This document shows, in pieces, positions 1 through 64,000 of a stretch of DNA of 64,000 nt. The notes under the pieces were generated by a model, which had not been told where the DNA came from, ran no database searches, and saw only the letters and a program-made list of their open reading frames with translations. Where the stretch lies: contig JBOFJQ010000015.1 in the NCBI GenBank assembly GCA_051656905.1, forward strand, positions 66,861 through 130,860, in the 5' to 3' direction. Within the stretch, counting starts at the first letter, position 1. Every line of letters starts with the position of its first letter. The DNA is from Fusobacteriaceae bacterium (lineage in GTDB: Bacteria > Fusobacteriota > Fusobacteriia > Fusobacteriales > Fusobacteriaceae). Position numbers and translations under genes: made by a program.

Positions 1-278
1 TGTCCCCCATAACTATTGCAGTTTGATATAACTCTATAACCATTTTCAGCTATATTCAAATCTTTAGCTATTTTTGCAATTGCTAAAAATATTTCTCCTA
101 TAAGTTCTTTATCTTCAATAGATATGTCATTTAATGTAGGGATTTCTTTTTTAGGTACAACTAAAATATGAATAGGAGCTACAGGATTTATATCTTTGAA
201 AGCAATAACTTTTTCATTTTCAAAAACAATAGTAGCAGGTATCTCTTTATTTATAATCTTTGTAAAAATAGTAGACAT
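1..278 (-). CDS. HIT (histidine triad) family protein, C-terminus cut by window edge
   Basis: My own minus-strand translation from ATG 278 gives MSTIFTKIINKEIPATIVFENEKVIAFKDINPVAPIHILVVPKKEIPTLNDI..., a typical HIT N-terminal half. GGAGG lies upstream. The HxHxH motif would lie beyond position 1. Confidence 0.75.
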   Translation of the reverse strand, partial: MSTIFTKIINKEIPATIVFENEKVIAFKDINPVAPIHILVVPKKEIPTLNDISIEDKELIGEIFLAIAKIAKDLNIAENGYRVISNCNSYGG

Positions 279-311
279 ATTTCCTCCAATTTTTAATTTT
301 TTAATAAAGAA

Positions 312-743
312 TTAATCTTCCTCAAGCATTGCGATTCTTGTAGAGTGTCTTCCACCTAGGAAAGCTGTCTTAAGGAATGTATCAACGATATCTAAAGCTA
401 AAACATCTCCAATCATTCTTTCACCAAGGGCTAACATATTAGCATCATTGTGCTCTCTAGTAAGAGATGCCATTGTAGAATTAGTGCAAAGAGCACATCT
501 TATTCCTTTAACTTTGTTAGCTGCAATTGAAATTCCAATTCCTGTTCCACAAACTACTATTCCGTAAGTTGCCTCTTTGTTAACAACTGCTTCTGCTACT
601 TTTTTACCATAAACAGGGTAATTTACAGAGTCTCCAGAGTTAGTTCCAAAATCAATTACCTCATATCCTTTTTCTAATAAAAAAGATTTTATTTTATCCT
701 TTAATATATAACCACCGTGATCAGCACCTAAAGCTATTTTCAT
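312..743 (-). CDS. rpiB: ribose-5-phosphate isomerase B
   Basis: 143 aa. MKIALGADHGG start and the VCGTGIGISIAANK segment are typical of RpiB/LacAB isomerases. Confidence 0.9.
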   Translation of the reverse strand: MKIALGADHGGYILKDKIKSFLLEKGYEVIDFGTNSGDSVNYPVYGKKVAEAVVNKEATYGIVVCGTGIGISIAANKVKGIRCALCTNSTMASLTREHNDANMLALGERMIGDVLALDIVDTFLKTAFLGGRHSTRIAMLEED

Positions 744-791
744 CTTTAATGTTCTCCTTTATATGTTATAGAAATAAAAATCCTTCGGAAA

Positions 792-829
792 GAAGCTCAA
801 CAATATTACTGAAAATATTGTTGAGCTTC
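792..829 (-). terminator. hairpin downstream of slyD
   Basis: Perfect 16-bp inverted repeat gaagctcaacaatatt / aatattgttgagcttc with a 6-nt loop. The U-tract is weak. Confidence 0.45.
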
Positions 830-880
830 TTAAAAGGATTAAAATATAACCACTAATTATTCCATTGTCATAGTTTAGAA

Positions 881-1381
881 TTAAGCTTCTAACATGTCAT
901 CGTCAAATCCGTGGAAATGAGGATGTCCGTGCTCTAACTCTTCGTCTGTAGCTTCTCTAACGTCAGTAACAGTTATTTCGAATCTTAAGTTTCTTCCAGA
1001 GAATGGGTGGTTACCATCAATAGTAACAACTTCATCATCTATAGAAGTGATAACATAGTTTTGCTCTGTATCATCATCCATATCAGCAATGAATTCCATT
1101 CCTTCATAAATATCATCGAATTCTGTGAACTCAGATTTTTGCATTTCATCTAAAAGCTCTTCATCATACTCTCCGTATCCTTCTTCTGGAGTAAGTTCGA
1201 TAGTTGTTTTGAAACCTTTTACTTTTCCTAGTAAAGCTTCCTCGATTTTAGGAATAAAAGCTCCTATACCGTGGATGTAAAAGAAAGGACCTAAATCAGA
1301 AGTACTCTCTAATAAATCATTCTCGTCTTTGTCATAAACATCAAAGTCAAGTGTAACTACTTTATTCTCTTCAATTTTCAT
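881..1381 (-). CDS. slyD: FKBP-type peptidyl-prolyl isomerase (SlyD-like)
   Basis: 166 aa acidic protein with FKBP/IF-domain layout and a His-rich tail HGHPHFHGFDDD. Confidence 0.8.
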   Translation of the reverse strand: MKIEENKVVTLDFDVYDKDENDLLESTSDLGPFFYIHGIGAFIPKIEEALLGKVKGFKTTIELTPEEGYGEYDEELLDEMQKSEFTEFDDIYEGMEFIADMDDDTEQNYVITSIDDEVVTIDGNHPFSGRNLRFEITVTDVREATDEELEHGHPHFHGFDDDMLEA

Positions 1382-1451
1382 ACTAAATCACCTCTATTAA
1401 AATTTTTGTTATAAACAAATTTATACACACAATATTATATCATAATTTCAA

Positions 1452-2072
1452 TTAAATATCAAACCCCATCTCTTTTTTTACAAGCCTCATATTTTCTTTA
1501 CTTGTAAGAATTTCTAAAAGGTAAAAAGCTATTTCTAGAGCTGTGCTAGGACCAGAAGTAGTGATTGTCTTTTCATCAATGACTATGTGCTCTCGAATAG
1601 GTATAGCACCACTATCAAAGAGTTGTTTAAAGTATCTATCATTTTCACTTAAATAAGTTGTTGCTTTCTTGTTTTGCAGTAAGCCCAATTCCAATAAAAC
1701 AAGAGCACCAGTGCAAATACCTACAAAATAAGTATCGTTAAAAAAATTATTTTTTAAAGAATCACTATTGTTAACGTAATTTTTGAAAAAATTGCAAAAA
1801 TTAGAATTTTTAGTTGAGTTAAAATATCCTTTAGACCCAAATCCACCAGGGAAAATAATGGCATCGTACTGATCTAAGTCAATTGAATTATTAAAGACTA
1901 TTTCAGGAATAATTTTTAAATTCCAGCAACAATTAATAGGAGTTGAATCTGCAATTGTAGACACAAAAATTTTTTTTTTATTTAAAATATTATTCCAACC
2001 AAAAACATCAATGAAGGGTGAAACTTCAAGTATTTCAACACCTTGAAAAAGAGGGATTAAAATTTTCTTCAT
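1452..2072 (-). CDS. DJ-1/PfpI family protein
   Basis: 206 aa with a nucleophile-elbow-like GICTGALVL and FPGGFG segments. Confidence 0.65.
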   Translation of the reverse strand: MKKILIPLFQGVEILEVSPFIDVFGWNNILNKKKIFVSTIADSTPINCCWNLKIIPEIVFNNSIDLDQYDAIIFPGGFGSKGYFNSTKNSNFCNFFKNYVNNSDSLKNNFFNDTYFVGICTGALVLLELGLLQNKKATTYLSENDRYFKQLFDSGAIPIREHIVIDEKTITTSGPSTALEIAFYLLEILTSKENMRLVKKEMGFDI

Positions 2073-2319
2073 TATATTCTCCTAGAAAAATTATTTTTTA
2101 CCTAAATTTAGAAATTTTTTATTGACTTAACGTATAAAAAACTCTATAATTCATCGTATTTGTTTTTTTATTTTGATTATTTTTTATTTATATATAAATA
2201 GAGGAAATCAATCTTTTTTTTGATAAAACAAATATAGAATAAAATACAAAAAACTCTATTCTAAAAGATATTTAGGTTTTTTATATCTTTAATTACAGAA
2301 TAGCAAATAAGGAGGTAAA

Positions 2320-4668
2320 ATGTCAAAGCTTAATCAACAAAAAACACCTATTTTTTCAACGCTAAAAGATGTATACGTAAAAAGGGATATAACGCCTTTT
2401 CATGTGCCAGGGCACAAAAGGGGAGTTGGAGCTGATAAAGAGTTCCACGACTTCGTAGGAAATGGTATATTCTCAATGGATGTTACAATATTTAAAATGG
2501 TAGATGGACTTCACCAACCTAAAAGTTGTATAAAAGAAGCACAGGAACTTTTAGCAGATGCTTACGGAGTTAAGAAAAGTTTCTTTGCCGTAAACGGAAC
2601 ATCAGGGGCTATTCAAACTATGATAATGACTGTAGTTAAGTCAGGAGAGAAAATTTTAGTTCCAAGAAATGTACATAAGTCGGTATCAGCAGGAATTATT
2701 TTAAGTGGAGCGGAACCTGTTTATATGAATCCAGAGATTGATGAAACTCTTGGAATTGCACATGGAGTAAAACCACAAACTGTAGAAACAATGTTAAAAC
2801 AGCATCCTGATATAAAAGCAGTATTACTGATTAACCCAACATATTATGGAGTTGCAACTGATTTGAAGAAGATAGTTGATATTGTTCACTCTTACGATAT
2901 TCCTATAATTGTTGACGAAGCTCATGGACCACATTTATATTTCCATGATGACTTACCTCTATCGGCAGTTGAAGTAGGAGCAGATATGTGTGCTCAAAGT
3001 ACTCATAAAATAATAGGTGCTTTAACTCAAATGTCAGTATTACATGTTAATTCAGATAGAATAGATGTAAATAGAGTTCAACAAATTTTAAGTTTATTAC
3101 ACACAACATCTCCATCTTACCCTTTAATGGCTTCACTTGATTGCGCTAGAAGACAGATAGCAACAGAAGGAAGAGAGTTACTAGATGTAACTATAAAGCT
3201 AGCTAACCATGCAAGAACAGAGATAAACAGAATACCAGGAATGTATTCATTTGGAATTGAAATGTTAGGAAGAGATGGAGTTTATGCTTTTGATCCTACA
3301 AAATTAACTGTTTCTGCAAAAGAAATGGGAATTACAGGATTTGAATTAGAGACTTTATTAGTTGACGACTACAACATCCAAGTTGAACTTTCAGATTTCT
3401 ATAACATCTTAGGTTTAATAACAATTGGAGATACTCAAGAGAGTATTGATAAATTATTAGCAGCACTTACAGATATTAGTAAGAGATTCCATGGTGAAGG
3501 GAAAAAAATAGATAGAGAGTTATTAAGAATGCCAGCAATTCCTGAACTTGAATTAATACCAAGGGAAGCTTTCTACTCTGAAAAAAATAGAGTATTATTT
3601 GAAGAGAGTGAAGGAAAAATTTCTGGAGAGATGATTATGGCTTATCCACCAGGTATACCAATTATAGTTCCTGGAGAGAGAATTACTAGAGAGACTATTA
3701 ACTATATTCATGACTTAAAAGATGCTAAATTACATATTCAAGGAATGGAAGATCCAGAACTAGAGTTTATTAATGTAATTGAAGAAGAGGATGCAGTTTA
3801 TATCTATACAGAAAAAATGAAAAACATGATGATTGGAGTTCCACTTAACTTAGGAGCAAACAAAGCTGGTATCGAATTTGGACCAGATGTGTTACAAGAA
3901 AATTATCCTGATAATTTTGATGAAATGACTATTATTGAAGTTGAAAAGCAAAAAGAAAACTTCAATGACTGGAACTTAAAATATAAGAATACAATATTAC
4001 ATACATGTGAGAAAATAGCTTCTCAAGTTAACGAAGCTGTAAAAGATGGTTATAGACCAATAGTAATTGGAGGAGACCACTCAATAGCTCTTGGAACAAT
4101 TTCTGGAGTATCTTTAGAAAAAGAGATTGGAGTTATCTGGATTGACGCACATGGAGATATGAATACTGATGAGATTACAATGTCTGGAAATATTCATGGA
4201 ATGCCTCTTGCATTACTTCAAGGTTATGGAGATAGAGATTTAGTTAACTGTTTCTATGAAGGTGCAAAAATAGAGAGTAAAAATGTTGTTATTTTAGGAG
4301 CTAGAGATCTAGATCACAAAGAGAGAGAGTTTATTGATGAACTTGGAATAAAAGTAATATCTTATGATGAGGTTATCCATAAAGGATTAGACAATGTTCT
4401 AGAAGAGATTAGAGAGCATTTAAAAGTTGATAACTTACACATAAGTTTCGACGTGGATTCTGTAGATCCAGAGTTTGCACCAGGAGTTTCAACACCTGTA
4501 AGAAACGGATTTACACCTGATGAAATGTTCACAACTTTCAAGTATTTATTTAAAAACTACTTTATCACATCAGTTGATATAGTTGAGTTTAACCCTGTAT
4601 TTGATAAAAATGGAAAAACGGGAGAATTTGTAAACGAATTAACAAATTTTGTGTTAAATCCAAGTTAA
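2320..4668 (+). CDS. bifunctional fusion: Orn/Lys/Arg decarboxylase (AAT fold) N-terminal part plus arginase-family C-terminal part
   Basis: 782 aa. The N-terminal ~490 aa has HVPGHKRG and the PLP-lysine context QSTHKIIGALTQ. The C-terminal ~280 aa has the Mn motifs GGDHSIALGT, WIDAHGDMNT...SGNIHGMPLA and SFDVDSVDP, as in RocF-type arginases. Confidence 0.85.
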   Translation: MSKLNQQKTPIFSTLKDVYVKRDITPFHVPGHKRGVGADKEFHDFVGNGIFSMDVTIFKMVDGLHQPKSCIKEAQELLADAYGVKKSFFAVNGTSGAIQTMIMTVVKSGEKILVPRNVHKSVSAGIILSGAEPVYMNPEIDETLGIAHGVKPQTVETMLKQHPDIKAVLLINPTYYGVATDLKKIVDIVHSYDIPIIVDEAHGPHLYFHDDLPLSAVEVGADMCAQSTHKIIGALTQMSVLHVNSDRIDVNRVQQILSLLHTTSPSYPLMASLDCARRQIATEGRELLDVTIKLANHARTEINRIPGMYSFGIEMLGRDGVYAFDPTKLTVSAKEMGITGFELETLLVDDYNIQVELSDFYNILGLITIGDTQESIDKLLAALTDISKRFHGEGKKIDRELLRMPAIPELELIPREAFYSEKNRVLFEESEGKISGEMIMAYPPGIPIIVPGERITRETINYIHDLKDAKLHIQGMEDPELEFINVIEEEDAVYIYTEKMKNMMIGVPLNLGANKAGIEFGPDVLQENYPDNFDEMTIIEVEKQKENFNDWNLKYKNTILHTCEKIASQVNEAVKDGYRPIVIGGDHSIALGTISGVSLEKEIGVIWIDAHGDMNTDEITMSGNIHGMPLALLQGYGDRDLVNCFYEGAKIESKNVVILGARDLDHKEREFIDELGIKVISYDEVIHKGLDNVLEEIREHLKVDNLHISFDVDSVDPEFAPGVSTPVRNGFTPDEMFTTFKYLFKNYFITSVDIVEFNPVFDKNGKTGEFVNELTNFVLNPS

Positions 4669-4698
4669 TTAATAGAGGTAAATAAAATAAATGGAAAA

Positions 4699-4728
4699 AT
4701 AGAAGGGGAACCCCCTTCTATTTTTTAT
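4699..4728 (+). terminator. rho-independent terminator
   Basis: atagaagggg aac ccccttctat hairpin followed by a T-run. Confidence 0.75.
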
Positions 4729-4821
4729 TTTTTAGAAAGATATCCTTGAAAATACAACTATAAGTGCTATAATTAAAGCAATAAGACTAAAATAAATGAT
4801 AAAGTCGAAAGGTGAAGATTA

Positions 4822-5490
4822 ATGAAAAGTTATAATCAAAAAATGTCGTTATGGATATCTACCCTTACTTTTACGGGAGCATATATGAATTCTATGGCTC
4901 TAATGAAGTATAGTATTCCTATATCTCATGTTACAGGAAGCTGGAATAAAAGTGTACAAGGCCTTGCAAGCTTTAATTTTTATAGTGTTTTATCACTGTT
5001 TGATGTAATTCTTTCATTTTTTTTAGGAACAATAATATCAGGGATAGTATTTTCGAATAAAAAACTAATTTTTAATAAAATCTCAGAAAACTATTTAGTA
5101 GGTCTAGGAATAGCACTATTCATAACAACTACAGTTTTAAGAGAAGATAGATTTTTTATGTATATCGTTGCAGTTATAACTGGAATGCAAAATGGAATGT
5201 TTATAACCTATAGAAATACAACGTGTAGAACAACTCATTTAACTGGATTGACAACAGAACTGGGGACTCAATTAGGTATGATTATTAATGGAAAGGCAGA
5301 TTTTGATAGAATTAGATTTGCTTTAACAAATATAATAATGGCAGCTTTAGGAATTATTCTTAGTGTAAAAATTTATGGGCTTTTTCAGATGAAAGGATTT
5401 TATTTTGCAAGTTTTGGTTATTTTGTATCAAGTTATATTTGTAAAAAAATTAGATTGAAATATTTTATTAATGGGGAACAACCTAAATAG
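4822..5490 (+). CDS. YoaK/DUF1275-like membrane protein
   Basis: 222 aa polytopic membrane protein. The HVTGSW and TTHLTGLTTELG segments resemble DUF1275. Confidence 0.5.
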   Translation: MKSYNQKMSLWISTLTFTGAYMNSMALMKYSIPISHVTGSWNKSVQGLASFNFYSVLSLFDVILSFFLGTIISGIVFSNKKLIFNKISENYLVGLGIALFITTTVLREDRFFMYIVAVITGMQNGMFITYRNTTCRTTHLTGLTTELGTQLGMIINGKADFDRIRFALTNIIMAALGIILSVKIYGLFQMKGFYFASFGYFVSSYICKKIRLKYFINGEQPK

Positions 5491-6814
5491 GTTGCTCCCA
5501 TTTTTTTACATAAATTTTTATAGTGTAAATAGAAATAATAGCGACTATAAATTCATTTATAGATGATGATAGCCATAGCCCATTAATTCCTAACAATTTA
5601 GGAAGGGTTAGAAGAAGAATATTAATAAGTATTATTCCTTTAAAAATAGATAAAAGATTAGACTTAAAAGATTCTTCAACAGCAGTTAGAAAGCTTGTTC
5701 CTAAAATGCTAATTCCAGTGAAAAGGTATGTAAAACTATAGTATGTTATAGTTGATTTTGTAAGTGTAGACAATTCTTTATTGTTTGATATAAATAATGA
5801 AATTATATTATTTGAGAAAATATTTATAATTAAGTAAAAAGATATTCCTAAAATAATTAATGAATAAAAGCTTTTTTTTAGAATTTCAAGAATTCTATGA
5901 TTTTTCTGAGCACCTAAATTATAGCTTATAATTGGTTGAATCCCTTGAGCAAAACCTATCATAGTCATTGTAACAAAAGTAGAAAAATAACTTATTATTC
6001 CAAAGGATGCAATACCTTTTTCTCCAATAATTTTAATGATGTTCATATTAAAGGTAACAATAAGAAAAGCAGTAGTAATTTCAGTAACAAATTCAGGTGA
6101 ACCATTAAAGAAAATGTTTTTAATAGCATTCAAATTAAATTTAACAAAATTAAAATATAGCTTCATTCTTTTTACCTTAAGATAATAGATAAGGGGTATT
6201 ATAGTACTTGCCTGTCCAATTCCAGTTGCTAAGGCAGCACCTCTAATGCCTAGATTTAGTTTGTAAATAAAAACGTAGTCTAAAATAACATTAGTGAAAG
6301 CTCCAATAACTAAGCAAATTATAGAGTAAGAAGGAGAACCATCAATTCTTACAAAAACTTCAAGACCATATCCAAGAATAAAAGTTAGTATAAAAAATGA
6401 AACTGTACCAAGATAAATTGCAGACCCTTGCGAAATTTTGCTAGTGGCGCCTAAAAGTAAAACTATTTCTTGATTGAAAAACATTCCCATAAAAGATATG
6501 ATTATCCCGAAGATAATAAGAAGTTGAATAGCTAAAGAATAAAAATAGCAACTTTCTTTATATTTTTTTTCTCCAAGTCTTATTCCAATTATAGTTCCAG
6601 CACCAACTGAAACCATTATACCTATAGCAAAGGCAAAATTAATAAAAGGAAGAGCTATATTAATACTAGCAAGAGCGGACTCTCCTAAATAGTTACTGAT
6701 AAAAAATCCATCTACAATGCCATATGTGGAAAAAATCCACATGGAAAGAACGGAAGGAAAACAATATTGAAACATTAGTTTGGAAATTTTCTCTTTTTCT
6801 AATTTGTTGTTCAT
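5483..6814 (-). CDS. MATE family efflux transporter
   Basis: About 12-TM protein with MATE-like organisation. I place the start at ATG 6814 (MNNKLEKEK...); the 47 codons upstream in the ORF track are AT-rich, promoter-like sequence. Confidence 0.8.
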   Translation of the reverse strand: MNNKLEKEKISKLMFQYCFPSVLSMWIFSTYGIVDGFFISNYLGESALASINIALPFINFAFAIGIMVSVGAGTIIGIRLGEKKYKESCYFYSLAIQLLIIFGIIISFMGMFFNQEIVLLLGATSKISQGSAIYLGTVSFFILTFILGYGLEVFVRIDGSPSYSIICLVIGAFTNVILDYVFIYKLNLGIRGAALATGIGQASTIIPLIYYLKVKRMKLYFNFVKFNLNAIKNIFFNGSPEFVTEITTAFLIVTFNMNIIKIIGEKGIASFGIISYFSTFVTMTMIGFAQGIQPIISYNLGAQKNHRILEILKKSFYSLIILGISFYLIINIFSNNIISLFISNNKELSTLTKSTITYYSFTYLFTGISILGTSFLTAVEESFKSNLLSIFKGIILINILLLTLPKLLGINGLWLSSSINEFIVAIISIYTIKIYVKKWEQPI

Positions 6815-6964
6815 AATAAAACTCCTAAGGAAATTTAAAAGACTCTTAAAGCTTAGAGTAATATTATAACAAAGAGAGTAATAAAAATCAAAAAAATAAA
6901 AAGAGAAAGAAAGGTAAATGTTAGGAAAAAATATTTTTTTTAGAGTATAAAACATATATAAATT

Positions 6965-6993
6965 TTGATTTTTTTTAATAAAAATGGTATACT
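6965..6993 (+). promoter_or_regulatory. candidate sigma70-type promoter of pnp
   Basis: TTGATT, a 17-nt spacer, then TATACT. This leaves a ~190-nt leader containing an 11-bp AU hairpin (7047-7076). Confidence 0.4.
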
Positions 6994-7188
6994 AAAGTTA
7001 ATGAAGAGGTATATTAAAATTAAGTAGTAAGAGATGATTCTATAATTATTATTCTATAAATAGGCATAGAATAATATTAAATGAAACCTATTATCAAAGA
7101 TTGATAAATAGATAAAGTTTGTTTATGGAGTTTTCCCTTATTATTTTTTTAAGTATCCTCTATAATAAAAATTATTTAGGAGGTATAT

Positions 7189-9288
7189 ATGTTCAATGAG
7201 AGCAAATTATCAATGGATTTAGGTGGAAGAGAACTAATAGTAAAAACAGGAAAAATTGCTAGACAATCAAATGGTGCAGTAATGGCGCAATATGGTGATA
7301 CAGTAATTTTAACAACAGTAAATAGAGGGAAACAACCAAAAGAGGGAATAGATTTCTTTCCGTTAACAGTTGAGTATGTTGAGAAGTTTTATGCTGCTGG
7401 AAAATTCCCAGGTGGATTTAACAAAAGAGAATCAAGACCAGCAACAGATGCTATATTAACTTCAAGATTAATAGACAGACCAATAAGACCAATGTTCCCA
7501 GAAGGGTTTACATATGAAGTTCAAATAGTAAATACAATAATGTCTTTTGATGGAAAAAATATAGCTAACCATATAGCTATAACTTTATCATCACTAGCTT
7601 TAATGATTTCTGATTTACCATTTTTAGGACCAGTAGCAGGAGTAGTTGTAGGTTATAAAGATGGAGAGTTTATTTTAAACCCAACACCTGAGCAGTTAGA
7701 AACAAGTGAGTTAGAGCTTGTAGTTGCAGGTACTAAAGATGCAATAAACATGGTTGAAGCAGGGGCTTCTGAGCTTTCTGAAGAGATAATGTTAAAAGCT
7801 ATGATGTTTGCACACGATAACATTAAAAAATTATGTGCTTTCCAAGAAGAATTTGCAGCAGCAGTTGGAAAAGAGAAAATCACTTTTGATTCTCCTCAAC
7901 CATTAGAGCTTGTAAAAACTTTCATAGATGAAAAAGCAACAACTGAGTTAAAAGCAGCTATATTAACTGAAGGAAAACATGATAGAGATGACGCTATTGA
8001 TGCTTTAGAAGTTAGATTAATGGAAGAGTTCAAAGAGATTAATTTCCCAGGAGAAGAAACAGAATTCCCTAAGGATATTCAAAAAGAATTCAAAACTTAT
8101 TATCATGATTTAATGAAGAAATTAGTAAGAGATGCTATTTTATTCAATAAACACAGAGCAGATGGAAGAACTACTACACAAATCAGACCATTATTTGCTG
8201 AGGTTGGAGTTTTACCAGTTCCACACGGTTCTTCAATGTTTACAAGAGGAGAAACTCAAGCGATTGTTATAGCAACTCTTGGAACAAAATCTGATGAGCA
8301 ATTAGTAGATTCAGTTGAAAAAGATTATTTCAAAAAATTCTATTTACATTATAACTTCCCACCATATTCAGTTGGAGAAACAGGAAGAATGGGTGCACCA
8401 GGAAGAAGAGAATTAGGACACGGAGCTTTAGCAGAAAGAGCTTTAAAATATGTTTTACCATCAGAAGATGCATTCCCATACACAATCAGATTAGTATCTG
8501 AGATTACTGAGTCAAATGGTTCATCATCTCAAGCTTCAGTTTGTGGAGGATCTTTAGCTCTTATGAACGCAGGAGTACCTATTAGAGAGCACGTAGCAGG
8601 AATAGCTATGGGTCTTATTAAAGAGGGAGACGACTATGTTGTATTAACTGATATTCAAGGTTTAGAAGATCATTTAGGAGACATGGACTTTAAAGTAGCA
8701 GGAACAAAGAAAGGAATTACAGCTCTTCAAATGGATATGAAAATAACTGGAATTAACGAGAATGTATTAAAGCAAGCTTTATCACAAGCGTTAACAGCTA
8801 GATTAGAAATATTAGAAGTTATGAATGCAGCTATTCCAGCTCCAGCAGAAATGAAAGAGACTGTACCAAGAATTCACCAAATGACAATACCTAAAGATAA
8901 GATTGCTGTATTAATAGGACCAGGTGGAAAGAATATTAAAGGTATAATCGAAGCAACAGGAGCAACAGTTGATATAGATGATACAGGAAAAGTTTCTATA
9001 TTTGCAGTAGGATTAGAAGTTTTAGAGCAAACTATTAAATTAGTAAACGGATACGTTAAAGATGTAGAAGTTGGAGAAATATATAAAGGTAAAGTTGTAG
9101 GAGTAAAAGATTTCGGAGCATTCGTAGAAATTTTACCAGGAAAAGAAGGATTATTACATATATCTGAAATTTCAGTTGAAAGAGTTGCTAAAGTAGAAGA
9201 TGTAATAAAATTAGGAGATGTTTTTGACGTTAAAGTTAAATCAGTTGAGAACGGAAAAGTAAGTTTAACAAGAAAGAATATACAGTAA
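7189..9288 (+). CDS. pnp: polynucleotide phosphorylase
   Basis: 699 aa with two RNase PH domains plus KH and S1 domains. Collinear with PNPases. Confidence 0.97.
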
Positions 9289-9304
9289 GATTAAGAGGTG
9301 TAGA

Positions 9305-10639
9305 ATGAAATTAGCTATTATTAGCTTAGGTTGCAGTAAAAATTTAGTAGATAGTGAGAACATGATAGGTATTTTAGTAAATAAAAAAGGTTTCGAACTA
9401 ACTAATGATATAGAGGATGCAGATATTGCATTAATAAATACATGTGGATTTATAGGAGATGCTAAAGAGGAATCAATTCAAAATATTCTAGAAGTATCGC
9501 AATATAAAACAACAGGAAAATTAAAAAAACTTATAGTTACAGGTTGTTTAGCTCAGAGATATTCTCAAGAGATAATTCAAGAGATGCCTGAGGTTGATGC
9601 TGTTATAGGAACTGGAGAAATTGGAAAAATAGAAGAGATAATGGATGAAGTTTTAGCTGGTAAAAAAGTAGTTAAAACTGAGTCTTTTGACTTTTTAATG
9701 AGTTCTGATACTGACAGAATTTTAACAACATTCCCACACACAGCTTATGTAAAAATAGCTGAAGGTTGTAACAGAAGATGTACTTACTGTATAATACCTA
9801 AATTGAGAGGGGATTTAAGAAGTAGAACAATCGAAGATATAGTTCAAGAGGTAAAAAACCTTGCTCAAAGTGGAGTAAAAGAGATAAATTTACTTGCTCA
9901 AGAAACTACAGAGTATGGATTAGATCTTTATAATAAAAAAGCTTTACCAGATCTTTTAAAAGAGCTAGTAAAAGTTGAAGGTATAGATTGGATAAGATGC
10001 TACTATATGTTCCCTAATTCTTTAACAGAGGAGTTAGTAGAGGTTATCAAAAATGAACCTAAAGTTTGTAATTATTTTGATGTACCGATTCAACATATAT
10101 CTGGAAACATACTTCAAGGTATGGGAAGAGCAAAATCTGGAGACCAAATAAAAGGAATCTTAAATAAGATTAGAGAAAGCATTCCAGAAGCAACAATAAG
10201 AACTACTGTTATAGTTGGATTCCCAGGGGAAACTGAAGATAACTTTGAAGAGTTAAAAGATTTTATAACTGAATTTAAATTTGATTATGTAGGAGTATTT
10301 AAGTATTCAAGAGAAGAGGATACAAAAGCTCATGACATGGAAAACCAAGTGGATGAAGATATAAAAAGTAAGAGATGGGCAGAGTTAACTAATTTACAAG
10401 CTAAAATAGCTGAAGAGAAAAATAGAGCACTTGTAGGAAAAGAGATAGAAGTTATGATTGATGGAATTTCTTCTGAAAGTGAATATATGTTAGAAGGAAG
10501 AACTCAAGGTCAAGCATTAGAGATAGATGGAAAAGTTCTTACAACAGATGGAACAGCTAAAGCTGGAGATATTGTTAAAGTAAAAATAGAACAAAACTTT
10601 GATTATGATTTTATAGGACCAATAGTAGAAAATAATTAG
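9305..10639 (+). CDS. rimO: ribosomal protein S12 methylthiotransferase
   Basis: 444 aa with N-terminal SLGCSKN...CGF cysteines, radical-SAM CNRRCTYC and a C-terminal TRAM domain. Confidence 0.88.
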   Translation: MKLAIISLGCSKNLVDSENMIGILVNKKGFELTNDIEDADIALINTCGFIGDAKEESIQNILEVSQYKTTGKLKKLIVTGCLAQRYSQEIIQEMPEVDAVIGTGEIGKIEEIMDEVLAGKKVVKTESFDFLMSSDTDRILTTFPHTAYVKIAEGCNRRCTYCIIPKLRGDLRSRTIEDIVQEVKNLAQSGVKEINLLAQETTEYGLDLYNKKALPDLLKELVKVEGIDWIRCYYMFPNSLTEELVEVIKNEPKVCNYFDVPIQHISGNILQGMGRAKSGDQIKGILNKIRESIPEATIRTTVIVGFPGETEDNFEELKDFITEFKFDYVGVFKYSREEDTKAHDMENQVDEDIKSKRWAELTNLQAKIAEEKNRALVGKEIEVMIDGISSESEYMLEGRTQGQALEIDGKVLTTDGTAKAGDIVKVKIEQNFDYDFIGPIVENN

Positions 10640-10667
10640 AATTTATTCTTAATTTGGAGGAAATAAT

Positions 10668-11219
10668 ATGAATTTACCTAATAAGTTAACTTTTTCAAGA
10701 GTGTTATTAGCTATTCCTTTTATATTTTTCTTAGAAAGAGCTAACTCAGGTTCTGATATCTATCGTTATATAGCTTTTGCTCTTTTCGTATTAGCATCTT
10801 TAACAGATTGGTTAGATGGATATTTAGCTAGAAAATATAACTTGATAACAGATTTTGGAAAACTGATGGACCCTTTAGCAGATAAAATTTTAGTAATTTC
10901 AGCAATGGTAATATTTGTTTCTTTAGGGTGGTTACCGTCTTGGATGTCTATAGTTGTTATAGCTAGAGAATTTTTAATAAGTGGAATAAGAACTTTAGCA
11001 GCAGCACAAGGTGAAGTAATTCCAGCTGGAAACCTAGGAAAATATAAAACAACAACACAGATGATAGTTATAATAATAATGCTACTATTTGGACCAATAA
11101 AAAATCCTGAGTATGCAAACTTATACTATTATATGATGTTTATACCTGTTATTTTAACAATATGGTCTGGTTGGGATTATTCAGTTAAAGCCAAGCATTA
11201 TTTTATGAACCATATGTAA
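10668..11219 (+). CDS. pgsA: CDP-diacylglycerol--glycerol-3-phosphate 3-phosphatidyltransferase
   Basis: CDP-alcohol phosphatidyltransferase motif DWLDGYLARKYNLITDFGKLMDPLADK. Confidence 0.9.
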   Translation: MNLPNKLTFSRVLLAIPFIFFLERANSGSDIYRYIAFALFVLASLTDWLDGYLARKYNLITDFGKLMDPLADKILVISAMVIFVSLGWLPSWMSIVVIAREFLISGIRTLAAAQGEVIPAGNLGKYKTTTQMIVIIIMLLFGPIKNPEYANLYYYMMFIPVILTIWSGWDYSVKAKHYFMNHM

Positions 11220-11235
11220 TTGTGAGGAGAAATCA

Positions 11236-11496
11236 ATGTTTTTATTATATTTAATAAATAAAGTTCTAGATATTTTTATGCTAGTTCTTATAATAAGAGT
11301 TGTATTATCATGGATAGCACCTTATTCAAGGAATGATTTTACAAATGCAGTTTATGCTGTAACAGAACCAATTTTGAGTAAGTGTAAAGTAGTAATTCCC
11401 ATTGGAAGATCATATGTAGATTTATCTTATATAATTGTGTACTTTGGGGTACAAATTTTAAGAAAAATTATAAATTATTTATATTATATTTTGTAA
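11236..11496 (+). CDS. YggT family membrane protein
   Basis: 86 aa, 2 TM, IIRVVLSWI motif typical of YggT. Confidence 0.65.
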   Translation: MFLLYLINKVLDIFMLVLIIRVVLSWIAPYSRNDFTNAVYAVTEPILSKCKVVIPIGRSYVDLSYIIVYFGVQILRKIINYLYYIL

Positions 11497-11555
11497 AACA
11501 GAGGGGGAGTTTTCATAATCCCCTTTTGGATTTTATTTAGATTTTAGGAGGAGTA

Positions 11556-12500
11556 ATGAACGATATAAAGGAAACAATTGACGACTATCATATACCGGTT
11601 CTTTATTATGAAACGTTAGATAATTTAGTAGTAAATCCAGATGGTGTATATGTTGATTGTACTCTCGGAGGAGGAGGACACTCTGAAGGGATATTAAAAA
11701 GACTATCTCCTAAAGGTGTTTTAATTTCAATAGATCAAGATCAGCAAGCGATTGATTATGCTAAAAAGAGATTAGAGGGATATCCAAATTGGAAATGTTT
11801 TAAAAACAACTTTGAAAACATAGAAACTGTTATATATATGGCAGGTTATGATAAAGTTGATGGAATCTTAATGGATATTGGAGTTTCTTCAACACAGCTT
11901 GACGATGCAGAGAGAGGATTTTCTTATAGATTTGACGCAAGATTAGATATGAGAATGAATACTTCAGCGAAGATTTCAGCTTATGAAGTGGTAAATACTT
12001 ACGAAGAGGGAGCTTTATCTAAAATATTCTTTGAATTTGGTGAAGAGAGACATGCAAGAAGAATAGCTAAATATATTTGTGATTCAAGAAAAGAAAAACC
12101 TATTGAAACAACAGGTGACTTAGTTGCAATTATAAAGAGAGCTTATCCAGAAAGAGCTGCAAAGCATCCTGCTAAGAAGACTTTCCAAGCTATAAGAATT
12201 GAGGTTAATAAAGAGCTAGAAGTGTTAGAAAATGCTGTAAACAAAGCTGTAGACTGCTTAAAAGTAGGTGGAAGATTAGGAATTATAACTTTCCACTCTT
12301 TAGAGGATAGAATGGTAAAAACAATGTTTAAGGATTTTGCTACTGACTGTATATGTCCACCAAGACTTCCAGTTTGTATTTGTAATAACAAAGCAAAAGT
12401 AAAATTAGTTACTAAAAAACCAATAATACCTTCAGAAGACGAGCTTGATCAAAATAAAAGATCTCGTTCATCTAAATTAAGAGTAATAGAGAGGATTTAA
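11556..12500 (+). CDS. rsmH: 16S rRNA (cytosine1402-N4)-methyltransferase
   Basis: 314 aa with HIPVL, DCTLGGGGHS, DIGVSS and FHSLEDR motifs. Confidence 0.95.
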   Translation: MNDIKETIDDYHIPVLYYETLDNLVVNPDGVYVDCTLGGGGHSEGILKRLSPKGVLISIDQDQQAIDYAKKRLEGYPNWKCFKNNFENIETVIYMAGYDKVDGILMDIGVSSTQLDDAERGFSYRFDARLDMRMNTSAKISAYEVVNTYEEGALSKIFFEFGEERHARRIAKYICDSRKEKPIETTGDLVAIIKRAYPERAAKHPAKKTFQAIRIEVNKELEVLENAVNKAVDCLKVGGRLGIITFHSLEDRMVKTMFKDFATDCICPPRLPVCICNNKAKVKLVTKKPIIPSEDELDQNKRSRSSKLRVIERI

Positions 12501-12502
12501 GT

Positions 12503-12772
12503 ATGAAAATAAAACTGATAATAGGAATTTTAATGTTTATAGTTGCTACATGGGCAACTAATAGTGTTTATCTAAATAAAGTATCACAATCTGAAAAATT
12601 ATTAGCAGTAAAAGAAAGAGAAGTTGAGACACTGTCAAGAAAATATGACTCTTTAATAATTGAATATGATAATACAATAGATTTAGGAAAAATAAAGAAA
12701 ACTCTTGAAAAGCAAGGAATGCAAGTTAGTAGAGAGGTAAATTATTTTAAAATTTCCGAAAATAATCAGTAG
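12503..12772 (+). CDS. FtsL-like small bitopic protein
   Basis: 89 aa with one TM plus a coiled coil, directly after rsmH as in dcw clusters. Confidence 0.5.
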   Translation: MKIKLIIGILMFIVATWATNSVYLNKVSQSEKLLAVKEREVETLSRKYDSLIIEYDNTIDLGKIKKTLEKQGMQVSREVNYFKISENNQ

Positions 12773-12791
12773 TTAAATTTGAGGAGGAATT

Positions 12792-14159
12792 TTGGATTTT
12801 AAAAAAGGTGACTTAAAAGAGATTACAATTGAAAAAATAGTTTATGGAGGGGAAGGATTAGGTTATATAGATGGTTTTGCTATCTTTGTACCAATGTCTG
12901 TTCCAGGAGATAAAGCTATTATAGAAATAATATCTTTGAAAAAAACTTATGGTAGAGGTCTTATAAAAGAGATATTAGAAAAAGGAAAAGAGAGAGTTGC
13001 TAGTGATAGTATAACATTTGAAGAGTTTCATGGGTGTGACTTTGCTATGTTAGAATACGAATCTCAATTGAAATATAAAGATGATATGGTAAAAGATGTA
13101 ATGGGGAAAATTGGTAAAATTACAACTTTAGAGATACCTTCAATTTTAGGTGCAGAGGATCCTTATCACTACAGAAATAAAGTAATAGAGCCTTTCTCAT
13201 TATTTAATGGGAATGTTATCACAGGATTTTTTAAAAGAAGATCTCACGATGTATTTGAAGTAGAAGAAAACTTTTTAAATTCAAAAGTAGGAAACAAAAT
13301 AATTAAAGAGTTAAAAAATATTTTAAATACTTTAGATAAAAAGATTTCTGTATATGATGAAAAAGCTCATAAAGGTGTTTTAAGACATATAATGGTTAGA
13401 ACTAACTCTATTGGTGAAGCTATGGTAGTTTTAATAGTTAATGCTCAAAAAGAGAATCCTATTATTTTAGATGTATTAAAAAAATTATCTGAAAAAGTTC
13501 AAGAAGTAAAATCATCATATATATCTATCAATAAAGATAGAACAAACTTTGCTTTAGGAAGAGAAAATCATCATATTTTAGGTGCTAAAACATTGAAAGA
13601 GAATTTATTTGGAATAGAATTTAATATTTCACCTACATCATTCTTTCAAATTAATATAGATCAGACTAAAAAACTTTATCAAACAGCTTTAGATTTTTCT
13701 AATGGAATTCAAGATAAAGTAGTTGTAGATGCTTATTCAGGTACTGGAACAATAGGTATGATTTTATCTAAGAAAGCTAAAAAAGTTTATGCTATAGAGA
13801 TAGTAAAATCAGCAACTGAAGATGGAAAGAAGACAGCTTTAGAGAATAACATAAAAAATATAGAATTCATAAACGGAGCTTTCGAAGATAAATTAGTTGA
13901 GCTTTTAAAAAGTGGAGTTAAAGTAGATTCAATATTTTTAGATCCACCAAGAAAAGGTGTAGAAGAGGCAGCTCTAATACATATAGCAGATACAAAAATA
14001 GAAGAGTTAGTATATATATCTTGTAACCCTTCTACACTTGCAAGAGACGCAGCTATACTTGAAACTAGAGGTTATAAGCTAGATAGATTACAACCTGTGG
14101 ATATGTTCCCACAAACTAGCCATATAGAGTGTGTAGCTAGATTTATCCTAGTAAAATAA
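12792..14159 (+). CDS. 23S rRNA (uracil-5)-methyltransferase, RlmD/RumA family
   Basis: TTG start after GAGGAGG. TRAM-like N-terminus, then FFQIN, DAYSGTGTIG, DPPRKG and YISCNP motifs. Confidence 0.85.
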   Translation: MDFKKGDLKEITIEKIVYGGEGLGYIDGFAIFVPMSVPGDKAIIEIISLKKTYGRGLIKEILEKGKERVASDSITFEEFHGCDFAMLEYESQLKYKDDMVKDVMGKIGKITTLEIPSILGAEDPYHYRNKVIEPFSLFNGNVITGFFKRRSHDVFEVEENFLNSKVGNKIIKELKNILNTLDKKISVYDEKAHKGVLRHIMVRTNSIGEAMVVLIVNAQKENPIILDVLKKLSEKVQEVKSSYISINKDRTNFALGRENHHILGAKTLKENLFGIEFNISPTSFFQINIDQTKKLYQTALDFSNGIQDKVVVDAYSGTGTIGMILSKKAKKVYAIEIVKSATEDGKKTALENNIKNIEFINGAFEDKLVELLKSGVKVDSIFLDPPRKGVEEAALIHIADTKIEELVYISCNPSTLARDAAILETRGYKLDRLQPVDMFPQTSHIECVARFILVK

Positions 14160-14182
14160 GGGTTTCAGAAGGATTATGGTAA

Positions 14183-14212
14183 GGTAGGAAATTGTTTTCC
14201 TACCTATTTTTT
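14183..14212 (+). terminator. rho-independent terminator
   Basis: ggtaggaaa ttgt tttcctacc hairpin followed by tatttttt. Confidence 0.75.
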
Positions 14213-14358
14213 ATTACGGTGTTTAAAATATAGTCTTATTTTTATTGCATTATTATTACCAATAATGTATGATAAATAACGAGATTTTAATTTGCAGTTA
14301 TAAATTGAAACTTTTAAAATTAAAAGAGTATAGATAGATTCTTTTATAAGGAGGAAAA

Positions 14359-15309
14359 ATGAAATTTGGAAATATCTGTGAAAGAGTAAAAAGATTTCCT
14401 GTAGGGGCAATAGCTACATTTTTAGGAGCTGCCACAATTTCAAATGCATATGCATTGTTTGGTTTTGTATTCATCCGTCATCTATTTATGATTATAGGGG
14501 CAGGGGTTATATTACTGAATATAATGAAGATAACTCTTCATAAAGAAGTTTTTATAAAGGAAAGCAATTTTCCAGTGTCTGCAAGTATTTATTGTACGTT
14601 ATCAATGTTAACAATTACTTTTGGGAGCTATATATTTTCTTATAATCCTTTAGTAGGAAAGATAATATGGTTAACAGGAATAATTTTTCATATAGTAATG
14701 ATATTAGGTTTTACATATAATCATCTGATTAAAAAATTTGATATGAAGTTTTTTGTACCTAGTTGGTTTATAGTTTATAGTGGAATAATGGTTACAGGAG
14801 TTGTGGGTAGTCAGATGGGGGAACCTTTAATTGTAAAATATATAACTTATTATGGATTAACGGCATTTTTTATAGTATTGCCATTTATGGTTAAAAGAGT
14901 GCTTAAAAATCCATTGCCAACAGATCTTATGCATACTAAAGCAGTTTTTATGGCTCCAGTAAGTTTAGGATTAACATCTTATTTAAATATTACAAAAGAA
15001 TATAATGAGCCATTTATTATCTTACTTTATAGTATATTATTAATTTCTCTTGTGGTAATATTGAAAAATATACCAAAGTTTTTTTCTGTAAGTTTCACTC
15101 CTACTTTTGGAGCGTTAACATTTCCCATGGCGATAGGAACAGTAGCATCTTTTAGAGTGGCATTGTTTTTAAAAACGTATAATTATTTATCGTTATATAG
15201 TATAGTTTATAATATAGCCGGAATACAGCTGTTTATTACTACTGCAATTCTAGGGTTTGTTATATTTAATTTTTTAAAAAAAGTTAATTATAGTTCTGAA
15301 ATAAAATAA
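14359..15309 (+). CDS. TDT (TehA/Mae1-like) family transporter
   Basis: 316 aa with about 10 TM. The family call rests on general resemblance only. Confidence 0.55.
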   Translation: MKFGNICERVKRFPVGAIATFLGAATISNAYALFGFVFIRHLFMIIGAGVILLNIMKITLHKEVFIKESNFPVSASIYCTLSMLTITFGSYIFSYNPLVGKIIWLTGIIFHIVMILGFTYNHLIKKFDMKFFVPSWFIVYSGIMVTGVVGSQMGEPLIVKYITYYGLTAFFIVLPFMVKRVLKNPLPTDLMHTKAVFMAPVSLGLTSYLNITKEYNEPFIILLYSILLISLVVILKNIPKFFSVSFTPTFGALTFPMAIGTVASFRVALFLKTYNYLSLYSIVYNIAGIQLFITTAILGFVIFNFLKKVNYSSEIK

Positions 15310-15473
15310 AATAAAATACGTGGAGCTGTAATTATAAAGTATTCTGTTGTAAAATATTGAACTATGGAATAGATATGGTAGTAAGAAAGCCACAGAGAAA
15401 TAAAAGCGAGAGAGTTAAAATTAGTAATAATTGATTAATTAAAATTAATAGAAAATAATAATAGGGGTAAAAT

Positions 15474-16199
15474 ATGAAAATAATTTTTTCGCCAAGTAAG
15501 GGAATGGATAATTCAGTGATAAAAAATTCTTTAAATAGTGAACTACCTTTATTTATAGAGAAAGCTAATTATTTAAGAAATATAATATCTGAACTTTCAG
15601 TGGAAGACTTTGAAAAGAAATTTAAATTAAAAGGAAAGTTACTACAAGAAGCTTATAATATTGCCATAAATAAAGAAAATGAAGTAGAAAAAGAAGCATT
15701 ACTTTTTTATAGTGGTGTAAGTTTTAGACAACTAGAACTAGAAAAGTATAGTAAGGATGATTTTTCTTATGCTAAGAATCATGTGTTTATTCTTTCAGCT
15801 TTGTACGGAGTATTAAATGCCCTAGATAGAATAAAAGCATATAGGTTAGATATGGGAATTAAAATTTTAGATGAATCTTTATATTCCTTTTGGAAAAAAG
15901 AGATAGATAATTTCTTTAAAGAAGAGGATTTAATTATTAATTTAGCATCAAATGAATTCTCTAAAATGTTAGATAGAAAGAAGCAACCGAGAATTATAGA
16001 TGTTGAATTTAGACAGCTAATTGATGGGAATTTAAAAAATATAAGTACTGAAGCTAAAAAAGCTAGAGGGTTGTTTTTAAACTACATGATAAAGAATAAG
16101 ATAGTTGATGATATCAAATTGAAAGAGTTTAACCTTGAAGGATATATTTTTTCAGAGGAAAACTCAGAAAGTAATAAACTAATTTTTATAAAAAAATAA
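15474..16199 (+). CDS. yaaA: peroxide stress protein YaaA (DUF328)
   Basis: MKIIFSPSKGM start and the LSALYGVL...R.DM core are typical of YaaA. Confidence 0.85.
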   Translation: MKIIFSPSKGMDNSVIKNSLNSELPLFIEKANYLRNIISELSVEDFEKKFKLKGKLLQEAYNIAINKENEVEKEALLFYSGVSFRQLELEKYSKDDFSYAKNHVFILSALYGVLNALDRIKAYRLDMGIKILDESLYSFWKKEIDNFFKEEDLIINLASNEFSKMLDRKKQPRIIDVEFRQLIDGNLKNISTEAKKARGLFLNYMIKNKIVDDIKLKEFNLEGYIFSEENSESNKLIFIKK

Positions 16200-16225
16200 A
16201 ATAAAATAAAATAAAATAAAATAAG
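16196..16225. repeat. (ATAAA)n pentanucleotide microsatellite, about 6 units
   Basis: Read directly. The first unit contains the yaaA stop codon. Confidence 0.9.
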
Positions 16226-16275
16226 ATCCCAAACTGTAAGTATGTAAATATTCATAGTTTGGGATCTTATTTTTT
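16225..16275 (+). terminator. rho-independent terminator
   Basis: 11-bp stem gatcccaaact / agtttgggatc followed by a T-run. Confidence 0.7.
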
Positions 16276-16460
16276 AATCTCTAAAGAAATATTAATAATT
16301 TATTATTAAAAATATATATAAAATAGTGTCCCATTTTTTTATTTAAATTTTATTTATATTGTTAAATTATAGTACAAAAATAAAAAAAACTCTAAAAGGT
16401 TACTAAAAAAGTCAGGAATGTGGTATAATTAATTATCTTAACAATAAAAAGGAGGCAAAA

Positions 16461-17090
16461 ATGGATACATATTATTCAAGAAAAGAAGAATGGATAAGTG
16501 CAATGACTCACTTTTTAGGAGTTGCTCTTGGTCTAATAGGTTTAGGAGCTTTACTAGTTCATTCATTACATATAGGACATACAGGATATTTAATAGGGAA
16601 TATTGTTTTTACAATATCAATAATATTATTATATTCAATGTCTGGAACGTATCACATATTAAAAAATGAAAAAGCAAAAAAAATATTTAAAATTTTAGAT
16701 CATTCTGCGATTTATGTCCTTATTTCAGGAACTTATACTCCTTATCTTTTAGGTGTTTTAGAGGGAGAGAAAAAGTGGATTTTATTTTCTTTGCAGTGGG
16801 GTCTAACTTTTTTAGGAATAATTTTTAAAATATTTTACACAGGTAAGTTTAACAAAGTTTCAACATTAATATATCTCATTATGGGATGGATGATTATATT
16901 TGTGTATAATGATTTAAAAATGCTTACAAATGCTTTATCTGTTCACTTTTTATTGGCTGGTGGAATAACTTATACTGTTGGAGTAATTTTTTATCTTTTA
17001 AAAGATGTAAAGTATTCCCATGCTGTATGGCATTTATTTGTTCTTGGTGGAACTATTTTTATTTATGTTTCTGTTTATTTACTAAAATAA
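16461..17090 (+). CDS. hemolysin III / PAQR family membrane protein
   Basis: 209 aa, 7 TM, with the conserved SGTYH, DHSAIY and HLFV histidine motifs. Confidence 0.85.
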   Translation: MDTYYSRKEEWISAMTHFLGVALGLIGLGALLVHSLHIGHTGYLIGNIVFTISIILLYSMSGTYHILKNEKAKKIFKILDHSAIYVLISGTYTPYLLGVLEGEKKWILFSLQWGLTFLGIIFKIFYTGKFNKVSTLIYLIMGWMIIFVYNDLKMLTNALSVHFLLAGGITYTVGVIFYLLKDVKYSHAVWHLFVLGGTIFIYVSVYLLK

Positions 17091-17261
17091 AAAATATTTA
17101 AAAAATAAAAAAGTATAAGATTTTAAAAAAAATTGGAATCATTAATAAGGCGATACAGTATATCATTATACTTGAAAAAGAGAAGTTGCTATGATAAAAT
17201 GAAAAGCAACGCAAAAATTATAAAATATAATATATAAAATAATTTTATAAATGGAGAGATA

Positions 17262-17654
17262 ATGAAAAAACTAAGAAAATTTTTTGCTATACTAATGGTT
17301 TCATTGCTTACAGTTTCAATTTCAACAGAGGCTTTAGCACATAAACATTCAAAAAAAGATGATAAGCATAAAGAAAAATACTGGGAAAAAGATGATGATA
17401 GATGTTATTACAATGATGGGCCAGGAAATAACGGAAAAGGTCATGCATATGGCTTATACAAGGATAAAAAAGACAAATGTTATTGTGATAAGTGTTGGAA
17501 TAAAAAAGATAAAAAATATAGAAAAGATTGTGATAAAGACTGGAATAGAAATTGTAACAATGATTGGGAAAAAGATTGGAGCGATAAAAACGACCAAGAA
17601 AGATTTGAAACAATTATGCAAGGAACAGCAGATTTTATTAACTCAATTAAATAG
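17262..17654 (+). CDS. secreted Lys/Asp/Cys/Trp-rich small protein, unknown function
   Basis: Signal peptide MKKLRKFFAILMVSLLTVSISTEALA, then a highly charged KD-rich body with 6 Cys. GGAGAG RBS is present. Confidence 0.55.
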   Translation: MKKLRKFFAILMVSLLTVSISTEALAHKHSKKDDKHKEKYWEKDDDRCYYNDGPGNNGKGHAYGLYKDKKDKCYCDKCWNKKDKKYRKDCDKDWNRNCNNDWEKDWSDKNDQERFETIMQGTADFINSIK

Positions 17655-17670
17655 GTGATTTTTAATAAAA

Positions 17671-17697
17671 AAGTGAAAGGATAAAACCTTTCACTTT
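17671..17697. terminator. bidirectional terminator hairpin
   Basis: aagtgaaagg ataaaa cctttcactt flanked by an A-run and a T-run, between convergent genes. Confidence 0.65.
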
Positions 17698-17713
17698 TTA
17701 TATTGTTAGAATC

Positions 17714-18538
17714 TTAAAATGCTGGAACACCAGATCCTTTATAATATTCAACAATTTTATTTCTAGTTTCTTGAGTGTTATATATTTCAAGTAACTTTTT
17801 AATTTCAGCATTATTTTGGTTATCTTCTCTAACTGCAATAATATTGAAATATTTTTTCATTCTATCTTGTTTAGGATCTTCTAAAAATATAGAGTCTTTA
17901 CTAGGATTATAACCAGATTCAATAGCTACATTGTTATTGATTGCTGCAATATCAATATCTTCTAAAGATCTAGGGATTTGAGTTGCTACAAGTTCAATAA
18001 TTTCCAATTGTTTAGGGTTCTCTATAATATCTTTTACAGTTTCAAGTCCATCAGTACGAGGAGTTAATTTAATAAGTCCAGCATCTTGTAACAATAAAAG
18101 ACCTCTTGCTCCATTAGAAGCATCGTTAGGAATAGCTACTTTTGCTTTATCTTTTAAAGTTGAAAGATCAGTTAATTTTTTAGAGTATATTCCCATAGGT
18201 GTCAATATAGTGTAAGCTGCATTAACAATAGTTAATTTATGATCCGCTTTAAATTTATCAAAATAAATAACTGTCTGGAATGAATTCGCATCAAGTTCTT
18301 TCTCTTGAAGGGCTAAGTTAGGTCTTACATAGTCTGAAAAACTGATAAGTTTTAATTCAATACCTTCTGCTGCTAACCTTGTTTTAACACTTTCCCAAAT
18401 AATGTTTTCTTCACCACTAATTCCTAATTTAATAACTTTCTTTGATTGCTCTTTAGGCTTATCTTCTGATTTTCCACATCCAATAATACCAGTTAGTAGA
18501 GTAATGATTAATAATGCAGTTTTAAAAATGTTTTTCAT
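17714..18538 (-). CDS. metQ: methionine ABC transporter substrate-binding lipoprotein
   Basis: 274 aa with lipobox LTGIIGC. NlpA/MetQ family, downstream of metN-metI. Confidence 0.9.
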   Translation of the reverse strand: MKNIFKTALLIITLLTGIIGCGKSEDKPKEQSKKVIKLGISGEENIIWESVKTRLAAEGIELKLISFSDYVRPNLALQEKELDANSFQTVIYFDKFKADHKLTIVNAAYTILTPMGIYSKKLTDLSTLKDKAKVAIPNDASNGARGLLLLQDAGLIKLTPRTDGLETVKDIIENPKQLEIIELVATQIPRSLEDIDIAAINNNVAIESGYNPSKDSIFLEDPKQDRMKKYFNIIAVREDNQNNAEIKKLLEIYNTQETRNKIVEYYKGSGVPAF

Positions 18539-18591
18539 AAAATCCCCCTTATATATATAATATTTTAAAATAACTTAATAAAATTAACAGT

Positions 18592-19272
18592 TTAATGTTT
18601 AAGTTTTTTTAGGAAAAAATCTCCTATCCATTGAATTAAAGTAATTATTCCTAGTAAAATTATTACTGTAACTACCATAATATCCGTCTTGAAATATTGG
18701 TAACCATATCTAATAGCAAAGTCTCCAAGACCTCCTCCACCTACAGTTCCTGCCACTGCAGAAAAACCAATTAGACTAACTGTTGTTATAACAAGAGCAT
18801 GAATAATTCCAGGTAAAGATTCTTTTAAAAGAACTCTATAAATAATCTCAAAAGGAGATGAGCCCATAGAGTGAGCAGCTTCAATTACTCCAGGATTAAC
18901 AGTAAGTAATGCAGTTTCAATTTGTCTTGCAACAAAGGGTGCAGTACCAAAGACAAGAGGCACTATAGCACCTTTTAATCCTATAGTTGTTCCAGCAAAG
19001 AATCTAGTTACAGGAATTAATGATGCAAGTAAAATAACAAAAGGTATAGATCTTAGAATATTTATTATTTTACTTATAATTTCATAAACATATTTATTTT
19101 CCATAAGACCATCTTTTTTTGTAACAACAAGAGCTACTCCAATAGGTAGACCAATTATAACTGCTATGATTCCAGAAACACTAACCATAATAAGAGTGTC
19201 ACATAAGGCTAATATTAGATCACTTCTATATTTGATTACGTTTTCGATTAGTTTATAAGCTTGTTCTTGCAT
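18592..19272 (-). CDS. metI: methionine ABC transporter permease
   Basis: 226 aa, 5-6 TM, MetI-type permease in operon context. Confidence 0.9.
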   Translation of the reverse strand: MQEQAYKLIENVIKYRSDLILALCDTLIMVSVSGIIAVIIGLPIGVALVVTKKDGLMENKYVYEIISKIINILRSIPFVILLASLIPVTRFFAGTTIGLKGAIVPLVFGTAPFVARQIETALLTVNPGVIEAAHSMGSSPFEIIYRVLLKESLPGIIHALVITTVSLIGFSAVAGTVGGGGLGDFAIRYGYQYFKTDIMVVTVIILLGIITLIQWIGDFFLKKLKH

Positions 19273-20287
19273 TTTTTAAAACCTCCGTATATATATTATT
19301 TGAATTTAGATAGTGAACAGCACCAAGTAATTTATGGTCATCACCTTTTAACATTACAACTAGATTTCCAATTGGAACATTTTGAATTATTTCAATGTTT
19401 CCAAATAGAATACTGGCATCTAATTCAAACTCTCTAGATATTTTTGATATATAAGCTTCTTCAGCTTTACTTCCAACATATGAAAGTTTAATTACCTGCT
19501 CATCATCTTTTAAATCAAAAGTGCTTAAAAAATGTACTATTTTGTCATTGTTAAAGATTGAAGAAACAAATTTTTTAGTCATTTCAGCTTTAGGTTTTGA
19601 AAATATATCTACTACATCTCCATTTTCAACGATTTGACCTTTTTCCATAATTGCAACTTTATGACAAATTTCTTTTATAACTTCCATTTGATGTGTAATT
19701 AAAGCAATAGTTAATCCTAATTCTTTATTTATCTTTTTTAAAAGTTCTAAAATAGAAAGAGTAGTTTCTGGATCAAGAGCAGAAGTTGCTTCATCACATA
19801 GAAGGATTTCAGGGTCATTTGCTAAGGCACGAGCTATGGCAACTCTCTGCTTTTGTCCTCCACTTAATTGAGAAGGATAGCTATGTGCTTTATCTCTAAG
19901 TCCTACAAGTGTTAACAGATTATTTACTTTATTTTCAATTTCATCTTTTTTTAAATTGCTGTTATTTAGTGGATAAGCTATATTATCAAAAACATCTCTA
20001 CTATCCATTAAGTTGAAATGCTGGAATATCATTCCAATTTTTTTTCTAGCTTTTCTTAAATCCGAATCAGACAATTTTGTAATATCCCTATTGTTTATAA
20101 TAACTTCGCCTGAATCTGGTCTTTCTAATAAGTTAATACATCTTATTAAGCTACTTTTTCCAGCTCCACTATAACCAATAATTCCTACTATTTCCCCTTT
20201 TTTTATGTGAAGGTTAACATCTTTTACTGCATGAACTGACATGTTTTTTACATTATAAGTTTTTTGTAGATTTTTTAATTGAATCAT
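19253..20287 (-). CDS. metN: methionine ABC transporter ATP-binding protein
   Basis: Walker A GYSGAGKS, signature LSGGQKQR, and a C-terminal NIL domain. I place the start at ATG 20287 (MIQLKNL). Confidence 0.92.
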   Translation of the reverse strand: MIQLKNLQKTYNVKNMSVHAVKDVNLHIKKGEIVGIIGYSGAGKSSLIRCINLLERPDSGEVIINNRDITKLSDSDLRKARKKIGMIFQHFNLMDSRDVFDNIAYPLNNSNLKKDEIENKVNNLLTLVGLRDKAHSYPSQLSGGQKQRVAIARALANDPEILLCDEATSALDPETTLSILELLKKINKELGLTIALITHQMEVIKEICHKVAIMEKGQIVENGDVVDIFSKPKAEMTKKFVSSIFNNDKIVHFLSTFDLKDDEQVIKLSYVGSKAEEAYISKISREFELDASILFGNIEIIQNVPIGNLVVMLKGDDHKLLGAVHYLNSNNIYTEVLKNARTSL

Positions 20288-20324
20288 AATTAGCACTCCT
20301 TAGTAATAAATTATAGTATAAAGA

Positions 20325-20485
20325 AAAATCCTCTTTATCAAATGGTACGATAAAGAGGATTTATTCTTCTGAATAAATACTTCTTATCTTCCAAGTTAAA
20401 ATACTTGCAGGAATTAGCACCGTGTATTGTACCGGTTGCTGAAACTTCATAGGGCCTGTCCCTCAGTTTCTCTTGATAAGGATTA
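20325..20485 (-). ncRNA. SAM-I (S-box) riboswitch with terminator, leader of metNIQ
   Basis: The reverse complement reads CTTATCAAGAGAAACTGAGGGACAGGCCCTATGAAGTTTCAGCAACCGGTACAATACACGGTGCTAATTCCTGCAAG...GGAAGATAAG, which contains the conserved S-box cores. A 13-bp hairpin AATCCTCTTTATC/GATAAAGAGGATT and a T-run follow. Confidence 0.88.
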
Positions 20486-20697
20486 TTTAATTTATTTTTA
20501 TATTTCCTGTTATAATACACTGATTATTTCGGAATGTCAACACTTTATTTAAAAATATTTTTAGTACTATTTTATAAGTGCTTTTTTAGGTAAGATATCT
20601 TTTAGATAATAAAATAGTATGATAATATAGTTATATACTAATAAAAATAAAAGAAAAATACCAATAATTAATAAAAAAATAAAATGGGGTGAATATA

Positions 20698-21684
20698 TTG
20701 AAAATAAGATTTGGAATAGTTGGAACAGGTTTCATAGTAGATGAATTTATGAACGCAATTAAAGATTTTAAAGAGATAGAAATTGTAGGAATATATTCTA
20801 GAAAAGAGGAAACTGGACGTAATTTTGCAGATAAATATGGGATAAAAAATATCTTTACAAATATGGATGATATGGCTGAAAGTGGTATGATAGATGCTGT
20901 TTATATAGCCTCTCCTAACTCATTTCATTGCAATCAAAGTATAAAATTTTTAGAAAATAAAATTGCTGTTTTTTGTGAAAAACCAATAGGTTCTAATAAA
21001 AAAGAAGTTGAAATGATGATTGAATCTTCAATAAAAAATAAGACATTATTAATGGAAGCTATAAAGACAGTATATATGCCAAATTATGAAATAATAAAGG
21101 AACAAATACACACTATAGGGGAAGTACGTTCAGTATATTCTAGTTATTGTCAACGTTCTTCAAGATATGAAAGTTATAAGAATGGCATAATATTAAATGC
21201 CTTTAAAAAGGAGTTGTCAAATGGCTCTACTATGGATATAGGTCTCTATCCAACATATTTTGTTTATGGGTTATTTGGAGAACCAGAAAAAATAGATGCT
21301 CAAGGGTACCTACTATCAACAGGAGTAGATGGAGCTGGGACAATGATGCTAAAATATCCAGAATTTACAGCAGTAATAAATCATTCTAAAGTAGCTACAT
21401 CAAATAATTCAAGTGAAATTATAGGGGAAAAAGGCTCAATAATAATAGAAAAAATATCTACAGTTGATAAGGTAATATTTAATTACAATGATGGGACTAT
21501 TAAAGAGTATTCTTGTGATGAAAAAGCAAAAATGTATTATGAAATAGAAGAGTTCATAAAAATGTATAAAGATGGAAAATATGAATCAGAAAAAAATAAG
21601 CATATAGATTCTTTAAAAGTTATATCTATTTTAGAAACTGCAAGAAAATCTATAGGCGTAATATTTCCATGTGATGAAGAATAG
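20698..21684 (+). CDS. Gfo/Idh/MocA family oxidoreductase
   Basis: Rossmann start KIRFGIVGTGFI. I prefer TTG 20698 over GTG 20689 as the start. Confidence 0.75.
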   Translation: MKIRFGIVGTGFIVDEFMNAIKDFKEIEIVGIYSRKEETGRNFADKYGIKNIFTNMDDMAESGMIDAVYIASPNSFHCNQSIKFLENKIAVFCEKPIGSNKKEVEMMIESSIKNKTLLMEAIKTVYMPNYEIIKEQIHTIGEVRSVYSSYCQRSSRYESYKNGIILNAFKKELSNGSTMDIGLYPTYFVYGLFGEPEKIDAQGYLLSTGVDGAGTMMLKYPEFTAVINHSKVATSNNSSEIIGEKGSIIIEKISTVDKVIFNYNDGTIKEYSCDEKAKMYYEIEEFIKMYKDGKYESEKNKHIDSLKVISILETARKSIGVIFPCDEE

Positions 21685-21728
21685 AAAAACATCGTAAAAA
21701 AATGAAAATAATTAAGATTTAAAATAAA

Positions 21729-21782
21729 GCGAAAAAAGAATGTTAACTTTTTTAATAAATAAAGTTGACATTCTTTTTTCGC
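21729..21782 (+). promoter_or_regulatory. BirA-operator-like inverted repeat overlapping the bio promoter
   Basis: TGTTAAC-N16-GTTGACA lies inside a 19-bp inverted repeat. It resembles the TGTtAAC-N(14-16)-GTTaACA biotin-regulon operator. It could also terminate the upstream gene. Confidence 0.5.
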
Positions 21783-21793
21783 TTTTATATAAT
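21765..21793 (+). promoter_or_regulatory. bio operon promoter
   Basis: TTGACA, a 17-nt spacer, then TATAAT. This is a perfect consensus read directly from the sequence. Confidence 0.6.
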
Positions 21794-21850
21794 TGAATAA
21801 AAGATCTATTTCTACAATAAAAATTTTAAAAATAAAAGGGGACGATACTG

Positions 21851-22507
21851 ATGAAAAGTTTTTTTATACTAGGGACTGATACAGATATAGGAAAAACATA
21901 TATAAGTTCATTGCTATATAAAGGTTTAAGGAAATATGGGTGTTCATATTATAAACCAGTTCAAAGTGGTGCTTTAAATAATAAATCTCCAGATGTTGAA
22001 TTTTTATGTAACTTTAACAACATTCCATATGATAATACATTATGTGGCTATAAATTTGAATATGAAGTATCGCCGCATTTAGCATCTGAAAAAGAAAATA
22101 GAACAATTGATAAATCAATAATATTAAAAAAAATAGATGAAAATAAAAATAAAAGTAAAAATAAATTTAATATAGTTGAAGGAGCTGGTGGAATATTTGT
22201 TCCTTTAATAAGAGGAAAATATTATAACTTTGACTTAATAAAAGATGCATCGCTTCCTGTTATCTTAGTTTGTTCAACAAAAGTAGGCTCTATTAATCAT
22301 ACGATGTTAACTTTAGAATTTTTAAAGAAAGAAAAAATAGATGTTCACGGATTAGTATTTAATAATTATACAGATAAAGAGTATGAAAAAGATAATATAA
22401 AAGTTATTTTAGAAGAAAGCTCAATAAAAAATTATTTAATAGTAAAATCAAAAGAGGAAGATATATTATCAGATAAATTAAAAAAATTTTTTAGAATAGA
22501 GGAGTAA
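21851..22507 (+). CDS. bioD: dethiobiotin synthase
   Basis: P-loop GTDTDIGKT and the EGAGG motif. Confidence 0.88.
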   Translation: MKSFFILGTDTDIGKTYISSLLYKGLRKYGCSYYKPVQSGALNNKSPDVEFLCNFNNIPYDNTLCGYKFEYEVSPHLASEKENRTIDKSIILKKIDENKNKSKNKFNIVEGAGGIFVPLIRGKYYNFDLIKDASLPVILVCSTKVGSINHTMLTLEFLKKEKIDVHGLVFNNYTDKEYEKDNIKVILEESSIKNYLIVKSKEEDILSDKLKKFFRIEE

Positions 22508-22512
22508 ATGAA

Positions 22513-23943
22513 ATGGAAAAGAAGCTAAGTGAATTACAAAAAAAAGATCTGAAATATATTTTCCACCCATGTTCTCAGATGAAAGATTATGAAGATTTAC
22601 CACCTATAGTTATAAAAAGTGGAGAAGGAGTATATTTAACAGATGAAAATGGAAAGAAATATATAGACTGTATCTCTAGTTGGTGGGTAAATCTTTTTGG
22701 ACATTCAAATCCAAGAATAAATAAAGCCCTTATAAATCAGGCAAATAAGCTAGAACACGTAATATTTGCTAATTTTACACATGAGGCAGCAATAGAATTA
22801 GGAGAAAGATTAGTAAAGGTATCTCCTAAAGGATTAAATAAAATTTTTTTTGGGGATAATGGGTCTTCTGCTATTGAAATAGCATTAAAGCTATCTTTTC
22901 AGTATCATCAACAAAGTGGCAATAAAGATAAGAAAAAGTTTATCTCATTATCAAATGGGTATCACGGAGAAACTCTAGGAGCATTAGGGGTTACAGATGT
23001 TGATTTATTTACAAATACATACAAACCATTAATAAAAGAAAGTATAAAAATTGAAGGACCTACATGCTCAAATTGCAAGTATAATGAAAATTTTCAGAGT
23101 TGTAGTGCTCAGTGTTTTGAAATTATGGAAAAAGCTATAGAGGGAAATCATAATGAAATTGCAGCTGTAATTATAGAACCAATGGTGCAAGGAGCAGCAG
23201 GAATGAATATGTATTCTGCTAACTATTTAAAAAAACTTAGGGAAATTACAGAAAAATATAATGTTCATTTCATAGCAGATGAGATAGCAATGGGATTTGG
23301 GAGAACTGGAAAAATGTTTGCAGTAGATCATGCAGGAATCTCACCAGATTTAATGTGTATAGGGAAAGGGTTAACGGCTGGATATTTACCTATGAGTATA
23401 GTAATGATGACAGATAAAATATATGATAATTTTTATAGTGATTATCTTCTAGGTAAGTCATTTTTACACTCTCATAGTTATTCTGGAAATGCTTTAGGAT
23501 GTGCAGTTGCTGTAGAAACTCTAAAGATATTTGAGGATGAAAATATTTTAGAAATAGTAAATGAAAAAGGTGAATATTTAAAGAAAAAAATGTTTGAAAT
23601 TTTTGGTAATCATGAGCAAATAAAAAGCTGTAGACAGATAGGATTAATTGGTGCAATGGAATTAAGAAATGAAAATTTAGAAGGGAAACTAGATGGAAAA
23701 TCTTTAAAAAATTATTCTAAAAGAGTAGGGTATGAAATTTATAAAATAGGATTAACAAAAGGAATAATATTAAGACCTTTAGGAAATGTAATATATTTTA
23801 TGCCACCTTATATAATTACAAAGGAGGAGATAGATTCAGTATTAACTAAGTGTAAAGAGTCTATTGATGAATATTATGGAACTATTTATAAAGAGAATAC
23901 TAAAATAGAAATAGATGAACATTTCATACCTTTCGAGGTATAA
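22513..23943 (+). CDS. bioA: adenosylmethionine-8-amino-7-oxononanoate aminotransferase
   Basis: Class-III aminotransferase with SSWW, ADEIAMGFGRTGK and bio operon context. Confidence 0.92.
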   Translation: MEKKLSELQKKDLKYIFHPCSQMKDYEDLPPIVIKSGEGVYLTDENGKKYIDCISSWWVNLFGHSNPRINKALINQANKLEHVIFANFTHEAAIELGERLVKVSPKGLNKIFFGDNGSSAIEIALKLSFQYHQQSGNKDKKKFISLSNGYHGETLGALGVTDVDLFTNTYKPLIKESIKIEGPTCSNCKYNENFQSCSAQCFEIMEKAIEGNHNEIAAVIIEPMVQGAAGMNMYSANYLKKLREITEKYNVHFIADEIAMGFGRTGKMFAVDHAGISPDLMCIGKGLTAGYLPMSIVMMTDKIYDNFYSDYLLGKSFLHSHSYSGNALGCAVAVETLKIFEDENILEIVNEKGEYLKKKMFEIFGNHEQIKSCRQIGLIGAMELRNENLEGKLDGKSLKNYSKRVGYEIYKIGLTKGIILRPLGNVIYFMPPYIITKEEIDSVLTKCKESIDEYYGTIYKENTKIEIDEHFIPFEV

Positions 23944-23956
23944 GTTGAGGTATAAA

Positions 23957-25066
23957 ATGATTGAAAGATTTGCAAAAGAGCTAGATGAAATAAGAAAAGA
24001 GAAAAGGTTTAGAGAGGTAAAAGTAATAGATAAAAATTTGATTAATTTATCATCTAATGACTATATATTTATAGGTAGTGATGCAAAAGTTAGAGAAGAT
24101 TTTTATAAGGAGTATGGAGGTTTAAATTTACCTTTTTCGTCATCATCATCAAGACTAATATCAGGAACTTTCAAAGGTATAGAGGAATTAGAGCTTGAAC
24201 TTTATAAAATCTATGGGAAGGAAAGTTTAGTTTTTAATAGTGGATTTGATGCTAATTCATGTTTTATAGAAACTGTATGTTCAAAAGATACATTAATAAT
24301 TACAGACAGATTAAATCATGCAAGTATATATAAAGGGATACTGGACTCTAAAATTAAATTTGTAACATATGAACATTTGAATATGGAGCACTTAAAGAAA
24401 TTGTTAATTAAGTACAGTGAAAAATATTCTGAAATATTGGTAATAACAGAGACAATTTATAGTATGGATGGAGATTATTGTAATTTAAAAAAACTCATAG
24501 AGTTAAAGAAAAAATATAAATTTAATCTTATGATAGATGAGGCTCACTCTTATGGTGTTTATGGGTATGGAATGGTATATGCTCATAAGCTATTAGAAGA
24601 GGTGGATCATATAGTTATCCCTTTAGGAAAGGGTGGAGGATCAATAGGAGCATATATTTTAACTGATAAAATAACTAGAGATTATTTGATAAATAAGGGA
24701 AAAAAATTTATTTATACAACAGCTTTACCCCCAATTAATATTGCGTGGAATCTATTTATTTTAAAAAATATGAATAAATTTAGTGATAATATAAAAAAAT
24801 TGCATAGGCTAAAATATTTTACTTTAAAAAATTTGAGAGAAAAAGGGATAAAAACATCTTCTAAAACTCATATAATATCAATAGTTATACCCGAAATAGA
24901 AAAATTAGAAAAAATTGTAGAAGAAGCCAAAGCAAAAGGATTTTTTATATACCCTGTAAAAGAACCAACAGTGCCAAAAGGTACTTCTAGAATTAGAATA
25001 GGACTAAATAGCAGTATTGAAAAATCAGAAATTCTAGATTTCTTAGAGATAATAACAAAAAATTAA
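23957..25066 (+). CDS. bioF: 8-amino-7-oxononanoate synthase
   Basis: Alpha-oxoamine synthase family (DEAHS...; PLP-lysine in the LGKGGGS region). I place the start at ATG 23957 (MIERFAKEL). Confidence 0.85.
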   Translation: MIERFAKELDEIRKEKRFREVKVIDKNLINLSSNDYIFIGSDAKVREDFYKEYGGLNLPFSSSSSRLISGTFKGIEELELELYKIYGKESLVFNSGFDANSCFIETVCSKDTLIITDRLNHASIYKGILDSKIKFVTYEHLNMEHLKKLLIKYSEKYSEILVITETIYSMDGDYCNLKKLIELKKKYKFNLMIDEAHSYGVYGYGMVYAHKLLEEVDHIVIPLGKGGGSIGAYILTDKITRDYLINKGKKFIYTTALPPINIAWNLFILKNMNKFSDNIKKLHRLKYFTLKNLREKGIKTSSKTHIISIVIPEIEKLEKIVEEAKAKGFFIYPVKEPTVPKGTSRIRIGLNSSIEKSEILDFLEIITKN

Positions 25067-25149
25067 AAAAAATAAAGAATAAATTAAAAATTAAAAATTA
25101 AAAACAAATAAATCGAAAACAAATAAATAAAATTTAAAAGGATTATATT

Positions 25150-25767
25150 ATGAAATTGATAATGTTTTTTAATGGTTGGGGAATGGATAAATCAATCCAC
25201 CCTGAAATAGATAAAAAAAATGAATATGAACTAATAAGTTTAAGTTTTCCATATACAATTTCCAATATAGATTTGCATAAATACGAGCATATTTATATTA
25301 TAGGGTGGTCTTTCGGAGTATATTATGCAAATATTTATTTAGAGAAAATAGAAAAAGAAAATTTAAAAAATATAACTTCCATAGCAATTAATGGAACCCC
25401 AGAAATTATAGGGAAAAATGGTATAAAAAAGAATATGATGAAGTATACACTGGATAATTTAACTCCAGAGTCACTTGAAAAATTTTATATGAATATGGAA
25501 CTGCCAAAACTATTAATGAATGTGGATAAAAATTTTACAGATATAAAGAATGAGCTTAAATATATTTTAGAAAATTATGAGGTTTTAAAGAATAATTTTC
25601 AAAAGGCAATAATTTCACAAGAGGATAGGATAGTATCTCCAGAAAATCAGAGAAAATACTTTACAGAAAATAATGTTGAGATAAAAGAGATTGCAGCAGG
25701 ACATTATCCTTTTGAATATTTTAGAAATTTTGAAGAAATATTAAATGGGTGGGGCTATGGAATTTAA
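25150..25767 (+). CDS. bioG: pimeloyl-ACP methyl ester esterase BioG (DUF452)
   Basis: Collinear with Haemophilus BioG as I recall it: FFNGWG, IIGWSFGV (nucleophile elbow), AINGT..., SQEDRIVSPENQ and GHYPF. Confidence 0.8.
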   Translation: MKLIMFFNGWGMDKSIHPEIDKKNEYELISLSFPYTISNIDLHKYEHIYIIGWSFGVYYANIYLEKIEKENLKNITSIAINGTPEIIGKNGIKKNMMKYTLDNLTPESLEKFYMNMELPKLLMNVDKNFTDIKNELKYILENYEVLKNNFQKAIISQEDRIVSPENQRKYFTENNVEIKEIAAGHYPFEYFRNFEEILNGWGYGI

Positions 25768-26419
25768 TAACTCATATGAGGTATATGATAAAAACGCAAT
25801 TATTCAAGAGAGTGTAGCAGAAAATCTTATAAGTTTTATAAAAGAAGATAGTAATTATAATAATGTTCTAGAATTAGGATGTGGAACTGGTATATTTACT
25901 AAAAAATTAATAAAAAAAATAAATTATAGGAGTATGGACTTGAATGATATTTTCGATACTAAAGAATATTTTAATAAAGAAATTTATAGAAAATATCTGA
26001 TTGGAGATATGGAAAGAATGGAGTTTGATTCTTACTCTTTGGTGACTTCTAGTTCTTGCTTACAGTGGGCAAAAGATTTAAAAGAGTTATTAAAAAAAAT
26101 TTCTAAGTGTACTGATAACTTTATTTTTTCTATTTATATTTCTGGAAATTTAAAAGAGATAAAAGAACATTTTAATATTTCATTAGATTATTTATCTATG
26201 GAAGAGATAGAGAGAGAATTGTCAAAATTATTTTTAAAAGTACAGTGTTATGAAGAGGAGCTAAAAATAGATTTTGAGACTCCATTATTAGCTTTAAAAC
26301 ATCTAAAAAACACAGGTGTTACAGGAATTGGAAGAGCCAAAATATCAGAAGTAAAAAACTTTACTTCAAAATCATTAACTTATAAAGTGGCGTATTTTAA
26401 GTGTTCAAATAGTATTTGA
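25745..26419 (+). CDS. bioC: malonyl-ACP O-methyltransferase
   Basis: SAM motif [15 protein letters not shown] and operon context. The start is uncertain (25745 or 25757) and overlaps the bioG end. Confidence 0.72.
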
Positions 26420-26439
26420 AAATAGTTAGGAGGCTAATA

Positions 26440-27402
26440 ATGATAGAAAAATTAAAAAATAAAATTTTAATAGGGAAAGATATATCACAAGAAGAGGCTT
26501 TAATGCTTTTACAAGAACCTTTAGAAGAGTTATGTAAAAGTGCTAATGAAATTAGAGAAAAATTATGTGGGAATAATATAGATTTATGTACAATAGTTAA
26601 TGGTAAAAGTGGACGTTGTACAGAAAATTGTAAATTTTGTGCCCAGTCAAAATATTATAAAACAGGAATAGAAGAGTATCCTTTGATGTCTAGTGAAGAG
26701 ATTATAAAGTGGGGAAAATATAATGAAAATAAGGGTGTGAATAGATATTCTGTTGTAACATCTGGTAGAACTTTATCTGGTAATGACTTAGAAGAGTTAT
26801 GCAATAGTTATAGGAATCTTAAGGCAGAAAGTAACATTAAAATATGTGCCTCTCATGGGCTGCTAAATTATAATGAACTAAAAAAACTAAAGGACTCAGG
26901 AGTTACAAGATACCATAACAATTTAGAAACATCTGAGAAATATTTTAAAAATATATGTACAACTCACACATTCCAAGATAAAATAGATACAATAAAAGCT
27001 GCAAAATTATTAGGGTTAGAAGTTTGTAGCGGAGGTATATTTGGTTTAGGAGAAAAAATAGAAGATAGAATAGACATGTTTTTTTCTCTTAGAGAATTAG
27101 ATATAGATTCAATACCTATTAATATATTGAACCCAATACCTGGGACAGAATTTGAAACTAACTCAAAATTATCCTTAGATGAAATTAGACGTTCTATTGC
27201 AATAGCTAGATTTGTATTTCCTAAAAAGTATATAAGATTAGCAGGGGGAAGAGGGCTTTTTGATGACATGGGAGAATCTCTTTTTCTTTGTGGTATAAAC
27301 GCTATGATTACAGGAGATATGTTAACAACTAAAGGGATATCTATAGATGATGATATAAAAATAATAAAAAAACTAGGTTATGAGCATGATAATCTAAAAT
27401 AG
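26440..27402 (+). CDS. bioB: biotin synthase
   Basis: Radical-SAM [14 protein letters not shown]-like HNNLETS. Start at ATG 26440 after GGAGG. Confidence 0.93.
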
Positions 27403-27413
27403 GGGAGAAATTT

Positions 27414-28745
27414 ATGAAGGGTGATATACTTTTAAATTTATATTTTATAGTTATATTGGCTATAGGATACAATTCAGTAAAGAAAATAAAGGGAAGTTCA
27501 GACTTTTTTTTAGCAAGTAAGAAAGCCGGAATTTTTGAAATAGCTGGAAGTTTACTTGCAACAATATTAGGAAGTTCTGCAATATTAGGAAGTGTTGCCT
27601 CAGCTTATAGTATAGGGTGGGCAGGGTCATGGTTTATGCTCTGTGCTTCTATTGGTCTTTTTATATTATTGCCTTTGATAAAGTATTTCAAAAATTTTAA
27701 AGGGTATAATTTACCTGAGTTAATGGGTGAATTTTATGGTGAAGAAGTAAAAAAAATATCTTCAATAATAATTGCAATAGCCTGGATAGGAATTGTCGCT
27801 GCTCAAATAATGGGGGCAGCTCAAGTAATTACTATTTTTTCAAGTTTTAACTATGAAACAGCAGTAATAGTAAGTGGAGTTACTTTTATTATTTATACTA
27901 TTTTAGGTGGACAATTTTCTATAATAAAAACAGATTGTATTCAGCTAGTTTTTATATTAATAGGATTGGTTGTTTGTTATTTATATACATCTACAGGGGC
28001 ATTAAGCTATTCTGCTCCAAGTCTAATTAATGAAAAATTTGGAAAAATAGATCTGTTAGTTATGCTGCTTACTTATTCATCAACTTTTTTTGTAGGGCCA
28101 GATATATACTCAAGAATTTTTTGTGCAAAAGATCAAGAAACAGCAAAAAAAGCAATTATTTTATCCATAGGAATATTAATACCTTTATCATTTATTTTAG
28201 CGAGTATTGGAGTGTATGCAGCAAATATATACCCAGAATTAAATACAACAAAAACCTCACCTTTACTATATGTTGTAGCAAATTCCTTACCTCCATATAT
28301 AAGTTTATTAATGTATTTTGGACTTTTATCAGCAGTGATATCGTCGGCAGATACTAGCTTATTAACATCTTCATCTATATTTGCTCAATTATTTACAGGA
28401 AATTTAAAAGATGTAAAATCTATAAAAGTAACAAGAATATTTATAGCTATATTTGGAGCTTTTTCTATAATTGTTGCAATAAAAATAAAATATATATTAA
28501 GTTCTTTGCTTTTAGCTTTATCAGTATATTCAGGAGCCTTAATTATTCCTTGTTTAGCAGGAATGCTAGGGTATCGTACTAGTAAAAAATATGTTTTATT
28601 AGCTATAGTAGTTGGGGGAGTTACAGCATTTATTGGAAAGGTATATAGTGGATCAAATGCAAATTATGTCTTAATCTTAGCATTTGTTTTGAACTCTCTA
28701 ATTTTATTTATTCCTAAATTAATAAGTAAAAAAGCAGTAATTTAA
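27414..28745 (+). CDS. sodium:solute symporter family (SSF) transporter, last gene of bio cluster
   Basis: 443 aa, about 12-13 TM, GSSDFFLASKKAG N-terminal motif typical of SSF (PanF/PutP-like). Confidence 0.75.
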   Translation: MKGDILLNLYFIVILAIGYNSVKKIKGSSDFFLASKKAGIFEIAGSLLATILGSSAILGSVASAYSIGWAGSWFMLCASIGLFILLPLIKYFKNFKGYNLPELMGEFYGEEVKKISSIIIAIAWIGIVAAQIMGAAQVITIFSSFNYETAVIVSGVTFIIYTILGGQFSIIKTDCIQLVFILIGLVVCYLYTSTGALSYSAPSLINEKFGKIDLLVMLLTYSSTFFVGPDIYSRIFCAKDQETAKKAIILSIGILIPLSFILASIGVYAANIYPELNTTKTSPLLYVVANSLPPYISLLMYFGLLSAVISSADTSLLTSSSIFAQLFTGNLKDVKSIKVTRIFIAIFGAFSIIVAIKIKYILSSLLLALSVYSGALIIPCLAGMLGYRTSKKYVLLAIVVGGVTAFIGKVYSGSNANYVLILAFVLNSLILFIPKLISKKAVI

Positions 28746-28828
28746 TATTAAGATAAGTAGAGGTTAACATAAATTATAATTTGAAATAGAGTATAGTGTA
28801 CAGAAATAAAAATCAAAAAATAGAAATA

Positions 28829-28869
28829 AAAAAAGGGTGGTCCGACTTAAGCCAGACCACCCTTTTTTT
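28829..28869. terminator. bidirectional rho-independent terminator
   Basis: gggtggtc cgacttaagcca gaccaccc flanked by an A-run and a T-run, between convergent genes. Confidence 0.8.
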
Positions 28870-28899
28870 ATAGTTAATTAAGAAGTTGGAAGCGATAAA

Positions 28900-30090
28900 T
28901 TATAATTTTGCTAACCCTTGCTCTAAATCAGCAATAATGTCATTAACATTTTCAAGACCTACAGAAAGACGGATAAGACCATCAGTAATTCCAGAATTTA
29001 ATCTTTCTTCTCTAGTATATGGAGAGTGAGTCATTGAAGCTGGGTGTTGAATAAGAGTTTCTGTGTCTCCTAAACTAACAGCTAATGAGCAAAGTTCTAA
29101 AGAATTAAGAAGTTTTTTACCTGCTTCTAATCCACCTTTGATTTCAAAAGCCATTATTCCACCAGAACAAGACATTTGTTTTTTAGCTATATCATGACCT
29201 GGATGCCCTTTTAATCCAGGGTAATAAACTGCATCTATTTTTGGATGTTTTTCTAAGAATTCTGCAACTTTCATAGCGTTAGAACAATGTCTTTCCATTC
29301 TAACTTCAAGAGTTTTAAGACCTCTTATAATTAAGTAAGCTTCAAAAGAACCAAGAACAGCACCAGTGAAATCTTTTAAACCTTCTAGTCTCATTTTTAA
29401 CATATCTTCTCCAGAACCAATTGCAAAACCTGCAATAACATCTCCATGACCATTTAGGTATTTTGTAGCAGAGTGAACAACTATATCTGCCCCAAAAGAG
29501 ATAGGATTTGTAATATATGGAGTAGCGAAAGTATTATCAACAACAATCTTAGTATTAGGTGCCTTTTCTTTAGCTATTTTAGCAACAGCAGCAATATCAA
29601 CTATTTTAAGATTAGGATTAGCTGGAGTTTCTAAATAAACAATTGATGTGTCAGGTCTTAAGTTAGATCTTACTTCATCTAAGTTACTCATATCTATAAA
29701 ACTTACATCTACACCAAATTTAGTCATACCATGAGAAAGAAGAGCATAAGTACAACCATATAAAGTTTTGTCAGCAAGAATATGCCCACCAGCTTTAGTA
29801 AAAGTCCAGAAAGTTGCAGCAATAGCTCCCATTCCTGATGCAAAAGAAACGCAAGCTTCACCTTTTTCAAGAATAGCCATTCTTTTTTCTAAAACATCTG
29901 TTGTAGGGTTTCCAAGTCTACTATAGATATGTCCCCCCTCTTCTAAAGCAAATCTTCTTCCACCTTGCTCAGCAGTATCAAAAATGAAAGTTGAAGTTTG
30001 ATAAATAGGTGTCGCTAAAGTTCCAAAAGGATTTTTTTCAGCACCACCATGTATAGTTGAAGTTCCAAAGCCACAATTCTTATGTTGCAT
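28900..30090 (-). CDS. Cys/Met-metabolism PLP enzyme, probably methionine gamma-lyase
   Basis: YSRLGNPT and SATKYLNGHGD (PLP-Lys) motifs. Start at ATG 30090 (MQHKNCGFG), 9 nt after AGGAG. Confidence 0.8.
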   Translation of the reverse strand: MQHKNCGFGTSTIHGGAEKNPFGTLATPIYQTSTFIFDTAEQGGRRFALEEGGHIYSRLGNPTTDVLEKRMAILEKGEACVSFASGMGAIAATFWTFTKAGGHILADKTLYGCTYALLSHGMTKFGVDVSFIDMSNLDEVRSNLRPDTSIVYLETPANPNLKIVDIAAVAKIAKEKAPNTKIVVDNTFATPYITNPISFGADIVVHSATKYLNGHGDVIAGFAIGSGEDMLKMRLEGLKDFTGAVLGSFEAYLIIRGLKTLEVRMERHCSNAMKVAEFLEKHPKIDAVYYPGLKGHPGHDIAKKQMSCSGGIMAFEIKGGLEAGKKLLNSLELCSLAVSLGDTETLIQHPASMTHSPYTREERLNSGITDGLIRLSVGLENVNDIIADLEQGLAKL

Positions 30091-30315
30091 TAATATCATC
30101 TCCTAAAATGTTTATTTTGTTTATAATATGTCTTAATTTTAGACATAAAACAATAAAAAAGCAATAGGATACAATTTAAAGTGTATCATGACACTTTTAT
30201 AATAATTTGTTTTATATGGCATTATAATACTAAATTTTTTTTAAGGTATTATTGATATAAAATAGGTAGTAGGATATAATAGAGTAGATTAATTAAAGAA
30301 TTGTGGGGGATAAAG

Positions 30316-31233
30316 ATGAAGATTAATTTAAACGCAATGGTCACAGAGGGTAGAAATAAAAATAGTATGAATATTGATACATTATCAACCCTTGAATTAG
30401 TAAAAATAATAAATGAAGAAGATAAAAAAGTTGCAGTAGCTGTGGAAGCTGAACTAAATAATGTAGCTAAATCTATAGATAAAATAGTAGACTCTTTTAA
30501 AAATGGAGGCAGACTTATTTATATTGGGGCTGGAACTAGTGGAAGACTAGGAATACTAGATGCCTCTGAATGTCCACCAACTTATGGAACATCTCCAGAG
30601 ATGGTTATAGGGATTATAGCTGGTGGAGAAAAAGCAATTCTTAAAGCGGTTGAGAATGCTGAGGATAATGAGGAATTATGTGTAGAGGATTTAAAAAAGA
30701 TTAATTTTAATAAAAAAGATATTCTAGTTGGAATTGCAGCTAGTGGAAGAACTCCATATGTTATGGGAGGATTAAAATATGCAAATAACTTAGGAGCGAC
30801 AACTGTTGGAATAAGTTGTAATCCTAATAGTATTATTGCTAAAACCGCAATAATAGCAATCTCTCCAATAGTTGGACCAGAAGTTGTGACAGGATCTTCT
30901 AGAATGAAAGCTGGTACAGCACAAAAACTTATTTTAAATATGTTAACAACAGGTTCTATGATAAAAATGGGAAAAGTCTACAGTAATTTAATGGTTGATG
31001 TAGAAGCTACTAATTTAAAGTTAGTAGAAAGACAGGGGAAAATAGTTGTAGATGCAACTGGATGTTCAAAAGAAGAGGCAGAAATAGCTTTAAGCAAATG
31101 TGATAGACATTGTAAAACTGCAATATTTATGATTCTTTCTGGTAAAAATGTTGAAGAAGCACAAGAGATACTAAAAAGAAATGAAGGGTATATTAGAAAA
31201 GCTTTAGAAGAGACTTATCAAGAAAAAAAATAG
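30316..31233 (+). CDS. murQ: N-acetylmuramic acid 6-phosphate etherase
   Basis: SIS domain, GAGTSGRLG and ASGRTPY motifs. Confidence 0.9.
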
Positions 31234-31247
31234 AAAATGGGGGAAAA

Positions 31248-32657
31248 ATGGATTATAAAAATTTGGTTTTGGAAATAATTAAAAATGTTGGGGGAAAAGA
31301 AAATATTTCAAATTATACATGTTGTATGACTAGGCTTAGAGTATCTATTATAGATTATAAAAAAATTCAAGTTGATAGTATAAGTAAAATAGATGGAGTT
31401 TTAGGTATAAAGGAAAATGGGGAAGAGTTACAGTTTATTGTAGGACCAGGAAAATCTAAAAAAGCTTACCAAGCTATGGAAGAGATAATGAATAGCTTTG
31501 AAATAGTAGAAAGAAATATTAATTCAGGTGCAGATTTTGAGAGTACAATAAAAGAGCAAAAGGAATCTATAAAATCTAAGAGAACTACAAAGTTTCAAGG
31601 GTTTATGTCTAAATTTGCAAATATATTTGTTCCATTAATTCCAGGATTTATAGCTTGTGGGCTTTTAGCAGGGTTGGCAGGACTATTTAAAGAGCTTGGA
31701 GTAAAAGGCCCTATTTTAGATTATATAAATGTTTTTAATAAATCTTTATCAACATTTATGTATATAATAATTGGATATAACGCAACTTTAGCTTTTGGTG
31801 GAACAGGAGCTTTAGGAGGTATACTTGCAGGATTATTTAAACTGACTTATGCCCAAGGTGGAACAAGTGGGATGCAAAATTTTATAGGAATGGAAGTAGA
31901 CCCTAGAGGTGGATTAATAGGAGTTTTAATAGCTGGAATTTTAGCGGCATATTTAGAGAAAACTATTAGAAAAAGATTCTCATGGGAACATACAGATATT
32001 ATAACTACACCAATATTAACTCTTTTAATAATGGGAGTTATAACTTTTGGACTTATAATGCCAGTTTCTTTTAAGCTGTTTACTGTTATGAGTTGGGCTT
32101 TTGCCACATTAAACTCAAGTCCAATAGGATGTGGAGTTTTAGCTGCTTTATTTTTACCATCAGTATTAATGGGAATTCATCAAGGGTTTGTACCAGTATA
32201 TGAGGGATTAGTAAAAACTGTGGGGATGAATACTCTTTTTCCTATACTTGGAATGGCAGGGGCAGGACAAGTTGGAGCAGCCTTAGCTCTATATATAAAA
32301 TCAGAAAAAGGTTCTAAATTAAGAGGAAATATAAGAGGAGCTATAATACCAGGAATATTAGGTGTTGGAGAACCATTAATATACGGAGTAACATTACCAA
32401 GAGTAAAACCATTTTTTACGTCAATGGCAGGTGGCGCAGTAGGAGGATTATATATCGGAATTCTTTCTAAATTTGGATTTAGTTTTGGACTTAATACTGT
32501 ATTTGGAGCTTCAGGAATATTAGGAGCTTTTGCTATGACATCACCTAAAGGTGTTGGGGTAGCAATTGGATTATATATATCAGCATTAATTGTTACCTAT
32601 ATATTTGGATTTATATTTACTTATTTTTGGGGAACAAAAGGTGTAGACTTATCTTAA
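31248..32657 (+). CDS. murP: PTS EIIBC component, likely MurNAc-specific
   Basis: EIIB active-site CMTRLR plus a polytopic EIIC domain, adjacent to murQ. Confidence 0.8.
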   Translation: MDYKNLVLEIIKNVGGKENISNYTCCMTRLRVSIIDYKKIQVDSISKIDGVLGIKENGEELQFIVGPGKSKKAYQAMEEIMNSFEIVERNINSGADFESTIKEQKESIKSKRTTKFQGFMSKFANIFVPLIPGFIACGLLAGLAGLFKELGVKGPILDYINVFNKSLSTFMYIIIGYNATLAFGGTGALGGILAGLFKLTYAQGGTSGMQNFIGMEVDPRGGLIGVLIAGILAAYLEKTIRKRFSWEHTDIITTPILTLLIMGVITFGLIMPVSFKLFTVMSWAFATLNSSPIGCGVLAALFLPSVLMGIHQGFVPVYEGLVKTVGMNTLFPILGMAGAGQVGAALALYIKSEKGSKLRGNIRGAIIPGILGVGEPLIYGVTLPRVKPFFTSMAGGAVGGLYIGILSKFGFSFGLNTVFGASGILGAFAMTSPKGVGVAIGLYISALIVTYIFGFIFTYFWGTKGVDLS

Positions 32658-32701
32658 ACTAAAATTAAAATAAAAATTTGTAAGAATAAAGAGGTATAAA
32701 A

Positions 32702-33172
32702 ATGAAAAAAACAAATGCGATGAGAGAGTTAGATAAAGCAAAGATTAAATATTCAACGCAGGAATATGAAGTTGATGAAAGCGATTTAAGTGCAATTAAT
32801 GCAGCACTTAAAATTGGTATTTATATAGAGCAAGTTTTTAAAACTTTAGTACTTTTTAATGAAAAAAAAGAGCTTATAGTTGCGTGTATTCAAGGAAATG
32901 CAGAATTAGATTTAAAAAAATTAGCTAAAATAAGTAACTCTAAAAAAGTAGAGATGCTTGGAGTTAAGGAACTTCTTGAAAATACAGGATATATAAGAGG
33001 GGGATGTTCTCCCATTGCAATAAAGAAAAGACATAGAGCTTTTATAAATGAATCTGCATTAGCATATGAACAAATTTATATAAGTGCTGGTGTAAGAGGA
33101 ACACAAATTTTAATAAATCCAAAGGATCTAATAAAATATTTAAATATGGAAGTTGAAAATATAATAGTTTAG
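32702..33172 (+). CDS. ybaK: Cys-tRNA(Pro)/Cys-tRNA(Cys) deacylase YbaK/EbsC
   Basis: 156 aa with the MKKTNAMR..L start and GGCSP motif typical of YbaK. Confidence 0.85.
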   Translation: MKKTNAMRELDKAKIKYSTQEYEVDESDLSAINAALKIGIYIEQVFKTLVLFNEKKELIVACIQGNAELDLKKLAKISNSKKVEMLGVKELLENTGYIRGGCSPIAIKKRHRAFINESALAYEQIYISAGVRGTQILINPKDLIKYLNMEVENIIV

Positions 33173-33479
33173 TTAAGATATTCGGCAGAAATTCTATGTT
33201 GCTTTTTTTAGTGAAATAATATATAATCCAAAGAAGTAAAAAAATATGGTCAGTAGAGGTCGCAGATGACAAGAGTAGTCTAAAAATTAAAGAAATTTAA
33301 TTGAGATGAAAGGGGATTTTGCCGAAATATTAGAATTATTTAATATTGGGGGTATAGTTAATAGCTATACAACTGTCGTTATATTAATAACGTTGTGCTA
33401 TCTGATGTTTATAAAATAAAATAGAAATTAAAATTGATTGTGAATATTCGGTTTTAAAAGATATTGTTTTTTGTATGCA

Positions 33480-33503
33480 GCAGGTTAATAACCTGCTTTT
33501 TTT
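33480..33503 (+). terminator. leader terminator/attenuator hairpin upstream of the symporter gene
   Basis: gcaggtt aat aacctgc followed by ttttttt, about 60 nt before the real start codon at 33564. Confidence 0.5.
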
Positions 33504-33563
33504 ATGACATTTTTTAGTGAAGTAATATTAAAAACAAAATTAAACTATATTGGGAGGAGAATT

Positions 33564-35093
33564 ATGTTAGAAAAAGTAAATGATTTTTTTGGATTTTTAG
33601 GTCCAATAACGGATATTGCGTGGGAGTTTCCACGTAATTATAGTGGGTATGCTAATATACCAATTTTAGGACAATTTTCACTGGCTATATTATTATTAAT
33701 GGGGTGTGGAGTATTTTTTACTTTCTGGCTAGGATTTGTTCAAATAAAATATTTTAAAAAGAGTTTTCAAATATTGAAAAATAAAAGTTCTTCAAAAGTA
33801 GGATTATCACCTTTGGCTGCATTTCTGTTAAGTAGTGCAACAAGAATAGGTCCAGGTAATATAATGGGAGTAACAGGTGCAGTTTCTACAGGGGGACCTG
33901 GAGCTTTATTTTGGATGTGGGTAAGTGCATTTTTCGGAATGGCTATAAGTTTTGTAGAGGCAACTTTATCTCAAATTTTTAAAGAAAAAGATGGAGATAA
34001 TTATGTTGGAGGAATAGCATACTACGGAAGAAGAATACTAGGAAATAGTAAAATAGTAGGGATATTAATAGCGATAGCATATATTACTTATGCATTATTT
34101 ACTCTTCCAAGCCAAGTTTTTCATATGTTTACAGCTTTTGGAAATGTAGCAAGTAAGATAACAGGGCAAACATATGAAAGATTTGATACTGTTTATATAG
34201 TGATAGGAGTAGTAATTATTTTTGCAACATTCCCAATTATATTTGGTGGAATAAAAAGAGTAGCGAAAGTTACAGATATAGTAGTTCCTATAATGGCAAT
34301 AATCTATTTTGTAATAGCGATATTTTTAATTGTACTTAATTTAGATAGAGTTCCATATTTTATAACTTCAGTAATATCAAATGCTTTTAGTCCACAGGCA
34401 ATATTTGGAGGATCTTTTGGTATAGCTTTACAACAAGGTATAAAAAGAGGTTTAATGTCAAATGAAGCAGGGCAAGGTACTATAACAATGGCTGCAGCTT
34501 CAGCAAGAGCAAAGCATCCTGTTGAGCAAGGTTTTGTTCAATCTTTTGGAGTGTTTGTTGATACTTTTGTTATTTGTACAATATCAGGTTTTTTAGTAGT
34601 AATGGGAAGAGTTTGGGAAAATCCTAGTATAAATTTTGAAGTATTAAAAAAGAGTAAGTTAGATACATTTTTAACATCTTTAGATATTTTAAGTCCGCAG
34701 TTTATGAGCTCAGGAATTCAAATTATAATGTCTTTATGTTATGGACTTTTTGCATTTTCTACAATAATCGGGATGATTGCTTTTATTGAGGTGTGCTCAA
34801 CAGAGATATCTAAAAAAAGAGGGTTCTCTATATTTACTAAGGTAATATCTTCTTTAGTTTTTGTACCTTTTGGAGTTTTATGTGTGTGGACAGGATTACA
34901 ATTGGACAATATTTGGGTTATAAGTGACTTAGTTAATCTGATGATGGTAGTAATAAACATTCCGTTAATTATATTAGGTGCTAAATATGTAAAAAAAGCT
35001 TTAATACATTATGAAAAAAATTATGATAGAATTCAGCAAGAAGAAGAGTTTGATTACGCTGAAATAGAAAGCGAGATAATAAATAAAAAATAA
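33564..35093 (+). CDS. sodium:alanine (amino acid) symporter, AgcS family
   Basis: Start at ATG 33564 after GGGAGGAG. The GPGALFWMW and SNEAGQG motifs are typical of AGCS transporters. Confidence 0.85.
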   Translation: MLEKVNDFFGFLGPITDIAWEFPRNYSGYANIPILGQFSLAILLLMGCGVFFTFWLGFVQIKYFKKSFQILKNKSSSKVGLSPLAAFLLSSATRIGPGNIMGVTGAVSTGGPGALFWMWVSAFFGMAISFVEATLSQIFKEKDGDNYVGGIAYYGRRILGNSKIVGILIAIAYITYALFTLPSQVFHMFTAFGNVASKITGQTYERFDTVYIVIGVVIIFATFPIIFGGIKRVAKVTDIVVPIMAIIYFVIAIFLIVLNLDRVPYFITSVISNAFSPQAIFGGSFGIALQQGIKRGLMSNEAGQGTITMAAASARAKHPVEQGFVQSFGVFVDTFVICTISGFLVVMGRVWENPSINFEVLKKSKLDTFLTSLDILSPQFMSSGIQIIMSLCYGLFAFSTIIGMIAFIEVCSTEISKKRGFSIFTKVISSLVFVPFGVLCVWTGLQLDNIWVISDLVNLMMVVINIPLIILGAKYVKKALIHYEKNYDRIQQEEEFDYAEIESEIINKK

Positions 35094-35234
35094 GTGTTTG
35101 TCAAAATGATAAAACTGTTGTAGTACAATCAAAAATGTGTTGATTTTTCGAAAGTATTGTAGTATAGTTATGCTACTCAGTACAATCTAATGAAAAAAAA
35201 TATTATATTTCTTTAATTTAGGGGGGCTTTTGAA

Positions 35235-36338
35235 ATGAAAAAATTTGAGTACATGGAAAAATTTGATCACGAACAGTTAATTTATTTTTATGACAAGACA
35301 ACAGGATTAAAAGGGATTACTTGCATACACGATACAACTTTAGGACCAGCTTTAGGTGGGACAAGATTGTGGAATTATGCTACAGAAGAAGAAGCTGTTT
35401 TAGATGTTTTAAGACTTGGAAGAGGTATGACTTATAAGGCAGCGTGCGCTGGTCTTAATTTAGGTGGTGGAAAAACAGTTTTAATTGGAGATCCTAAGAA
35501 AGTTAAAAGTGAAGGATATTTCAGAGCTTTAGGAAGATATGTACAATCTTTAAATGGAAGATATATAACAGCTGAGGATGTAAATACAGCAACTAAGGAC
35601 ATGGTTTACTTATCTATGGAAACAGACCATGTAGTAGGACTACCTGGAAAATCAGGAAATCCTTCTCCAGTTACAGCTTGGGGTGCTTATGTTGGAATAA
35701 AATCAGCTCTACAAGAGGTATATGGTTCAGATTCAGTAGATGGAAAAACTTTTGCTGTTCAAGGTGCTGGGCAAACAGGATATTTTTTAATTAAGTATTT
35801 ATTGGGAGATTTTTCTGATGTAAAAAATTGGAAAGAAAATAAAGATAGAGCTAAAAAAATATACTTTACAGAGATTAACAAATCGTATATAGATAGAATG
35901 AAGAAAGAATATCCAGAAGTTGAATTTGTAAAACCAGATGATATTTACGGATTAGATGTAGATGTATTTGTTCCATGTGCACTAGGAGCAGTTATAAATG
36001 ATGAAACAATTCCGCAGTTCAAAGCTAAAATAGTTGCAGGAACTGCTAATAATGTTTTAAAAGAAGCTAAACATGGTGATGATTTAAAAAATAAAGGAAT
36101 ACTATATGCTCCTGACTATGTAATTAATGCAGGGGGATTAATCAATGTTTATTATGAACTTGATGGATATGACTTTGTTAAATCAATGAGTGATGTAGAT
36201 AGAATTTATGATAGATTATTAGAAATTTATGCAATAGCTAAGAAAGATAATATTTCAGTTTCAAAAGCAGCAGATATGTTTGCAGAAAAAAGAATAGAAA
36301 TTATGAAAAATGTAAGAGCAACTTACGTTAAAAGATAA
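35235..36338 (+). CDS. Leu/Val-type (branched-chain) amino acid dehydrogenase
   Basis: 367 aa, Glu/Leu/Phe/Val dehydrogenase family with NLGGGKTV (catalytic Lys) and GAGQTG Rossmann motif. Confidence 0.85.
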   Translation: MKKFEYMEKFDHEQLIYFYDKTTGLKGITCIHDTTLGPALGGTRLWNYATEEEAVLDVLRLGRGMTYKAACAGLNLGGGKTVLIGDPKKVKSEGYFRALGRYVQSLNGRYITAEDVNTATKDMVYLSMETDHVVGLPGKSGNPSPVTAWGAYVGIKSALQEVYGSDSVDGKTFAVQGAGQTGYFLIKYLLGDFSDVKNWKENKDRAKKIYFTEINKSYIDRMKKEYPEVEFVKPDDIYGLDVDVFVPCALGAVINDETIPQFKAKIVAGTANNVLKEAKHGDDLKNKGILYAPDYVINAGGLINVYYELDGYDFVKSMSDVDRIYDRLLEIYAIAKKDNISVSKAADMFAEKRIEIMKNVRATYVKR

Positions 36339-36380
36339 TTAGTAAGAGTAAAAATTAGTTAGAATTAATAGAAATAGAAA

Positions 36381-36413
36381 CCTCCTAAGTATTATTAATT
36401 AGTGCTTAGGAGG
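36381..36413 (+). terminator. intercistronic hairpin (weak terminator or processing site)
   Basis: 9-bp stem cctcctaag / cttaggagg with a 15-nt loop and a poor T-tract. Confidence 0.3.
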
Positions 36414-36433
36414 ATTTCGCATATTAAGGGAGG

Positions 36434-37348
36434 ATGGAATTGTCTTATTTTGATAAACTATTAGGAAAAATAAAATCACAAAAATCAAAAATAGTTTCTG
36501 TTGCTTGTGCTGAAGATGAAGATGTACTTACAGCTGTTGAAAATGCCAGAAAAATAGGGATAATAAGTGCTGTTTTAGTTGGAAATAAAGAAAAAATAGT
36601 AGAGATTTTAAAAGAGTTAAATTATGAAGTAAATAATTATGAAATCATTGACGAAAAAAATATGGAGTTAGCATCTCAGGAAGCTGTTAGATTAGTTTCT
36701 GAAGGAAAGGCAGACATAGTAATGAAAGGATTAGTAGACACTTCAATTATATTAAAAGCTGTTTTAAATTCAAAGCACGGACTAAGAATTTCAGACAATT
36801 TATTATCTCATGTGGGAGTTTTTTTCAACGATCATTATCATAAAGCATTTATAGTTACAGATGCGGCAATGAATATAGAGCCTACCTTAGAAGAAAAAGT
36901 TAAAATTATAAATAATGCAGTAAAAATATCTCGGGATTTAGGTGTTGATACTCCAAAAGTTGCCTGTATTTGTGCTAAGGAAAAAGTTTCTTTAAAAATG
37001 AAAGCAACTGTTGATGCAGATAAGTTACAAAAGATGTGTGAAGATGGGGAGATAAAGGATTGTATAGTTGGAGGTCCCTTTGCATTGGATAATGCTATAT
37101 CAAAAGAAGCAGCTATTCATAAAGGGATTACACATACTGTAGCAGGGGATGCAGATATATTGCTAATGCCTCAAATAGAAAGTGGAAATGTTCTTTATAA
37201 GGCATTAACATATTTGTCAAAATGTGAAAATGCATCTATAATAGTAGGAGCAAAGGCTCCAATTGTTTTGACTTCTAGAGCAGATAGTGAAGAGACAAAG
37301 TTTAATTCAATATTGTTAGCATTAGCTTTTAATAATATAGCTGATTAA
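36434..37348 (+). CDS. ptb: phosphate butyryltransferase
   Basis: PTA_PTB family, directly upstream of buk. The start may be the in-frame TTG at 36440, which is better spaced from GGGAGG. Confidence 0.88.
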   Translation: MELSYFDKLLGKIKSQKSKIVSVACAEDEDVLTAVENARKIGIISAVLVGNKEKIVEILKELNYEVNNYEIIDEKNMELASQEAVRLVSEGKADIVMKGLVDTSIILKAVLNSKHGLRISDNLLSHVGVFFNDHYHKAFIVTDAAMNIEPTLEEKVKIINNAVKISRDLGVDTPKVACICAKEKVSLKMKATVDADKLQKMCEDGEIKDCIVGGPFALDNAISKEAAIHKGITHTVAGDADILLMPQIESGNVLYKALTYLSKCENASIIVGAKAPIVLTSRADSEETKFNSILLALAFNNIAD

Positions 37349-37374
37349 TATTAAGTAATGGAGGAGTAATACAG

Positions 37375-38436
37375 ATGAAAATTTTATCAATAAATCCAGG
37401 TTCTACATCTACTAAAATTGCTGTTTTTGAAGATGAAAAACAGATTATGGAAAAAGTATTAAGACATTCAAATGCAGAGCTAGAGAAATACGAAGATATC
37501 TATTCTCAAAAATCATTTAGAAAAGAAGTAATATTAGAAGCTTTGAAAGAGGCGGATATTACTGTGGAATCTTTAGAGATTGTAGTTGGACGTGGAGGAC
37601 TTTTAAAACCCATTGAAGGTGGAACATATTTAGTTACAGACAATATGTTAAAAGACTTAAAAAAAGGTGTGCTTGGGGAGCATGCTTCTAATTTAGGTGG
37701 TGCAATAGCAAAGGAAATAGCTGATACTATTGGGAAAAAAGCATATATTGTAGATCCTGTTGTAGTAGATGAGCTTGAAGAGATAGCAAGAGTTTCAGGT
37801 TTTGCTGAAATTGAAAGAATATCAATTTTCCATGCACTTAATCAAAAAGCTGTAGCTAGAAGATATTGTAAAGAAAACTCTGTGAAGTATGAGGAAAAAA
37901 ATATTGTCGTAGCACATTTAGGTGGAGGAATATCTGTAGGAATACACAAAGAAGGTAGGGTTATAGATGTTAATAATGCTTTAGATGGTGATGGACCTTT
38001 TTCTCCAGAAAGATCAGGGGGAGTTCCTGTGGGGCAACTTGTAAAAATGTGTTTTTCAGGTGAATATACAGCGGACTTTATAAAGAAAAGAATAAAAGGT
38101 AATGGGGGAATAGTAGGTTATTTAAATACAAACGACGTAAGAGATGTAGTTAAAATGATTGAAGAGGGAAATGAAAAAGCTAAGTTAATTTTAGATGCAA
38201 TGTGCTATCAAGTGGCTAAAGAAATAGGCGCTGTTTCAACTGTTGTAGCTGGAAAAGTAGACGCAATAATATTAACAGGTGGAATTAGTTACTCTAAGCT
38301 TGTAGTTGATAAAATCTCTGACAGTGTAAGATTTATTGCACCTGTTATAGTATATCCAGGAGAAGATGAGATGAGTGCTCTTGCCTTTGGAGGATTAAGA
38401 GTTGCAAGAGGGGAAGAAGTAGCTAAAATTTATTAA
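37375..38436 (+). CDS. buk: butyrate kinase
   Basis: MKILSINPGSTSTKIAVFE start and the acetate/butyrate kinase fold. Confidence 0.93.
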   Translation: MKILSINPGSTSTKIAVFEDEKQIMEKVLRHSNAELEKYEDIYSQKSFRKEVILEALKEADITVESLEIVVGRGGLLKPIEGGTYLVTDNMLKDLKKGVLGEHASNLGGAIAKEIADTIGKKAYIVDPVVVDELEEIARVSGFAEIERISIFHALNQKAVARRYCKENSVKYEEKNIVVAHLGGGISVGIHKEGRVIDVNNALDGDGPFSPERSGGVPVGQLVKMCFSGEYTADFIKKRIKGNGGIVGYLNTNDVRDVVKMIEEGNEKAKLILDAMCYQVAKEIGAVSTVVAGKVDAIILTGGISYSKLVVDKISDSVRFIAPVIVYPGEDEMSALAFGGLRVARGEEVAKIY

Positions 38437-38625
38437 AAGATAGTTCCTTAAAAAGAACTATAAAAATATTATGAAAAAAATAAAGAGGTAACCTAAAAGT
38501 ATGGTAGAAAATTCTACTATTACTTTTAATTATACCTCTTTCTTTTTTTATATCTTTATATTTCTAGATATCTCTATATCTCTCTCTATATATACTTATA
38601 TCTATTTTAGTTATTAAAAATTTTT

Positions 38626-40239
38626 TTATTCAATTTCTTTTGTAAAAGAAAAATCTATAATTTTTAATCCATCAACAGCTGCAGAAGTTATACCTCCAGC
38701 ATATCCTGCACCTTCTCCTATAGGGAAGACCCCTTTTATATTAAGAGATTCACCCAGGGAGTCTCTAACTATTCTTACAGGGGCTGATGTACGAGTCTCA
38801 GGCCCTATTAAGTTTGCTTTATCTGAAACAAAACCTTTGTGAATAGAATTCCAGTGATTTAGAGCAAGTTTCATATTGTCAGTTATAAATTTAGGTAACA
38901 AGTCATTTAAATTAGAAGGGGTAAGTGCCATTTCATAACTTGAATCCTGAATTTTAGTACTTGGTCTATTATTTATAAAATCTATAGTATTTTGGAAAAT
39001 TCCTGTGTAACCTTTCCCCATTTCATATGCTTTCTTTTCAAGCTGTTCTTGAAATTCCATTCCAGAAAAAAGATGGTCTCCAAATTCATTTTCTTTTACA
39101 GTTACAACAAGAGCTGAATTTGAAAAAGGTCTTTTTCTATCAGAGTAACTCATTCCATTAACTAGAGTTCCTCCCTCTTGAGATGCAGCATTAACAATAA
39201 CTCCCCCAGGGCACATGCAGAAAGAAAAAATACCTCTGTCTTCAGCTTTGTTATTATAAGTTAAAGTATAAGTAGCAGTTCCAAGAAGGTCATTATCGTG
39301 TTCCTTACCAAACATAAGTTTGTCAATAAAATCTCTAGTGTGTTCAATACGAGCTCCAACAGCAAAAGCTTTATTCTCCATTAAAATTCCATTTTTGTGT
39401 AACATTCTATAAGTGTCTCTAGCAGAGTGACCAATAGCTAAAATAAGTTTATCAACTTTAAAGATAGCTGTTGAATTATTAGAATTAGGGTGAACATTTG
39501 TTGGAGTAATCTCAATACTCTCTAAAACGCCATTATTTGCATTTATGTTAGTCAGTTGAGAGTTGAAGTGGAAATACCCTCCCATGGCTTTAATTTTCTC
39601 TCTAAGGTTGCTTATAACTGTTTTTAATACGTCAGTACCGATATGAGGTTTATAATCCCAAGAAATTTGCTCTTGAGCTCCACATTCTAATAAAATTTCA
39701 AAAACATCATTAATATAACCACTTTTAATTCTTGTATTTAATTTTCCGTCAGAATATGTTCCTGCTCCACCCTCTCCAAATTGAATATTAGAGTTAGGGT
39801 TTAAAATAGAACTATCAATAAATTTTTGAATACTTGCATCTCTCTCTTCTATTGTTTCCCCTCTTTCAAAAATAAGTGGGGCATATCCGTATTTGCATAA
39901 AGAATAAGCTGCAAAAAGTCCAGCTGGTCCAGAACCTATAATGGCAATTTTAGTATTTAAATCAAAAAGTGCTTCTCTAGGAGTTGGGTTATTTTCTTGA
40001 ATTACCTTAATATTCTCTTTTTTAGGGATATTTTTTAATTCTGTAGTTGATATCTCAATATTATATACTAATTTAATATCACTTTTTTTTCTACTGTCAA
40101 TAGAACGTTTAGAATACTTCATATCTAAAACATCCTTATTTGATATACCTAATTTTTCAATCTCTTTATAAATGGATTCCCTTTGGTTTGAATGTAAGGG
40201 AACTATAATGTTTGTAATACTTATTTTCAAATATCTCAC
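38626..40239 (-). CDS. FAD-dependent oxidoreductase (COG2509-like, uncharacterised)
   Basis: Dinucleotide motif IIGSGPAGLFAA after a ~95-aa N-terminal domain. The start may be TTG 40230. Confidence 0.7.
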   Translation of the reverse strand: MRYLKISITNIIVPLHSNQRESIYKEIEKLGISNKDVLDMKYSKRSIDSRKKSDIKLVYNIEISTTELKNIPKKENIKVIQENNPTPREALFDLNTKIAIIGSGPAGLFAAYSLCKYGYAPLIFERGETIEERDASIQKFIDSSILNPNSNIQFGEGGAGTYSDGKLNTRIKSGYINDVFEILLECGAQEQISWDYKPHIGTDVLKTVISNLREKIKAMGGYFHFNSQLTNINANNGVLESIEITPTNVHPNSNNSTAIFKVDKLILAIGHSARDTYRMLHKNGILMENKAFAVGARIEHTRDFIDKLMFGKEHDNDLLGTATYTLTYNNKAEDRGIFSFCMCPGGVIVNAASQEGGTLVNGMSYSDRKRPFSNSALVVTVKENEFGDHLFSGMEFQEQLEKKAYEMGKGYTGIFQNTIDFINNRPSTKIQDSSYEMALTPSNLNDLLPKFITDNMKLALNHWNSIHKGFVSDKANLIGPETRTSAPVRIVRDSLGESLNIKGVFPIGEGAGYAGGITSAAVDGLKIIDFSFTKEIE

Positions 40240-40287
40240 CTCTATATGAATTTTATCATATAAATCAGATAAATAAAAGAATGCAAT

Positions 40288-40326
40288 AAAAAAAGAAACT
40301 TAATTTGAATGAACAAATTAAGCTTC
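40288..40326 (-). terminator. rho-independent terminator of hup
   Basis: On the minus strand, gaagcttaatttg ttcatt caaattaagtttc followed by a T-run. Confidence 0.75.
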
Positions 40327-40346
40327 AAGATTAATATTAAATTAAA

Positions 40347-40649
40347 TTATTTTTTACCTTTTTTTGCTTTAATTGCAGCAATTTTCTCTTCTAAACCTTT
40401 TCCTACTCTAAATTTAACAACTTTTTTAGCAGGAACTTTAATTTTATCACCAGTTTGAGGGTTTCTAACTTCTCTAGCCTCTCTGTCGATAACTTCCCAT
40501 TTTCCCCATCCTACAAATGAAACAGTTTCTCCGTTTACTAAAGACTCTTCAACAGTTTCAAGAAATGACGCTACGTATTTTTCAGTATCTTTTTTAGAAA
40601 CACCTTCTAATTTTGAAGCAAATTTGTCAATAAATTCTTTTTTAGTCAT
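40347..40649 (-). CDS. hup: HU family DNA-binding protein
   Basis: 100 aa with MTKKEFID..., the RNPQTG arm, and a short Lys-rich C-terminal tail. Confidence 0.9.
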   Translation of the reverse strand: MTKKEFIDKFASKLEGVSKKDTEKYVASFLETVEESLVNGETVSFVGWGKWEVIDREAREVRNPQTGDKIKVPAKKVVKFRVGKGLEEKIAAIKAKKGKK

Positions 40650-40925
40650 AATTAATATCCTCCTGTTTTCTAGTTAAAATAAAGTATAATGAAATAACGT
40701 GAACACATAGTTATTTACTACACATTAATTACTTTCTAAAGTTCAAATTTCCTTTTTTTATTAGTAAAAATAAATTAAATATCGTTCAATAGAAAGCGTG
40801 TTAACATAAGATATAAAATTATGATTAAAATGTCAAGTAAAAAAACAAAAAAAACATAATAAAAACAAAGAAAAATTGCCTTTCACCAAAAAATGTATTA
40901 AAAATAGTAAAAAACGTCAAAAAAG

Positions 40926-40958
40926 TAAAAAATCCCACAAAAACATGGGATTTTTTTT
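40926..40958 (-). terminator. rho-independent terminator of the oxidoreductase operon
   Basis: atccca caaaaaca tgggat flanked by an A-run and a T-run. Confidence 0.65.
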
Positions 40959-40965
40959 ATTTTAA

Positions 40966-41505
40966 TTATTTAACAGAATTTGCACCTTTTTCAATTGCTT
41001 CTTTGTTCAATGGAACAAATTTAGCTTTATTTTCACCAAATACTTTAGGAAAAGCATCTAATATAGATTGAGGAGCAACAACTGGAGACTTTTCAAGCAT
41101 AGCACCTAGCATAACCATGTTAGCTATTTTTAAGTTTCCTAAATCATTTGCAATGTCATTAGCTGGAATATAATATATTTCAATATCAGTTCTTGAAGGT
41201 TTAAAATCAATTAAAGATGAATTGATAAATAATTTTCCTCCAGATACTAATGAATCTTGGAATTTAAGTAAAGATGGTAAATTCATAGCTACAACTATTG
41301 TTGCATCATTTGTAATAACAGGAGATCCTACTGGCTTGTCTGAAACAACTACAGAACAGTTAGCTGTTCCTCCTCTCATTTCAGCACCATATGATGGACA
41401 CCATGAAACTTCTTTATTTTCAAGCATTCCAGCATAAGTTACAAGCATTCCAAGAGACATAAGTCCTTGTCCACCAAATCCAGCACATATAATTTTATCA
41501 GTCAT
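40966..41505 (-). CDS. 2-oxoacid:ferredoxin oxidoreductase, gamma subunit
   Basis: 179 aa with the GFGGQG motif. Confidence 0.85.
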   Translation of the reverse strand: MTDKIICAGFGGQGLMSLGMLVTYAGMLENKEVSWCPSYGAEMRGGTANCSVVVSDKPVGSPVITNDATIVVAMNLPSLLKFQDSLVSGGKLFINSSLIDFKPSRTDIEIYYIPANDIANDLGNLKIANMVMLGAMLEKSPVVAPQSILDAFPKVFGENKAKFVPLNKEAIEKGANSVK

Positions 41506-42242
41506 TATTTAACCTCCTTCTTATTTCCTAGAGGATAGAAAGGAATCATATTCTCTTCTAACCATTTTAAAGAGTCGATTGGAGTTATTCCCCAGTTAGT
41601 TGGACAAGTTGAAAGAACTTCAACGATTGAGAAACCTGTTCCGTTAATTTGGTTTTCAAAAGCTTTTTTTATAACAGCTTTAGCTTTTCTAACAGCTATA
41701 GGATTGTGAACAGAAACTCTTTCAACAAAAGTAGCCCCATCTAAAGTCGCTAACATCTCAGACATTCTAATTGGTGAACCTGCAACAGCAGTATTTCTTC
41801 CAGATTGACATGTAGTAGCTTTTTGACCAGGAAGAGTTGTTGGAGCCATTTGTCCACCAGTCATTCCATAGATACAGTTATTAACGAATATAGTAGTTAT
41901 TTTTTCCCCTCTAGCAGCAGCATGAATAATTTCAGCAGTTCCGATAGAAGCTAAATCTCCATCACCTTGATAAGTAAATACAACTTTATCAGGTAAAGCT
42001 CTTTTTATTCCTGTAGCAACAGCAGGAGCTCTTCCGTGACCAGCTTGTTGCATATCACAGTTAAAGTAGTTATAAGCTAGAACCGCACATCCAACAGGTG
42101 CAACTCCAACAGTCTCTCCTAAAACACCTAACTCTTCTAAAACTTCTCCAACTAGTCTGTGGATAATTCCGTGAGTACATCCAGGGCAATAGTGAGTTTC
42201 TTTTTCAGTTAATCCATGAGTTCTCTGAAAAACAGTAGCCAT
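41505..42242 (-). CDS. 2-oxoacid:ferredoxin oxidoreductase, beta (TPP-binding) subunit
   Basis: CPGCTHG and GDGD...N TPP motifs. Confidence 0.9.
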
Positions 42243-43300
42243 TATTTACCTCCTAAAATTTCTTTTGCTTTATTATAAATTTCAGTTGGAGTTGGAATTA
42301 CTCCACCAGTTCTACCAAAGAATGAAATTTCATGTTTACACTCTGAGTATAATTTGATATCTTCTACCATTTGTCCCATACTCATTTCAACAGTTAAAAT
42401 TTTTCTTCCTGGCTTCAAAGTGCTTAAAGCTTTTTTAGGGAATGGCCATAATGTAATTGGTCTAAATAAACCTACTTTATATCCTTCCTCTCTTAATTGG
42501 TCTACAACATTTCTAACTATTCTTGAAGTTGTTCCATATGCAGCGAAAACCATATCAGCATCTTCACAAAGGTATAACTCAGCTCTTTGCTCTTTCTCTT
42601 CAATTTCTGCATATTTTCTAAATAAATGGTGGTTATGTACTTCTAAATCTTCAGCAGCAAGATATAGAGAATTTATAACGTTAGGTTTTCTTTCACCTTT
42701 TGTACCAACAGTAGCCCAAGAAGATTTGTCTTTTTCAGCTCTAGGTTTTACATTGTCAAATGAAACTGGTTCCATCATTTGTCCAATAAGTCCGTCAGCT
42801 AAAAGCATAACAGGAGTTCTATAGTGATCAGCAAGATCAAAACAATCGATAGTTAAATCTACAGCTTCTTGAACAGAAGCAGGAGCGTAAGAAGGAACTC
42901 TGTAGTCACCATTACCTCCACCTTTAACACACATATTATAATCTGATTGAGCAGCTTGGATTCCCCCTAAACCAGGTCCACCTCTCATTAAGTTCATAAT
43001 AACACCTGGAACTTCAGCTCCAGCCATATAAGTTATTCCTTCTTGTTTAAGAGCTATACCTGGAGAAGAAGAAGATGTTAAACATCTAGTTCCTGTACCA
43101 GCAGCACCATAAAGCATGTTTATAGCAGCAACCTCTGATTCAGCTTGAACAAAAGAGCCACCAGCTTTAGGTAAAGCATGTGATAAATACTCTGGGATTT
43201 CATTTTGAGGAGTTATAGGGTAACCAAAGAAACACTTACAACCAGCAACAATAGCTGCTTTTCCTATAGCCTCATTACCTTTCATTAAAATTTTAGCCAT
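42242..43300 (-). CDS. 2-oxoacid:ferredoxin oxidoreductase, alpha subunit
   Basis: 352 aa, [10 protein letters not shown] motif, translationally coupled to the beta subunit. Confidence 0.9.
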
Positions 43301-43315
43301 ATTATTTTTAACCTC

Positions 43316-43531
43316 CTAGTCTCTTTCTACTGTTATAACGCTATCTGGGCACATCATTGCACAATTTCCACAACCAATACATTTGTCTAATTCTGTAACT
43401 GTTGCAGGGTTATACCCTTTAATGTTAATTTTGTGATTATCCATATGAACAATTTTAACTGGACATCCTGTTGTGCATAGTCCACAACCTTTGCAAATTT
43501 CTTGCTTAAATGAAACTTTACCTTTAGCCAT
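43316..43531 (-). CDS. 2-oxoacid:ferredoxin oxidoreductase, delta (2x[4Fe-4S]) subunit
   Basis: CKGCGLCTTGCP and CIGCGNCAMMCP motifs. Start at ATG 43531 after GGAGG. Confidence 0.8.
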   Translation of the reverse strand: MAKGKVSFKQEICKGCGLCTTGCPVKIVHMDNHKINIKGYNPATVTELDKCIGCGNCAMMCPDSVITVERD

Positions 43532-43601
43532 AATACCTCCCAAATAAAAATTTATATATAAAGTTTTTTTAAAAACTTTGAAAATAGATTAGAGTATTAA
43601 A

Positions 43602-44279
43602 TTACATCCAACTTTTACGATTAAGCATTTGAAGTGAAAAAAGATCACCAGCAAACTCTTTATCAGGTAATAAGTTTTCTAAGTCATGCTTAAAAGATGT
43701 ATATTTAATCGGTATATTTCTTTTCTTTGATACAGCTCGAGCTAGTTCATCCCCTCTTCTAATATCATCTATGGTTGTTTCCCAAATAAGATGAGTATTA
43801 TTTATAATTCCAGTAACCTTCATATTTAAGGCACCTTCTATTGAATCAAGTTCAGCTAAGGCAGAGTCTACATCCATAGTCTCTGGTCTGTTAGCATTTA
43901 AGACGAAAAAAAGATCGCATAGATCACTATTAATAAGGTCTCTAAAACTAGAAAAAGCTTTAGCACCTCCACTACTCCCACCTAAATCTATAATGTAGTC
44001 ATAGCTAGTGTCGGTAAAAGGTTTCATAACATTTCCTGATACAGCAGGGAGATCCATCCCGTGTTCTTTTAAAATAAATCCTAGAAGTTCAATATTTTTT
44101 TCTTTAAAAATAGATTCGCACTCTCTACTTCTAAAATAAGGATTAACAACATCCATATCGGCAACAGCAACTTTTCTTCCTAAGTCAGAAAGTTTTACAG
44201 CATAATTTACGGCAAATTCTGTCTTCCCACTGCCATAATGACCAGTGATTATTCTAATTCTTTTATCATTAATTAACAT
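43602..44279 (-). CDS. P-loop NTPase of unknown function
   Basis: Walker A GHYGSGKTE and Walker-B-like YIIDLGG. It sits at the head of the oxidoreductase gene string. Confidence 0.5.
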   Translation of the reverse strand: MLINDKRIRIITGHYGSGKTEFAVNYAVKLSDLGRKVAVADMDVVNPYFRSRECESIFKEKNIELLGFILKEHGMDLPAVSGNVMKPFTDTSYDYIIDLGGSSGGAKAFSSFRDLINSDLCDLFFVLNANRPETMDVDSALAELDSIEGALNMKVTGIINNTHLIWETTIDDIRRGDELARAVSKKRNIPIKYTSFKHDLENLLPDKEFAGDLFSLQMLNRKSWM

Positions 44280-44423
44280 GAGTCACCCCTATCTTAAATA
44301 TTGTAGTCAGTGTATAGTAATTTTAACATATAATATAAAAAAACACAATTCAAACAATAATGAAACAGTAATGATACAGTTTTTTCAAAAATCGAAAAAA
44401 CGATAAAATATTTTAAGAATAAA

Positions 44424-45566
44424 CTAATTGTATAAAGTAATTAAAAATTCTATGATAGTAAGGCCAGATTCTGAAGATTTGAAATTAATGTTATTTGAAT
44501 TACCTCCGCCTTTTACATCATATTTAGTTTTTAGTTCAGATAAGATTTTTGTACAATCAACTTTAGAAGATGAGATAGAAAAATTACTATCTGAGTAAGT
44601 TACTAGAAGATATTCTAAATCATTAGCTAAAAATGATTTTTTTACAAAGTCATTAATTTCACGAGTTTCATCTATAAAAAATAGGTTTAATTTTCCAATT
44701 TCAGGGATAGTAAGTATTTTTTTAGGGTTTAATATAAGATCTTTAAATATTAAATTAGAGTATTTGATTTCGAGCTCTTTTTTTTCTTTTTCAACTCTTT
44801 TTTTATCCTCTATATTTTTATCTATCATAGCAATTAAATTTTCAGGTTGGCAACTGAATTTAACACCTAATTTACTAATAATATCGTGTTTGAAATTGTA
44901 ATCTATAATAGCTTTATTTCCAGATATAAAATAAAATCTAGTATAAGTAGATTTTATTCTTTCATAGCCTAAAACCTTAAAAACTCTGATATCTTTAATA
45001 TTTTTTACATGAAGTCCAGCACAAGCGTTAAAATCTTCAGGGAAAGTACTAAGGATTCTTACATCACCTTTTATTTTATCTGGAATATTTTTTCTATCTC
45101 CCATAATAGGTTGAGCCTCTTCTAAACTGCATATTTTTTCAATAACTTCAAATCCAGTTTTAATTTTTAAGTTTACCTCTTCCTCTATTGTTTTTACCAT
45201 TTCAGCAGTAACGTCACTTACATCAAAATCAAGTGTACAGTAATTTTCAGCCATTCTGAATCCTACAGTTCTCCAACCATATTTTAAAAATGCTATAGCT
45301 GAAAAAACATGTTCCCCAGAATGATTTTCTCTGGCATCATCTCTTCTAATAGGATTAATAGTATATTCATACTCTCCTATTTCTAGAGGGGAATCTATAA
45401 TGATATCTTTGTCTAAAACTTCAACAATATTAGCTTTTCCAATAGTTCCTAAATCTCCAAGTTGTCCACCTTTACCATTGGGATAAAGCTCTTCACCTTC
45501 TAAATATTCAAAAGATACTTTATAGTTTTTTTCACATTTTTCACAATTTAAAATTCTTAATTTCAT
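44424..45566 (-). CDS. AlaX-L type alanyl-tRNA editing protein
   Basis: Zinc motifs HSGEHVFSA (HxxxH) and CAGLHV (CxxxH), plus a C-terminal DHHA1-like GGG segment. Confidence 0.7.
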   Translation of the reverse strand: MKLRILNCEKCEKNYKVSFEYLEGEELYPNGKGGQLGDLGTIGKANIVEVLDKDIIIDSPLEIGEYEYTINPIRRDDARENHSGEHVFSAIAFLKYGWRTVGFRMAENYCTLDFDVSDVTAEMVKTIEEEVNLKIKTGFEVIEKICSLEEAQPIMGDRKNIPDKIKGDVRILSTFPEDFNACAGLHVKNIKDIRVFKVLGYERIKSTYTRFYFISGNKAIIDYNFKHDIISKLGVKFSCQPENLIAMIDKNIEDKKRVEKEKKELEIKYSNLIFKDLILNPKKILTIPEIGKLNLFFIDETREINDFVKKSFLANDLEYLLVTYSDSNFSISSSKVDCTKILSELKTKYDVKGGGNSNNINFKSSESGLTIIEFLITLYN

Positions 45567-45721
45567 TAATCTAACCTCTCTTCGTTATATATTGTAAGCA
45601 TTATTATTTTAAAATGCATATCTTAGTTAATAGTATACAATTTTTTTTAGTAGAACTAAATATAAATTCTTAAAAATAAGGGATTTAAGATAAAAAATTA
45701 GTTGAAAATTTCAAATAAAAG

Positions 45722-45750
45722 TTGACAGTAAAATAATAATAGAGTATTAT
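45722..45750 (+). promoter_or_regulatory. sigma70-type promoter upstream of the tRNA-Leu locus
   Basis: TTGACA, a 17-nt spacer, then TATTAT, 18 nt before the half-tRNA. Confidence 0.55.
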
Positions 45751-45767
45751 TCAAGGGTAAGAATTAA

Positions 45768-45812
45768 GCCTGGGTGGTGAAATGGTAGACGCGGCGGACT
45801 CAAAATCTGATT
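45768..45812 (+). pseudogene. 5' half of a tRNA-Leu(CAA) gene (truncated relic)
   Basis: gcctgggtggtgaaatggtagacgcggcggactcaaaatc matches the acceptor, D-arm and anticodon loop of the intact copy. It diverges right after the loop and has no variable or T arm. Confidence 0.7.
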
Positions 45813-45900
45813 GTAGTTTGTCAAAAAAGTTACATTTTACAAGGGATTAAAAAGGACTAGAAAACAAACGACTTTCAAAACGACTTTTATTATAATATAT

Positions 45901-45986
45901 GCCTGGGTGACGAAATGGTAAACGTAGTTGACTCAAAATCAATCGGTGGTAACACCTTGGGGGTTCAAGTCCCCCCTCAGGCACCA
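45901..45986 (+). tRNA. tRNA-Leu (anticodon CAA), CCA encoded
   Basis: I folded the cloverleaf by hand: acceptor gcctggg/ctcaggc, anticodon loop cuCAAaa, long variable arm, T arm ggggg-ttcaagt-ccccc. Confidence 0.93.
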
Positions 45987-45988
45987 AC

Positions 45989-47224
45989 TTATTCATCTTT
46001 AGATTCTAAAGATGTTTTTTTATTTTCTGCTATTTTTTCTAGAATCTTCCCTGTTTTTAGTATATTTTTATTAGAGAGGTGTGTGTAAGTATCCATGGTA
46101 GTATTTATAGTAGAGTGTCCTAGCCACTGTTGAATTTCTTTCATGTCAAGTCCTGCATTGTGAAGCATAGTTGCACATGAGTGACGCAGATCATGGAATC
46201 TAATATCTTTAAAATTATGTTTTCTAATTATTGTTTTAAAGTGTTGTGTAATGTAATTGGGCTTTATAAGGTCACCCATTTCATTTACACATATATTATC
46301 TAAATATTTTTTATTATAAGAGTTTCCAAATTCTAAAATATATTTAGATTGTTTCTCTTTTATCTTTATCAGTAGTTCTTTTAGTTGTGGAATTAAATCT
46401 AATGTTCTATGACTTTTTTTATTTTTTGTTCTTTCTCTATTTTCATACATCTTCTTGTTCCCATCAGAAAACTCTACAATTGTATTTTCAATAACAATAC
46501 AATTATTTTCATAGTCAACACTACTCCATTTAAGCCCTAGTGCTTCACTTCTTCTCAATCCATAAAAAGCAGCGAGGTAAACAGGTAACTCTATATAAGT
46601 TCCTTTTACTACAAGTAATAGCTCATGTATCTCACTAGGAGTTAATGTTTTTGCTATATATTGCCTTTTCTTAGGCTTTTCGACTAAATCCGCTTGGTTA
46701 TTTAAAACCAAGCCTTGTTTTAAAGCCGTTTGTAGAGCCTTTCTAATATTTGCATGGTAATGTAAAACTGTATTTGCACTGATGCCTCTCTCATTTAAGT
46801 GGTAGTTGTAGAACTCTTGTAAGTGAGTAGCTTTCAATTCTTTTAATCCTAAGTTTAGATCTAAAAAGTATGGAATAACATTGTTCTCTATAATGTGTCT
46901 ATATCCAGTATAAGTATTTTTTTCTAAAGTTGATTTAACCGAATTAAGCCAAATTTTTAAGAAATCAGTGAAGAGGATAAAACCCTCTTCTTTTTCTGAA
47001 AGCTTCTTTGTCCATTCTAACCTAAAATCATAAAGCATTGAGTTAGCCTCTGCCAAGTTTTCTTTGCTCTTTGTTTTTGTTTTATCATCAACTAGTAATT
47101 TTGTAGATTTTGATTTTAGTACTTGTTTCTGAGTAATTGGATCATAGAAATTTATAACAGTATGATAAAATCCGTTCTTTTTTCTTAAGTATCCTGCAAT
47201 TAGTTTATCTTCATTTTTTTTCAT
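45989..47224 (-). CDS. int: tyrosine recombinase / phage integrase
   Basis: 411 aa with a SAM-like N-terminal core-binding domain, GLRRSE, HDLRHSCATML and a HxxxxxTxxxYTH C-terminus. Confidence 0.93.
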   Translation of the reverse strand: MKKNEDKLIAGYLRKKNGFYHTVINFYDPITQKQVLKSKSTKLLVDDKTKTKSKENLAEANSMLYDFRLEWTKKLSEKEEGFILFTDFLKIWLNSVKSTLEKNTYTGYRHIIENNVIPYFLDLNLGLKELKATHLQEFYNYHLNERGISANTVLHYHANIRKALQTALKQGLVLNNQADLVEKPKKRQYIAKTLTPSEIHELLLVVKGTYIELPVYLAAFYGLRRSEALGLKWSSVDYENNCIVIENTIVEFSDGNKKMYENRERTKNKKSHRTLDLIPQLKELLIKIKEKQSKYILEFGNSYNKKYLDNICVNEMGDLIKPNYITQHFKTIIRKHNFKDIRFHDLRHSCATMLHNAGLDMKEIQQWLGHSTINTTMDTYTHLSNKNILKTGKILEKIAENKKTSLESKDE

Positions 47225-47235
47225 CTTTTAGGCTC

Positions 47236-47427
47236 CTAATTGTTTTTTTCTAAGAACTCTATTATATTTTTTTTTGTTACTTTATAGAGCTTTCCAACTC
47301 TGGAATGTTTTAACTCTCCTCTAACGCACATTTTTCTTACTGTATCTTTAGAAGCACCGAAATATTTTGCTGTTTCCTCTAAACTTAAAACATCATTATA
47401 GTTTTCTAAACTTTCATAATTTGTCAT
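47236..47427 (-). CDS. xis: excisionase-type HTH DNA-binding protein
   Basis: 63 aa, LSLEETAKYFGASKDTVRKMCVRGELKHSRVGKLYKV, typical of the excisionase family. Start at ATG 47427 after AAGGAG. Confidence 0.7.
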   Translation of the reverse strand: MTNYESLENYNDVLSLEETAKYFGASKDTVRKMCVRGELKHSRVGKLYKVTKKNIIEFLEKNN

Positions 47428-47428
47428 T

Positions 47429-48136
47429 TTAATTCTCCTTTTCAAATAAATTTAAATTATTTTCATTAATTATAAGTTCTTCTTTTTCTTTTATAAAAAG
47501 TTCAATCTCTTCCAGTTCTCTTTTTAAAGATTTGATATTACTTTTATATTGTGAAATATTATTTGAATTTTTGATTAATTTAATTTTATATTTTAAATCT
47601 TTAAATTCGTTTATGATTTCATCATTTTCAACATCTATTATTTCAACTTCTTCTACCTTAATATTATTCTCTATCAATCCAGTATCAAGTAACCAGTATT
47701 TGATTTCCTCTATTGATTTAAGTCCTAATTCAGCAACTTCAATTACTCTTTGAGGTTCTGACAACTTAGATGTCAGCATCTTTACAGCAGGTATACTTAA
47801 AGAACTAACCCAAAGGTGATGTTCTGGAACTTGAATAAAGAGTTCATATCTTTTTAATAGTTCAGAAACTTTGTCTTTATTGAGACCAATGTGCTGATAC
47901 CATTGCATGAATGTCCCATCTTTCTTTAAGATAAGAGAAACATCATAAAGCTCTTTACAGATTTCAAAAATATTTTGAGAATAAGCTTTGAAGGTTCTGA
48001 AAATAATCTCTTCTTTTTTTATAACTTCTTCTATATCTCTTTTTTCAATTTCGCAACTTCCGAAATCGAAGGTAGATTGATACTGAGGTTTAACTTGACC
48101 TTTTAGTCTGTCTAAAGCAGTCATTTTTTTATTCAT
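47429..48136 (-). CDS. hypothetical protein, possible ParB-like partition adaptor
   Basis: The call rests on position only: it overlaps the parA stop. The C-terminus is a coiled coil. I recognise no motif. Confidence 0.4.
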   Translation of the reverse strand: MNKKMTALDRLKGQVKPQYQSTFDFGSCEIEKRDIEEVIKKEEIIFRTFKAYSQNIFEICKELYDVSLILKKDGTFMQWYQHIGLNKDKVSELLKRYELFIQVPEHHLWVSSLSIPAVKMLTSKLSEPQRVIEVAELGLKSIEEIKYWLLDTGLIENNIKVEEVEIIDVENDEIINEFKDLKYKIKLIKNSNNISQYKSNIKSLKRELEEIELFIKEKEELIINENNLNLFEKEN

Positions 48137-48902
48137 TGCAAATCACCTCAATAATTTTTAAAAATATTTCTCTAATCTCTTCTGTTTTAACAGACTTGCT
48201 TTCCCAAACTGATTTACCTTTATCTATTAGCTTTCCTATTTCTCCTGATTGGCTGATAGGCATTGTAAGTAAAATTCCTGTTCCATCTAAGATATCAACT
48301 AACGAATCATAAATTTCTTTTTCTTTAGCTGTTCTAGTAAACCTATTTGGAATAATAGCTTTCACCTTTTTTTTATCAACTTGATTAAGTAAATTTACAA
48401 TTGATGCAGTTGTAACGTTATCTAAAAATGTTGGAATAACTATTTCATCTGCTAACTCTAAAAAGTCTTTATCCAAAGAAAGTGTTGGAGTGGAATCAAT
48501 TATAATATACTCAAATCTTTGTTTTAAAGTTTCTATAAAGTTTATTAACTTTCCTCTTGATGATGTTTTAATATAGTCTGCCATCAAAGGAATGAAATAT
48601 ACATTTTCTCTAATTGAAATTATTTCCCCATCTTTTCCATTAATCCACTCTTCTAATCCACTGTTAAATTCAACATTTTCTTTTCCTGCATAGTGTAAGA
48701 TATTATTTTGAGAATCGGTTGTAAGTATTAGAATTTTTTTGCCTGTTTTTAATTGTAAAGCATGTGCAATTTGGAGAGTAATCCATGATTTTCCAACTCC
48801 GCCTTTATTATTTTTAATTAAAATTATTTTTGCTAGTTCGTTACTTAAAGGCTTAAATTCTCTACAATCAAAGATTGTTTCTACTAGTTCTTTGTATTTC
48901 AT
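48129..48902 (-). CDS. parA: ParA/Soj family partition ATPase
   Basis: Deviant Walker A NNKGGVGKSW and Walker B IIIDSTP. Confidence 0.85.
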   Translation of the reverse strand: MKYKELVETIFDCREFKPLSNELAKIILIKNNKGGVGKSWITLQIAHALQLKTGKKILILTTDSQNNILHYAGKENVEFNSGLEEWINGKDGEIISIRENVYFIPLMADYIKTSSRGKLINFIETLKQRFEYIIIDSTPTLSLDKDFLELADEIVIPTFLDNVTTASIVNLLNQVDKKKVKAIIPNRFTRTAKEKEIYDSLVDILDGTGILLTMPISQSGEIGKLIDKGKSVWESKSVKTEEIREIFLKIIEVICNE

Positions 48903-49150
48903 AGATTACCCTCCTGTTTGATTTTAAAATGCTTTTGCTTTACAGGAACATCAATAAGTATTCCAAAATAAGCTAATTCAAGTTTTTCATTATAAAATTT
49001 ATCTTTAGGTATTTTATATATTGTTTCTAAGTCTCTTATTTCTATTAAATCAACACTGTTTTTATCCTCACGCCATTTATTTCTTAAAAACATTGCTTCT
49101 CCATAATTAAATATCATTTTTAGCATTTTTTTATATTTCATTATTCCCAC
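48899..49150 (-). CDS. hypothetical protein
   Basis: ORF only, coupled to parA by a 4-nt overlap. Confidence 0.4.
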   Translation of the reverse strand: MGIMKYKKMLKMIFNYGEAMFLRNKWREDKNSVDLIEIRDLETIYKIPKDKFYNEKLELAYFGILIDVPVKQKHFKIKQEGNL

Positions 49151-49180
49151 CTCACTAAGATGTTTTAAATTGCATTATAA

Positions 49181-49711
49181 TTAGTTTTCGTTTTCTATTC
49201 TTATTTTATTCCTAAATTTATTTTGAGTCTGCATAAAGGTGTTTTTCATTGTCTCTTGGGTTATTGGATCAAGTTTTATATCTTTTATTTCCTCATTATC
49301 ATCATCGTTTAAATTAGGCATATCAACATTTCCACAAGTATAACCTGTTACTGCTCCATCTAAAATTTTATGAAGTATTTCTTTATGAAAATCAAAATCA
49401 TTTTTAATTTTAATATAAGTATTTTCATCAGTTTTTATTATAAATTTTAATTTGCTCATTTTAGGTTTTCTATAAAAACTACGATATCCAATAGCATTTA
49501 CAATAATTAAAGTTAATAATGTTTTTTCATATTCATTATTTGCTTTAAAAATAAAAAACTTATCTTCTAGAAAATGATCATCATCAATTTTATATTTTTC
49601 TTTTAATTCACAGTACATTTGTAATGCACTTTCTCTTTCTCCTGGAGCAGCTCCTGTATCATCAGCAAGTTTCTTAATTTTTTTTAATTTCTCAATTATT
49701 TTTGAATCCAT
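49181..49711 (-). CDS. DUF2786-like protein
   Basis: The N-terminus IEKLKKIKKLADDTGAAPGERESALQMYCELKEKY resembles the DUF2786 helix pair. Confidence 0.5.
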   Translation of the reverse strand: MDSKIIEKLKKIKKLADDTGAAPGERESALQMYCELKEKYKIDDDHFLEDKFFIFKANNEYEKTLLTLIIVNAIGYRSFYRKPKMSKLKFIIKTDENTYIKIKNDFDFHKEILHKILDGAVTGYTCGNVDMPNLNDDDNEEIKDIKLDPITQETMKNTFMQTQNKFRNKIRIENEN

Positions 49712-49720
49712 TGAATCCTC

Positions 49721-50746
49721 CTAGGCATGCTTAGTCATACTTTCTTCTTTTAAAACTTCTATAATCAAATAATTTCTTATCCCTTCAACGTTGAAAGCTT
49801 TTTCTTGTTCACGTGTTAGTGTTGATTTACCCATTTTCTCAGCAAACTTTAATCTAGCTTTTTCTATAGTTTCCATTTTTTTATCCTCTTCAAAAGTTAG
49901 GAACATTTCATATTCAGCAGAGATTTTTATTGCTTCTGGAATAGGAATAGTTTCTTTTTTTATCTTTGGTAATTCATTGTGAGAAGAAACAACAGGTGTA
50001 ACAGCTATTTTTTTAGCTTGGTAAATAGGTTGTCTTTCTCCTTTTGATATTTTTACACAAAATACTTTTACTGGATCATTAACGCCAGGAGTATTTTTTA
50101 TATTTTCAAAAGTTTCTTTTAAATATTCAGTAACTTTATCTTTAGACAAATTACGTAATAATTTTTTTACTGAGGTCTGATTAAACTTTGTAAAATTTAC
50201 CCCAAGCTCTTTAAAAATATTTTCAAAATAATCAAGTTCAAGACTTTCTTCATGAACATGATTATTAATATAATTATTAACATGATTATTAGGGTCAGTT
50301 TCTGCTATACCCTCATGGCAGTTTCTGCTATACCCCCGTGTCAGATTCTGACCCATAGCAGTTTCTGCTATACCATTTTTTGGATTACTTTTAGTACTTG
50401 TTTTTACTTTTTTATTTTTATTATTTTCGTTTTTATCTTCTAACATTTCTCCTAGAATTTTTTTATATGCTTCTTCACAACAGTTATATTCACAATATTT
50501 AATTTTATTTTTTAGAATATCTGTTTTTATAATTAAATTCTTATCTAGCAGACCATTAAGTGCTTTTTTAGCAGTATTCTTTGAAACATTTAAAGACTTG
50601 CAAATATATTCTAAGCTCCCACTAAACCGACTCTCAAAATCTTGAGAGAAACCATATATAAGAGCGTAGGCAAGTAGTTCGTTACCTGCCAAATTCATTC
50701 TTGTAACCATCCATCCTTGGATAGTATAATAATTATTATCATTCAT
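49721..50746 (-). CDS. phage replication organizer (wHTH N-terminus, DnaD-like C-terminus)
   Basis: The N-terminus YYTIQGWMV...LAGNELLAYALIYGFSQ...SLEYICKSLNVSKNTAKKALNGL is typical of replisome-organizer wHTH domains. Iterons are embedded in the gene. Confidence 0.7.
   Translation of the reverse strand: MNDNNYYTIQGWMVTRMNLAGNELLAYALIYGFSQDFESRFSGSLEYICKSLNVSKNTAKKALNGLLDKNLIIKTDILKNKIKYCEYNCCEEAYKKILGEMLEDKNENNKNKKVKTSTKSNPKNGIAETAMGQNLTRGYSRNCHEGIAETDPNNHVNNYINNHVHEESLELDYFENIFKELGVNFTKFNQTSVKKLLRNLSKDKVTEYLKETFENIKNTPGVNDPVKVFCVKISKGERQPIYQAKKIAVTPVVSSHNELPKIKKETIPIPEAIKISAEYEMFLTFEEDKKMETIEKARLKFAEKMGKSTLTREQEKAFNVEGIRNYLIIEVLKEESMTKHA
50295..50374. repeat. iteron array (candidate ori) inside the replication gene
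   Basis: gcagtttctgctatacc occurs at 50318 and 50358, with a 16/17 copy at 50295 and a degenerate half-copy near 50340. Confidence 0.7.
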
Positions 50747-50761
50747 GTATAAACCTCTCTC

Positions 50762-51112
50762 TTAATTTTGATTTCTTGACTTCCAGTAGTGATCTCTATA
50801 AATTATTCCAAGATTGACACTTCTTCTAATACTTTCAAAAGATAAATCAGATTCTAAAATGTCCTGGTAAGTATATTCTTTAATGAGTATGTTTTTCAAA
50901 TTATATTGCTGATAAATTTGCAGTCTGGTTTTTGTAACTGCTTGTGCTGTATCAGAAAAAAAATGATTGTTTAACTGTTTTTCTATTCTTTTAAAATCAC
51001 TTAGACCACTGGCATAAATGACGTCTAATAATTCTCCAACTTTTCCATATATTCTAAATATATTTTTTTTAGGATAAGAATAATATATTCTTGCATTGTG
51101 TGGTATTTGCAT
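50762..51112 (-). CDS. hypothetical protein
   Basis: 116-aa ORF in the leftward early operon. Confidence 0.4.
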   Translation of the reverse strand: MQIPHNARIYYSYPKKNIFRIYGKVGELLDVIYASGLSDFKRIEKQLNNHFFSDTAQAVTKTRLQIYQQYNLKNILIKEYTYQDILESDLSFESIRRSVNLGIIYRDHYWKSRNQN

Positions 51113-51125
51113 TAGTTTTTCCCCC

Positions 51126-51254
51126 TTAATATTTAATCCCAGTAAGAGTACTTACTTGAGACCAAACTTCACTAGGTGCTCCTTCTAAAATTTTATTTAC
51201 ATTATTAACTTTAAATTCTACGATTACTTTTGAACCAATATATTTAATTTTCAT
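51126..51254 (-). CDS. hypothetical 42-aa protein
   Basis: My own translation gives MKIKYIGSKVIVEFKVNNVNKILEGAPSEVWSQVSTLTGIKY. GGAGG lies 9 nt upstream. Confidence 0.3.
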   Translation of the reverse strand: MKIKYIGSKVIVEFKVNNVNKILEGAPSEVWSQVSTLTGIKY

Positions 51255-51349
51255 AAAATAAAAAACCTCCTAAAAAACTATTTATTTTTTGAGAGGTTCA
51301 TGATACACTATATTTGCGAGATGTAGTGGGTTCAGTGAACCTGCTCTTT

Positions 51350-51802
51350 TTATTTTTTTGATATTGCTTTTAAAGCATTTTCTAATATTAATTTTTCTTC
51401 TATCCCCCTACTTTCATTGCCAAGCTTTTCTCGGCAACATCTAATGTAATCAATTAAAAATATTCTTGTCTTATCATCACACATTTCAAAGTAATCTTCT
51501 TTTTCAAAATTTTCTAATAATTTTTTATGAAATACTTTGTGAAAACTTAACATTTCATCAAAGATAGTTTTTAGTTCATCACTAAAATTATTATCTTTAA
51601 TAGTTGTTTCAATTCTTTTAAAAAATCCAGTTTGCACTGAGTTATGCCAAATAATATGTCCTCTTAAGTCATCTCTCCTTTTATCATCTAATTTATCTAC
51701 TGTTGCCATATATGATAAGTGTTCTTCAACTGTAGTAACACGCACCTGCATGTTCATGCTTCTTTCAAGCTCTTTAGAACTTGCTGTTTCAGTTCTTCCC
51801 AT
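51350..51802 (-). CDS. hypothetical protein
   Basis: 150-aa ORF, second gene after the cro-like gene. Confidence 0.4.
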   Translation of the reverse strand: MGRTETASSKELERSMNMQVRVTTVEEHLSYMATVDKLDDKRRDDLRGHIIWHNSVQTGFFKRIETTIKDNNFSDELKTIFDEMLSFHKVFHKKLLENFEKEDYFEMCDDKTRIFLIDYIRCCREKLGNESRGIEEKLILENALKAISKK

Positions 51803-51871
51803 TTTTTCTAGTATCTCCTTATTAAAATTTAATTTACCTGTGATAATTAAATAAAAAAACGTAGTTTTATA

Positions 51872-52060
51872 TTATTCTTCTAAAAGAATACCCTCCTTTA
51901 ATTTTAGAATTTTTTCTATTTTTAAAATTACATCTTTATTATTTCTATCAATATGGTGATACATAAGCTGTCTTGAAGACATTCCCAAATCTTCAACTAA
52001 TTTTTTTATGCTAATATCTTTTTTAATACATTCAATTTTTATACGCTGTTTTAATGTCAT
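51872..52060 (-). CDS. Cro-like small HTH regulator
   Basis: 62 aa from ATG 52060 after GGAGA. The HTH is ISIKKLVEDLGMSSRQLMYH. It is divergent from the cI-like gene. Confidence 0.65.
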   Translation of the reverse strand: MTLKQRIKIECIKKDISIKKLVEDLGMSSRQLMYHHIDRNNKDVILKIEKILKLKEGILLEE

Positions 52061-52100
52061 ATATTCTCCTTTAATTGTAGTTTCAATTATAAGTGATACC

Positions 52101-52174
52101 ACTTACTAAAAGAAGTATAACAATTTAAGTTATCTTTGTAAATAGTTTTTTTTGAAAAACTTCTCTAAGTAAGT
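52101..52174. promoter_or_regulatory. pair of inverted 16-bp operator-like sites in the switch region
   Basis: acttactaaaagaagt (52101-52116) matches the reverse complement of acttctctaagtaagt (52159-52174) at 14/16 positions. Each site overlaps the -35 region of a divergent promoter (the -10 TATAAT complement at 52086-52091; TGtTATTAT at 52191-52199). Confidence 0.4.
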
Positions 52175-52233
52175 AAAAAAAAAGAAAATATGTTATTATT
52201 AAGGATAAAGAATATGTTTTAAAGGGAGGAGAA

Positions 52234-52743
52234 ATGAGCATTAATGAAACAAGTGATATTCCTGAAATAGATAGAAAAAAATTAGGAAATTATATAGATG
52301 AAATAAGAAAAGAAATTTCTTTTGGATTTAATCAGTTATCATTAAAAAGTGGTTTAAATGCGAGAACTTTAAATGAAATATTAAATGGAAATAGTAAAAG
52401 AACAAACCCATATCACTTACAAAAATTAGGTTTTGCTTTAAGAATAGATTATAAAGAGCTTTATAAAATAGTAGGTTATTTATCAGAAGATGATTTTAAA
52501 GAGGCTGATTTGTTAAAAAAAGAAGTTTTAGAGTTAAAGACTAAATTAACAGAATGTGAAAATAAAGTAAACGTAATTAATCATGGAGAAATGTCGGGAA
52601 ACCAAATTTTGGGTAATGTTAATGATTCTGAAATAAAAGTTATCAAAGGGGAAAAAGTGAGCAATATAGATACCTCTGGACTGACAGAAGAGCAATTAAA
52701 GAATTTGGAACAATATATTAAGTTCTTAAGAACACAGGGGTAA
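52234..52743 (+). CDS. cI-like XRE-family repressor (no S24 peptidase domain)
   Basis: HTH FNQLSLKSGLNARTLNEILNG, a coiled-coil C-terminal half, and a GGGAGGAG RBS. Confidence 0.72.
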   Translation: MSINETSDIPEIDRKKLGNYIDEIRKEISFGFNQLSLKSGLNARTLNEILNGNSKRTNPYHLQKLGFALRIDYKELYKIVGYLSEDDFKEADLLKKEVLELKTKLTECENKVNVINHGEMSGNQILGNVNDSEIKVIKGEKVSNIDTSGLTEEQLKNLEQYIKFLRTQG

Positions 52744-52768
52744 AATTAGGGGGAGAATTTAGTTAGTT

Positions 52769-52936
52769 ATGTCTAAAGAAGAATGGAGTAAAGTATTATT
52801 TTTAGAAGAGGAAATAAAAAGATTAAATGAAATAATTATGGGGAAGAATATTATAAATAATGGAGATAATACTGGGGTTCAGATATTTGGGGATATCGTG
52901 AATTCCAGTATTATTATCTATAATAGGGAACGTTAG
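52769..52936 (+). CDS. 55-aa protein paralogous to the repressor C-terminal tail
   Basis: My own translation gives MSKEEWSKVLFLEEEIKRLNEIIMGKNIINNGDNTGVQIFGDIVNSSIIIYNRER. The RBS is AGGGGGAG. Confidence 0.4.
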   Translation: MSKEEWSKVLFLEEEIKRLNEIIMGKNIINNGDNTGVQIFGDIVNSSIIIYNRER

Positions 52937-52970
52937 TTAAAAAAATTTAATATACAGGGGGAGTTAAAAA

Positions 52971-53942
52971 ATGAATGAGTGGGAAAAAAGCAATGAGGGA
53001 ATAACAAGTAAAAAATGGTTTGTAGTAATAATGCTTCTTTTTTTTACACCAGTAGGAATATATTTTATGTGGCGTAATAACAGTTTTTCTAAAGTAGCTA
53101 GAATTATAATTACAGCAATTATGGGATTATTTTTTGTTGGTATTATGGCAGTTAGTTCAGGTACTTTAAATGACGAAAAAGGACAAAAAGTAATTAAATC
53201 TAATAAAATTGAAGAGGTTAAAGAAGAAAAAATTGATAAAGTTCAAGATGAAAAAGATAAGATTGAACAAGTAAAAAAAGAAATAAAAAAAGTAACACTT
53301 GATTATGAAGCAAGACATTTAGATTTATGGATGGAAATGGCAAATAATATGAAAAAAAGTGATTTACAAAAGACATATGAATATGCGAGTAAGTCACTAG
53401 AACGTGTAAAAAAAATCTATTTAGATACTCTTATGATTAATTTTGAAAAAACAGGGAATGTTGAGTTTGATAATAGAGTAGAAGCATATAAAGATAAATT
53501 AAATACTGCTTATTACTTAAAGAAAGATTCTTTAGAAAAACTTCTTTTAGCACTTGAAGATACAAGTTCTATTAAGAGAGCTAATGAAGTTAAAGAAGCA
53601 ATGGAGAAAGCTAGTAATTATTGGACAACTTTTCAATTTAGTACAGCGATAATGACTATTACAGATGATGATATTAAGTCTTATAATGAACAGAAAGAAA
53701 AAGAAACAGCTATTAATGAAGAAATAAAAAAAGAAGTTGCGAAAGAGAAAGTGGTAAAAGAAGTAGTTAAACCTAAAAAACTGTCATATAGCGAAGATGA
53801 TGTTTATACTCATTTAATTTGGAAAGGTTATAGCGGTGAAAGATCTTTAGAGAGATTTAAAGAGGCAAATGGAATGCCTGCAAATAAGGTTATAAATGAA
53901 AAAGTATTAAAAGCTTTAGGAATGGAAATAAAGTATAAATAA
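52971..53942 (+). CDS. membrane-anchored coiled-coil protein with PG-binding-like C-terminus
   Basis: Two N-terminal TM helices, a K/E-rich helical body, and the tail VYTHLIWKGYSGERSLERFKEANGMPANKVINEKVLKALGM, which resembles PG_binding_1. Confidence 0.6.
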   Translation: MNEWEKSNEGITSKKWFVVIMLLFFTPVGIYFMWRNNSFSKVARIIITAIMGLFFVGIMAVSSGTLNDEKGQKVIKSNKIEEVKEEKIDKVQDEKDKIEQVKKEIKKVTLDYEARHLDLWMEMANNMKKSDLQKTYEYASKSLERVKKIYLDTLMINFEKTGNVEFDNRVEAYKDKLNTAYYLKKDSLEKLLLALEDTSSIKRANEVKEAMEKASNYWTTFQFSTAIMTITDDDIKSYNEQKEKETAINEEIKKEVAKEKVVKEVVKPKKLSYSEDDVYTHLIWKGYSGERSLERFKEANGMPANKVINEKVLKALGMEIKYK

Positions 53943-53980
53943 GAAGTTAATAAAAAATTAATATACAGGGGGAAAAAATA

Positions 53981-54685
53981 ATGGGATTTATCGGTTTTGC
54001 AATAGTAATAATTTTTATAGGGGCAATTTGTATGCTCAGAATGATTTCTAAAATGAAAAAAAGAATAGAAGGGGAGTTATTGAGCTTTGCAGATAAAGGG
54101 TTTGGTAAAATATTCGTAGGGGATGATGGGAAATCAGGTATTGGAGCTAATCTTGATGATTATAAGCTAGTTTTAGTTGAACTTAAAGGGAAGGAAATCT
54201 TTTCTAATATTATAGATTATAAAGATATAGTTTCTGTAGAGTTAGTACAAAACGGAACAATTGTAAGCAAGACATCAAAAAGTTCTCAACTAGGAAAAGC
54301 AGCTGTAGGAGGTGTTTTATTTGGTGGAGCTGGAGCAGTTATCGGTGCTTTAAGTGGAAATAAAAAAAATGTTGAAAATGTTAGTAAAGTACAAGCTAAA
54401 TTAACTATTCAAGATTTGAAAATGCCAATTTTTAATGTTACATTTATGGATGCTAATTTTAAGAAGGATGGTTTTTTTCATAAAGCTATGATTCAAAAAG
54501 CAGAAGAATGGATTGGAATAATAAGTGCAATGATAAAAAAGGCAGAGCAAGACATAATTTATCAATCTCAGGGATCTAATACAGCATCTAATTATGTTGA
54601 TGAAATAGAAAGATTGCATTCTTTAAAAGAAAAAGGAATAATAACTGAAGAAGAGTTTAATAAGAAAAAAGCAGAATTATTATAA
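53981..54685 (+). CDS. membrane protein with glycine zipper and C-terminal SHOCT domain
   Basis: N-terminal TM, glycine zipper AAVGGVLFGGAGAVIGALSG, and SHOCT-like tail IERLHSLKEKGIITEEEFNKKKAELL. Confidence 0.6.
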   Translation: MGFIGFAIVIIFIGAICMLRMISKMKKRIEGELLSFADKGFGKIFVGDDGKSGIGANLDDYKLVLVELKGKEIFSNIIDYKDIVSVELVQNGTIVSKTSKSSQLGKAAVGGVLFGGAGAVIGALSGNKKNVENVSKVQAKLTIQDLKMPIFNVTFMDANFKKDGFFHKAMIQKAEEWIGIISAMIKKAEQDIIYQSQGSNTASNYVDEIERLHSLKEKGIITEEEFNKKKAELL

Positions 54686-54729
54686 AAATAAATAATATTA
54701 TTAATAAAGAAATTATTTTAGGGGGAAAG

Positions 54730-55614
54730 ATGGGGATAAATAATCAATTTGAGGTTTTTTGTAATAATATAAAAATTCAAAAAAGTAATGTTGATAAAAT
54801 AGCAAATCGTTATAAAACAATAACAAAATTATTGAATAAAGAATACTATTCTACAGAGTCTGATACTGCACATAGCCTATATGTTGGATCGTATGGGAGA
54901 GACACTGATATTCATACAAGTGATATTGATATTTTATTTTGGCTTCCTTGGGAGAAATATACGCAGTATAAGAATTATTTATATAATGGACAATCTGCAT
55001 TAATTCAAGATGTAAAAAATGTAATAAAAAAAACATACCCTTCATCAGCTATACGTGGGGATGGACAAGTTATTATTATTGATTTTTATGATGGAATGAA
55101 ATTTGAAATTGTTCCTTGTTTTGAACTTAGTGATAAGTCATTTCTTTACCCTGATACAAATGAAGGAGGTAGCTGGAAGTATACTTATCCAAGAAAAGAA
55201 ATTGAAGAAATTAGAAATGAAAACTTCTATAAATGTAACAAAAATTTAAAAAGGCTATGTAGAATGGCTAGAGCTTGGAAAGAAAAGAATTCTGTTAATA
55301 TTTCGGGATATTTAATAGATACACTAGCGTATAAATTTTTAAAAGGATGGTCATATAAGAATTATTCTTATATGTTTTATGATTGGATGATTCGTGATTT
55401 TTTTTCATATTTAAAGGAGCAAAATATATATCAACAATATTGGGTAGTTCCAGGAAGTAATAAGTATGTTTACCGTTATGGACAGTCATTTGAATATAAA
55501 GCATTACTAGCATTTAATTTAGCTGTAGAAGCAATAGAATATAATACGAATAATTGTCCTTATACTGCTACAGGAAAATGGAAAGAAATTTTTGGTGCAA
55601 AATTTCCGTATTAA
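54730..55614 (+). CDS. SMODS-type nucleotidyltransferase (CD-NTase-like)
   Basis: Pol-beta NTase signature GSYGRDTDIHTSDIDILF, third acidic strand KFEIVPCF, and GGSWKYTYP and LKRLCRMARAWK segments as in SMODS proteins. Confidence 0.75.
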   Translation: MGINNQFEVFCNNIKIQKSNVDKIANRYKTITKLLNKEYYSTESDTAHSLYVGSYGRDTDIHTSDIDILFWLPWEKYTQYKNYLYNGQSALIQDVKNVIKKTYPSSAIRGDGQVIIIDFYDGMKFEIVPCFELSDKSFLYPDTNEGGSWKYTYPRKEIEEIRNENFYKCNKNLKRLCRMARAWKEKNSVNISGYLIDTLAYKFLKGWSYKNYSYMFYDWMIRDFFSYLKEQNIYQQYWVVPGSNKYVYRYGQSFEYKALLAFNLAVEAIEYNTNNCPYTATGKWKEIFGAKFPY

Positions 55615-55627
55615 GGGAGGTAAAAAA

Positions 55628-56269
55628 TTGACAAAGTCAGATTTTCTTAAATTAATAGCACAGAAAGCTTATGATGTATTATATGGTGCTAAATTAAATT
55701 TTTCAACATATGAAATAGTAGTAAAAGTTCCTGGGTTTTTAAATGTTATTTCACTAAGTGTCGGAATCTTTTCATTAGTTATAGACTATTTTTCTAACAA
55801 AATACTTTCAGCTATTGTTTTGATATTAGCAATCATTTCTTTATATATTTCAAAATATGAAGAAGAAATTAATTCTTATCAAGAAACAGGGGAAAAATTA
55901 ACTATTATTCAGAATAATTTAAAAAAGTTATATAGTGAAGTTAAATCTAAAGCTGATAATGAAAGATTTAAAGATTCTGAAGAAATGAAAGAATATAATA
56001 AACTAGACTCTGAATTTTTACTAATAAAGCAAAAAAAGCAAATAGTATTTAGTGGTTGGAGAGCTCATGTTATGATTTTTGGACAGCATCAAATTGACTG
56101 GATTGATGAACAGTTAAAATTTAAATTTTGGAAAGATAAGATACCCGCAACTTTTAAATTATTTATGTGGATGTCTATAGTAGTAATTATAGTAATAATT
56201 ACTACTATAATTTTTTCTGATTCTAAAAGTTCAGAGCAATGTTTAATGTTGTTTATAAATAATTTATAA
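55628..56269 (+). CDS. SLATT-like transmembrane effector
   Basis: TTG 55628 lies 7 nt after GGAGG. The protein has an N-terminal YGAKLNFSTYEI motif, two closely spaced TM helices, a coiled coil and a third C-terminal TM. Confidence 0.6.
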   Translation: MTKSDFLKLIAQKAYDVLYGAKLNFSTYEIVVKVPGFLNVISLSVGIFSLVIDYFSNKILSAIVLILAIISLYISKYEEEINSYQETGEKLTIIQNNLKKLYSEVKSKADNERFKDSEEMKEYNKLDSEFLLIKQKKQIVFSGWRAHVMIFGQHQIDWIDEQLKFKFWKDKIPATFKLFMWMSIVVIIVIITTIIFSDSKSSEQCLMLFINNL

Positions 56270-56306
56270 AGTAGATAATAGAAATATAGAGTCTTTGGAG
56301 GAATTT

Positions 56307-57377
56307 GTGTTTGATAATATAATAGATAAGATAAAAAAAGTTGGCGGAGAAGAAAAATATTGGCTTTTTAGAGCTGGAACAAAAGCAAAATATTTTGACA
56401 ATTTTTTTTATAGTAGAAAAATAGGATTAGCTTGGGATAAAATAGATGATATATCACAAACTTCGAGTCTTTTAACTCTTACAAATGAAGTTAAAAGGTT
56501 ATATCCAGAAGAAAAAAGGCCAGGGAATATATATAATAAAATTTATTCTTTTATTCACGAAATGAAAAATGGAGATTTTATTGTAATGCCTGATACAGAA
56601 AAGAAAAGAATAGCTATAGGAAGACTAATAGATGATAATGTTGAAATAAAAAAAATAGAAGAACAATTATCTCTTATGCCTATTAAAAGTCAGGAGAATT
56701 ATGATGAAGAGGAAAAAACAGATCCTGGTGTTATAAATAAATATAGGAACATAGAGTGGATTAAAGTAATGATAAAAGAAGAACTAACAGCAGAATTAGA
56801 ATTATTTTTATTTGCACCTCATAGTATATCTGAATTATCTAAAAGTGCTCAATATGAAATAAACAAATTAATATATGACTGTTTTATAAATCAAGATAAT
56901 ATATACTTGAAATATAAAGTTGATACAAGAACAGATATATTAGCGGATGATATATTGATGTTTTATAAATTGATTGACTATAGCGAGAAATTATCTAATA
57001 TATTAGAAGAAGAACCTAGAAAGATAAAAACAAAAATAAATGTAGCGTCACCAGGAGATATTGTTGCAATTGGTGGAGTATCTATTGGTTTGATATTAGC
57101 TTTAGGATATGTATTCAATGGCGGAAAAATTTCAATAAAAATTGGAGAAAAATTTAATTTTAATGCAGAAGGAGGAACACCTCTACAAGAATTTTTTAGT
57201 AATAGGCATAAAAATAAAATGGAAAAAATGAAATTCCAAGCAAGATTAGAAGAGTTGGAAGAGTTAGAAAGAAAATTTAAGAATGAAATAACTCATGAAG
57301 ATATAAAAAAAATGGAAAAAAGCTTAGAATTAAAAACACCTAAAATAATAGAAGAACAAAAAGAAAAGGAAGATTAA
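56307..57377 (+). CDS. hypothetical 356-aa protein: soluble N-domain, one TM near residue 260, charged coiled-coil tail
   Basis: GTG 56307 lies 4 nt after GGAGG (the ORF track starts at TTG 56295). I recognise no family. Confidence 0.55.
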   Translation: MFDNIIDKIKKVGGEEKYWLFRAGTKAKYFDNFFYSRKIGLAWDKIDDISQTSSLLTLTNEVKRLYPEEKRPGNIYNKIYSFIHEMKNGDFIVMPDTEKKRIAIGRLIDDNVEIKKIEEQLSLMPIKSQENYDEEEKTDPGVINKYRNIEWIKVMIKEELTAELELFLFAPHSISELSKSAQYEINKLIYDCFINQDNIYLKYKVDTRTDILADDILMFYKLIDYSEKLSNILEEEPRKIKTKINVASPGDIVAIGGVSIGLILALGYVFNGGKISIKIGEKFNFNAEGGTPLQEFFSNRHKNKMEKMKFQARLEELEELERKFKNEITHEDIKKMEKSLELKTPKIIEEQKEKED

Positions 57378-57580
57378 ACTCTTCCTATTTTTATTTCAAG
57401 ATTATTTATTTTATTATCATTAATTCTTATGAAATTAAAAATCACTATAAGAGAAGATAAACCCTTTATAACATCTTGCCAAATAACAGATATGTTAAGA
57501 TTATTAAAAGGAATATAATATATTAAAGAAAAGCAAAGAAAAACAAAACTAAATATAGAAAAATATATGGTAATTTTCAT
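57374..57580 (-). CDS. 68-aa two-TM protein, convergent
   Basis: AGGAGG lies 9 nt upstream. MKITIYFSIFSFVFLCFSLIYYI is followed by a second TM. The stop overlaps the 56307-57377 stop by 4 nt. Confidence 0.45.
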   Translation of the reverse strand: MKITIYFSIFSFVFLCFSLIYYIPFNNLNISVIWQDVIKGLSSLIVIFNFIRINDNKINNLEIKIGRV

Positions 57581-57759
57581 TAAGCATTTCCTCCTTTTTT
57601 TATTATATTAATGACAAATTATAGCTTTATATCTTGATTAAGTCAATTATAAAAAAAGAATGTCAAGATATTTTTGTAAGTAATAAAAAAAATATTTGAT
57701 GTTTTATATACTTATGTTATACAATATGTTTGATATGAAAATTTGGGGGGTAAAATTAA

Positions 57760-57915
57760 ATGCAAACATTTCCAAAAGAAATAGAAAATATTTTAAATGA
57801 CATAGGGAACTCATTAGTTAGCGAAAAAAAAGTTTCAATCAAAATTGAAAAAGAATTAAATGGAAATTTTTTTGTAACAATAGCACCAACAAAAATGGTT
57901 AGTTTAAACAAATAA
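57760..57915 (+). CDS. hypothetical 51-aa protein
   Basis: My own translation gives MQTFPKEIENILNDIGNSLVSEKKVSIKIEKELNGNFFVTIAPTKMVSLNK. The RBS is GGGGGG. Confidence 0.3.
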   Translation: MQTFPKEIENILNDIGNSLVSEKKVSIKIEKELNGNFFVTIAPTKMVSLNK

Positions 57916-58094
57916 TTAAAATTAATAAAAAATAATGTTTGATTTTTTTAAAATAAAATGTTTATATATATACAGGAATAAAGAAAAAAGAAGTTAGAAT
58001 AAATTGAGTAGTACCAAATGGACACCATTTATTCAGAATGATTTATTTTTTCTAAATTGAATAGAACTTTGGAATAAGAGGATGTAGCAAATGT

Positions 58095-58139
58095 CACCCT
58101 TATCTAGTCATAAAAGATTAGATAAGGGTGTTTTTTTTT
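58095..58139 (+). terminator. strong rho-independent terminator immediately upstream of the rightward late-side genes
   Basis: 12-bp perfect stem cacccttatcta / tagataagggtg with a 12-nt loop and T9. Confidence 0.85.
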
Positions 58140-58157
58140 GTTGTCAAAGGAGAAAAA

Positions 58158-58433
58158 ATGCTAATTAGTTACAAAGATAAGTTATACAGTTCTAGCTATT
58201 TAGCAACAAAGCTAGGTCTTAAAAGTGTAAGAGAATTAAATAAAATATTAGAGGCTAAAGGTATTCAAAAAAAAGATAATGTAAGAAATGTATGGAGATT
58301 TACAGGTGATTTAGTTAACAAAGGTTACGAAAGTTTTGAAGCTAAAAAATTGCCAAATCAAAAAGAAATTTATGTTAGAAAGTTTACCTGGGATGGAATT
58401 ATAAAAATAAGACAACTTTTAGAAACAAAATAA
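58158..58433 (+). CDS. KilAC-like (antirepressor C-terminal type) DNA-binding protein
   Basis: Start at ATG 58158 after AAGGAGA. YLATKLGLKSVRELNKILEAKGIQKK...W..T..L...GY resembles KilAC domains. Confidence 0.5.
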   Translation: MLISYKDKLYSSSYLATKLGLKSVRELNKILEAKGIQKKDNVRNVWRFTGDLVNKGYESFEAKKLPNQKEIYVRKFTWDGIIKIRQLLETK

Positions 58434-58500
58434 AAATTAGGTATGAACTGACAAGTTTGGGATAGGGGACGGCAATTAATGGAAAACTGGGGTGAAATGA

Positions 58501-59595
58501 GTGCGTGTAGATAAAAGTAGACTAAACAAAATAGGAATTGATAGAGTTGTTATTAACAATTTTACAATTTCTAATTTTAAGGATCTAGAAAAGAAAATTA
58601 TAAATACAAACTTAGACTACATAGAAAAGTTAGAAAAAAAGCACCAACTATTTCACCTCAATTATTCCATAAACTTAAAGGCAGAGAAAATATATACAGT
58701 AGCTAGTTTAGAGTTTAATCCAAATAAAATTAGAGATAAACATAATATATATAATTCGGATCCAAAAGAATTTATGGAACAGTTAAATAAAATAATTCAG
58801 GTCCTGGAAAGGGAAGGGATCCTTTTAGATATAACAGAAGCTAAAATAAAAGAAATTGAGATAAATACAACAATTAATACTAAATTTAGGGAATTAGAAG
58901 AGGTAATGTTGCTTATTGGAAGAGCAAACTATCGAAATGCTTTAGGAATGTATAGTTTTAATAGCAGGGACATTCCCAGGGAAATTAAAACTGAAAGAAG
59001 CTTATACCTAAATTCTAAATTGGATATAAAAAAAGAAAAGACAGGAAAAATAATTAAATTTTATGATAAAAGCTTTGAAATGCTAAGAAATCAAAATTTG
59101 ATGATAGATGAAGAGTTAACGAGAGTGGAAGTTTTACTAGGTAGGGATTACTACAGAACTCAAATGAACCTACAAGGCTTAACAAATGAATTAAAAGACT
59201 TAGACTATGATGCTATGGAAAAACTATTTAGAAATAGCCTGGTAAATGAGATAAAAGTAAAACCTAAAAGATATCTGGAAGAAACTCTAAAGAAAAATCT
59301 TATTTACGATTTTAGAAATTTCAAAAGAAATGAAGCAAAGAAAAGGCAAGAAAGGGGAAGATTGAAGGGATTAGAAAAAGATATTCCAGACTGCTATAAA
59401 GAGCAAAGAGGAGTATTTGAGTATCTGTTAAAAGAATCTTGGATATTTGATTACAGATATTTACTGGAAATAGTTTTAAAAGAAGTTGATCCAAAGCATA
59501 AACAAGTTTATGAGAGGCAGATTAAAAATAAGTATCTAAAGTTAAATAATTTAGAGGTTTATGAAAGACTTTTAAAAGCTATTTTACCAGGATAA
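58501..59595 (+). CDS. Rep_trans-like (rolling-circle type) replication initiator
   Basis: KFYDKSFEMLRNQNLMIDEELTRVEVLLGRD parallels the pT181 RepC RIYNKKQE...WRVEIELKRD block as I recall it. GTG start. Confidence 0.55.
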   Translation: MRVDKSRLNKIGIDRVVINNFTISNFKDLEKKIINTNLDYIEKLEKKHQLFHLNYSINLKAEKIYTVASLEFNPNKIRDKHNIYNSDPKEFMEQLNKIIQVLEREGILLDITEAKIKEIEINTTINTKFRELEEVMLLIGRANYRNALGMYSFNSRDIPREIKTERSLYLNSKLDIKKEKTGKIIKFYDKSFEMLRNQNLMIDEELTRVEVLLGRDYYRTQMNLQGLTNELKDLDYDAMEKLFRNSLVNEIKVKPKRYLEETLKKNLIYDFRNFKRNEAKKRQERGRLKGLEKDIPDCYKEQRGVFEYLLKESWIFDYRYLLEIVLKEVDPKHKQVYERQIKNKYLKLNNLEVYERLLKAILPG

Positions 59596-59767
59596 TTTTT
59601 TTTACCAACTAATCCATAACAGTTGGTTAGTAATAAAAGCTTTTTTTCTTAGTTAATAAGGGATTAAGTAAGTTTTTGAGGGAATAAGAAGTCTTAAGAG
59701 ATTTGTAATATTAATTAAGTGATTTATATAAACCTTAAATTTTATATCTATTTTATATTTAAAGGAG

Positions 59768-60334
59768 GTGTTTTCTATAGGTAGGTTAGATAAGAATAAA
59801 ATCTATTCAATAAGAATAAGATATGAGCATGGAGAAAATTTAAAAGATTTAGCTTTAGAATTTAAAGTCCCTCTCATTACAATTCACAAAAGAAAAAAGA
59901 AAAGTGAACTAAAAGGCGATCCATGGGTAAAAGGTTTTAGGTCTATAGAAGGTTTTAAAGAGTTTTCACAAGATAATGAATCAGCTAAATTAAAATTAGA
60001 TATGGTCATTACAGAGAAGGCTAGGAAAGAGTTTATATCACTAGAGAGAAACATAGATAGACTTTACAGTGATAAGAATACACTGCTAATTCCTGAGGCA
60101 GAGAAAGCTTTTCAAGTGAGAGGAACAAGAATAGTTAAGCAGTTAGAACTGAGAAGGAAAATAGAAGGGATCTATACTCCAGAACAACAACTACTAATTG
60201 ATACAGCAAAGGCAACTATAAAAGTAAAAGAGAAGGATGCTGAGTTGAAGGCACTGGAGATAAAGAGTAAAGAGATAGACTATAAACTAAAAGAAGAGGA
60301 AAGCAGACATTATTTAAAAGGAGGTAATAGTTAG
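59768..60334 (+). CDS. HTH plus coiled-coil protein (regulator or TerS-accessory), start uncertain
   Basis: N-terminal HTH NLKDLALEFKVPLITIHKRKKK. The annotated GTG abuts the GGAGG, so the true start is unclear. Confidence 0.45.
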   Translation: MFSIGRLDKNKIYSIRIRYEHGENLKDLALEFKVPLITIHKRKKKSELKGDPWVKGFRSIEGFKEFSQDNESAKLKLDMVITEKARKEFISLERNIDRLYSDKNTLLIPEAEKAFQVRGTRIVKQLELRRKIEGIYTPEQQLLIDTAKATIKVKEKDAELKALEIKSKEIDYKLKEEESRHYLKGGNS

Positions 60335-60765
60335 TGAATAAGATATGTCCTAGATGTAGAAAGGTTTACTCATACAATGACAGGACTTGCCCTAACGGGT
60401 GCAGTGACAAGAGAAAGAAAGAGAGCAACAAAGTATATGACAAGGAACAAAGAGCTAATAAAGACCTCTACAACTCAAGAGAGTGGAAGCTCTTAAGAGA
60501 AGCCTGCAAGAAAAGATTTAGTGGCTTATGTATATGGAGTCTATATGCTCATGAAAGAATAGTTCATGGAACATTGACTCATCACATAGTACCTGTTGAA
60601 GATGCAGAAGATAAAGCATTAGATCCTGATAACTTAATCTATCTATCTGATACAGCTCATAGAGAGATACATGAGCTGTATAACAATGATAAAGAAGTAA
60701 CACAGGCATTACTACTTGAATATATCAAGCTATGGAATGATACAGATGAGGGAGTGGGGCTATAA
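60334..60765 (+). CDS. HNH endonuclease (packaging-associated)
   Basis: Zn ribbon CPRC...CPNGC and HNH core HHIVPV...N...HREIH, located directly before terS. Confidence 0.85.
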   Translation: MNKICPRCRKVYSYNDRTCPNGCSDKRKKESNKVYDKEQRANKDLYNSREWKLLREACKKRFSGLCIWSLYAHERIVHGTLTHHIVPVEDAEDKALDPDNLIYLSDTAHREIHELYNNDKEVTQALLLEYIKLWNDTDEGVGL

Positions 60766-60774
60766 AAAAGTTTT

Positions 60775-60815
60775 CGAGAAACTGCGGGATACCGCATCTC
60801 CCCTACAGCGTACGC
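60775..60815. other. candidate cos site (GC-rich island between hnh and terS)
   Basis: actgcgggataccgcatctcccctacagcgtacgc is about 63% GC in a ~30% GC background. It contains the palindromes gcgg-gata-ccgc and gcgtacgc. Confidence 0.4.
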
Positions 60816-60859
60816 AAATTTGTAAATGGAAAAAAATATAAAAAATCTGGGGGAAATAT

Positions 60860-61312
60860 ATGGGAAGAAAAGTTCCTTTAGAATTACAAAAGGGAGATTT
60901 AACAGATAAGGTAAAAAAACAAAAAGAATTAGAAGAAGCATCAGTATTTGTAGGAAATGAGCAATTGGAAAAACCTCCAGAATGGCTTATAAACGATAAG
61001 GCAATAGAGGAATGGAAAAGGCTTGTAAAAGAATTTAATAAAAAATCATTAATTAGTAATCTTGATTATAACAACTTAGGAGCTTACTGCAATTCTTTTG
61101 CTAAGTACACTGAGGTAGTAAATAAAATGGGTATGAATCTAATGATAGGAAAGACTACTAATCCTTTAATAACATTAGAACTTAAGTATTCTGATGAAAT
61201 GAAGAGGTATGGTAGCTTATTAGGGCTTACATCAGAATCAAGACTAAAGTTAGGTGGAATAAAAGCAGGAGAGCAAAATCAAGAAGTAAGCAATTCGTTT
61301 GGTGACATATGA
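60860..61312 (+). CDS. terS: terminase small subunit, P27 family
   Basis: 150 aa. PPEWL...W..L...L...L...D...L..YC and the C-terminal LGLTSESRLKL are typical of P27-family TerS. Confidence 0.8.
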   Translation: MGRKVPLELQKGDLTDKVKKQKELEEASVFVGNEQLEKPPEWLINDKAIEEWKRLVKEFNKKSLISNLDYNNLGAYCNSFAKYTEVVNKMGMNLMIGKTTNPLITLELKYSDEMKRYGSLLGLTSESRLKLGGIKAGEQNQEVSNSFGDI

Positions 61313-63030
61313 TGACAATAAGAGAAGAGCTAATTAAATATTCAGAAGAGTGTATTTATAGGGAATCAATAAATGGAAAAAAGCATATATGGGCTTGTAA
61401 AAGGTTTCTAAAAGACTTAAAAAGCGATTTTGAATATTATTGGAATGAAGAGGAAGCAGTAAAAATTGTTAAATGGTTTGAATATTTAAGACATAGCAAA
61501 GGGGTATTGGCAGGGCAACCAATAAAGTTAACGACTTGGCAAAAATTTAATCTGTGTCAAATCTATGGATGGAGAAATAAATCAGATCATAGAAAAAGAT
61601 TTAAACTAAGTTTCATAGAAGTTGGAAGAAAACAAGCAAAATCACAGATGCAAGCAGGAGTATTACTTTATGAAATGTCTGTTCAATCTACAAAGAACAA
61701 TGAAATCTATGAAACCTATTGTGCAGGAACAAAAAGAGAGCAATCCAAGATAATTTTTAATGAATGTAGAAATCTATTAACAGGAAGTCCTTTAGCTCCT
61801 AAGTTTAAATTAAAAAATACAGAAATAGTTCATATAAAAACGGGTTCTTTTTTAAAACCACTAAGTAAAGAGGATGGGAAAAAAGGAGACGGTACAAATC
61901 CTGCTGTCCTAGTATTGGATGAATATCATCAACATACAACAACAGAATTTTATGATTTAGGGTTGGGGTCTAATACAAAAGAACCTCTTCTGATGATTAT
62001 AACAACGGCAGGAGTTGATTTAAACTCACCATGTTACACCCAAGAATATAAATACTGCTCTGATATTCTTAACCCTGCCTCAGATGTTGAAAATGATAAT
62101 TACTTTATTGATATTTGTGAAATAGATAAAGATGATGATATTTATGATAGAAAAAATTGGCTTAAAGCTAATCCATTAAGAATGACATATCCAGAGGGAA
62201 TAGCACAATTGGAATCAGCTTTTAAAGTAGCAGAAGATGTTCCTGAAAAGATGGTAGCCTTTAAAACCAAATGCTTGAATATGTGGATACAAGCAAAAGA
62301 CCAAGGCTATATGGATATGGAGAAGTGGAAAAAATGCCAGGTAAAAGAGTTGCCTTATTGCATATTAAATAGACCTGTTTATGTTGGGTTTGATATGTCA
62401 GCAAAGATAGACCTTACCAGTGTAGCATTTGTTATTCCAATAATGGATGAAGGAAAAGCAAAATATATAATATTTAGCCACTCTTTTATACCAAATAGAG
62501 AAAAGTTAATGGAAAGAAAAGCAGTTGATAAAGTTCCTTATGACACGTGGGAAGAACTAGGATTTTTAACAGTAACTAACACCCCAATCGTGGACCAAGA
62601 AGCAGTTATGCAATACGTACTTGAAACTTGTAAGAAAAATAAATGGGAAATAAAGCACTTATGCTTTGATCCCGCAAATGCCTCTAAGCTAATGATGGAT
62701 TTAGAGACTAAGGGAGGATATGAGGTAACAGAGGTATTCCAGTCTCATAAATCACTTAATGAAAGTACTCAAGGCTTTAGAGAACAGGTATATTCGGGTA
62801 ATGTCTATTACTTGTATAATCCACTACTAAATTATGCAATGGGAAACGCTGTAATAAAGCAGAATAACGGTTTAATAAAAATAGATAAAGATGCAACTAC
62901 AAAGAGGATAGACCCGATAGATGCCCTGTTATGTGGTTATAAGCTATCAATGTATCATGAGTTTGAGTTCGACATAACACAATATGCAGAGGAAGATTAC
63001 TTAGATAAGCTTTATGGAGGGGGTGAATAG
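61309..63030 (+). CDS. terL: terminase large subunit
   Basis: 573 aa with Walker A GRKQAKS, Walker B VLVLDEYH and a C-terminal nuclease domain (IDPIDA). Confidence 0.92.
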   Translation: MMTIREELIKYSEECIYRESINGKKHIWACKRFLKDLKSDFEYYWNEEEAVKIVKWFEYLRHSKGVLAGQPIKLTTWQKFNLCQIYGWRNKSDHRKRFKLSFIEVGRKQAKSQMQAGVLLYEMSVQSTKNNEIYETYCAGTKREQSKIIFNECRNLLTGSPLAPKFKLKNTEIVHIKTGSFLKPLSKEDGKKGDGTNPAVLVLDEYHQHTTTEFYDLGLGSNTKEPLLMIITTAGVDLNSPCYTQEYKYCSDILNPASDVENDNYFIDICEIDKDDDIYDRKNWLKANPLRMTYPEGIAQLESAFKVAEDVPEKMVAFKTKCLNMWIQAKDQGYMDMEKWKKCQVKELPYCILNRPVYVGFDMSAKIDLTSVAFVIPIMDEGKAKYIIFSHSFIPNREKLMERKAVDKVPYDTWEELGFLTVTNTPIVDQEAVMQYVLETCKKNKWEIKHLCFDPANASKLMMDLETKGGYEVTEVFQSHKSLNESTQGFREQVYSGNVYYLYNPLLNYAMGNAVIKQNNGLIKIDKDATTKRIDPIDALLCGYKLSMYHEFEFDITQYAEEDYLDKLYGGGE

Positions 63031-64000
63031 TGAAAATAATTGAAAATATAAAAAATATGATTAAGAGTAAGGAAAAAGAAAAAGATACCTATAATTTAGA
63101 ACAGCTTGGAGGGTTACTAAGTACCTTAGGAATAGATATTGAAAACATAGATAGTTCAAATGACTTGTCAGAAACAATATATTTTATTTGTCTAAAGCAT
63201 TTATCAGAAACAATGGGAAAAATGCCGTGGGAAAAGAGAATTTTAACTGAAAAAAAAGGAAAAGAAAAGATAATAGACCACAGGATGGATGTTTTACTTA
63301 ATTTAAGACCTAATCCATATATGACAGCAACTACTTTTTGGGGGAGCGTGGAATTAAACAAGTTACATTATGGAAATTCATTTATATATATTGAAGCAGA
63401 TAAAAATGGCTTTCCTAAATATTTATGGCTTTTGCCTAGTGAGCAGGTGGAGATATATATTGATAATAAGGGCATATTTGGAAGTAATAATGCTATTTGG
63501 TATGTTTGGACAGAGCCAAGAACATGTAAAAAATATACTTTTGATATGAATGAAATAATTCATTTAAAAACTCATGTTTGCTTTGATGGGCTATCAGGTC
63601 TTTCAGTAAAAGAGATTTTAAAGACTCAAATTAATACTGGAAAAAACTCAATTGGTTTTTTAAATAAATTATATAGAAATAATATGTTTGGATCTAAAGT
63701 AATAGTTCATTATACAGGAGAATTAAAAACAGGTCAGGAGGGGAAAATAGCAGAAAAGCTTGAAAGATTCTCTAAAAATCAAGGGTCAGGGAAGTTTATT
63801 CCAATGCCACTGGGTATGCAAGCTCAGTTATTAGATATGAAGCTTGCTGATGCACAGTTCTTTGAAAACAATAAAATATCAGCACTGCAATTAGCAGCTG
63901 CTTTTGGAATAAAACCTAATGTTATCAATGATTATACAAAATCATCATATAGCAACTCTGAAACTCAACAGATAGATTTCTACGTAAATACTCTACAACC
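63030..64000 (+). CDS. portal protein (HK97-family like), 3' end beyond window
   Basis: My own translation from GTG 63030 (5 nt after GGAGGGGG) includes LRPNPYMTATTFWGSVELNKLHYGNSFIYIE. The frame stays open to the window edge. Confidence 0.8.
   Translation, partial: MKIIENIKNMIKSKEKEKDTYNLEQLGGLLSTLGIDIENIDSSNDLSETIYFICLKHLSETMGKMPWEKRILTEKKGKEKIIDHRMDVLLNLRPNPYMTATTFWGSVELNKLHYGNSFIYIEADKNGFPKYLWLLPSEQVEIYIDNKGIFGSNNAIWYVWTEPRTCKKYTFDMNEIIHLKTHVCFDGLSGLSVKEILKTQINTGKNSIGFLNKLYRNNMFGSKVIVHYTGELKTGQEGKIAEKLERFSKNQGSGKFIPMPLGMQAQLLDMKLADAQFFENNKISALQLAAAFGIKPNVINDYTKSSYSNSETQQIDFYVNTLQ

Follow-up and report, generated by a model that had tools for sequence, protein, structure and literature searches.

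A variable repressor-side slot of a Fusobacteriaceae prophage that appears to hold stacked independent modules, including a predicted type I CBASS and a DUF8426–membrane peptide pair

We analysed a 64,000-nt stretch of Fusobacteriaceae DNA (the window) and found that the gene block behind a prophage repressor candidate is probably a variable accessory slot of Fusobacteriaceae temperate phages, which holds stacked independent modules, namely g2, g3, g4, a CBASS pair, and g7 with a small peptide. The slot would span from the immunity switch to a 51-aa ORF in front of the late genes and would be read in the direction of the repressor, and its modules would be independent systems gathered in one hotspot, not one machine. 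The newest element of the block appears to be the pair of a DUF8426 protein and a membrane peptide encoded on the opposite strand, the peptide being previously undescribed.

Layout and transcription of the locus

In the prophage, a tRNA-Leu gene (45901-45986) abuts the integrase gene, with ParA-like, DnaD-like, and cro-like genes leftward and HNH, TerS, and TerL genes rightward. The segment 52234-57377 consists of seven plus-strand genes, each preceded by a strong ribosome-binding site (GGAGG or GGGGG). The features of the locus are as follows.

51872-52102, minus strand: cro-like small HTH gene (76 aa), with weak HTH matches (phrog_8, E = 2.7e-4; HTH_26)
52101-52174, no strand assigned: divergent control region, containing a 23-nt inverted repeat that resembles an operator (arms 52101-52123 and 52152-52174)
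52234-52743, plus strand: repressor candidate (169 aa), whose HTH is N-terminal and whose C-terminal half is coiled-coil/beta
52769-52936, plus strand: g2 (55 aa), paralogue of repressor residues 83-141 (pairwise BLASTP, E = 1e-5)
52971-53942, plus strand: g3 (323 aa), with TM segments at residues 16-34 and 45-63 and a long helical ectodomain
53981-54685, plus strand: g4 (234 aa), TM helix at the N-terminus and SHOCT domain (E = 2.2e-9) at the C-terminus
54730-55614, plus strand: g5 (294 aa), predicted CBASS CD-NTase (SMODS nucleotidyltransferase), matching PADLOC Cyclase PDLC00786 over its full length (E = 2.2e-126)
55628-56269, plus strand: g6 (213 aa, TTG start), predicted CBASS 2TM effector (SLATT_6; PADLOC 2TM Effector, E = 1.8e-66)
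56307-57377, plus strand: g7 (356 aa, GTG start), matching PADLOC PDC-S02 (E = 2.8e-17) and phrog_10226 (E = 5e-40)
57367-57386, both strands: weak bidirectional terminator-like hairpin with A-tract and U-tract flanks (-10.4 kcal/mol, z = -2.8)
57374-57580, minus strand: 68-aa 2-TM peptide gene, convergent with g7 (4-nt overlap), with a GGAGG ribosome-binding site
57618-57646, minus strand: near-consensus promoter-like site of the 68-aa gene (TTGACT-17-TATAAT, 11/12)
57760-57915, plus strand: conserved 51-aa ORF, right border of the slot
58095-58130, plus strand: strong intrinsic terminator ahead of the late/packaging genes

The initial annotation had described six genes following the repressor in the same orientation with gaps of about 12-45 nt, and the gaps are indeed 25, 34, 38, 44, 13, and 37 nt. 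The membrane proteins that it had named were likewise borne out, with TM-like segments in g3, g4, g6, g7, and the 68-aa ORF, as was the strong hairpin at 58095 (-23.4 kcal/mol, z = -7.2). Its statement that no terminator interrupts the block stood for the plus strand of 52234-57366, but not for the end of g7, where the stop codons of g7 and the 68-aa gene overlap and the weak bidirectional hairpin coincides with them. No protein of the block reached the curated score cut-offs of virion, replication, or lysis families, in agreement with the earlier reading, and the sole hint of such a function was a sub-threshold Holin_SPP1 match over the TM region of g3 (E = 0.024, 15.2 bits against a cut-off of 27).

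A scan of the region found 40 promoter-like matches, compared with 48.2 expected in shuffled sequence, which corresponds to the background frequency, and we therefore infer co-transcription from the spacing alone. Short gaps with no terminator among them point to transcription that would read through from the repressor promoter in lysogens.

A variable slot in related prophages

We then compared the locus with about nine related loci, mostly metagenomic. The prophages L033, L035, L036, L037, and L038 have a common backbone, notably the ParA-like gene, a 150-aa protein, and the 51-aa ORF, while a 364-aa backbone protein was matched in L033, L036, and L037. The 51-aa ORF shows 52-55% identity in L033 and L035, and L036 and L037 have it too. 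What lies between the repressor and this ORF differs in each relative. L033 carries PD-Lambda-1 (E = 4e-137), an NsnA-like gene (E = 3e-64), and a HEPN gene, L034 a type III restriction-modification system, L035 AbiP2 (E = 9e-184) and Stk2 (E = 2e-51), and L040 a Lamassu-like set with LmuB (E = 8e-63). The earlier idea of a defence island thus gained ground, as the repressor-side slot is variable and contains recognised defence systems in related prophages, and the predicted function of the slot as a defence hotspot is well supported by this comparison.

DNA homology breaks were located at 51858/52877, 53961, and 57672. The blastn breakpoints delimit one further feature, as follows.

53962-57671, no strand assigned: 3.7-kb cargo segment, missing in L036 and L037, the closest relatives

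This segment comprises g4, the CBASS pair, g7, and the 68-aa gene together with its promoter-like site, and DNA homology resumes at 57684 in L036 and at 57672 in L037. The comparison shows the block to be a mosaic made up of at least four independent modules, listed below. The initial annotation had left open one larger or several small systems; the single system did not hold, while several independently moving modules did.

Module 1: immunity cassette, consisting of the cro-like gene, the 169-aa repressor candidate, and g2
Module 2: g3
Module 3: g4 and the type I CBASS, in the cargo segment
Module 4: g7 and the convergent 68-aa gene, in the cargo segment

The immunity cassette

The cro-like gene, which opens the leftward early/replication operon and makes up the left half of the immunity cassette, shares 44% identity with its equivalent in L033. 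According to the blastn breakpoints, the segment 51858-52877 that encloses it is swapped in L036 and L038. The adjacent control region, which also carries a leftward promoter-like site (TTTACA-17-TATACT, with TG upstream), may have a regulatory role as an operator-like element. The 169-aa protein matched phrog_3949 'transcriptional repressor' (E = 7.5e-4) and, under the Pfam cut-off, HTH_26, and it shares 49% identity with the L033 protein at the same position, while the positional equivalents in L035, L036, and L038 are cI proteins with HTH and Peptidase_S24 domains. From this weak HTH similarity and position only, we regard the 169-aa protein as a repressor candidate.

The 55-aa gene g2 had been counted as cargo, but it tracks the repressor type and hence belongs to the immunity cassette. 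A homologue was found in L037 alone, whose repressor is of the same type. L036 and L038, with repressors of the S24 type, lack it, and the DNA homology break at 52877 falls within g2. The product would be a small repressor-derived protein, possibly a repressor partner or modulator.

The membrane proteins g3 and g4

g3 is the first post-repressor gene kept in close relatives, with the same position in L036, L037, and L038, and in L036 and L037 it occurs without g4, CBASS, or g7. Its homologues, with 83-95% identity, were found only in Fusobacteriaceae. The protein ends in a conserved 55-aa motif and is a short form of a 481-483-aa protein, as the TAA stop of g3 aligns with CAA of the long forms. 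It stayed below the curated score cut-offs of all family libraries and matched no phage record. We regard g3 as a lineage-conserved 2-TM envelope protein, which would most likely act in superinfection exclusion.

g4 contains a central domain with a glycine-zipper segment, and the homologue alignment shows invariant glycines. It matched phrog_888 (E = 3.5e-35) but nothing in PADLOC, and its homologues, which bear PF27000 and SHOCT, stand alone beside integrases or at prophage ends in IMG/VR contigs. By these features, g4 is a predicted member of a stand-alone TM/SHOCT prophage membrane moron family. Only the SMODS/SLATT pair had been considered nameable within the block; g4, through SHOCT and phrog_888, and g7, through PDC-S02, phrog_10226, and DUF8426, proved to be nameable as well.

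The CBASS pair g5 and g6

The naming of the SMODS and SLATT proteins was confirmed by Pfam (SMODS, E = 2.8e-46; SLATT_6, E = 9.9e-56). The effector gene g6, whose product has TM segments, starts 13 nt past the stop codon of g5, and g6 scored 208 bits against NCBIfam NF033630 (cut-off 100). By PADLOC, g5 and g6 are a complete, canonical two-gene type I CBASS, as predicted from their sequences. The nearest solved cyclase, PDB 6P8U, is only distantly related to g5 (E = 1.4e-7); in the alignment the GS...DID motif is conserved, while the third acidic position is Glu126 instead of Asp. By analogy with known CBASS, from which this mechanism is carried over, the SMODS cyclase would make a cyclic oligonucleotide upon infection; once activated by it, the SLATT_6 2-TM effector would render the membrane permeable and thereby abort the infection.

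Burroughs 2015 and the classification of Millman 2020 reportedly cover type I CBASS that use a 2TM (SLATT) effector. A lactococcal plasmid example is given in PMC11381338. As in these systems, a SMODS CD-NTase gene is followed by a SLATT 2-TM effector gene without Cap2/Cap3 or HORMA/TRIP13 genes, and the matches of g5 and g6 to the PADLOC cyclase and effector models are full-length. The present pair differs in its location in the repressor-side slot of a Fusobacteriaceae prophage, and in the divergence of g5 from 6P8U, including the replaced catalytic Asp.

g7 and the convergent peptide gene

g7 consists of a soluble N-terminal part of ~245 aa, a hydrophobic helix (residues 252-270) preceded by an SPG motif, and a coiled-coil tail. 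The matches to PDC-S02 span mainly residues 18-115, and the homologues bear Pfam PF28530/DUF8426. The family contains 3019 cluster representatives of 320-410 aa, a size range that includes g7; among 51 sampled members, g7 included, all matched the PDC-S02 models and 45 keep the hydrophobic helix. An AF2 model of g7 (pLDDT 83.7) had no PDB match at E <= 0.001. The homologues almost always occur at a repressor or ImmR/ImmA locus, and they come last in runs of bona fide defence genes; one setting is a non-prophage island beside a WYL regulator and helicases. g7 is a member of a large family that PADLOC already flags as a defence candidate.

While PADLOC treats PDC-S02 as a single gene, g7 is accompanied here by the convergent 68-aa gene, which had been taken as the outer limit of the block. 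It belongs to the g7 module, as an equivalent convergent 2-TM ORF, abutting or overlapping the DUF8426 gene at its 3' end, occurs in 10 of 11 independent contexts, Streptococcus and Latilactobacillus phages among them. ORFs of the same type were found at 2 of 258 other genes (at least 150 aa, same sequences) and at 1 of 29 in phage records, roughly 1%, and a Fisher test computed when the count stood at 7/9 contexts gave p ~1e-11. That the 68-aa ORF arose by chance in AT-rich intergenic DNA, with g7 being the single-gene unit assumed by PADLOC, is very unlikely. T-rich sequence does easily yield hydrophobic ORFs, with many antisense examples in the ORF list, the 68-aa ORF matched no family in any library searched, and gene callers overlooked the convergent ORF in L033 and L053. 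In addition to the contrast in frequency, however, most copies have ribosome-binding sites, promoter-like sites lie upstream in three loci (12/12 in phiPaco and 10/12 in L035, besides the present one), and the L035, L053, and L057 copies are conserved at the protein level. DUF8426 and the convergent small peptide form a conserved pair in Fusobacteriaceae, Streptococcus, and Latilactobacillus phages, nearly always in the repressor operon. The membrane-associated g7 and the independently promoted 2-TM peptide would act as a separate abortive-infection or exclusion module.

Alternative explanations

The close spacing and common direction of the genes, together with the presence of four membrane proteins, the CBASS effector likewise being a membrane protein, would also suit one integrated six-gene CBASS-like machine with g3, g4, and g7 as accessory sensors or effectors. 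Yet the partners do not travel together. g3 lacks CBASS in L036 and L037, g4 occurs alone, and g7 homologues occur with type III R-M, AbiP2, PD-Lambda-1, or an AAA ATPase pair, or straight after the repressor. Furthermore, g5 and g6 already make a complete pair, and a pattern scan of IMG/VR found no g5-like cyclase, relatives of g5 being present in two phage-collection records only. We consider such a machine extremely improbable. Less improbable, although still doubtful, is that there is no repressor-driven operon and every cargo cassette has its own promoter, the repressor linkage being merely positional. Mobile defence cassettes often carry their own promoters, the cargo segment was acquired by recombination, and several promoter-like sites of 9-10/12 lie inside the block (e.g., 53658-53687, 55820-55849, and 56395-56422). 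On the other hand, such sites do not exceed their frequency in shuffled sequence, the 13-44 nt gaps are taken up by ribosome-binding sites and leave little promoter room, no plus-strand terminator-like site separates the genes, and the g7 homologue of several phages begins 2-30 nt past the repressor or ImmA gene or overlaps its end.

It is also conceivable, but unlikely, that g3, g4, g7, and the 68-aa gene have no anti-phage role and serve the phage life cycle, host fitness, or an addiction module, for example in induction or lysis timing, envelope remodelling, lysogenic conversion, or type I TA-like prophage stabilisation. g3 is conserved by lineage and not variable, the repressor or ImmR/ImmA linkage of g7 suits a regulatory or maintenance role equally, and a hydrophobic peptide with a strong promoter-like site and a convergent overlap has the layout of type I TA. 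Moreover, the systems reported as protective in E. coli B against T4, T5, and T7 do not include the single PDC-S02 representative assayed, and no protective phenotype is reported for PDC-S02 in that study (bioRxiv 10.1101/2024.09.26.614923). Against this stand, as indirect evidence, the occurrence of g7 homologues at the end of defence gene runs and in the non-prophage island, the place of the family on the PADLOC candidate list, and the position of g4-type genes at prophage ends, a typical site of exclusion genes.

Relation to known systems

Convergent, 3'-overlapping type I toxin-antitoxin loci include TxpA/RatA and BsrG/SR4 of B. subtilis prophages, and Fst/par. The g7 pair shares with them a small hydrophobic membrane peptide, its own strong promoter-like site, the convergent 3' overlap, and the prophage location. 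While their toxins are mostly shorter and opposed by a small RNA, the DUF8426-linked peptides are 55-80 aa long with two TM segments, and the opposing transcript here is that of a 356-aa protein gene.

In lambda, the rexAB defence genes lie behind the prophage repressor and are expressed in lysogens. Similarly, BstA is encoded downstream of a prophage repressor, presumably on its promoter (PMC8585504). The present block likewise has accessory genes right behind the repressor, in the same direction and with no terminator between, and, like BstA, the g7 family is strikingly linked to repressor loci across hosts. The block differs from these systems of Gram-negative enteric hosts in that it has no sequence relationship to them, the hosts here are Fusobacteria and Firmicutes, and several systems are stacked in the slot; the block proteins gave no Rex match in PADLOC and no KilA-N or BstA-like match in Pfam. 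Rousset et al. 2022 (PMC9122126) document defence hotspots in P2-like phages and P4-like satellites. As in those, different defence systems occupy a fixed site between conserved phage genes in related elements, whereas the present slot belongs to another phage lineage, is flanked by the repressor with g3 and by the 51-aa ORF with the late region, and has a cargo gene, DUF8426, that recurs at its distal end.

Organization of the prophage and the repressor-linked genes

The window has a G+C content of about 28%, and two of its proteins share 100% identity with proteins encoded on a Fusobacteriaceae MAG contig of 163,812 bp. Within it a prophage starts at a tRNA-Leu(CAA) gene, the probable left attachment site, while the right end of the prophage falls outside the window. 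The integrase gene is followed by leftward genes for a ParA-like ATPase and a DnaD-like replication protein, and then by a cro-like HTH gene from which seven plus-strand genes, a repressor candidate and g2–g7, diverge.

Main features of the prophage control region
45901–45986 (+): tRNA-Leu(CAA), adjoining the integrase gene; start of the prophage
45989–47224 (−): tyrosine integrase gene, directly at tRNA-Leu
51872–52102 (−): cro-like HTH gene, 76 aa
52234–52743 (+): repressor candidate, 169 aa, HTH
52769–52936 (+): g2, 55 aa
52971–53942 (+): g3, 323 aa
53981–54685 (+): g4, 234 aa
54730–55614 (+): g5, 294 aa
55628–56269 (+): g6, 213 aa, TTG start
56307–57377 (+): g7, 356 aa, GTG start
57374–57646 (−): peptide gene with its promoter, convergent on g7

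A GGAGG/GGGGG ribosome-binding site precedes each of the seven plus-strand genes, which follow one another at gaps of 25, 34, 38, 44, 13 and 37 nt, and a consensus scan found no plus-strand terminator-like site within the seven-gene block. The initial annotation had described the block accurately apart from one weak hairpin: it had seen no terminator before the convergent 68-aa ORF at 57374–57580, and a 7-bp bidirectional hairpin at 57367–57386 (−10.4 kcal/mol, z = −2.8), the first terminator-like site, sits on the overlapping stops of g7 and this ORF. The terminator at 58095–58130, ahead of the Ant-like, HNH, TerS and TerL genes, is far stronger (−23.4 kcal/mol, z = −7.2). Promoter-like matches in the block are no commoner than background, so that co-transcription is suggested by the layout. 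An Rfam scan of 52–58 kb gave no RNA family.

In rexAB, lysogenic transcription runs from the repressor through the accessory genes. The accessory genes analysed here likewise follow the repressor in the same orientation, with no intervening terminator. This likeness is purely architectural, since PADLOC, Pfam, PHROGs and NCBIfam gave no match to RexA/RexB or BstA. For BstA, read-through from the repressor in the lysogen has been proposed (PMC8585504), and by analogy with BstA and rexAB, lysogenic transcription would read from the repressor through the whole slot, the variable stretch that ends at a conserved 51-aa ORF.

The ParA-like ATPase gene and a neighbouring 235-aa gene (47429–48902, −) are conserved in all relatives; in an integrating prophage, this may reflect plasmid-like maintenance at some stage or a role related to partition. 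At the other side of the slot, the 51-aa ORF (57760–57915; 52–55% identity in distant relatives) has a promoter-like site at 57696–57725 and is followed by about 180 nt of non-coding DNA and then by the terminator at 58095–58130, directly ahead of the late/packaging operon. In its layout, the stretch 57696–58130 resembles a late-gene antitermination control region.

A hotspot of independent modules behind the repressor

We then compared the slot with those of related loci. The contigs with g7 and g3 homologues proved to be prophages of the same backbone, and the slot content, from the repressor to the 51-aa ORF, is unlike in every relative compared.

Slot content of related loci
L033: PD-Lambda-1 (E = 4e-137), NsnA-like (E = 3e-64), HEPN protein, DUF8426
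L034 (truncated contig; only a cI fragment and DUF8426 in common): type III R-M, DUF8426
L035: AbiP2 reverse transcriptase (E = 9e-184), Stk2 kinase (E = 2e-51), DUF8426
L036: long g3 and two small genes
L037: g2, long g3, bPH protein, three small membrane proteins
L040 (found through a 364-aa late-region protein): TIR-like protein and a Lamassu-like set with LmuB (E = 8e-63)

Across L033–L038 and L040, the flanks are fixed, the cargo varies, and much of it is recognised defence. Aligned with its closest relatives, the DNA loses homology at 51858/52877, 53961 and 57672, which delimits four segments: an immunity cassette of the cro-like gene, the repressor and most of g2; the conserved g3 block; a 3.7-kb cargo (53962–57671) of g4, the CBASS genes, and g7 together with the 68-aa gene and its promoter; and the conserved late-control region. 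In the related locus L038, the identical short g3/g4 junction is found behind an S24-type cI. The sample of the hotspot is small, as wider scans with the 364-aa flank protein gave few usable loci (one from genome contigs, with too little upstream DNA, and two from metagenomes, of which one was useful), and a megablast of 45–64 kb against phage records returned no close relative.

Judged by its sequence and by this comparison, the block is a hotspot at which independent modules gather behind the repressor, among them a complete predicted type I CBASS. The initial annotation had proposed a repressor-linked defence or exclusion island, possibly a single larger system, and had suggested a check of co-occurrence in related prophages. 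The predicted role in defence or exclusion is well supported by the comparison of related slots; the single larger system is rejected, as g2–g7 form a mosaic of separately moving modules. Prophage defence hotspots and repressor-adjacent defence genes are already known, and what is new is an instance from phages of a lineage that has received little study. The phages of Fusobacteriaceae, like their defence biology, have hardly been explored, and the hotspot, recognisable by its bounds (the repressor with g3 on one side and the 51-aa ORF on the other), can be mined for more systems in the phylum.

Within its slot, L036 also encodes (12176–12409, +) a 77-aa protein of KTQEN(L/S) heptad-like tandem repeats beside a 180-aa multi-TM protein, neither of which matched a known family.

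The repressor switch and g3

The 169-aa protein is a candidate repressor by its weak HTH matches (phrog_3949, E = 7.5e-4) and its positional equivalence to S24-type cI proteins. Between its gene and the cro-like gene lies a 23-nt inverted repeat (52101–52174; ACTTACTAAAAGAAGT... / ...ACTTCTCTAAGTAAGT), whose arms are candidate operators. Neither g2 nor g3 reached a curated score cut-off in any family library searched. In a pairwise BLASTP comparison, g2 resembled residues 83–141 of its own repressor (E = 1e-5), and a g2 homologue lies behind the same repressor type in L037 and is absent with the S24-type repressor. We thus read g2 as a probable headless repressor paralogue that is part of the switch and may modulate repressor oligomerisation.

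The g3 protein is confined to Fusobacteriaceae and occurs in a short form of 323–324 aa and a long form of 481–483 aa. The TAA stop of the short form aligns with a CAA codon of the long forms, exactly at the cargo junction (window 53940–53961; counterparts at about 10970–11000 in L036 and about 8455–8485 in L037), and the long-form homology runs about 19 nt past the short stop. The cargo insertion therefore removed a C-terminal domain of about 125 aa from g3. The short form is nevertheless preserved whole in two prophages whose g3 genes are 17% different. Ahead of both g3 and g4 (52947–52962 and 53958–53973), and likewise in L038 (9013–9028 and 10029–10044), stands a perfectly repeated 16-nt sequence, TTAATATACAGGGGGA, for which 0.07 matches are expected by chance. 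Its second copy coincides with the left junction of the cargo, so that the repeat may mark a recombination boundary in addition to serving as a ribosome-binding region.

Two TM helices in g3 are followed by a long helical stretch and, at the end, by 55 conserved residues; this topology, together with its fixed place behind the repressor, suggests an envelope-exposed exclusion protein. A holin was also considered for g3 and rejected, as its sole support was a Holin_SPP1 match over the TM region below the cut-off (E = 0.024), and a peptidoglycan-binding domain was suspected in the conserved C-terminal motif, for which a Pfam scan of the isolated segment gave nothing.

A type I CBASS and the self-contained gene g4

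The profile-HMM searches that the initial annotation had recommended bore out its naming of the SMODS/SLATT pair and added a PDC-S02 match for g7. The cyclase g5 matched Pfam SMODS (E = 2.8e-46) and PADLOC Cyclase (E = 2.2e-126), and scored 108 bits against NCBIfam CBASS_cyclase_b, under the equivalog cut-off of 200. Its alignment to PDB 6P8U conserves GS...DID, with Glu126 at the third acidic position. The gene g6, which starts 13 nt downstream of g5, matched Pfam SLATT_6 (E = 9.9e-56), PADLOC 2TM Effector (E = 1.8e-66) and NCBIfam NF033630 (SLATT_6; 208 bits against a cut-off of 100). No protein of 52234–57580 matched the Cap2/Cap3 genes of type II or the HORMA/TRIP13 genes of type III in Pfam or PADLOC. 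By these family assignments, g5 and g6 are a complete, textbook type I CBASS. In CBASS, a cyclic nucleotide triggers membrane disruption via the SLATT effector, and g5 would accordingly be expected to make the nucleotide through which g6 disrupts the membrane. Here a type I CBASS occurs naturally in a stack with further modules within a prophage. An IMG/VR pattern scan gave relatives of neither the cyclase nor g7.

In g4, a TM helix at the N-terminus precedes a central glycine-zipper segment and, at the C-terminus, a SHOCT domain (E = 2.2e-9); the protein matches phrog_888 (E = 3.5e-35), with homologues that bear PF27000 and SHOCT. On IMG/VR contigs, g4 relatives lie alone beside integrases or at prophage ends, and g4 is therefore a self-contained moron. 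Profile searches of g3, g4 and g7 against PDB sequences and Pfam scans of their isolated segments gave nothing. Both g3 and g4 could be new exclusion proteins, which, speculatively, would act at the envelope.

A DUF8426-like protein paired with a convergent membrane peptide gene

The single genuinely new lead of the locus is the pair of g7 and the gene that converges on it. The g7 protein matched PADLOC PDC-S02 (E = 2.8e-17) mainly over residues 18–115, with a second model spanning 122–210. Against phrog_10226 it aligned along its whole length (E = 5e-40). Homologues at 46–98% identity carry precomputed PF28530 (DUF8426), and g7 is a probable member of this family. An exhaustive HMMER search at E <= 1e-3 gave 3019 representatives, or about 3000 clusters at 50% identity, of which 323 also reached E <= 1e-30; nearly all of the representatives are 320–410 aa with full-length matches. 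All 51 sampled members matched the PDC-S02 models, and 45 of the 51 keep a hydrophobic helix after the SPG motif.

With 10 sequences, AlphaFold first gave a model of mediocre quality (pLDDT 69.9), and one from 51 sequences reached pLDDT 83.7 and pTM 0.73. Neither had a PDB match at E <= 0.001, and a BFVD search returned a single, uncharacterised homologue. As the model is confident and has no PDB relative, the DUF8426 fold would be new. A PUA/EVE-like or restriction-endonuclease-like N-terminal domain had been considered in view of the sequence pattern, a PvuII match at E = 0.086 and, in phage SF39, one annotation as 'restriction endonuclease domain'; both were dropped, as Foldseek did not support them.

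In cultured phages (Fusobacterium phiPaco, S. agalactiae phiGBSVK-D, S. pneumoniae IPP63/SF39 and Latilactobacillus TMW 1.46 P2), the DUF8426 homologue lies in a repressor-led operon just before the integrase, and in metagenomic prophages it stands directly behind an S24 cI or an ImmR/ImmA pair. The 3' end of the DUF8426 gene faces a convergent 55–80-aa ORF with two TM helices in 10 of 11 independent contexts, with anything from a 67-nt overlap to a 31-nt gap between the two. Under identical criteria, the other genes of the window and of related loci had such an ORF in 2 of 258 cases, and those of phage records in 1 of 29 (Fisher p about 1e-11, computed at 7 of 9 contexts). Most copies have ribosome-binding sites, several were overlooked by gene callers, and near-consensus promoters precede the gene in the window (11/12), phiPaco (12/12) and L035 (10/12).

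Copies of the peptide gene in comparison loci
L035: 11057–11282
L042: 6941–7167
L043: 5090–5329
L044: 5004–5192
L045: 4540–4773
L046: 4010–4222
L047: 4889–5131
L053: 1855–2022
L057: 3594–3761

PADLOC models PDC-S02 as a single gene, whereas here the DUF8426 gene comes with the convergent peptide gene. The pair is like a type I toxin–antitoxin system in layout alone: the two genes converge and overlap at their 3' ends, the peptide gene has its own, strong promoter, and a hairpin is shared. A membrane-active peptide might be restrained either by DUF8426 itself or by transcription coming from the repressor operon; upon infection, or once lysogenic transcription is lost, the peptide would be freed and lead to abortive infection. 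Speculatively, DUF8426 may act as a sensor in the cytoplasm, with its hydrophobic helix as the tether, and would work with, or be opposed by, the convergent peptide. Taken as a whole, a previously unrecognised two-gene module at temperate-phage repressor loci of Fusobacteria and Firmicutes, with a membrane-active peptide that is restrained and then released and a new DUF8426 fold, is a tentative proposal that we hold to be somewhat improbable.

DUF8426 is absent from the searchable literature. In the only published test that we found, one PDC-S02 representative in E. coli B was not among the systems protective against T4, T5 and T7 (bioRxiv 10.1101/2024.09.26.614923). The gene pair is the correct unit for cloning, which may explain the failure of the lone gene in that test. 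A family of about 3000 clusters with neither a fold relative nor a phenotype thus passes from an orphan gene to a conserved pair at prophage repressors.

Two comparison loci show further neighbours upstream of DUF8426. In L057 (73–2260, +) these are an AAA_15/AAA_21 ATPase and a 280-aa protein, possibly PARIS- or Septu-like, and in L047, a non-prophage island, a divergent WYL-domain regulator (2595–3587, −) is present with a helicase nearby. Finally, the host part of the window contains a SAM riboswitch (20381–20482, −; 90 bits) and a lysine riboswitch (33246–33408, +; 79.7 bits).

What the first reader, a model, noticed from the sequence alone, without database searches (positions are those of the whole stretch)
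54730..56269. Minimal SMODS nucleotidyltransferase + SLATT-like 2TM pair (CBASS-like signalling without any accessory or sensor gene)
The 294-aa protein carries GSYGRDTDIHTSDIDILF (GS...DxD) and a third acidic strand, KFEIVPCF. Its overall layout matches the SMODS family. The next gene is separated by 13 nt and has its own GGAGG and TTG start. It encodes YGAKLNFSTYEI followed by two adjacent TM helices, a coiled coil and a third TM. That is the architecture defined computationally as SLATT (Burroughs et al. 2015), and it is grouped with the 2TM effectors of type I CBASS (Millman et al. 2020). No SAVED, STING, Cap2/3 or HORMA genes are present. I cannot infer the nucleotide product, the trigger or the gating mechanism of this short clade from the sequence.
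Basis: partly seen in the sequence, partly recalled or inferred. Interest (0 to 1): 0.75.

Follow-up and report, generated by a model that had tools for sequence, protein, structure and literature searches.

The report
Prophage-borne two-gene CBASS (cyclase + SLATT_6)
This is an ordinary two-gene "type I CBASS" anti-phage system, a signal-making enzyme plus a membrane-killing protein, carried on a prophage of a Fusobacteriaceae bacterium; its only unusual feature is a rarely seen pairing of enzyme subtype and effector subtype.

Summary
Gene 54730..55614 encodes a 294-aa SMODS/CD-NTase cyclase (Pfam E=3e-46; PADLOC "Cyclase" E=2e-126, full length). Its AlphaFold model matches only CD-NTases (TM 0.80 to PaCdnD), and GS/DxD/E is invariant in homologues. 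After 13 nt, gene 55628..56269 (TTG start, GGGAGG RBS) encodes a 213-aa SLATT_6 protein (Pfam E=1e-56; NCBIfam above cut-off; PADLOC "2TM effector" E=4e-67). It has a TM hairpin, a helical soluble region and a third TM. No Cap2/3, HORMA/TRIP13, SAVED or STING gene is nearby.

It is therefore a type I CBASS, a known kind. AGS-C-cyclase + SLATT6 operons from E. coli have been shown to restrict phages ≥10^4-fold (bioRxiv 10.1101/2023.05.21.541620).

One twist: every SLATT_6 locus sampled through its effector (73 genomic, 9 viral) has a cyclase carrying a C-terminal AGS-C-sized tail. Short cyclases like this one pair with SLATT_4 in 67 of 72 loci and with SLATT_6 in only 3. The pairing here is uncommon but not unique.

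The pair lies in a rightward gene cluster of a prophage integrated at tRNA-Leu, next to a candidate defence gene (DUF8426/PDC-S02-like). The nucleotide product, the trigger and SLATT gating remain unknown. Interest is low.

The parts
54720..54725 (+). Shine-Dalgarno-like AGGGGG upstream of the cyclase start
   Evidence: Read directly from the sequence.
54730..55614 (+). CD-NTase / SMODS cyclase, 294 aa, with no AGS-C domain
   Evidence: Pfam SMODS E=2.8e-46. PADLOC Cyclase PDLC00786 E=2e-126, positions 1-293 of 293. AF2 pLDDT 92.5. Foldseek top hit PaCdnD 6P82, TM 0.80.
54886..54930 (+). Catalytic motif G53-S54 ... D65-x-D67 (codons 54886-54891, 54922-54924, 54928-54930)
   Evidence: Invariant in 36 homologues. 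Aligns with the GS...DID motif of PaCdnD.
55105..55107 (+). Third catalytic acidic residue, E126 (KFEIVPCF strand)
   Evidence: Invariant in alignment A1. Aligns with the third Asp strand (VDAVPAF) of PaCdnD.
55615..55620 (+). GGGAGG ribosome-binding site of the effector, inside the 13-nt intergenic spacer
   Evidence: Read directly from the sequence.
55628..56269 (+). SLATT_6 membrane effector, 213 aa, TTG start
   Evidence: Pfam SLATT_6 E=1.3e-56. NCBIfam NF033630 211 bits, above the cut-off of 100. PADLOC Effector 2TM PDLC00695 E=4e-67. PHROG 23029.
55730..55855 (+). TM hairpin (TM1 about aa 35-55, TM2 about aa 58-76)
   Evidence: Kyte-Doolittle 19-residue means of 1.9-2.2. Helical in the AF2 model.
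56156..56218 (+). Third, C-terminal TM helix (about aa 177-197), mostly beyond the end of the Pfam SLATT_6 match (residue 179)
   Evidence: Kyte-Doolittle mean 2.85. A hydrophobic tail is present in all 17 aligned homologues.
56295..57377 (+). Neighbouring gene (context only, not part of the CBASS): DUF8426 / PDC-S02-like candidate defence protein
   Evidence: PADLOC PDC-S02 E=2.8e-17, partial match. PHROG 10226 E=5e-40. DUF8426 on the L001 orthologue. Absent next to the pair in the other loci with gene tables.
57367..57386 (.). First terminator-like hairpin downstream of the gene cluster
   Evidence: Consensus scan. No such site lies between 52.7 kb and this point.
45901..47224 (.). Context: tRNA-Leu(CAA) and the abutting tyrosine integrase, marking the prophage end
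   Evidence: ARAGORN. Phage_integrase Pfam and PHROG 1.

Best explanation
A two-gene type I CBASS abortive-infection module carried as cargo on a prophage of an uncultured Fusobacteriaceae bacterium.

Proposed mechanism:
1. The cyclase is held inactive until a phage cue appears late in infection. This step is inferred, and the cue is unknown.
2. The cyclase then uses its GS/DxD/E active site to make a cyclic di- or tri-nucleotide from NTPs. The fold and active site are shown. The activity and the product are inferred.
3. The signal is sensed by the cytoplasmic part of the SLATT_6 protein, probably the conserved N-terminal helix together with the conserved residue 138-173 region. Both lie on the same side of the TM hairpin. 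This step is inferred.
4. The SLATT_6 protein oligomerises or opens in the membrane, collapsing membrane integrity or potential. The cell dies or arrests before the phage completes its cycle. This is inferred by analogy with Cap14, Cap15 and tested SLATT6 operons.

The pair sits in a rightward cluster that starts at a repressor-like HTH gene and has no terminator-like site before 57367. It is therefore probably expressed from the lysogen and protects the host and prophage against superinfecting phages.
For: Family assignment: (SMODS, SLATT_6, PADLOC cyclase and 2TM effector, all full length).

Fold: (only CD-NTases and cGAS among the top 50 matches).

Active site conserved.

Topology.

Operon structure: a 13-nt gap with its own RBS. 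The same pair occurs at 96% and 99% identity on an independent metagenome contig.

No ancillary Cap genes.

Conserved cyclase-SLATT adjacency: about 150 other loci.

Experimental precedent: minimal two-gene type I operons suffice for defence, and EcCdnF04-SLATT6 and EcCdnF05-SLATT6 restrict phages by at least 10^4-fold (bioRxiv 10.1101/2023.05.21.541620). E. coli AGS-C-cyclase + SLATT_6 operons are 36-38% (cyclase) and 35-39% (effector) identical to this pair.

Prophage context.

Transcription unit.
Against: - Nothing here was tested functionally.
- The tested SLATT6 operons have AGS-C-fused cyclases, which this one lacks.
- SLATT proteins have no recognised nucleotide-binding domain and no solved structure. 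The best Foldseek E-value was 1.1 and the best sequence E-value 0.42, so the sensing and gating steps are conjecture.
- NCBIfam's CBASS_cyclase_b equivalog scores 108 bits, below its cut-off of 200.
- The comparison with L001 shows 11 nonsynonymous against 4 synonymous differences in the cyclase. That is too few to demonstrate purifying selection.
- The promoter scan is no better than shuffled sequence, so co-transcription is only suggested.
Confidence: 0.85

Rival explanations
1. The pair is a decaying or mis-matched remnant. An effector swap, or loss of the AGS-C domain, placed a short cyclase next to a SLATT_6 effector that does not recognise its product, so the module no longer signals.
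For: All 82 SLATT_6 loci sampled through the effector have AGS-C-tailed cyclases. Short cyclases pair with SLATT_4 in 67 of 72 loci. SLATT_4 and SLATT_6 profiles are barely alike (hhalign E=0.022). The L001 copy of the cyclase has W207C and D218H at nearly invariant positions.
Against: Both ORFs are intact, with RBSs and tight spacing. The window copy keeps every invariant residue. The same short-cyclase + SLATT_6 arrangement recurs in three unrelated metagenome loci: L106, L121 and L170. An AGS-C cyclase 57% identical to this one pairs with SLATT_6 (L093), so this cyclase lineage is compatible with SLATT_6.
Confidence: 0.08
2. The pair serves the prophage's own life cycle rather than defence, for example as a nucleotide-gated holin-like lysis timer or a lysogeny/induction switch.
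For: The pair lies inside a prophage, between the immunity region and the packaging genes. The effector is a small multi-TM protein. PHROGs holds families for both proteins.
Against: Homologous pairs are mostly chromosomal and sit in defence islands, next to type I R-M, RloB/AAA_21, Qat and other restriction-modification genes. Tested SLATT6 operons act as anti-phage defence outside any prophage. No deposited phage genome carries a SLATT_6 gene.
Confidence: 0.05
3. The NTase is a non-signalling nucleotidyltransferase (MNT/KNTase-type toxin-antitoxin or resistance enzyme) that happens to lie beside a membrane protein.
For: A weak NTP_transf_2 hit of 20.6 bits. All Pol-beta-fold NTases share the GS...DxD motif.
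Against: NTP_transf_2 scores below its cut-off of 21, while SMODS scores 158 bits. There are 25 or more PADLOC CBASS cyclase profile hits. Foldseek returns only CD-NTases and cGAS. The neighbour is a bona fide SLATT_6 protein.
Confidence: 0.02

Closest known systems
Type I CBASS with SLATT6 effector (EcCdnF04-SLATT6, EcCdnF05-SLATT6; Richmond-Buccola et al., bioRxiv 10.1101/2023.05.21.541620)
   Same: Two-gene operon of a CD-NTase followed by a SLATT_6 protein, with no ancillary Cap genes. E. coli operons of this type are 36-38% (cyclase core) and 35-39% (effector) identical to the window pair. One E. coli copy is also prophage-borne.
   Different: The tested cyclases carry a C-terminal AGS-C Ig-like domain of about 18 kDa, and this one ends at residue 294 without it. 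I could not confirm that the E. coli loci I fetched are the exact operons tested. I also could not place this cyclase in clade F for lack of reference sequences.
Short SMODS cyclase + SLATT_4 type I CBASS (for example Francisella philomiragia, Acinetobacter and Sulfuricurvum loci L002-L005)
   Same: The cyclases are 56-60% identical, have the same length of about 292 aa and end at the same position. The layout is the same two-gene arrangement.
   Different: The effector there is SLATT_4 (PF18186, about 180-190 aa). It has no BLAST similarity to the window effector and only marginal profile similarity.
Cap14 (Saf-2TM + SAVED) and Cap15 (2TM + beta-barrel) membrane effectors of type I CBASS
   Same: They are membrane-embedded effectors of two-gene CBASS operons. 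Cap14 is a nucleotide-gated ion channel (PMC10402079). This is the working model for how a TM effector kills or arrests the cell.
   Different: SLATT_6 has no SAVED or beta-barrel ligand-binding domain. No sequence or fold similarity was detected to any solved structure.
P. aeruginosa CdnD (PDB 6P82, type III CBASS)
   Same: It is the closest solved structure to the cyclase: TM 0.80, 21-23% identity and a profile E-value of 1e-17. The GS/DxD/acidic active site is the same.
   Different: PaCdnD works with HORMA and TRIP13 regulators and a NucC effector. None of these is present here.

Membership tests
Type I CBASS | A CD-NTase/SMODS cyclase gene with intact GS...DxD...D/E catalytic residues | tested here: met
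   Pfam SMODS 158 bits against a cut-off of 26.5. PADLOC cyclase match is full length. G53, S54, D65, D67 and E126 are invariant. The model has the CD-NTase fold.
Type I CBASS | An adjacent, co-oriented gene for a recognised Cap effector class | tested here: met
   A SLATT_6 / PADLOC '2TM' effector lies 13 nt downstream.
Type I CBASS | No ancillary genes of types II-IV (Cap2/Cap3, HORMA/TRIP13, QueC/TGT/OGG) and no CapW or CapH/CapP regulators | tested here: met
   Pfam and PADLOC scans of the proteins examined between 47.4 and 63 kb gave no such hit.
Type I CBASS | Cyclase-dependent protection against phage | not testable with these tools
   This needs cloning and a phage challenge. Precedent exists only for AGS-C-type SLATT6 operons.
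Type I CBASS | Synthesis of a cyclic oligonucleotide that activates the effector | not testable with these tools
   The product cannot be read from the sequence, and no close characterised enzyme exists (best PDB identity 21-23%).
SLATT_6 (PF18169 / NF033630) | A full-length profile match above the curated cut-offs | tested here: met
   PF18169 scores 191.4 bits against a cut-off of 27.1, covering profile positions 1-175 of 176. NF033630 scores 211 bits against a cut-off of 100.
SLATT_6 (PF18169 / NF033630) | Two adjacent TM helices followed by a helical soluble region | tested here: met
   Kyte-Doolittle profile and AF2 secondary structure. There is an extra C-terminal TM that homologues share.
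SLATT_6-type CBASS as usually found (AGS-C-fused cyclase) | The cyclase carries a C-terminal AGS-C domain (PF18134) | tested here: not met
   No PF18134 hit. The protein ends at residue 294, exactly at the end of the catalytic core. All 82 effector-sampled comparison loci have a tail of 141-160 aa.
NCBIfam CBASS_cyclase_b equivalog (NF041117) | A score at or above the curated cut-off of 200 bits | tested here: not met
   108.2 bits. The protein is related but not a member of that equivalog.
CD-NTase clade F (CdnF) | Phylogenetic placement among reference CdnF sequences | not tested
   Reference sequences and tables (Whiteley 2019, Millman 2020, Table S1 of Richmond-Buccola) were not available. 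There is an indirect hint only: the preprint says clades F and G have branches with and without AGS-C and names SLATT6 partners for F04 and F05.
MNT / NTP_transf_2 non-signalling nucleotidyltransferases | A Pfam PF01909 match above the gathering score, or the fold nearest to MNT/KNTase | tested here: not met
   20.6 bits against a cut-off of 21, over 39 residues only. The top 50 Foldseek hits are all CD-NTases or cGAS.

The most novel reading that the evidence does not exclude
The AGS-C-less cyclase + SLATT_6 combination is a functional, independently recurring hybrid. That would show two things. First, AGS-C is dispensable for coupling to SLATT_6. Second, two barely related SLATT families (SLATT_4 and SLATT_6) read the same cyclase-lineage signal. 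The natural set of short+SLATT_4, short+SLATT_6 and AGS-C+SLATT_6 operons would then be a ready-made swap series for locating the still-unknown nucleotide-sensing site of SLATT effectors and the role of AGS-C.
Probability: 0.35. Interest if true: 0.4.

Novelty: new member of a known kind. Interest (0 to 1): 0.2.

Why it matters
In itself it matters little. It adds a prophage-borne type I CBASS from an uncultured Fusobacteriaceae lineage to a family with thousands of members.

Its modest value is comparative. SLATT effectors are among the most common CBASS effectors, yet I found no solved structure or defined ligand site for them. The function of the AGS-C domain is also unknown. This locus belongs to a small natural set in which SLATT_6 works, or at least persists, without AGS-C. 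That set could guide domain-swap and ligand-binding experiments.

The locus also illustrates defence cargo clustered in the immunity-proximal region of a temperate phage, with the CBASS pair next to a DUF8426/PDC-S02-like candidate gene.

Tried and rejected
- **CD-NTase clade assignment failed.** Whiteley 2019, Millman 2020, Burroughs 2015 and the published Richmond-Buccola paper are not held. The preprint has no supplement text. An accession search found nothing.
- **A literature search for 'SLATT' returned slatted-floor papers**. It was repeated as a whole-word search. That found no structural or mechanistic SLATT paper.
- **No relative of the effector has a solved structure**, by either sequence or fold search.
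- **Exact-sequence look-up of the window cyclase found no contig**. The 96%-identical P0001 was used instead.
- **dN/dS against L001 is uninformative**, with only 15 and 3 nucleotide differences.
- **Promoter-like sites are no more frequent than in shuffled sequence**, so no promoter is claimed.
- **The second att site is not in the window**, so the prophage's right end is undefined.
- **A faint cyclase-profile hit on ORF 50762..51112** (E=0.008) was dismissed as noise.
- **The DUF8426 gene is not a third CBASS component.** It is absent from the other cyclase-SLATT loci with gene tables and matches a separate PADLOC candidate family.
- **Deposited phage genomes add little.** There is no SLATT_6 hit and only two distant cyclase hits.

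Full report
**Observation**

The two ORFs exist as described. ORF 1 runs from ATG 54730 to the stop at 55612-55614 and encodes 294 aa, with AGGGGG six bases upstream. After 13 nt containing GGGAGG, TTG 55628 opens a 213-aa ORF that ends at 56269. The mechanical ORF list extends ORF 2 to an upstream TTG (55592). The alignment of homologues, the gene call on a near-identical contig and the RBS all favour 55628.

**What the proteins are: cyclase**

- It matches Pfam SMODS over the whole profile (E=2.8e-46, 158 bits against a cut-off of 26.5).
- It matches PADLOC's CBASS cyclase profile PDLC00786 end to end (E=2e-126).
- The generic NTP_transf_2 match is below threshold.
- An AlphaFold2 model built on 36 homologues is confident (pLDDT 92.5).
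- The 50 best Foldseek matches in the PDB are all CD-NTases or cGAS. The best is P. aeruginosa CdnD (TM 0.80, 21-23% identity), followed by CdnC, CdnB, CdnE and CdnG.
- G53, S54, D65, D67 and E126 are invariant in the alignment. They align with the GS...DID...D active site of CdnD.
- The family is very large: 5183 clusters at E<=1e-5. The nearest non-self relatives are 55-61% identical, about 290 aa long and spread over many phyla.

**What the proteins are: effector**

- It matches Pfam SLATT_6 (E=1.3e-56), NCBIfam SLATT_6 (211 bits against a cut-off of 100) and PADLOC 'Effector 2TM' (E=4e-67).
- Hydropathy gives a TM hairpin (about 35-55 and 58-76), a soluble region of about 100 residues, and a third TM (about 177-197) that all homologues share.
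- The AF2 model is all-helical (pLDDT 84).
- It resembles nothing in the PDB by sequence or fold.
- SLATT_6 is a modest family: 197 clusters at 50% identity among 1.84 billion representatives. The window protein is at most 45% identical to members outside its own cluster.

**Surroundings**

The window comes from an uncultured Fusobacteriaceae MAG with about 27% GC. A tRNA-Leu(CAA) at 45901-45986 abuts a tyrosine integrase. Leftward genes for a ParA-like protein and a DnaD-like/Rep protein follow. A repressor-like HTH gene at 52234 opens a rightward cluster. HNH, TerS and TerL genes lie at 60.3-63.0 kb. The region is therefore a prophage, and its right end lies outside the window.

The rightward cluster holds these genes, separated by gaps of 13-44 nt:
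- 52234, the HTH gene;
- 52769;
- 52971, a membrane protein;
- 53981, a PH_gly_zipper+SHOCT protein;
- the cyclase;
- the effector;
- 56295, a DUF8426/PDC-S02-like protein.

No terminator-like site occurs before 57367-57386. No Cap2/3, HORMA/TRIP13, SAVED, STING, CapW or CapH/P homologue was found in any protein scanned between 47.4 and 63 kb.

An independent metagenome contig (L001) carries the same SHOCT-cyclase-SLATT_6-DUF8426 block, with 96% and 99% protein identity for the cyclase and effector.

**Comparative pattern**

Loci were sampled in two ways.

*Starting from the effector:*
- SLATT_6 genes in metagenome contigs L006-L011 and L093 follow cyclases of 425-448 aa that carry Pfam AGS_C.
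- In 80 GTDB genome loci, all 73 with an upstream cyclase have a tail of 141-160 aa beyond the catalytic core.
- All 9 IMG/VR loci have the same tail.

*Starting from the cyclase:*
- 80 metagenome loci hold short cyclases 52-58% identical to this one.
- Of 72 downstream partners, 67 are SLATT_4, 3 are SLATT_6 (L106, L121, L170), one is a second cyclase, and one matched no SLATT family.
- The window cyclase nests within this short-cyclase group in a neighbour-joining tree. One AGS-C cyclase that pairs with SLATT_6 (L093, 57% identical) is a close neighbour.

SLATT_4 and SLATT_6 profiles are barely similar (hhalign E=0.022).

The window therefore holds an uncommon, but recurrent, combination of an AGS-C-less cyclase with SLATT_6. 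This fits the published view that effectors are exchanged between closely related type I cyclases.

**Comparison with what is known**

SMODS-SLATT pairs were defined computationally, and type I CBASS is the minimal cyclase-plus-effector class. Both statements rest on my own knowledge of Burroughs 2015 and Millman 2020, which I could not open.

The preprint by Richmond-Buccola et al. (10.1101/2023.05.21.541620) reports the following:
- Type I operons mostly carry effectors with 2 or 4 predicted TM segments.
- About 40% of type I operons have AGS-C-fused cyclases.
- Clades F and G have branches with and without AGS-C.
- Minimal two-gene operons suffice for defence.
- EcCdnF04-SLATT6 and EcCdnF05-SLATT6 restrict phages from five families by at least 10^4-fold.

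E. coli complete genomes contain AGS-C-cyclase + SLATT_6 operons in 90 of 5426 genomes. One sits beside a Qat system and one inside a lambdoid prophage. They are 36-38% (cyclase) and 35-39% (effector) identical to the window pair. That these are the tested operons is my inference.

For TM effectors, the best-characterised mechanism is Cap14, a cGAMP-gated chloride channel (PMC10402079). No equivalent study of a SLATT protein turned up.

**Mechanism proposed**

| Step | Status |
|---|---|
| CD-NTase fold with a complete active site | Shown |
| Membrane protein of the SLATT_6 family, translationally close-coupled to the cyclase | Shown |
| No ancillary regulators | Shown |
| Prophage cargo location | Shown |
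| The cyclase is activated by an unknown phage cue | Inferred |
| The cyclase makes a cyclic oligonucleotide | Inferred |
| The cytoplasmic face of SLATT_6 (conserved N-terminal helix plus residues 138-173) binds the signal | Inferred |
| The protein opens or oligomerises, breaching the membrane and aborting infection | Inferred |
| The lysogen expresses the cluster, so it excludes superinfecting phages | Inferred |

Confidence that this is a type I CBASS working broadly in this way is about 0.85.

**Rival explanations**

- A mismatched or decaying pair (about 0.08).
- A role in the prophage's own life cycle (about 0.05).
- A non-signalling NTase (about 0.02, effectively refuted).

**Verdict**

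It is a new member of a known, experimentally validated kind, and the specific pairing is only a minor curiosity. Interest is 0.2.

Noticed in passing
window 56295-57377 (+): A 360-aa protein lies directly downstream of the effector after a 25-nt gap. It has a partial PADLOC PDC-S02 hit (E=3e-17) and a full-length PHROG 10226 hit (E=5e-40). Its L001 orthologue carries Pfam DUF8426. A terminator-like hairpin follows at 57367-57386. It is probably a separate candidate defence gene that forms a mini defence island with the CBASS pair.
   Followed up: partly
window 52971-54685 (+): Two membrane-protein genes lie upstream in the same rightward cluster. One is a 323-aa TM protein with no family. The other is a 234-aa PH_gly_zipper + SHOCT protein (phrog_888). 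The SHOCT gene is conserved upstream of the pair in L001.
   Followed up: partly
window 45901-51802 and 60334-63030: A prophage is integrated at tRNA-Leu(CAA). Its integrase, ParA-like partition ATPase and DnaD-like/Rep genes lie on the minus strand, which gives it phage-plasmid-like features. HNH, TerS and TerL lie on the plus strand. The second att site is not within the window.
   Followed up: partly
L114 2501-5206 (metagenome Ga0302250_1000265): A short cyclase is directly followed by a second cyclase that carries SMODS+AGS_C (441 aa) and then a 181-aa ORF. This is a tandem arrangement of the two cyclase forms.
   Followed up: no
L175 5989-7865 (IMG/VR UViG_2841687456_000004): The gene order is reversed here: the SLATT_6 gene precedes the AGS-C cyclase.
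   Followed up: no
L001 854-1738: This near-identical copy of the cyclase, from another sample, carries W207C and D218H at positions that are nearly invariant in the family. Across the gene there are 11 nonsynonymous and 4 synonymous differences from the window. This may indicate relaxed constraint in that copy.
   Followed up: partly
L183 and L184 (E. coli FDAARGOS_536 and R1): E. coli AGS-C-cyclase + SLATT_6 operons occur in 90 of 5426 complete genomes. One sits next to the Qat system. One sits inside a lambdoid prophage beside hok/gef.
   Followed up: partly
window 50762-51112 (-): This 116-aa ORF has a faint hit to a PADLOC cyclase profile (E=0.008, 13.8 bits, no significant stretch). It is most likely noise.
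   Followed up: no

Follow-up and report, generated by a model that had tools for sequence, protein, structure and literature searches.

A widespread prophage family with a restriction-type N-terminal domain and a C-terminal half of novel fold, and the small convergent gene at its 3′ end

A 356-aa protein encoded next to a SMODS/SLATT pair in a fusobacterial prophage belongs to a widespread prophage family, which joins an N-terminal domain of restriction-enzyme type to a C-terminal half of novel fold. Across the loci compared, its gene (the target gene) tracks prophage repressors and a small convergent ORF, not SMODS/SLATT, and the mini-protein gene found at its 3′ end is a new observation. 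With about even confidence, we read the target gene and the gene for the 68-aa membrane mini-protein as an autonomous two-gene accessory module at the end of the prophage repressor operon, most likely serving superinfection exclusion or abortive infection. As part of this reading, and held with the same balanced confidence, the target gene would be the conserved last gene of the repressor (lysogenic) operon. The window, meaning the whole stretch of DNA that was analysed, comprises 64,000 nt of a Fusobacteriaceae contig; its relevant features are collected in Table 1.

Table 1. Coordinates, in the window, of the target gene, its domains and its neighbours
Feature	Position	Strand	Description
cI-like HTH repressor	52234..52743	+	heads the rightward operon that ends in the target gene; weak Pfam HTH_26 match, E 0.0027
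Variable cargo slot	52971..56269	+	membrane protein, PH_gly_zipper/SHOCT protein, SMODS cyclase, SLATT_6 effector
SMODS cyclase	54730..55614	+	Pfam SMODS, E 2.8e-46
SLATT_6 effector	55592..56269	+	Pfam SLATT_6, E 9.9e-56
Shine-Dalgarno GGAGG	56297..56301	+	5 nt ahead of the GTG start of the target gene; read in the sequence
Target gene	56307..57377	+	356 aa; DUF8426 N-domain and uncharacterised C-terminal module; full length matches phrog_10226
N-domain (Pfam PF28530/DUF8426)	56334..56876	+	residues ~10-190; from PDC-S02 models, BLASTP, precomputed annotation, conserved columns, pLDDT 80-98
Variable insertion in N-domain	56655..56738	+	residues 117-144; pLDDT 55-62; sparsely occupied and poorly conserved in the family alignment
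C-module core	56877..57176	+	residues 191-290; AF2 model mc40639779784, pLDDT 86.9, pTM 0.83; family column profile
Hydrophobic run IVAIGGVSIGLILALGYVF	57060..57116	+	residues 252-270; 19 apolar residues; maximum 2.35 in a 19-residue Kyte-Doolittle window
Charged helical tail	57177..57374	+	residues 291-356; 50% D/E/K/R; conserved L340-x-L-x-x-P motif
Bidirectional terminator-like hairpin AGGAAGATTAAACTCTTCCT	57367..57386		T-runs on both strands; spans both convergent stop codons
Convergent small ORF	57374..57580	-	68 aa; hydrophobic segments at residues 3-25 and 37-51; 4-nt overlap with the target stop
Shine-Dalgarno GGAGG of small ORF	57590..57594	-	9 nt ahead of the ATG (57580); read in the sequence
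Predicted sigma-70-like promoter of small ORF	57618..57646	-	TTGACT-17-TATAAT; 11/12 consensus matches

The protein family and its two halves

The target ORF is real, and an independent gene call gives the same 356-aa product on a 98%-identical twin contig. The GTG start lies 37 nt behind the stop of the SLATT_6 gene at 56269, as the preliminary description had stated, and its identification of the upstream genes as a SMODS/SLATT pair is confirmed by the Pfam matches. No terminator is predicted between the SLATT_6 gene and the target gene. The protein had also been called an orphan, which it is not: residues 2-353 match positions 6-363 of the 369 in phrog_10226 (E 6.1e-40), the PHROG family to which it belongs and whose entry carries no annotation, and a search with a family profile returned 3019 representative clusters at E<=1e-3, of which 323 at E<=1e-30.

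We also looked at where the family occurs. Matches were found in 6 and 16 of 50,697 phage records, depending on which of two queries was used. The close-family alignment as query found 3 loci in IMG/VR and no locus in GTDB representative genomes, and megablast of the region against phage and plasmid collections gave no match. Homologues are also carried by a small MOBV plasmid and by chromosomes outside prophages, in the latter case next to genes for a WYL regulator, a helicase, MutH and a methylase; in one prophage, the homologue stands ahead of the terminase genes. A literature search found no paper mentioning DUF8426, PF28530 or phrog_10226.

Judging by profile and sequence matches, the N-terminal half is a DUF8426 domain. 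The PF28530 assignment itself comes from the precomputed annotation of a 98%-identical protein (P0001) and of all the other homologues. The PADLOC PDC-S02 model PDLC04815 matches residues 18-111 (E 2.7e-17), covering profile positions 3-102 only, and BLASTP against a Methylomonas Mrr protein gave E 6e-13; this latter protein is a full-length match to the PDC-S02 model (1-342 of 346, E 1.6e-145) and carries Mrr_cat at E 2.6e-20. PDC-S02 models are matched by all 96 of the 96 family members, and in the seven that were checked singly the match is confined to the N-terminal part, reaching about 170 of 324-346. PF28530 and PF04471 (Mrr_cat) are found together on restriction-type proteins among the matches listed for a search with more than 6400 hits. 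No Mrr_cat match was obtained for the target protein, and Mrr_cat is absent among the families listed for the 96 members. In the target family the nuclease half is replaced by a different C-terminal module of novel fold.

The residues W19, R22, F33, W43, Y66, F82, K87-x-G89-D90, P95, R147 and W151 form the signature of the N-domain, and their columns are common to the target family and to the Mrr_cat-fused proteins. The likeness to N-terminal modules of restriction proteins that had been noticed from the sequence was thus well founded, as the domain is the DUF8426 found at the N-terminus of PDC-S02 Mrr_cat nucleases; its limits had been set too short at residues 1-125, as it extends over about residues 10-190 with a poorly conserved insertion at 117-144.

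PDC-S02 proteins such as WP_196433863.1 from Methylomonas sp. LL1 are among the closest points of comparison. They share the homologous DUF8426, including its signature residues (W, R, F, W, Y, F, K-x-G-D, P, R, W), a length of about 345 aa and a single-polypeptide layout of sensor plus effector among defence genes, these two roles being proposed ones for the target protein. The C-terminal half differs, being a PD-(D/E)xK Mrr_cat nuclease in PDC-S02 and a non-nuclease module of novel fold in the target protein. The genetic setting differs as well: in the four Mrr-type examples the gene belongs to a type I R-M operon, between hsdS and hsdR in 3 of the 4 loci and immediately ahead of hsdR at the remaining one, whereas the target gene ends a prophage repressor operon and faces a convergent gene for a mini-membrane-protein. 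A PDC-S02 representative, sharing only the N-domain with the target protein, did not protect E. coli against T4, T5 and T7 (bioRxiv 10.1101/2024.09.26.614923).

It is only the fusion to a nuclease in these relatives that suggests DNA binding by DUF8426. The EVE/PUA readers of type IV restriction nucleases occupy an analogous N-terminal position, with an analogous role, ahead of the nuclease, and share a local helix-K-x-G-D-strand-strand motif, but homology is not established: hhalign of the N-domain against 4 PDB EVE domains reached a probability of 2.5% (E 0.019, 38 columns), and Pfam EVE and PUA matches were weak (E>=0.007) and appeared in just 3/96 and 2/96 family members. Foldseek against PDB and BFVD assigned the target models to no known DNA- or base-binding fold, and an HMM search of PDB sequences with an Mrr-type relative returned nothing.

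The C-module is modelled by AF2 as strand-strand-helix-strand-strand-apolar helix-hairpin, and in the family column profile S248-P249-G250 is invariant and G272-G273 near-invariant. Foldseek against PDB with two AF2 models (pLDDT 70 and 87) gave no match at E<=1e-3, and against BFVD the sole match was one uncharacterised member of the family. An HMM search of PDB sequences yielded an insignificant TatA-like match alone (E 0.3), over the apolar helix, the GG hinge and the amphipathic stretch, and no named domain besides the N-terminal part of the PDC-S02 models emerged when the full protein and its two halves were scanned against Pfam, NCBIfam and PADLOC. The idea of an internal duplication, in which the C-module would be a degenerate copy of the N-domain, has one weak BLAST segment (E 0.053) behind it.

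The preliminary description had placed a single transmembrane (TM) helix in this part of the protein. An apolar run is indeed present in the target protein, with the hydropathy given in Table 1, at residues 252-270 of the 356-aa form; the residues 256-274 first given for it fit the numbering of a 360-aa form with a TTG start. In the confident AF2 model, residues 250-257 form a beta-strand and residues 260-270 a helix of 11 residues. Among 157 members of the family, the longest apolar run has most often 12 residues and measures 9-16 in the majority; about 12 positions (260-271) are uniformly apolar, and they follow an amphipathic strand and a polar loop and precede the near-invariant GG. Of 153 members, 27 have a hydropathy under 1.6, the usual limit for a TM segment. 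The hydrophobic stretch exists, while a TM anchor in the target protein is doubtful. A segment that spans a bilayer needs about 18-20 residues or more; considering that most members have an apolar helix shorter than a canonical TM segment and that the AF2 model is compact and globular, an action at the membrane is uncertain. The highly charged tail was correctly described: its 66 residues include 17 acidic and 16 basic ones (50% charged) and are predicted to be helical, and AF2 shows short helices at 291-301, 307-327 and 330-340, with the L340-x-L-x-x-P motif at the end.

The repressor operon and the small convergent ORF

The product of the cI-like gene at the head of the operon is 49% identical to that of the repressor-position gene of a syntenic locus (L007). 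In syntenic prophages the repressor and target genes are kept together with the genes that follow, while the slot between the first two carries SNIPE, GmrSD and HEPN genes or RT and kinase genes, and no CBASS; on an unaligned contig (L010), a type III R-M system lies between the repressor and the target homologue. All 7 of the 7 phage and satellite lineages that were opened have the target homologue after cI or ImmR(-ImmA) and before the integrase, the upstream gene of one of them, the satellite Javan462, being an unannotated hypothetical. On metagenomic contigs the homologue comes right after HTH and Peptidase_S24 genes, or after HTH_3 and Peptidase_M78 genes with overlapping start and stop codons. 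The CBASS pair of the window is thus interchangeable cargo in a variable slot, separate from the target unit. ParA-like genes had raised the idea of a phage-plasmid, which was dropped considering that an integrase gene (45989-47224) borders on tRNA-Leu and host PFOR genes.

The small ORF that converges on the target gene is called as a gene on the 98% twin contig. An equivalent ORF of 55-80 aa abuts or overlaps the 3′ end of the target homologue in 11 of 16 lineages, compared with 1 of 96 control genes (Fisher p 9.5e-11), and it is missing from the other 5 of the 16; at Mrr-type DUF8426 loci none was found (0/4). The ORF also accompanies the homologue at the chromosomal loci with a WYL regulator, which lie outside cI operons, and the 3′ ends of the convergent pairs overlap by 4-80 nt. 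The ORF, its Shine-Dalgarno sequence and the -35 box persist across lineages at 53% amino-acid identity, and the motif AAGGAGGA is kept upstream of the orthologous small ORFs in L007, L011 and L027. The predicted promoter is the best-scoring site of a 6.8-kb scan, in which the total count of sites was not above the shuffled expectation. Against the 98% twin, the small ORF shows 7 nonsynonymous and 1 synonymous codon differences. The small ORFs gave no match to PHROG, and their proteins match no family and have little sequence similarity to one another. No Rfam antitoxin RNA was found in the region.

These results bear on the earlier suggestion of an independent, single-gene abortive-infection effector. 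Such a role is plausible, as homologues sit in prophage lysogeny operons and defence neighbourhoods, but the unit apparently comprises two genes, the second being the convergent small membrane ORF, and the TM anchor is the doubtful one discussed above.

Proposed function and competing explanations

As a mechanism for the two-gene module, we propose that DUF8426 would be the target-reading, nucleic-acid-sensing domain and the C-module a swapped-in effector, in which amphipathic strands would surround the helix of about 12 uniformly apolar residues, with the GG hinge and the charged helical tail after it. Upon sensing of incoming phage DNA, the protein would oligomerise, and the oligomer may act at the membrane, either alone or through the 2-TM mini-protein, while the tail-to-tail overlap might couple both genes by antisense or transcriptional interference. 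In its most specific form, this would be an undescribed two-gene anti-phage module, in which a DUF8426 DNA reader has exchanged the Mrr nuclease for a membrane-acting effector of novel fold, with the 2-TM mini-protein as partner or controller, the whole being expressed from the lysogenic operon and working, in the manner of Rex, as a switch for abortive infection or exclusion; we hold this fuller version only tentatively and consider it rather doubtful. The resemblance to lambda RexA/RexB would be one of logic and not of ancestry. As with Rex, the target gene lies in a prophage repressor operon, and a logic of cytoplasmic sensor plus small membrane protein is proposed, but the Rex partner is a co-directional multi-TM channel protein while the candidate partner of the target, a 2-TM mini-protein, is encoded on the other strand, and neither a Rex model of PADLOC nor Pfam gave a match indicating RexA/RexB homology of the target protein. 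The convergent orientation of the two genes is unusual for protein partners and counts against the two-gene module, as do the 5 of 16 lineages without the small ORF, the low similarity among the small proteins and the failure of the PDC-S02 representative to protect.

The same orientation speaks for two functionally separate genes, an explanation that we nevertheless regard as unlikely. The large protein would then be a soluble cytosolic DNA-binding factor with a non-membrane oligomerisation C-domain, blocking for example the replication or transcription of an incoming phage, and the small ORF a type-I-toxin-like or holin-like gene whose mRNA would be restrained by the 3′ end of the lysogenic transcript acting as antisense RNA, as an addiction or induction-timing device. 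Type I toxin-antitoxin loci of prophages, for example txpA/RatA and bsrG/SR4, are laid out in this way, with a convergent 3′ overlap and a shared terminator; here too (as in these and in Fst/RNAII) a small hydrophobic prophage gene lies convergent with its neighbour, the 3′ ends overlapping by 4-80 nt and having one bidirectional terminator in common, a likeness that concerns the small ORF only. The fast change of the small ORF (7 nonsynonymous against 1 synonymous differences) speaks for separate genes as well, as do the single compact fold of the AF2 model (pTM 0.83), in which strands and helices enclose the apolar helix, and the 27/153 members under the TM threshold. On the contrary, the overlapping transcript codes here for a 356-aa protein, the small proteins, with 55-80 aa and two hydrophobic segments, are bigger than typical type I toxins, and the region holds no Rfam antitoxin RNA. 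Moreover, the small ORF stays with the target gene in WYL-regulated loci outside cI operons and is absent from Mrr-type DUF8426 genes, which argues for a link at the protein level.

Two further explanations attach the target gene to its operon neighbours. If its role lay in lysogeny control and not in defence, for example by modulating the activity of the repressor or of ImmA, induction or excision, its fixed place after cI or ImmR-ImmA would be explained; the gene lies directly downstream of the repressor genes, at times overlapping their stop codons, and it is part of the conserved backbone while recognised defence genes vary in the adjoining slot. We nonetheless consider this quite improbable. 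The gene behaves as an accessory gene, being present in a small minority of phage records (the 6 and 16 noted above), its homologues occur without a prophage repressor on the small plasmid and in the chromosomal island, and before the terminase genes in one prophage, and its N-domain is common to restriction nucleases. The preliminary description had instead offered the gene as a third component of the SMODS/SLATT system. For a sensor, regulator or second effector of the adjacent CBASS, the 37-nt gap on the same strand, with no terminator predicted between and with the arrangement kept on the twin contig, would fit. The survey of homologue neighbourhoods that it had advised, done by tblastn with the SMODS and SLATT proteins of the window, revealed no constant pairing: the pair lies beside the homologue in 1 of 31 other loci, namely the 98% twin. 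As syntenic prophages carry unrelated cargo in the same slot, we rule out CBASS membership as a working explanation and assign it a very remote probability. SMODS plus SLATT already make a complete minimal type I CBASS, and Pfam, PADLOC and NCBIfam gave no match in the target protein to CBASS accessory, effector or nucleotide-sensor modules (Cap2/3, HORMA/TRIP13, SAVED, STING and others).

Meaning for temperate phages and restriction systems

The family is often carried by temperate phages of medically relevant Gram-positive bacteria, among them S. pneumoniae, S. pyogenes, S. agalactiae and S. pseudintermedius, and by those of fusobacteria, and it is widespread in the prophages of streptococci, staphylococci, lactobacilli, clostridia and fusobacteria. 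It sits at the classic position for a lysogen-protecting gene and is without known fold. The gene for the mini-protein, tail to tail with it, provides a concrete and unannotated candidate partner, and shows how small convergent ORFs beside defence genes are missed. Moreover, the link of DUF8426 with Mrr-type nucleases opens a route into both families; should DUF8426 recognise some feature of foreign DNA, one reader would serve two very different outputs, DNA cleavage or a non-nuclease effector.

A DUF8426 domain shared with Mrr nucleases

The 356-aa ORF, the SMODS/SLATT pair ahead of it, the gap of 37 nt between upstream stop and gene start, the hydrophobic run and the charged tail (50% of the last 66 residues) were all found; therefore, the preliminary description holds as a sequence-level observation, with small coordinate corrections. 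The ORF listing of the window gives a longest form of 360 aa from TTG 56295, which sits within the GGAGG at 56297-56301. GTG 56307 comes 5 nt after this GGAGG, and a metagenomic contig of 98% identity (the twin contig), called independently, yields the same 356-aa product, in whose numbering the run IVAIGGVSIGLILALGYVF covers residues 252-270. The first upstream gene matches Pfam SMODS (E 2.8e-46) and the PADLOC oligonucleotide cyclase (E 2e-126), the second Pfam SLATT_6 (E 9.9e-56).

The protein had been called an orphan, a label that did not survive profile searches. It has a full-length match to phrog_10226 (E 6e-40), and while a word-indexed search returned only 9 relatives, an exhaustive profile search gave 3019 representative clusters at E<=1e-3, of which 323 reach E<=1e-30; nearly all of the 150 matches listed are 320-410 aa long and align across almost the whole profile. 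By tblastn, the family extends to a small Bacillus plasmid and to temperate phages and satellites from Streptococcus, Staphylococcus, Fusobacterium, Lactobacillus and Latilactobacillus.

The precomputed Pfam annotation assigns PF28530 (DUF8426) to every homologue. A tblastn match on a Methylomonas plasmid led to a related 347-aa "restriction endonuclease", whose first ~125 residues align to window residues 19-156 (27% identity, E 6e-13) and whose C-half is Pfam Mrr_cat (E 2.6e-20). The model PDLC04815 of the PADLOC candidate system PDC-S02 matches it end to end (E 1.6e-145), and a search with it gave more than 6400 matches, all 120 listed being annotated PF28530 + PF04471 (Mrr_cat). PF28530 in the window family and PF28530 with Mrr_cat in the Methylomonas-type proteins identify DUF8426 as an N-terminal domain common to two architectures, one with Mrr_cat and one with the C-half of the window protein. 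Each of the 96 aligned family members matches PDC-S02 models, over only residues 18-111 in the window protein (E 2.7e-17); in the seven members examined singly, the match ended by about position 170 of the model, within its N-terminal part. Both architectures conserve W19, R22, G27, F33, W43, Y66, F82, K87-x-G89-D90, P95, R147 and W151. The earlier impression of a restriction-like N-terminal module has thus found its family. As the nuclease is absent, replaced by another C-module, the window protein does not qualify as a full PDC-S02 member, although the N-domain is shared.

Of the four Mrr-type loci examined, three have the gene flanked by hsdS and hsdR, and the fourth has it immediately ahead of hsdR, suggesting a fixed composite of type I and type IV-like restriction. 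The only related experimental test found in the literature is a PDC-S02 trial, in which the Mrr-type representative did not protect E. coli B from T4, T5 or T7 (10.1101/2024.09.26.614923).

A backbone gene of prophage repressor operons

The gene had been proposed as a third SMODS/SLATT component. Results of tblastn showed SMODS/SLATT in one of 31 other homologue loci, the twin contig, and the gene is independent of CBASS. Nor do homologues always neighbour this pair: they lie in prophage repressor operons and, outside prophages, on a 9-kb MOBV plasmid or beside a divergent WYL regulator with helicase, MutH and methylase genes. In the phage and satellite records examined for seven lineages (phiPaco, phiGBSVK-D, SF39/IPP63, TMW 1.46 P2, Javan462 and SP276), the gene comes after a cI/ImmR repressor that shares its strand and ahead of the integrase in all seven, with the caveat that in Javan462 the gene directly upstream is an unannotated hypothetical; a Peptidase_M78 (ImmA-like) gene intervenes in two. 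On metagenomic contigs, the homologue follows either HTH+Peptidase_S24 immediately or HTH_3 and Peptidase_M78, in which case start and stop codons overlap. Five independent assemblies carrying one homologue (P0007) all stop about 24 nt after its stop codon, which suggests a repeat or strain-variable junction, such as a prophage end, directly downstream in that lineage.

Two contigs, L007 (a Cetobacterium MAG) and L011, show synteny with the window prophage. All three share the target gene (48% identity), the 51-aa ORF just past the convergent pair (52-55%) and a leftward gene (41%); L007 additionally shares a cro-like gene and the repressor (49%), and L011 a ParA-like gene (54%). As these prophages keep the target and carry other cargo, the target is a backbone gene ending a variable defence-cargo slot that follows the repressor. 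Two further cargo genes in the window may also serve exclusion or defence.

The tRNA-Leu gene directly abuts the integrase gene, with host genes to the left, and this junction (45901-47224) is the probable left attachment site; the prophage extends rightwards beyond 64000. The ParA-like ATPase belongs to its leftward early region and is unusual in an integrating phage. The HNH gene immediately upstream of the terminase genes follows a common packaging arrangement.

Features of the window and of homologue-bearing contigs (prefixed L)
Feature	Coordinates	Strand	Description
PFOR subunits	40966-43300		host genes
tRNA_SAD/AlaX-like gene	44424-45566		host gene
tRNA-Leu(CAA)	45901-45986	+	
Tyrosine integrase	45989-47224	-	
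ParA/AAA_31-type ATPase	48129-48902	-	
Leftward gene	51350-51802		
Cargo slot, window	52744-56306		CBASS + two membrane/SHOCT proteins
Cargo gene	52971-53942	+	323 aa; N-terminal membrane segment, charged helical region; between repressor and CBASS pair
Cargo gene	53981-54685	+	234 aa; PH_gly_zipper + SHOCT on twin contig; matches phrog_888
Target gene	56307-57377	+	356 aa
Terminator-like hairpin	57367-57386		bidirectional
Mini-ORF	57374-57580	-	68 aa; two hydrophobic segments; directly 3' of target gene
Promoter-like site	57646-57618		TTGACT-17-TATAAT, mini-ORF
Small ORF	57760-57915	+	51 aa
Terminator	58095-58130		strong, 15-bp stem; after 51-aa ORF
KilAC/ANT-like gene	58128-58433		follows terminator
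HNH endonuclease	60334-60765		
Terminase small subunit	60860-61312		
Terminase large subunit	61309-63030		
Cargo slot, L007	L007:3484-8000		SNIPE/T5orf172 + GmrSD_N + HEPN_RiboL-PSP
Cargo slot, L011	L011:4339-8000		reverse transcriptase + protein kinase
Same-position cargo, L010	L010:239-5253		type III R-M, after Peptidase_S24 fragment at contig start
DUF8426+Mrr_cat genes (PDC-S02 type)	L019:5031-6074, L113:4001-5044, L114:4001-5035, L116:4001-5044		in type I R-M operons

The C-module and its apolar helix

AF2 modelling reached pLDDT 70 with 10 sequences, and pLDDT 86.9 and pTM 0.83 with 96 family sequences. The model has an alpha/beta N-domain (residues ~10-190, disordered across an insertion at 117-144), a C-module of strands (192-195, 198-205, 241-244, 250-257), helices (213-233, 260-270) and a hairpin (274-288), and three helices within 291-340. 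Foldseek found no PDB match at E<=1e-3 and a single BFVD match, an uncharacterised family member; profile searches of PDB sequences with the window family and the Mrr-type relative gave no significant match. To ask whether DUF8426 could be an EVE/PUA-like reader, we compared four solved EVE domains with the family by hhalign, obtaining a weak match (probability 2.5%, E 0.019) restricted to the helix-K-x-G-D-strand-strand motif. A few members match Pfam EVE or PUA weakly.

The single TM helix described earlier corresponds to a real apolar run of 19 residues in the window protein, but family-wide only about 12 positions (260-271) are uniformly apolar, with a charged fraction <=0.06. They follow an alternating amphipathic strand (252-255) and a polar Gly/Ser/Lys loop (256-259), and precede a near-invariant G272-G273 and an amphipathic hairpin. 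Across the family, the length of the longest apolar run has its peak at 12 residues (mostly 9-16), and 27 of 153 members do not reach the usual hydropathy threshold. As the helix is below canonical membrane-span length in most members, we treat constitutive single-pass anchoring as unproven. Being apolar yet poorly conserved, the helix must be shielded by lipid, an oligomer interface or the rest of the fold; the alternative to anchoring is that it is buried and perhaps exposed upon activation.

A convergent mini-ORF and the possible function of the pair

The mini-ORF overlaps the target stop codon by 4 nt. A GGAGG precedes its ATG by 9 nt, and it has its own promoter-like site and shares the terminator-like hairpin with the target gene. 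We asked how often homologues are accompanied by an ORF on the opposite strand of 40-100 aa, SD-preceded, with at least one hydrophobic segment and a stop that falls -100 to +150 nt from the gene end. We found one in 11 of 16 lineages and beside 1 of 96 control ORFs (other ORFs of >=200 aa from 13 of the 16 loci; Fisher p 9.5e-11), and at none of four Mrr-type loci. The two stops overlap by 4-80 nt or are separated by at most 30 nt. WYL-regulated chromosomal loci likewise carry both genes, and from this joint presence and the enrichment the unit is most likely composed of two genes. The earlier option of a single-gene effector is plausible in its independence from CBASS, with the amendment that the unit appears to comprise two genes.

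The mini-proteins show little sequence similarity between lineages and no match in PHROG. In L011 and contig L027, both are 55 aa, retain the SD and -35 box and are 53% identical (large protein, 69%). Between the window and the twin contig (L022:3498-3704), seven of eight codon differences are nonsynonymous, with the large gene 97.8% identical at protein level; this may reflect rapid evolution of the mini-protein, or relaxed or diversifying selection on it.

Since DUF8426 is fused to type IV-like nucleases within R-M operons and conserves aromatic and basic residues, it would be a target-reading domain, probably for nucleic acid, and the C-module an alternative effector in place of the nuclease. 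The fully apolar short helix, the GG hinge and the amphipathic elements led us to propose that the C-module could oligomerise and act on the membrane, possibly via the 2-TM mini-protein, whose convergent overlap would couple expression of the two genes. Of this scheme, the membrane step is held with much less confidence. A soluble DNA-binding factor next to an unrelated type-I-toxin-like gene is the leading alternative, although we consider it unlikely; a role in lysogeny control appears more doubtful still, and membership in CBASS, despite the adjacent pair, is highly improbable given the 30 loci in which tblastn showed no SMODS/SLATT.

No mention of DUF8426, PF28530 or phrog_10226 was found in our literature search. 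The domain already has a DUF entry, the family is a PHROG without known function, and PADLOC lists the sister architecture as a candidate; thus, candidate defence genes with swapped modules on prophages are of a known kind. The combination of DUF8426 with this C-module, its unmatched fold and the conserved tail-to-tail mini-protein gene appear to be undescribed. We give about even weight to the target gene and mini-ORF forming an autonomous prophage system of this general kind, for exclusion or abortive infection, which would be alike in its proposed logic to lambda RexA/RexB, with no homology to it.
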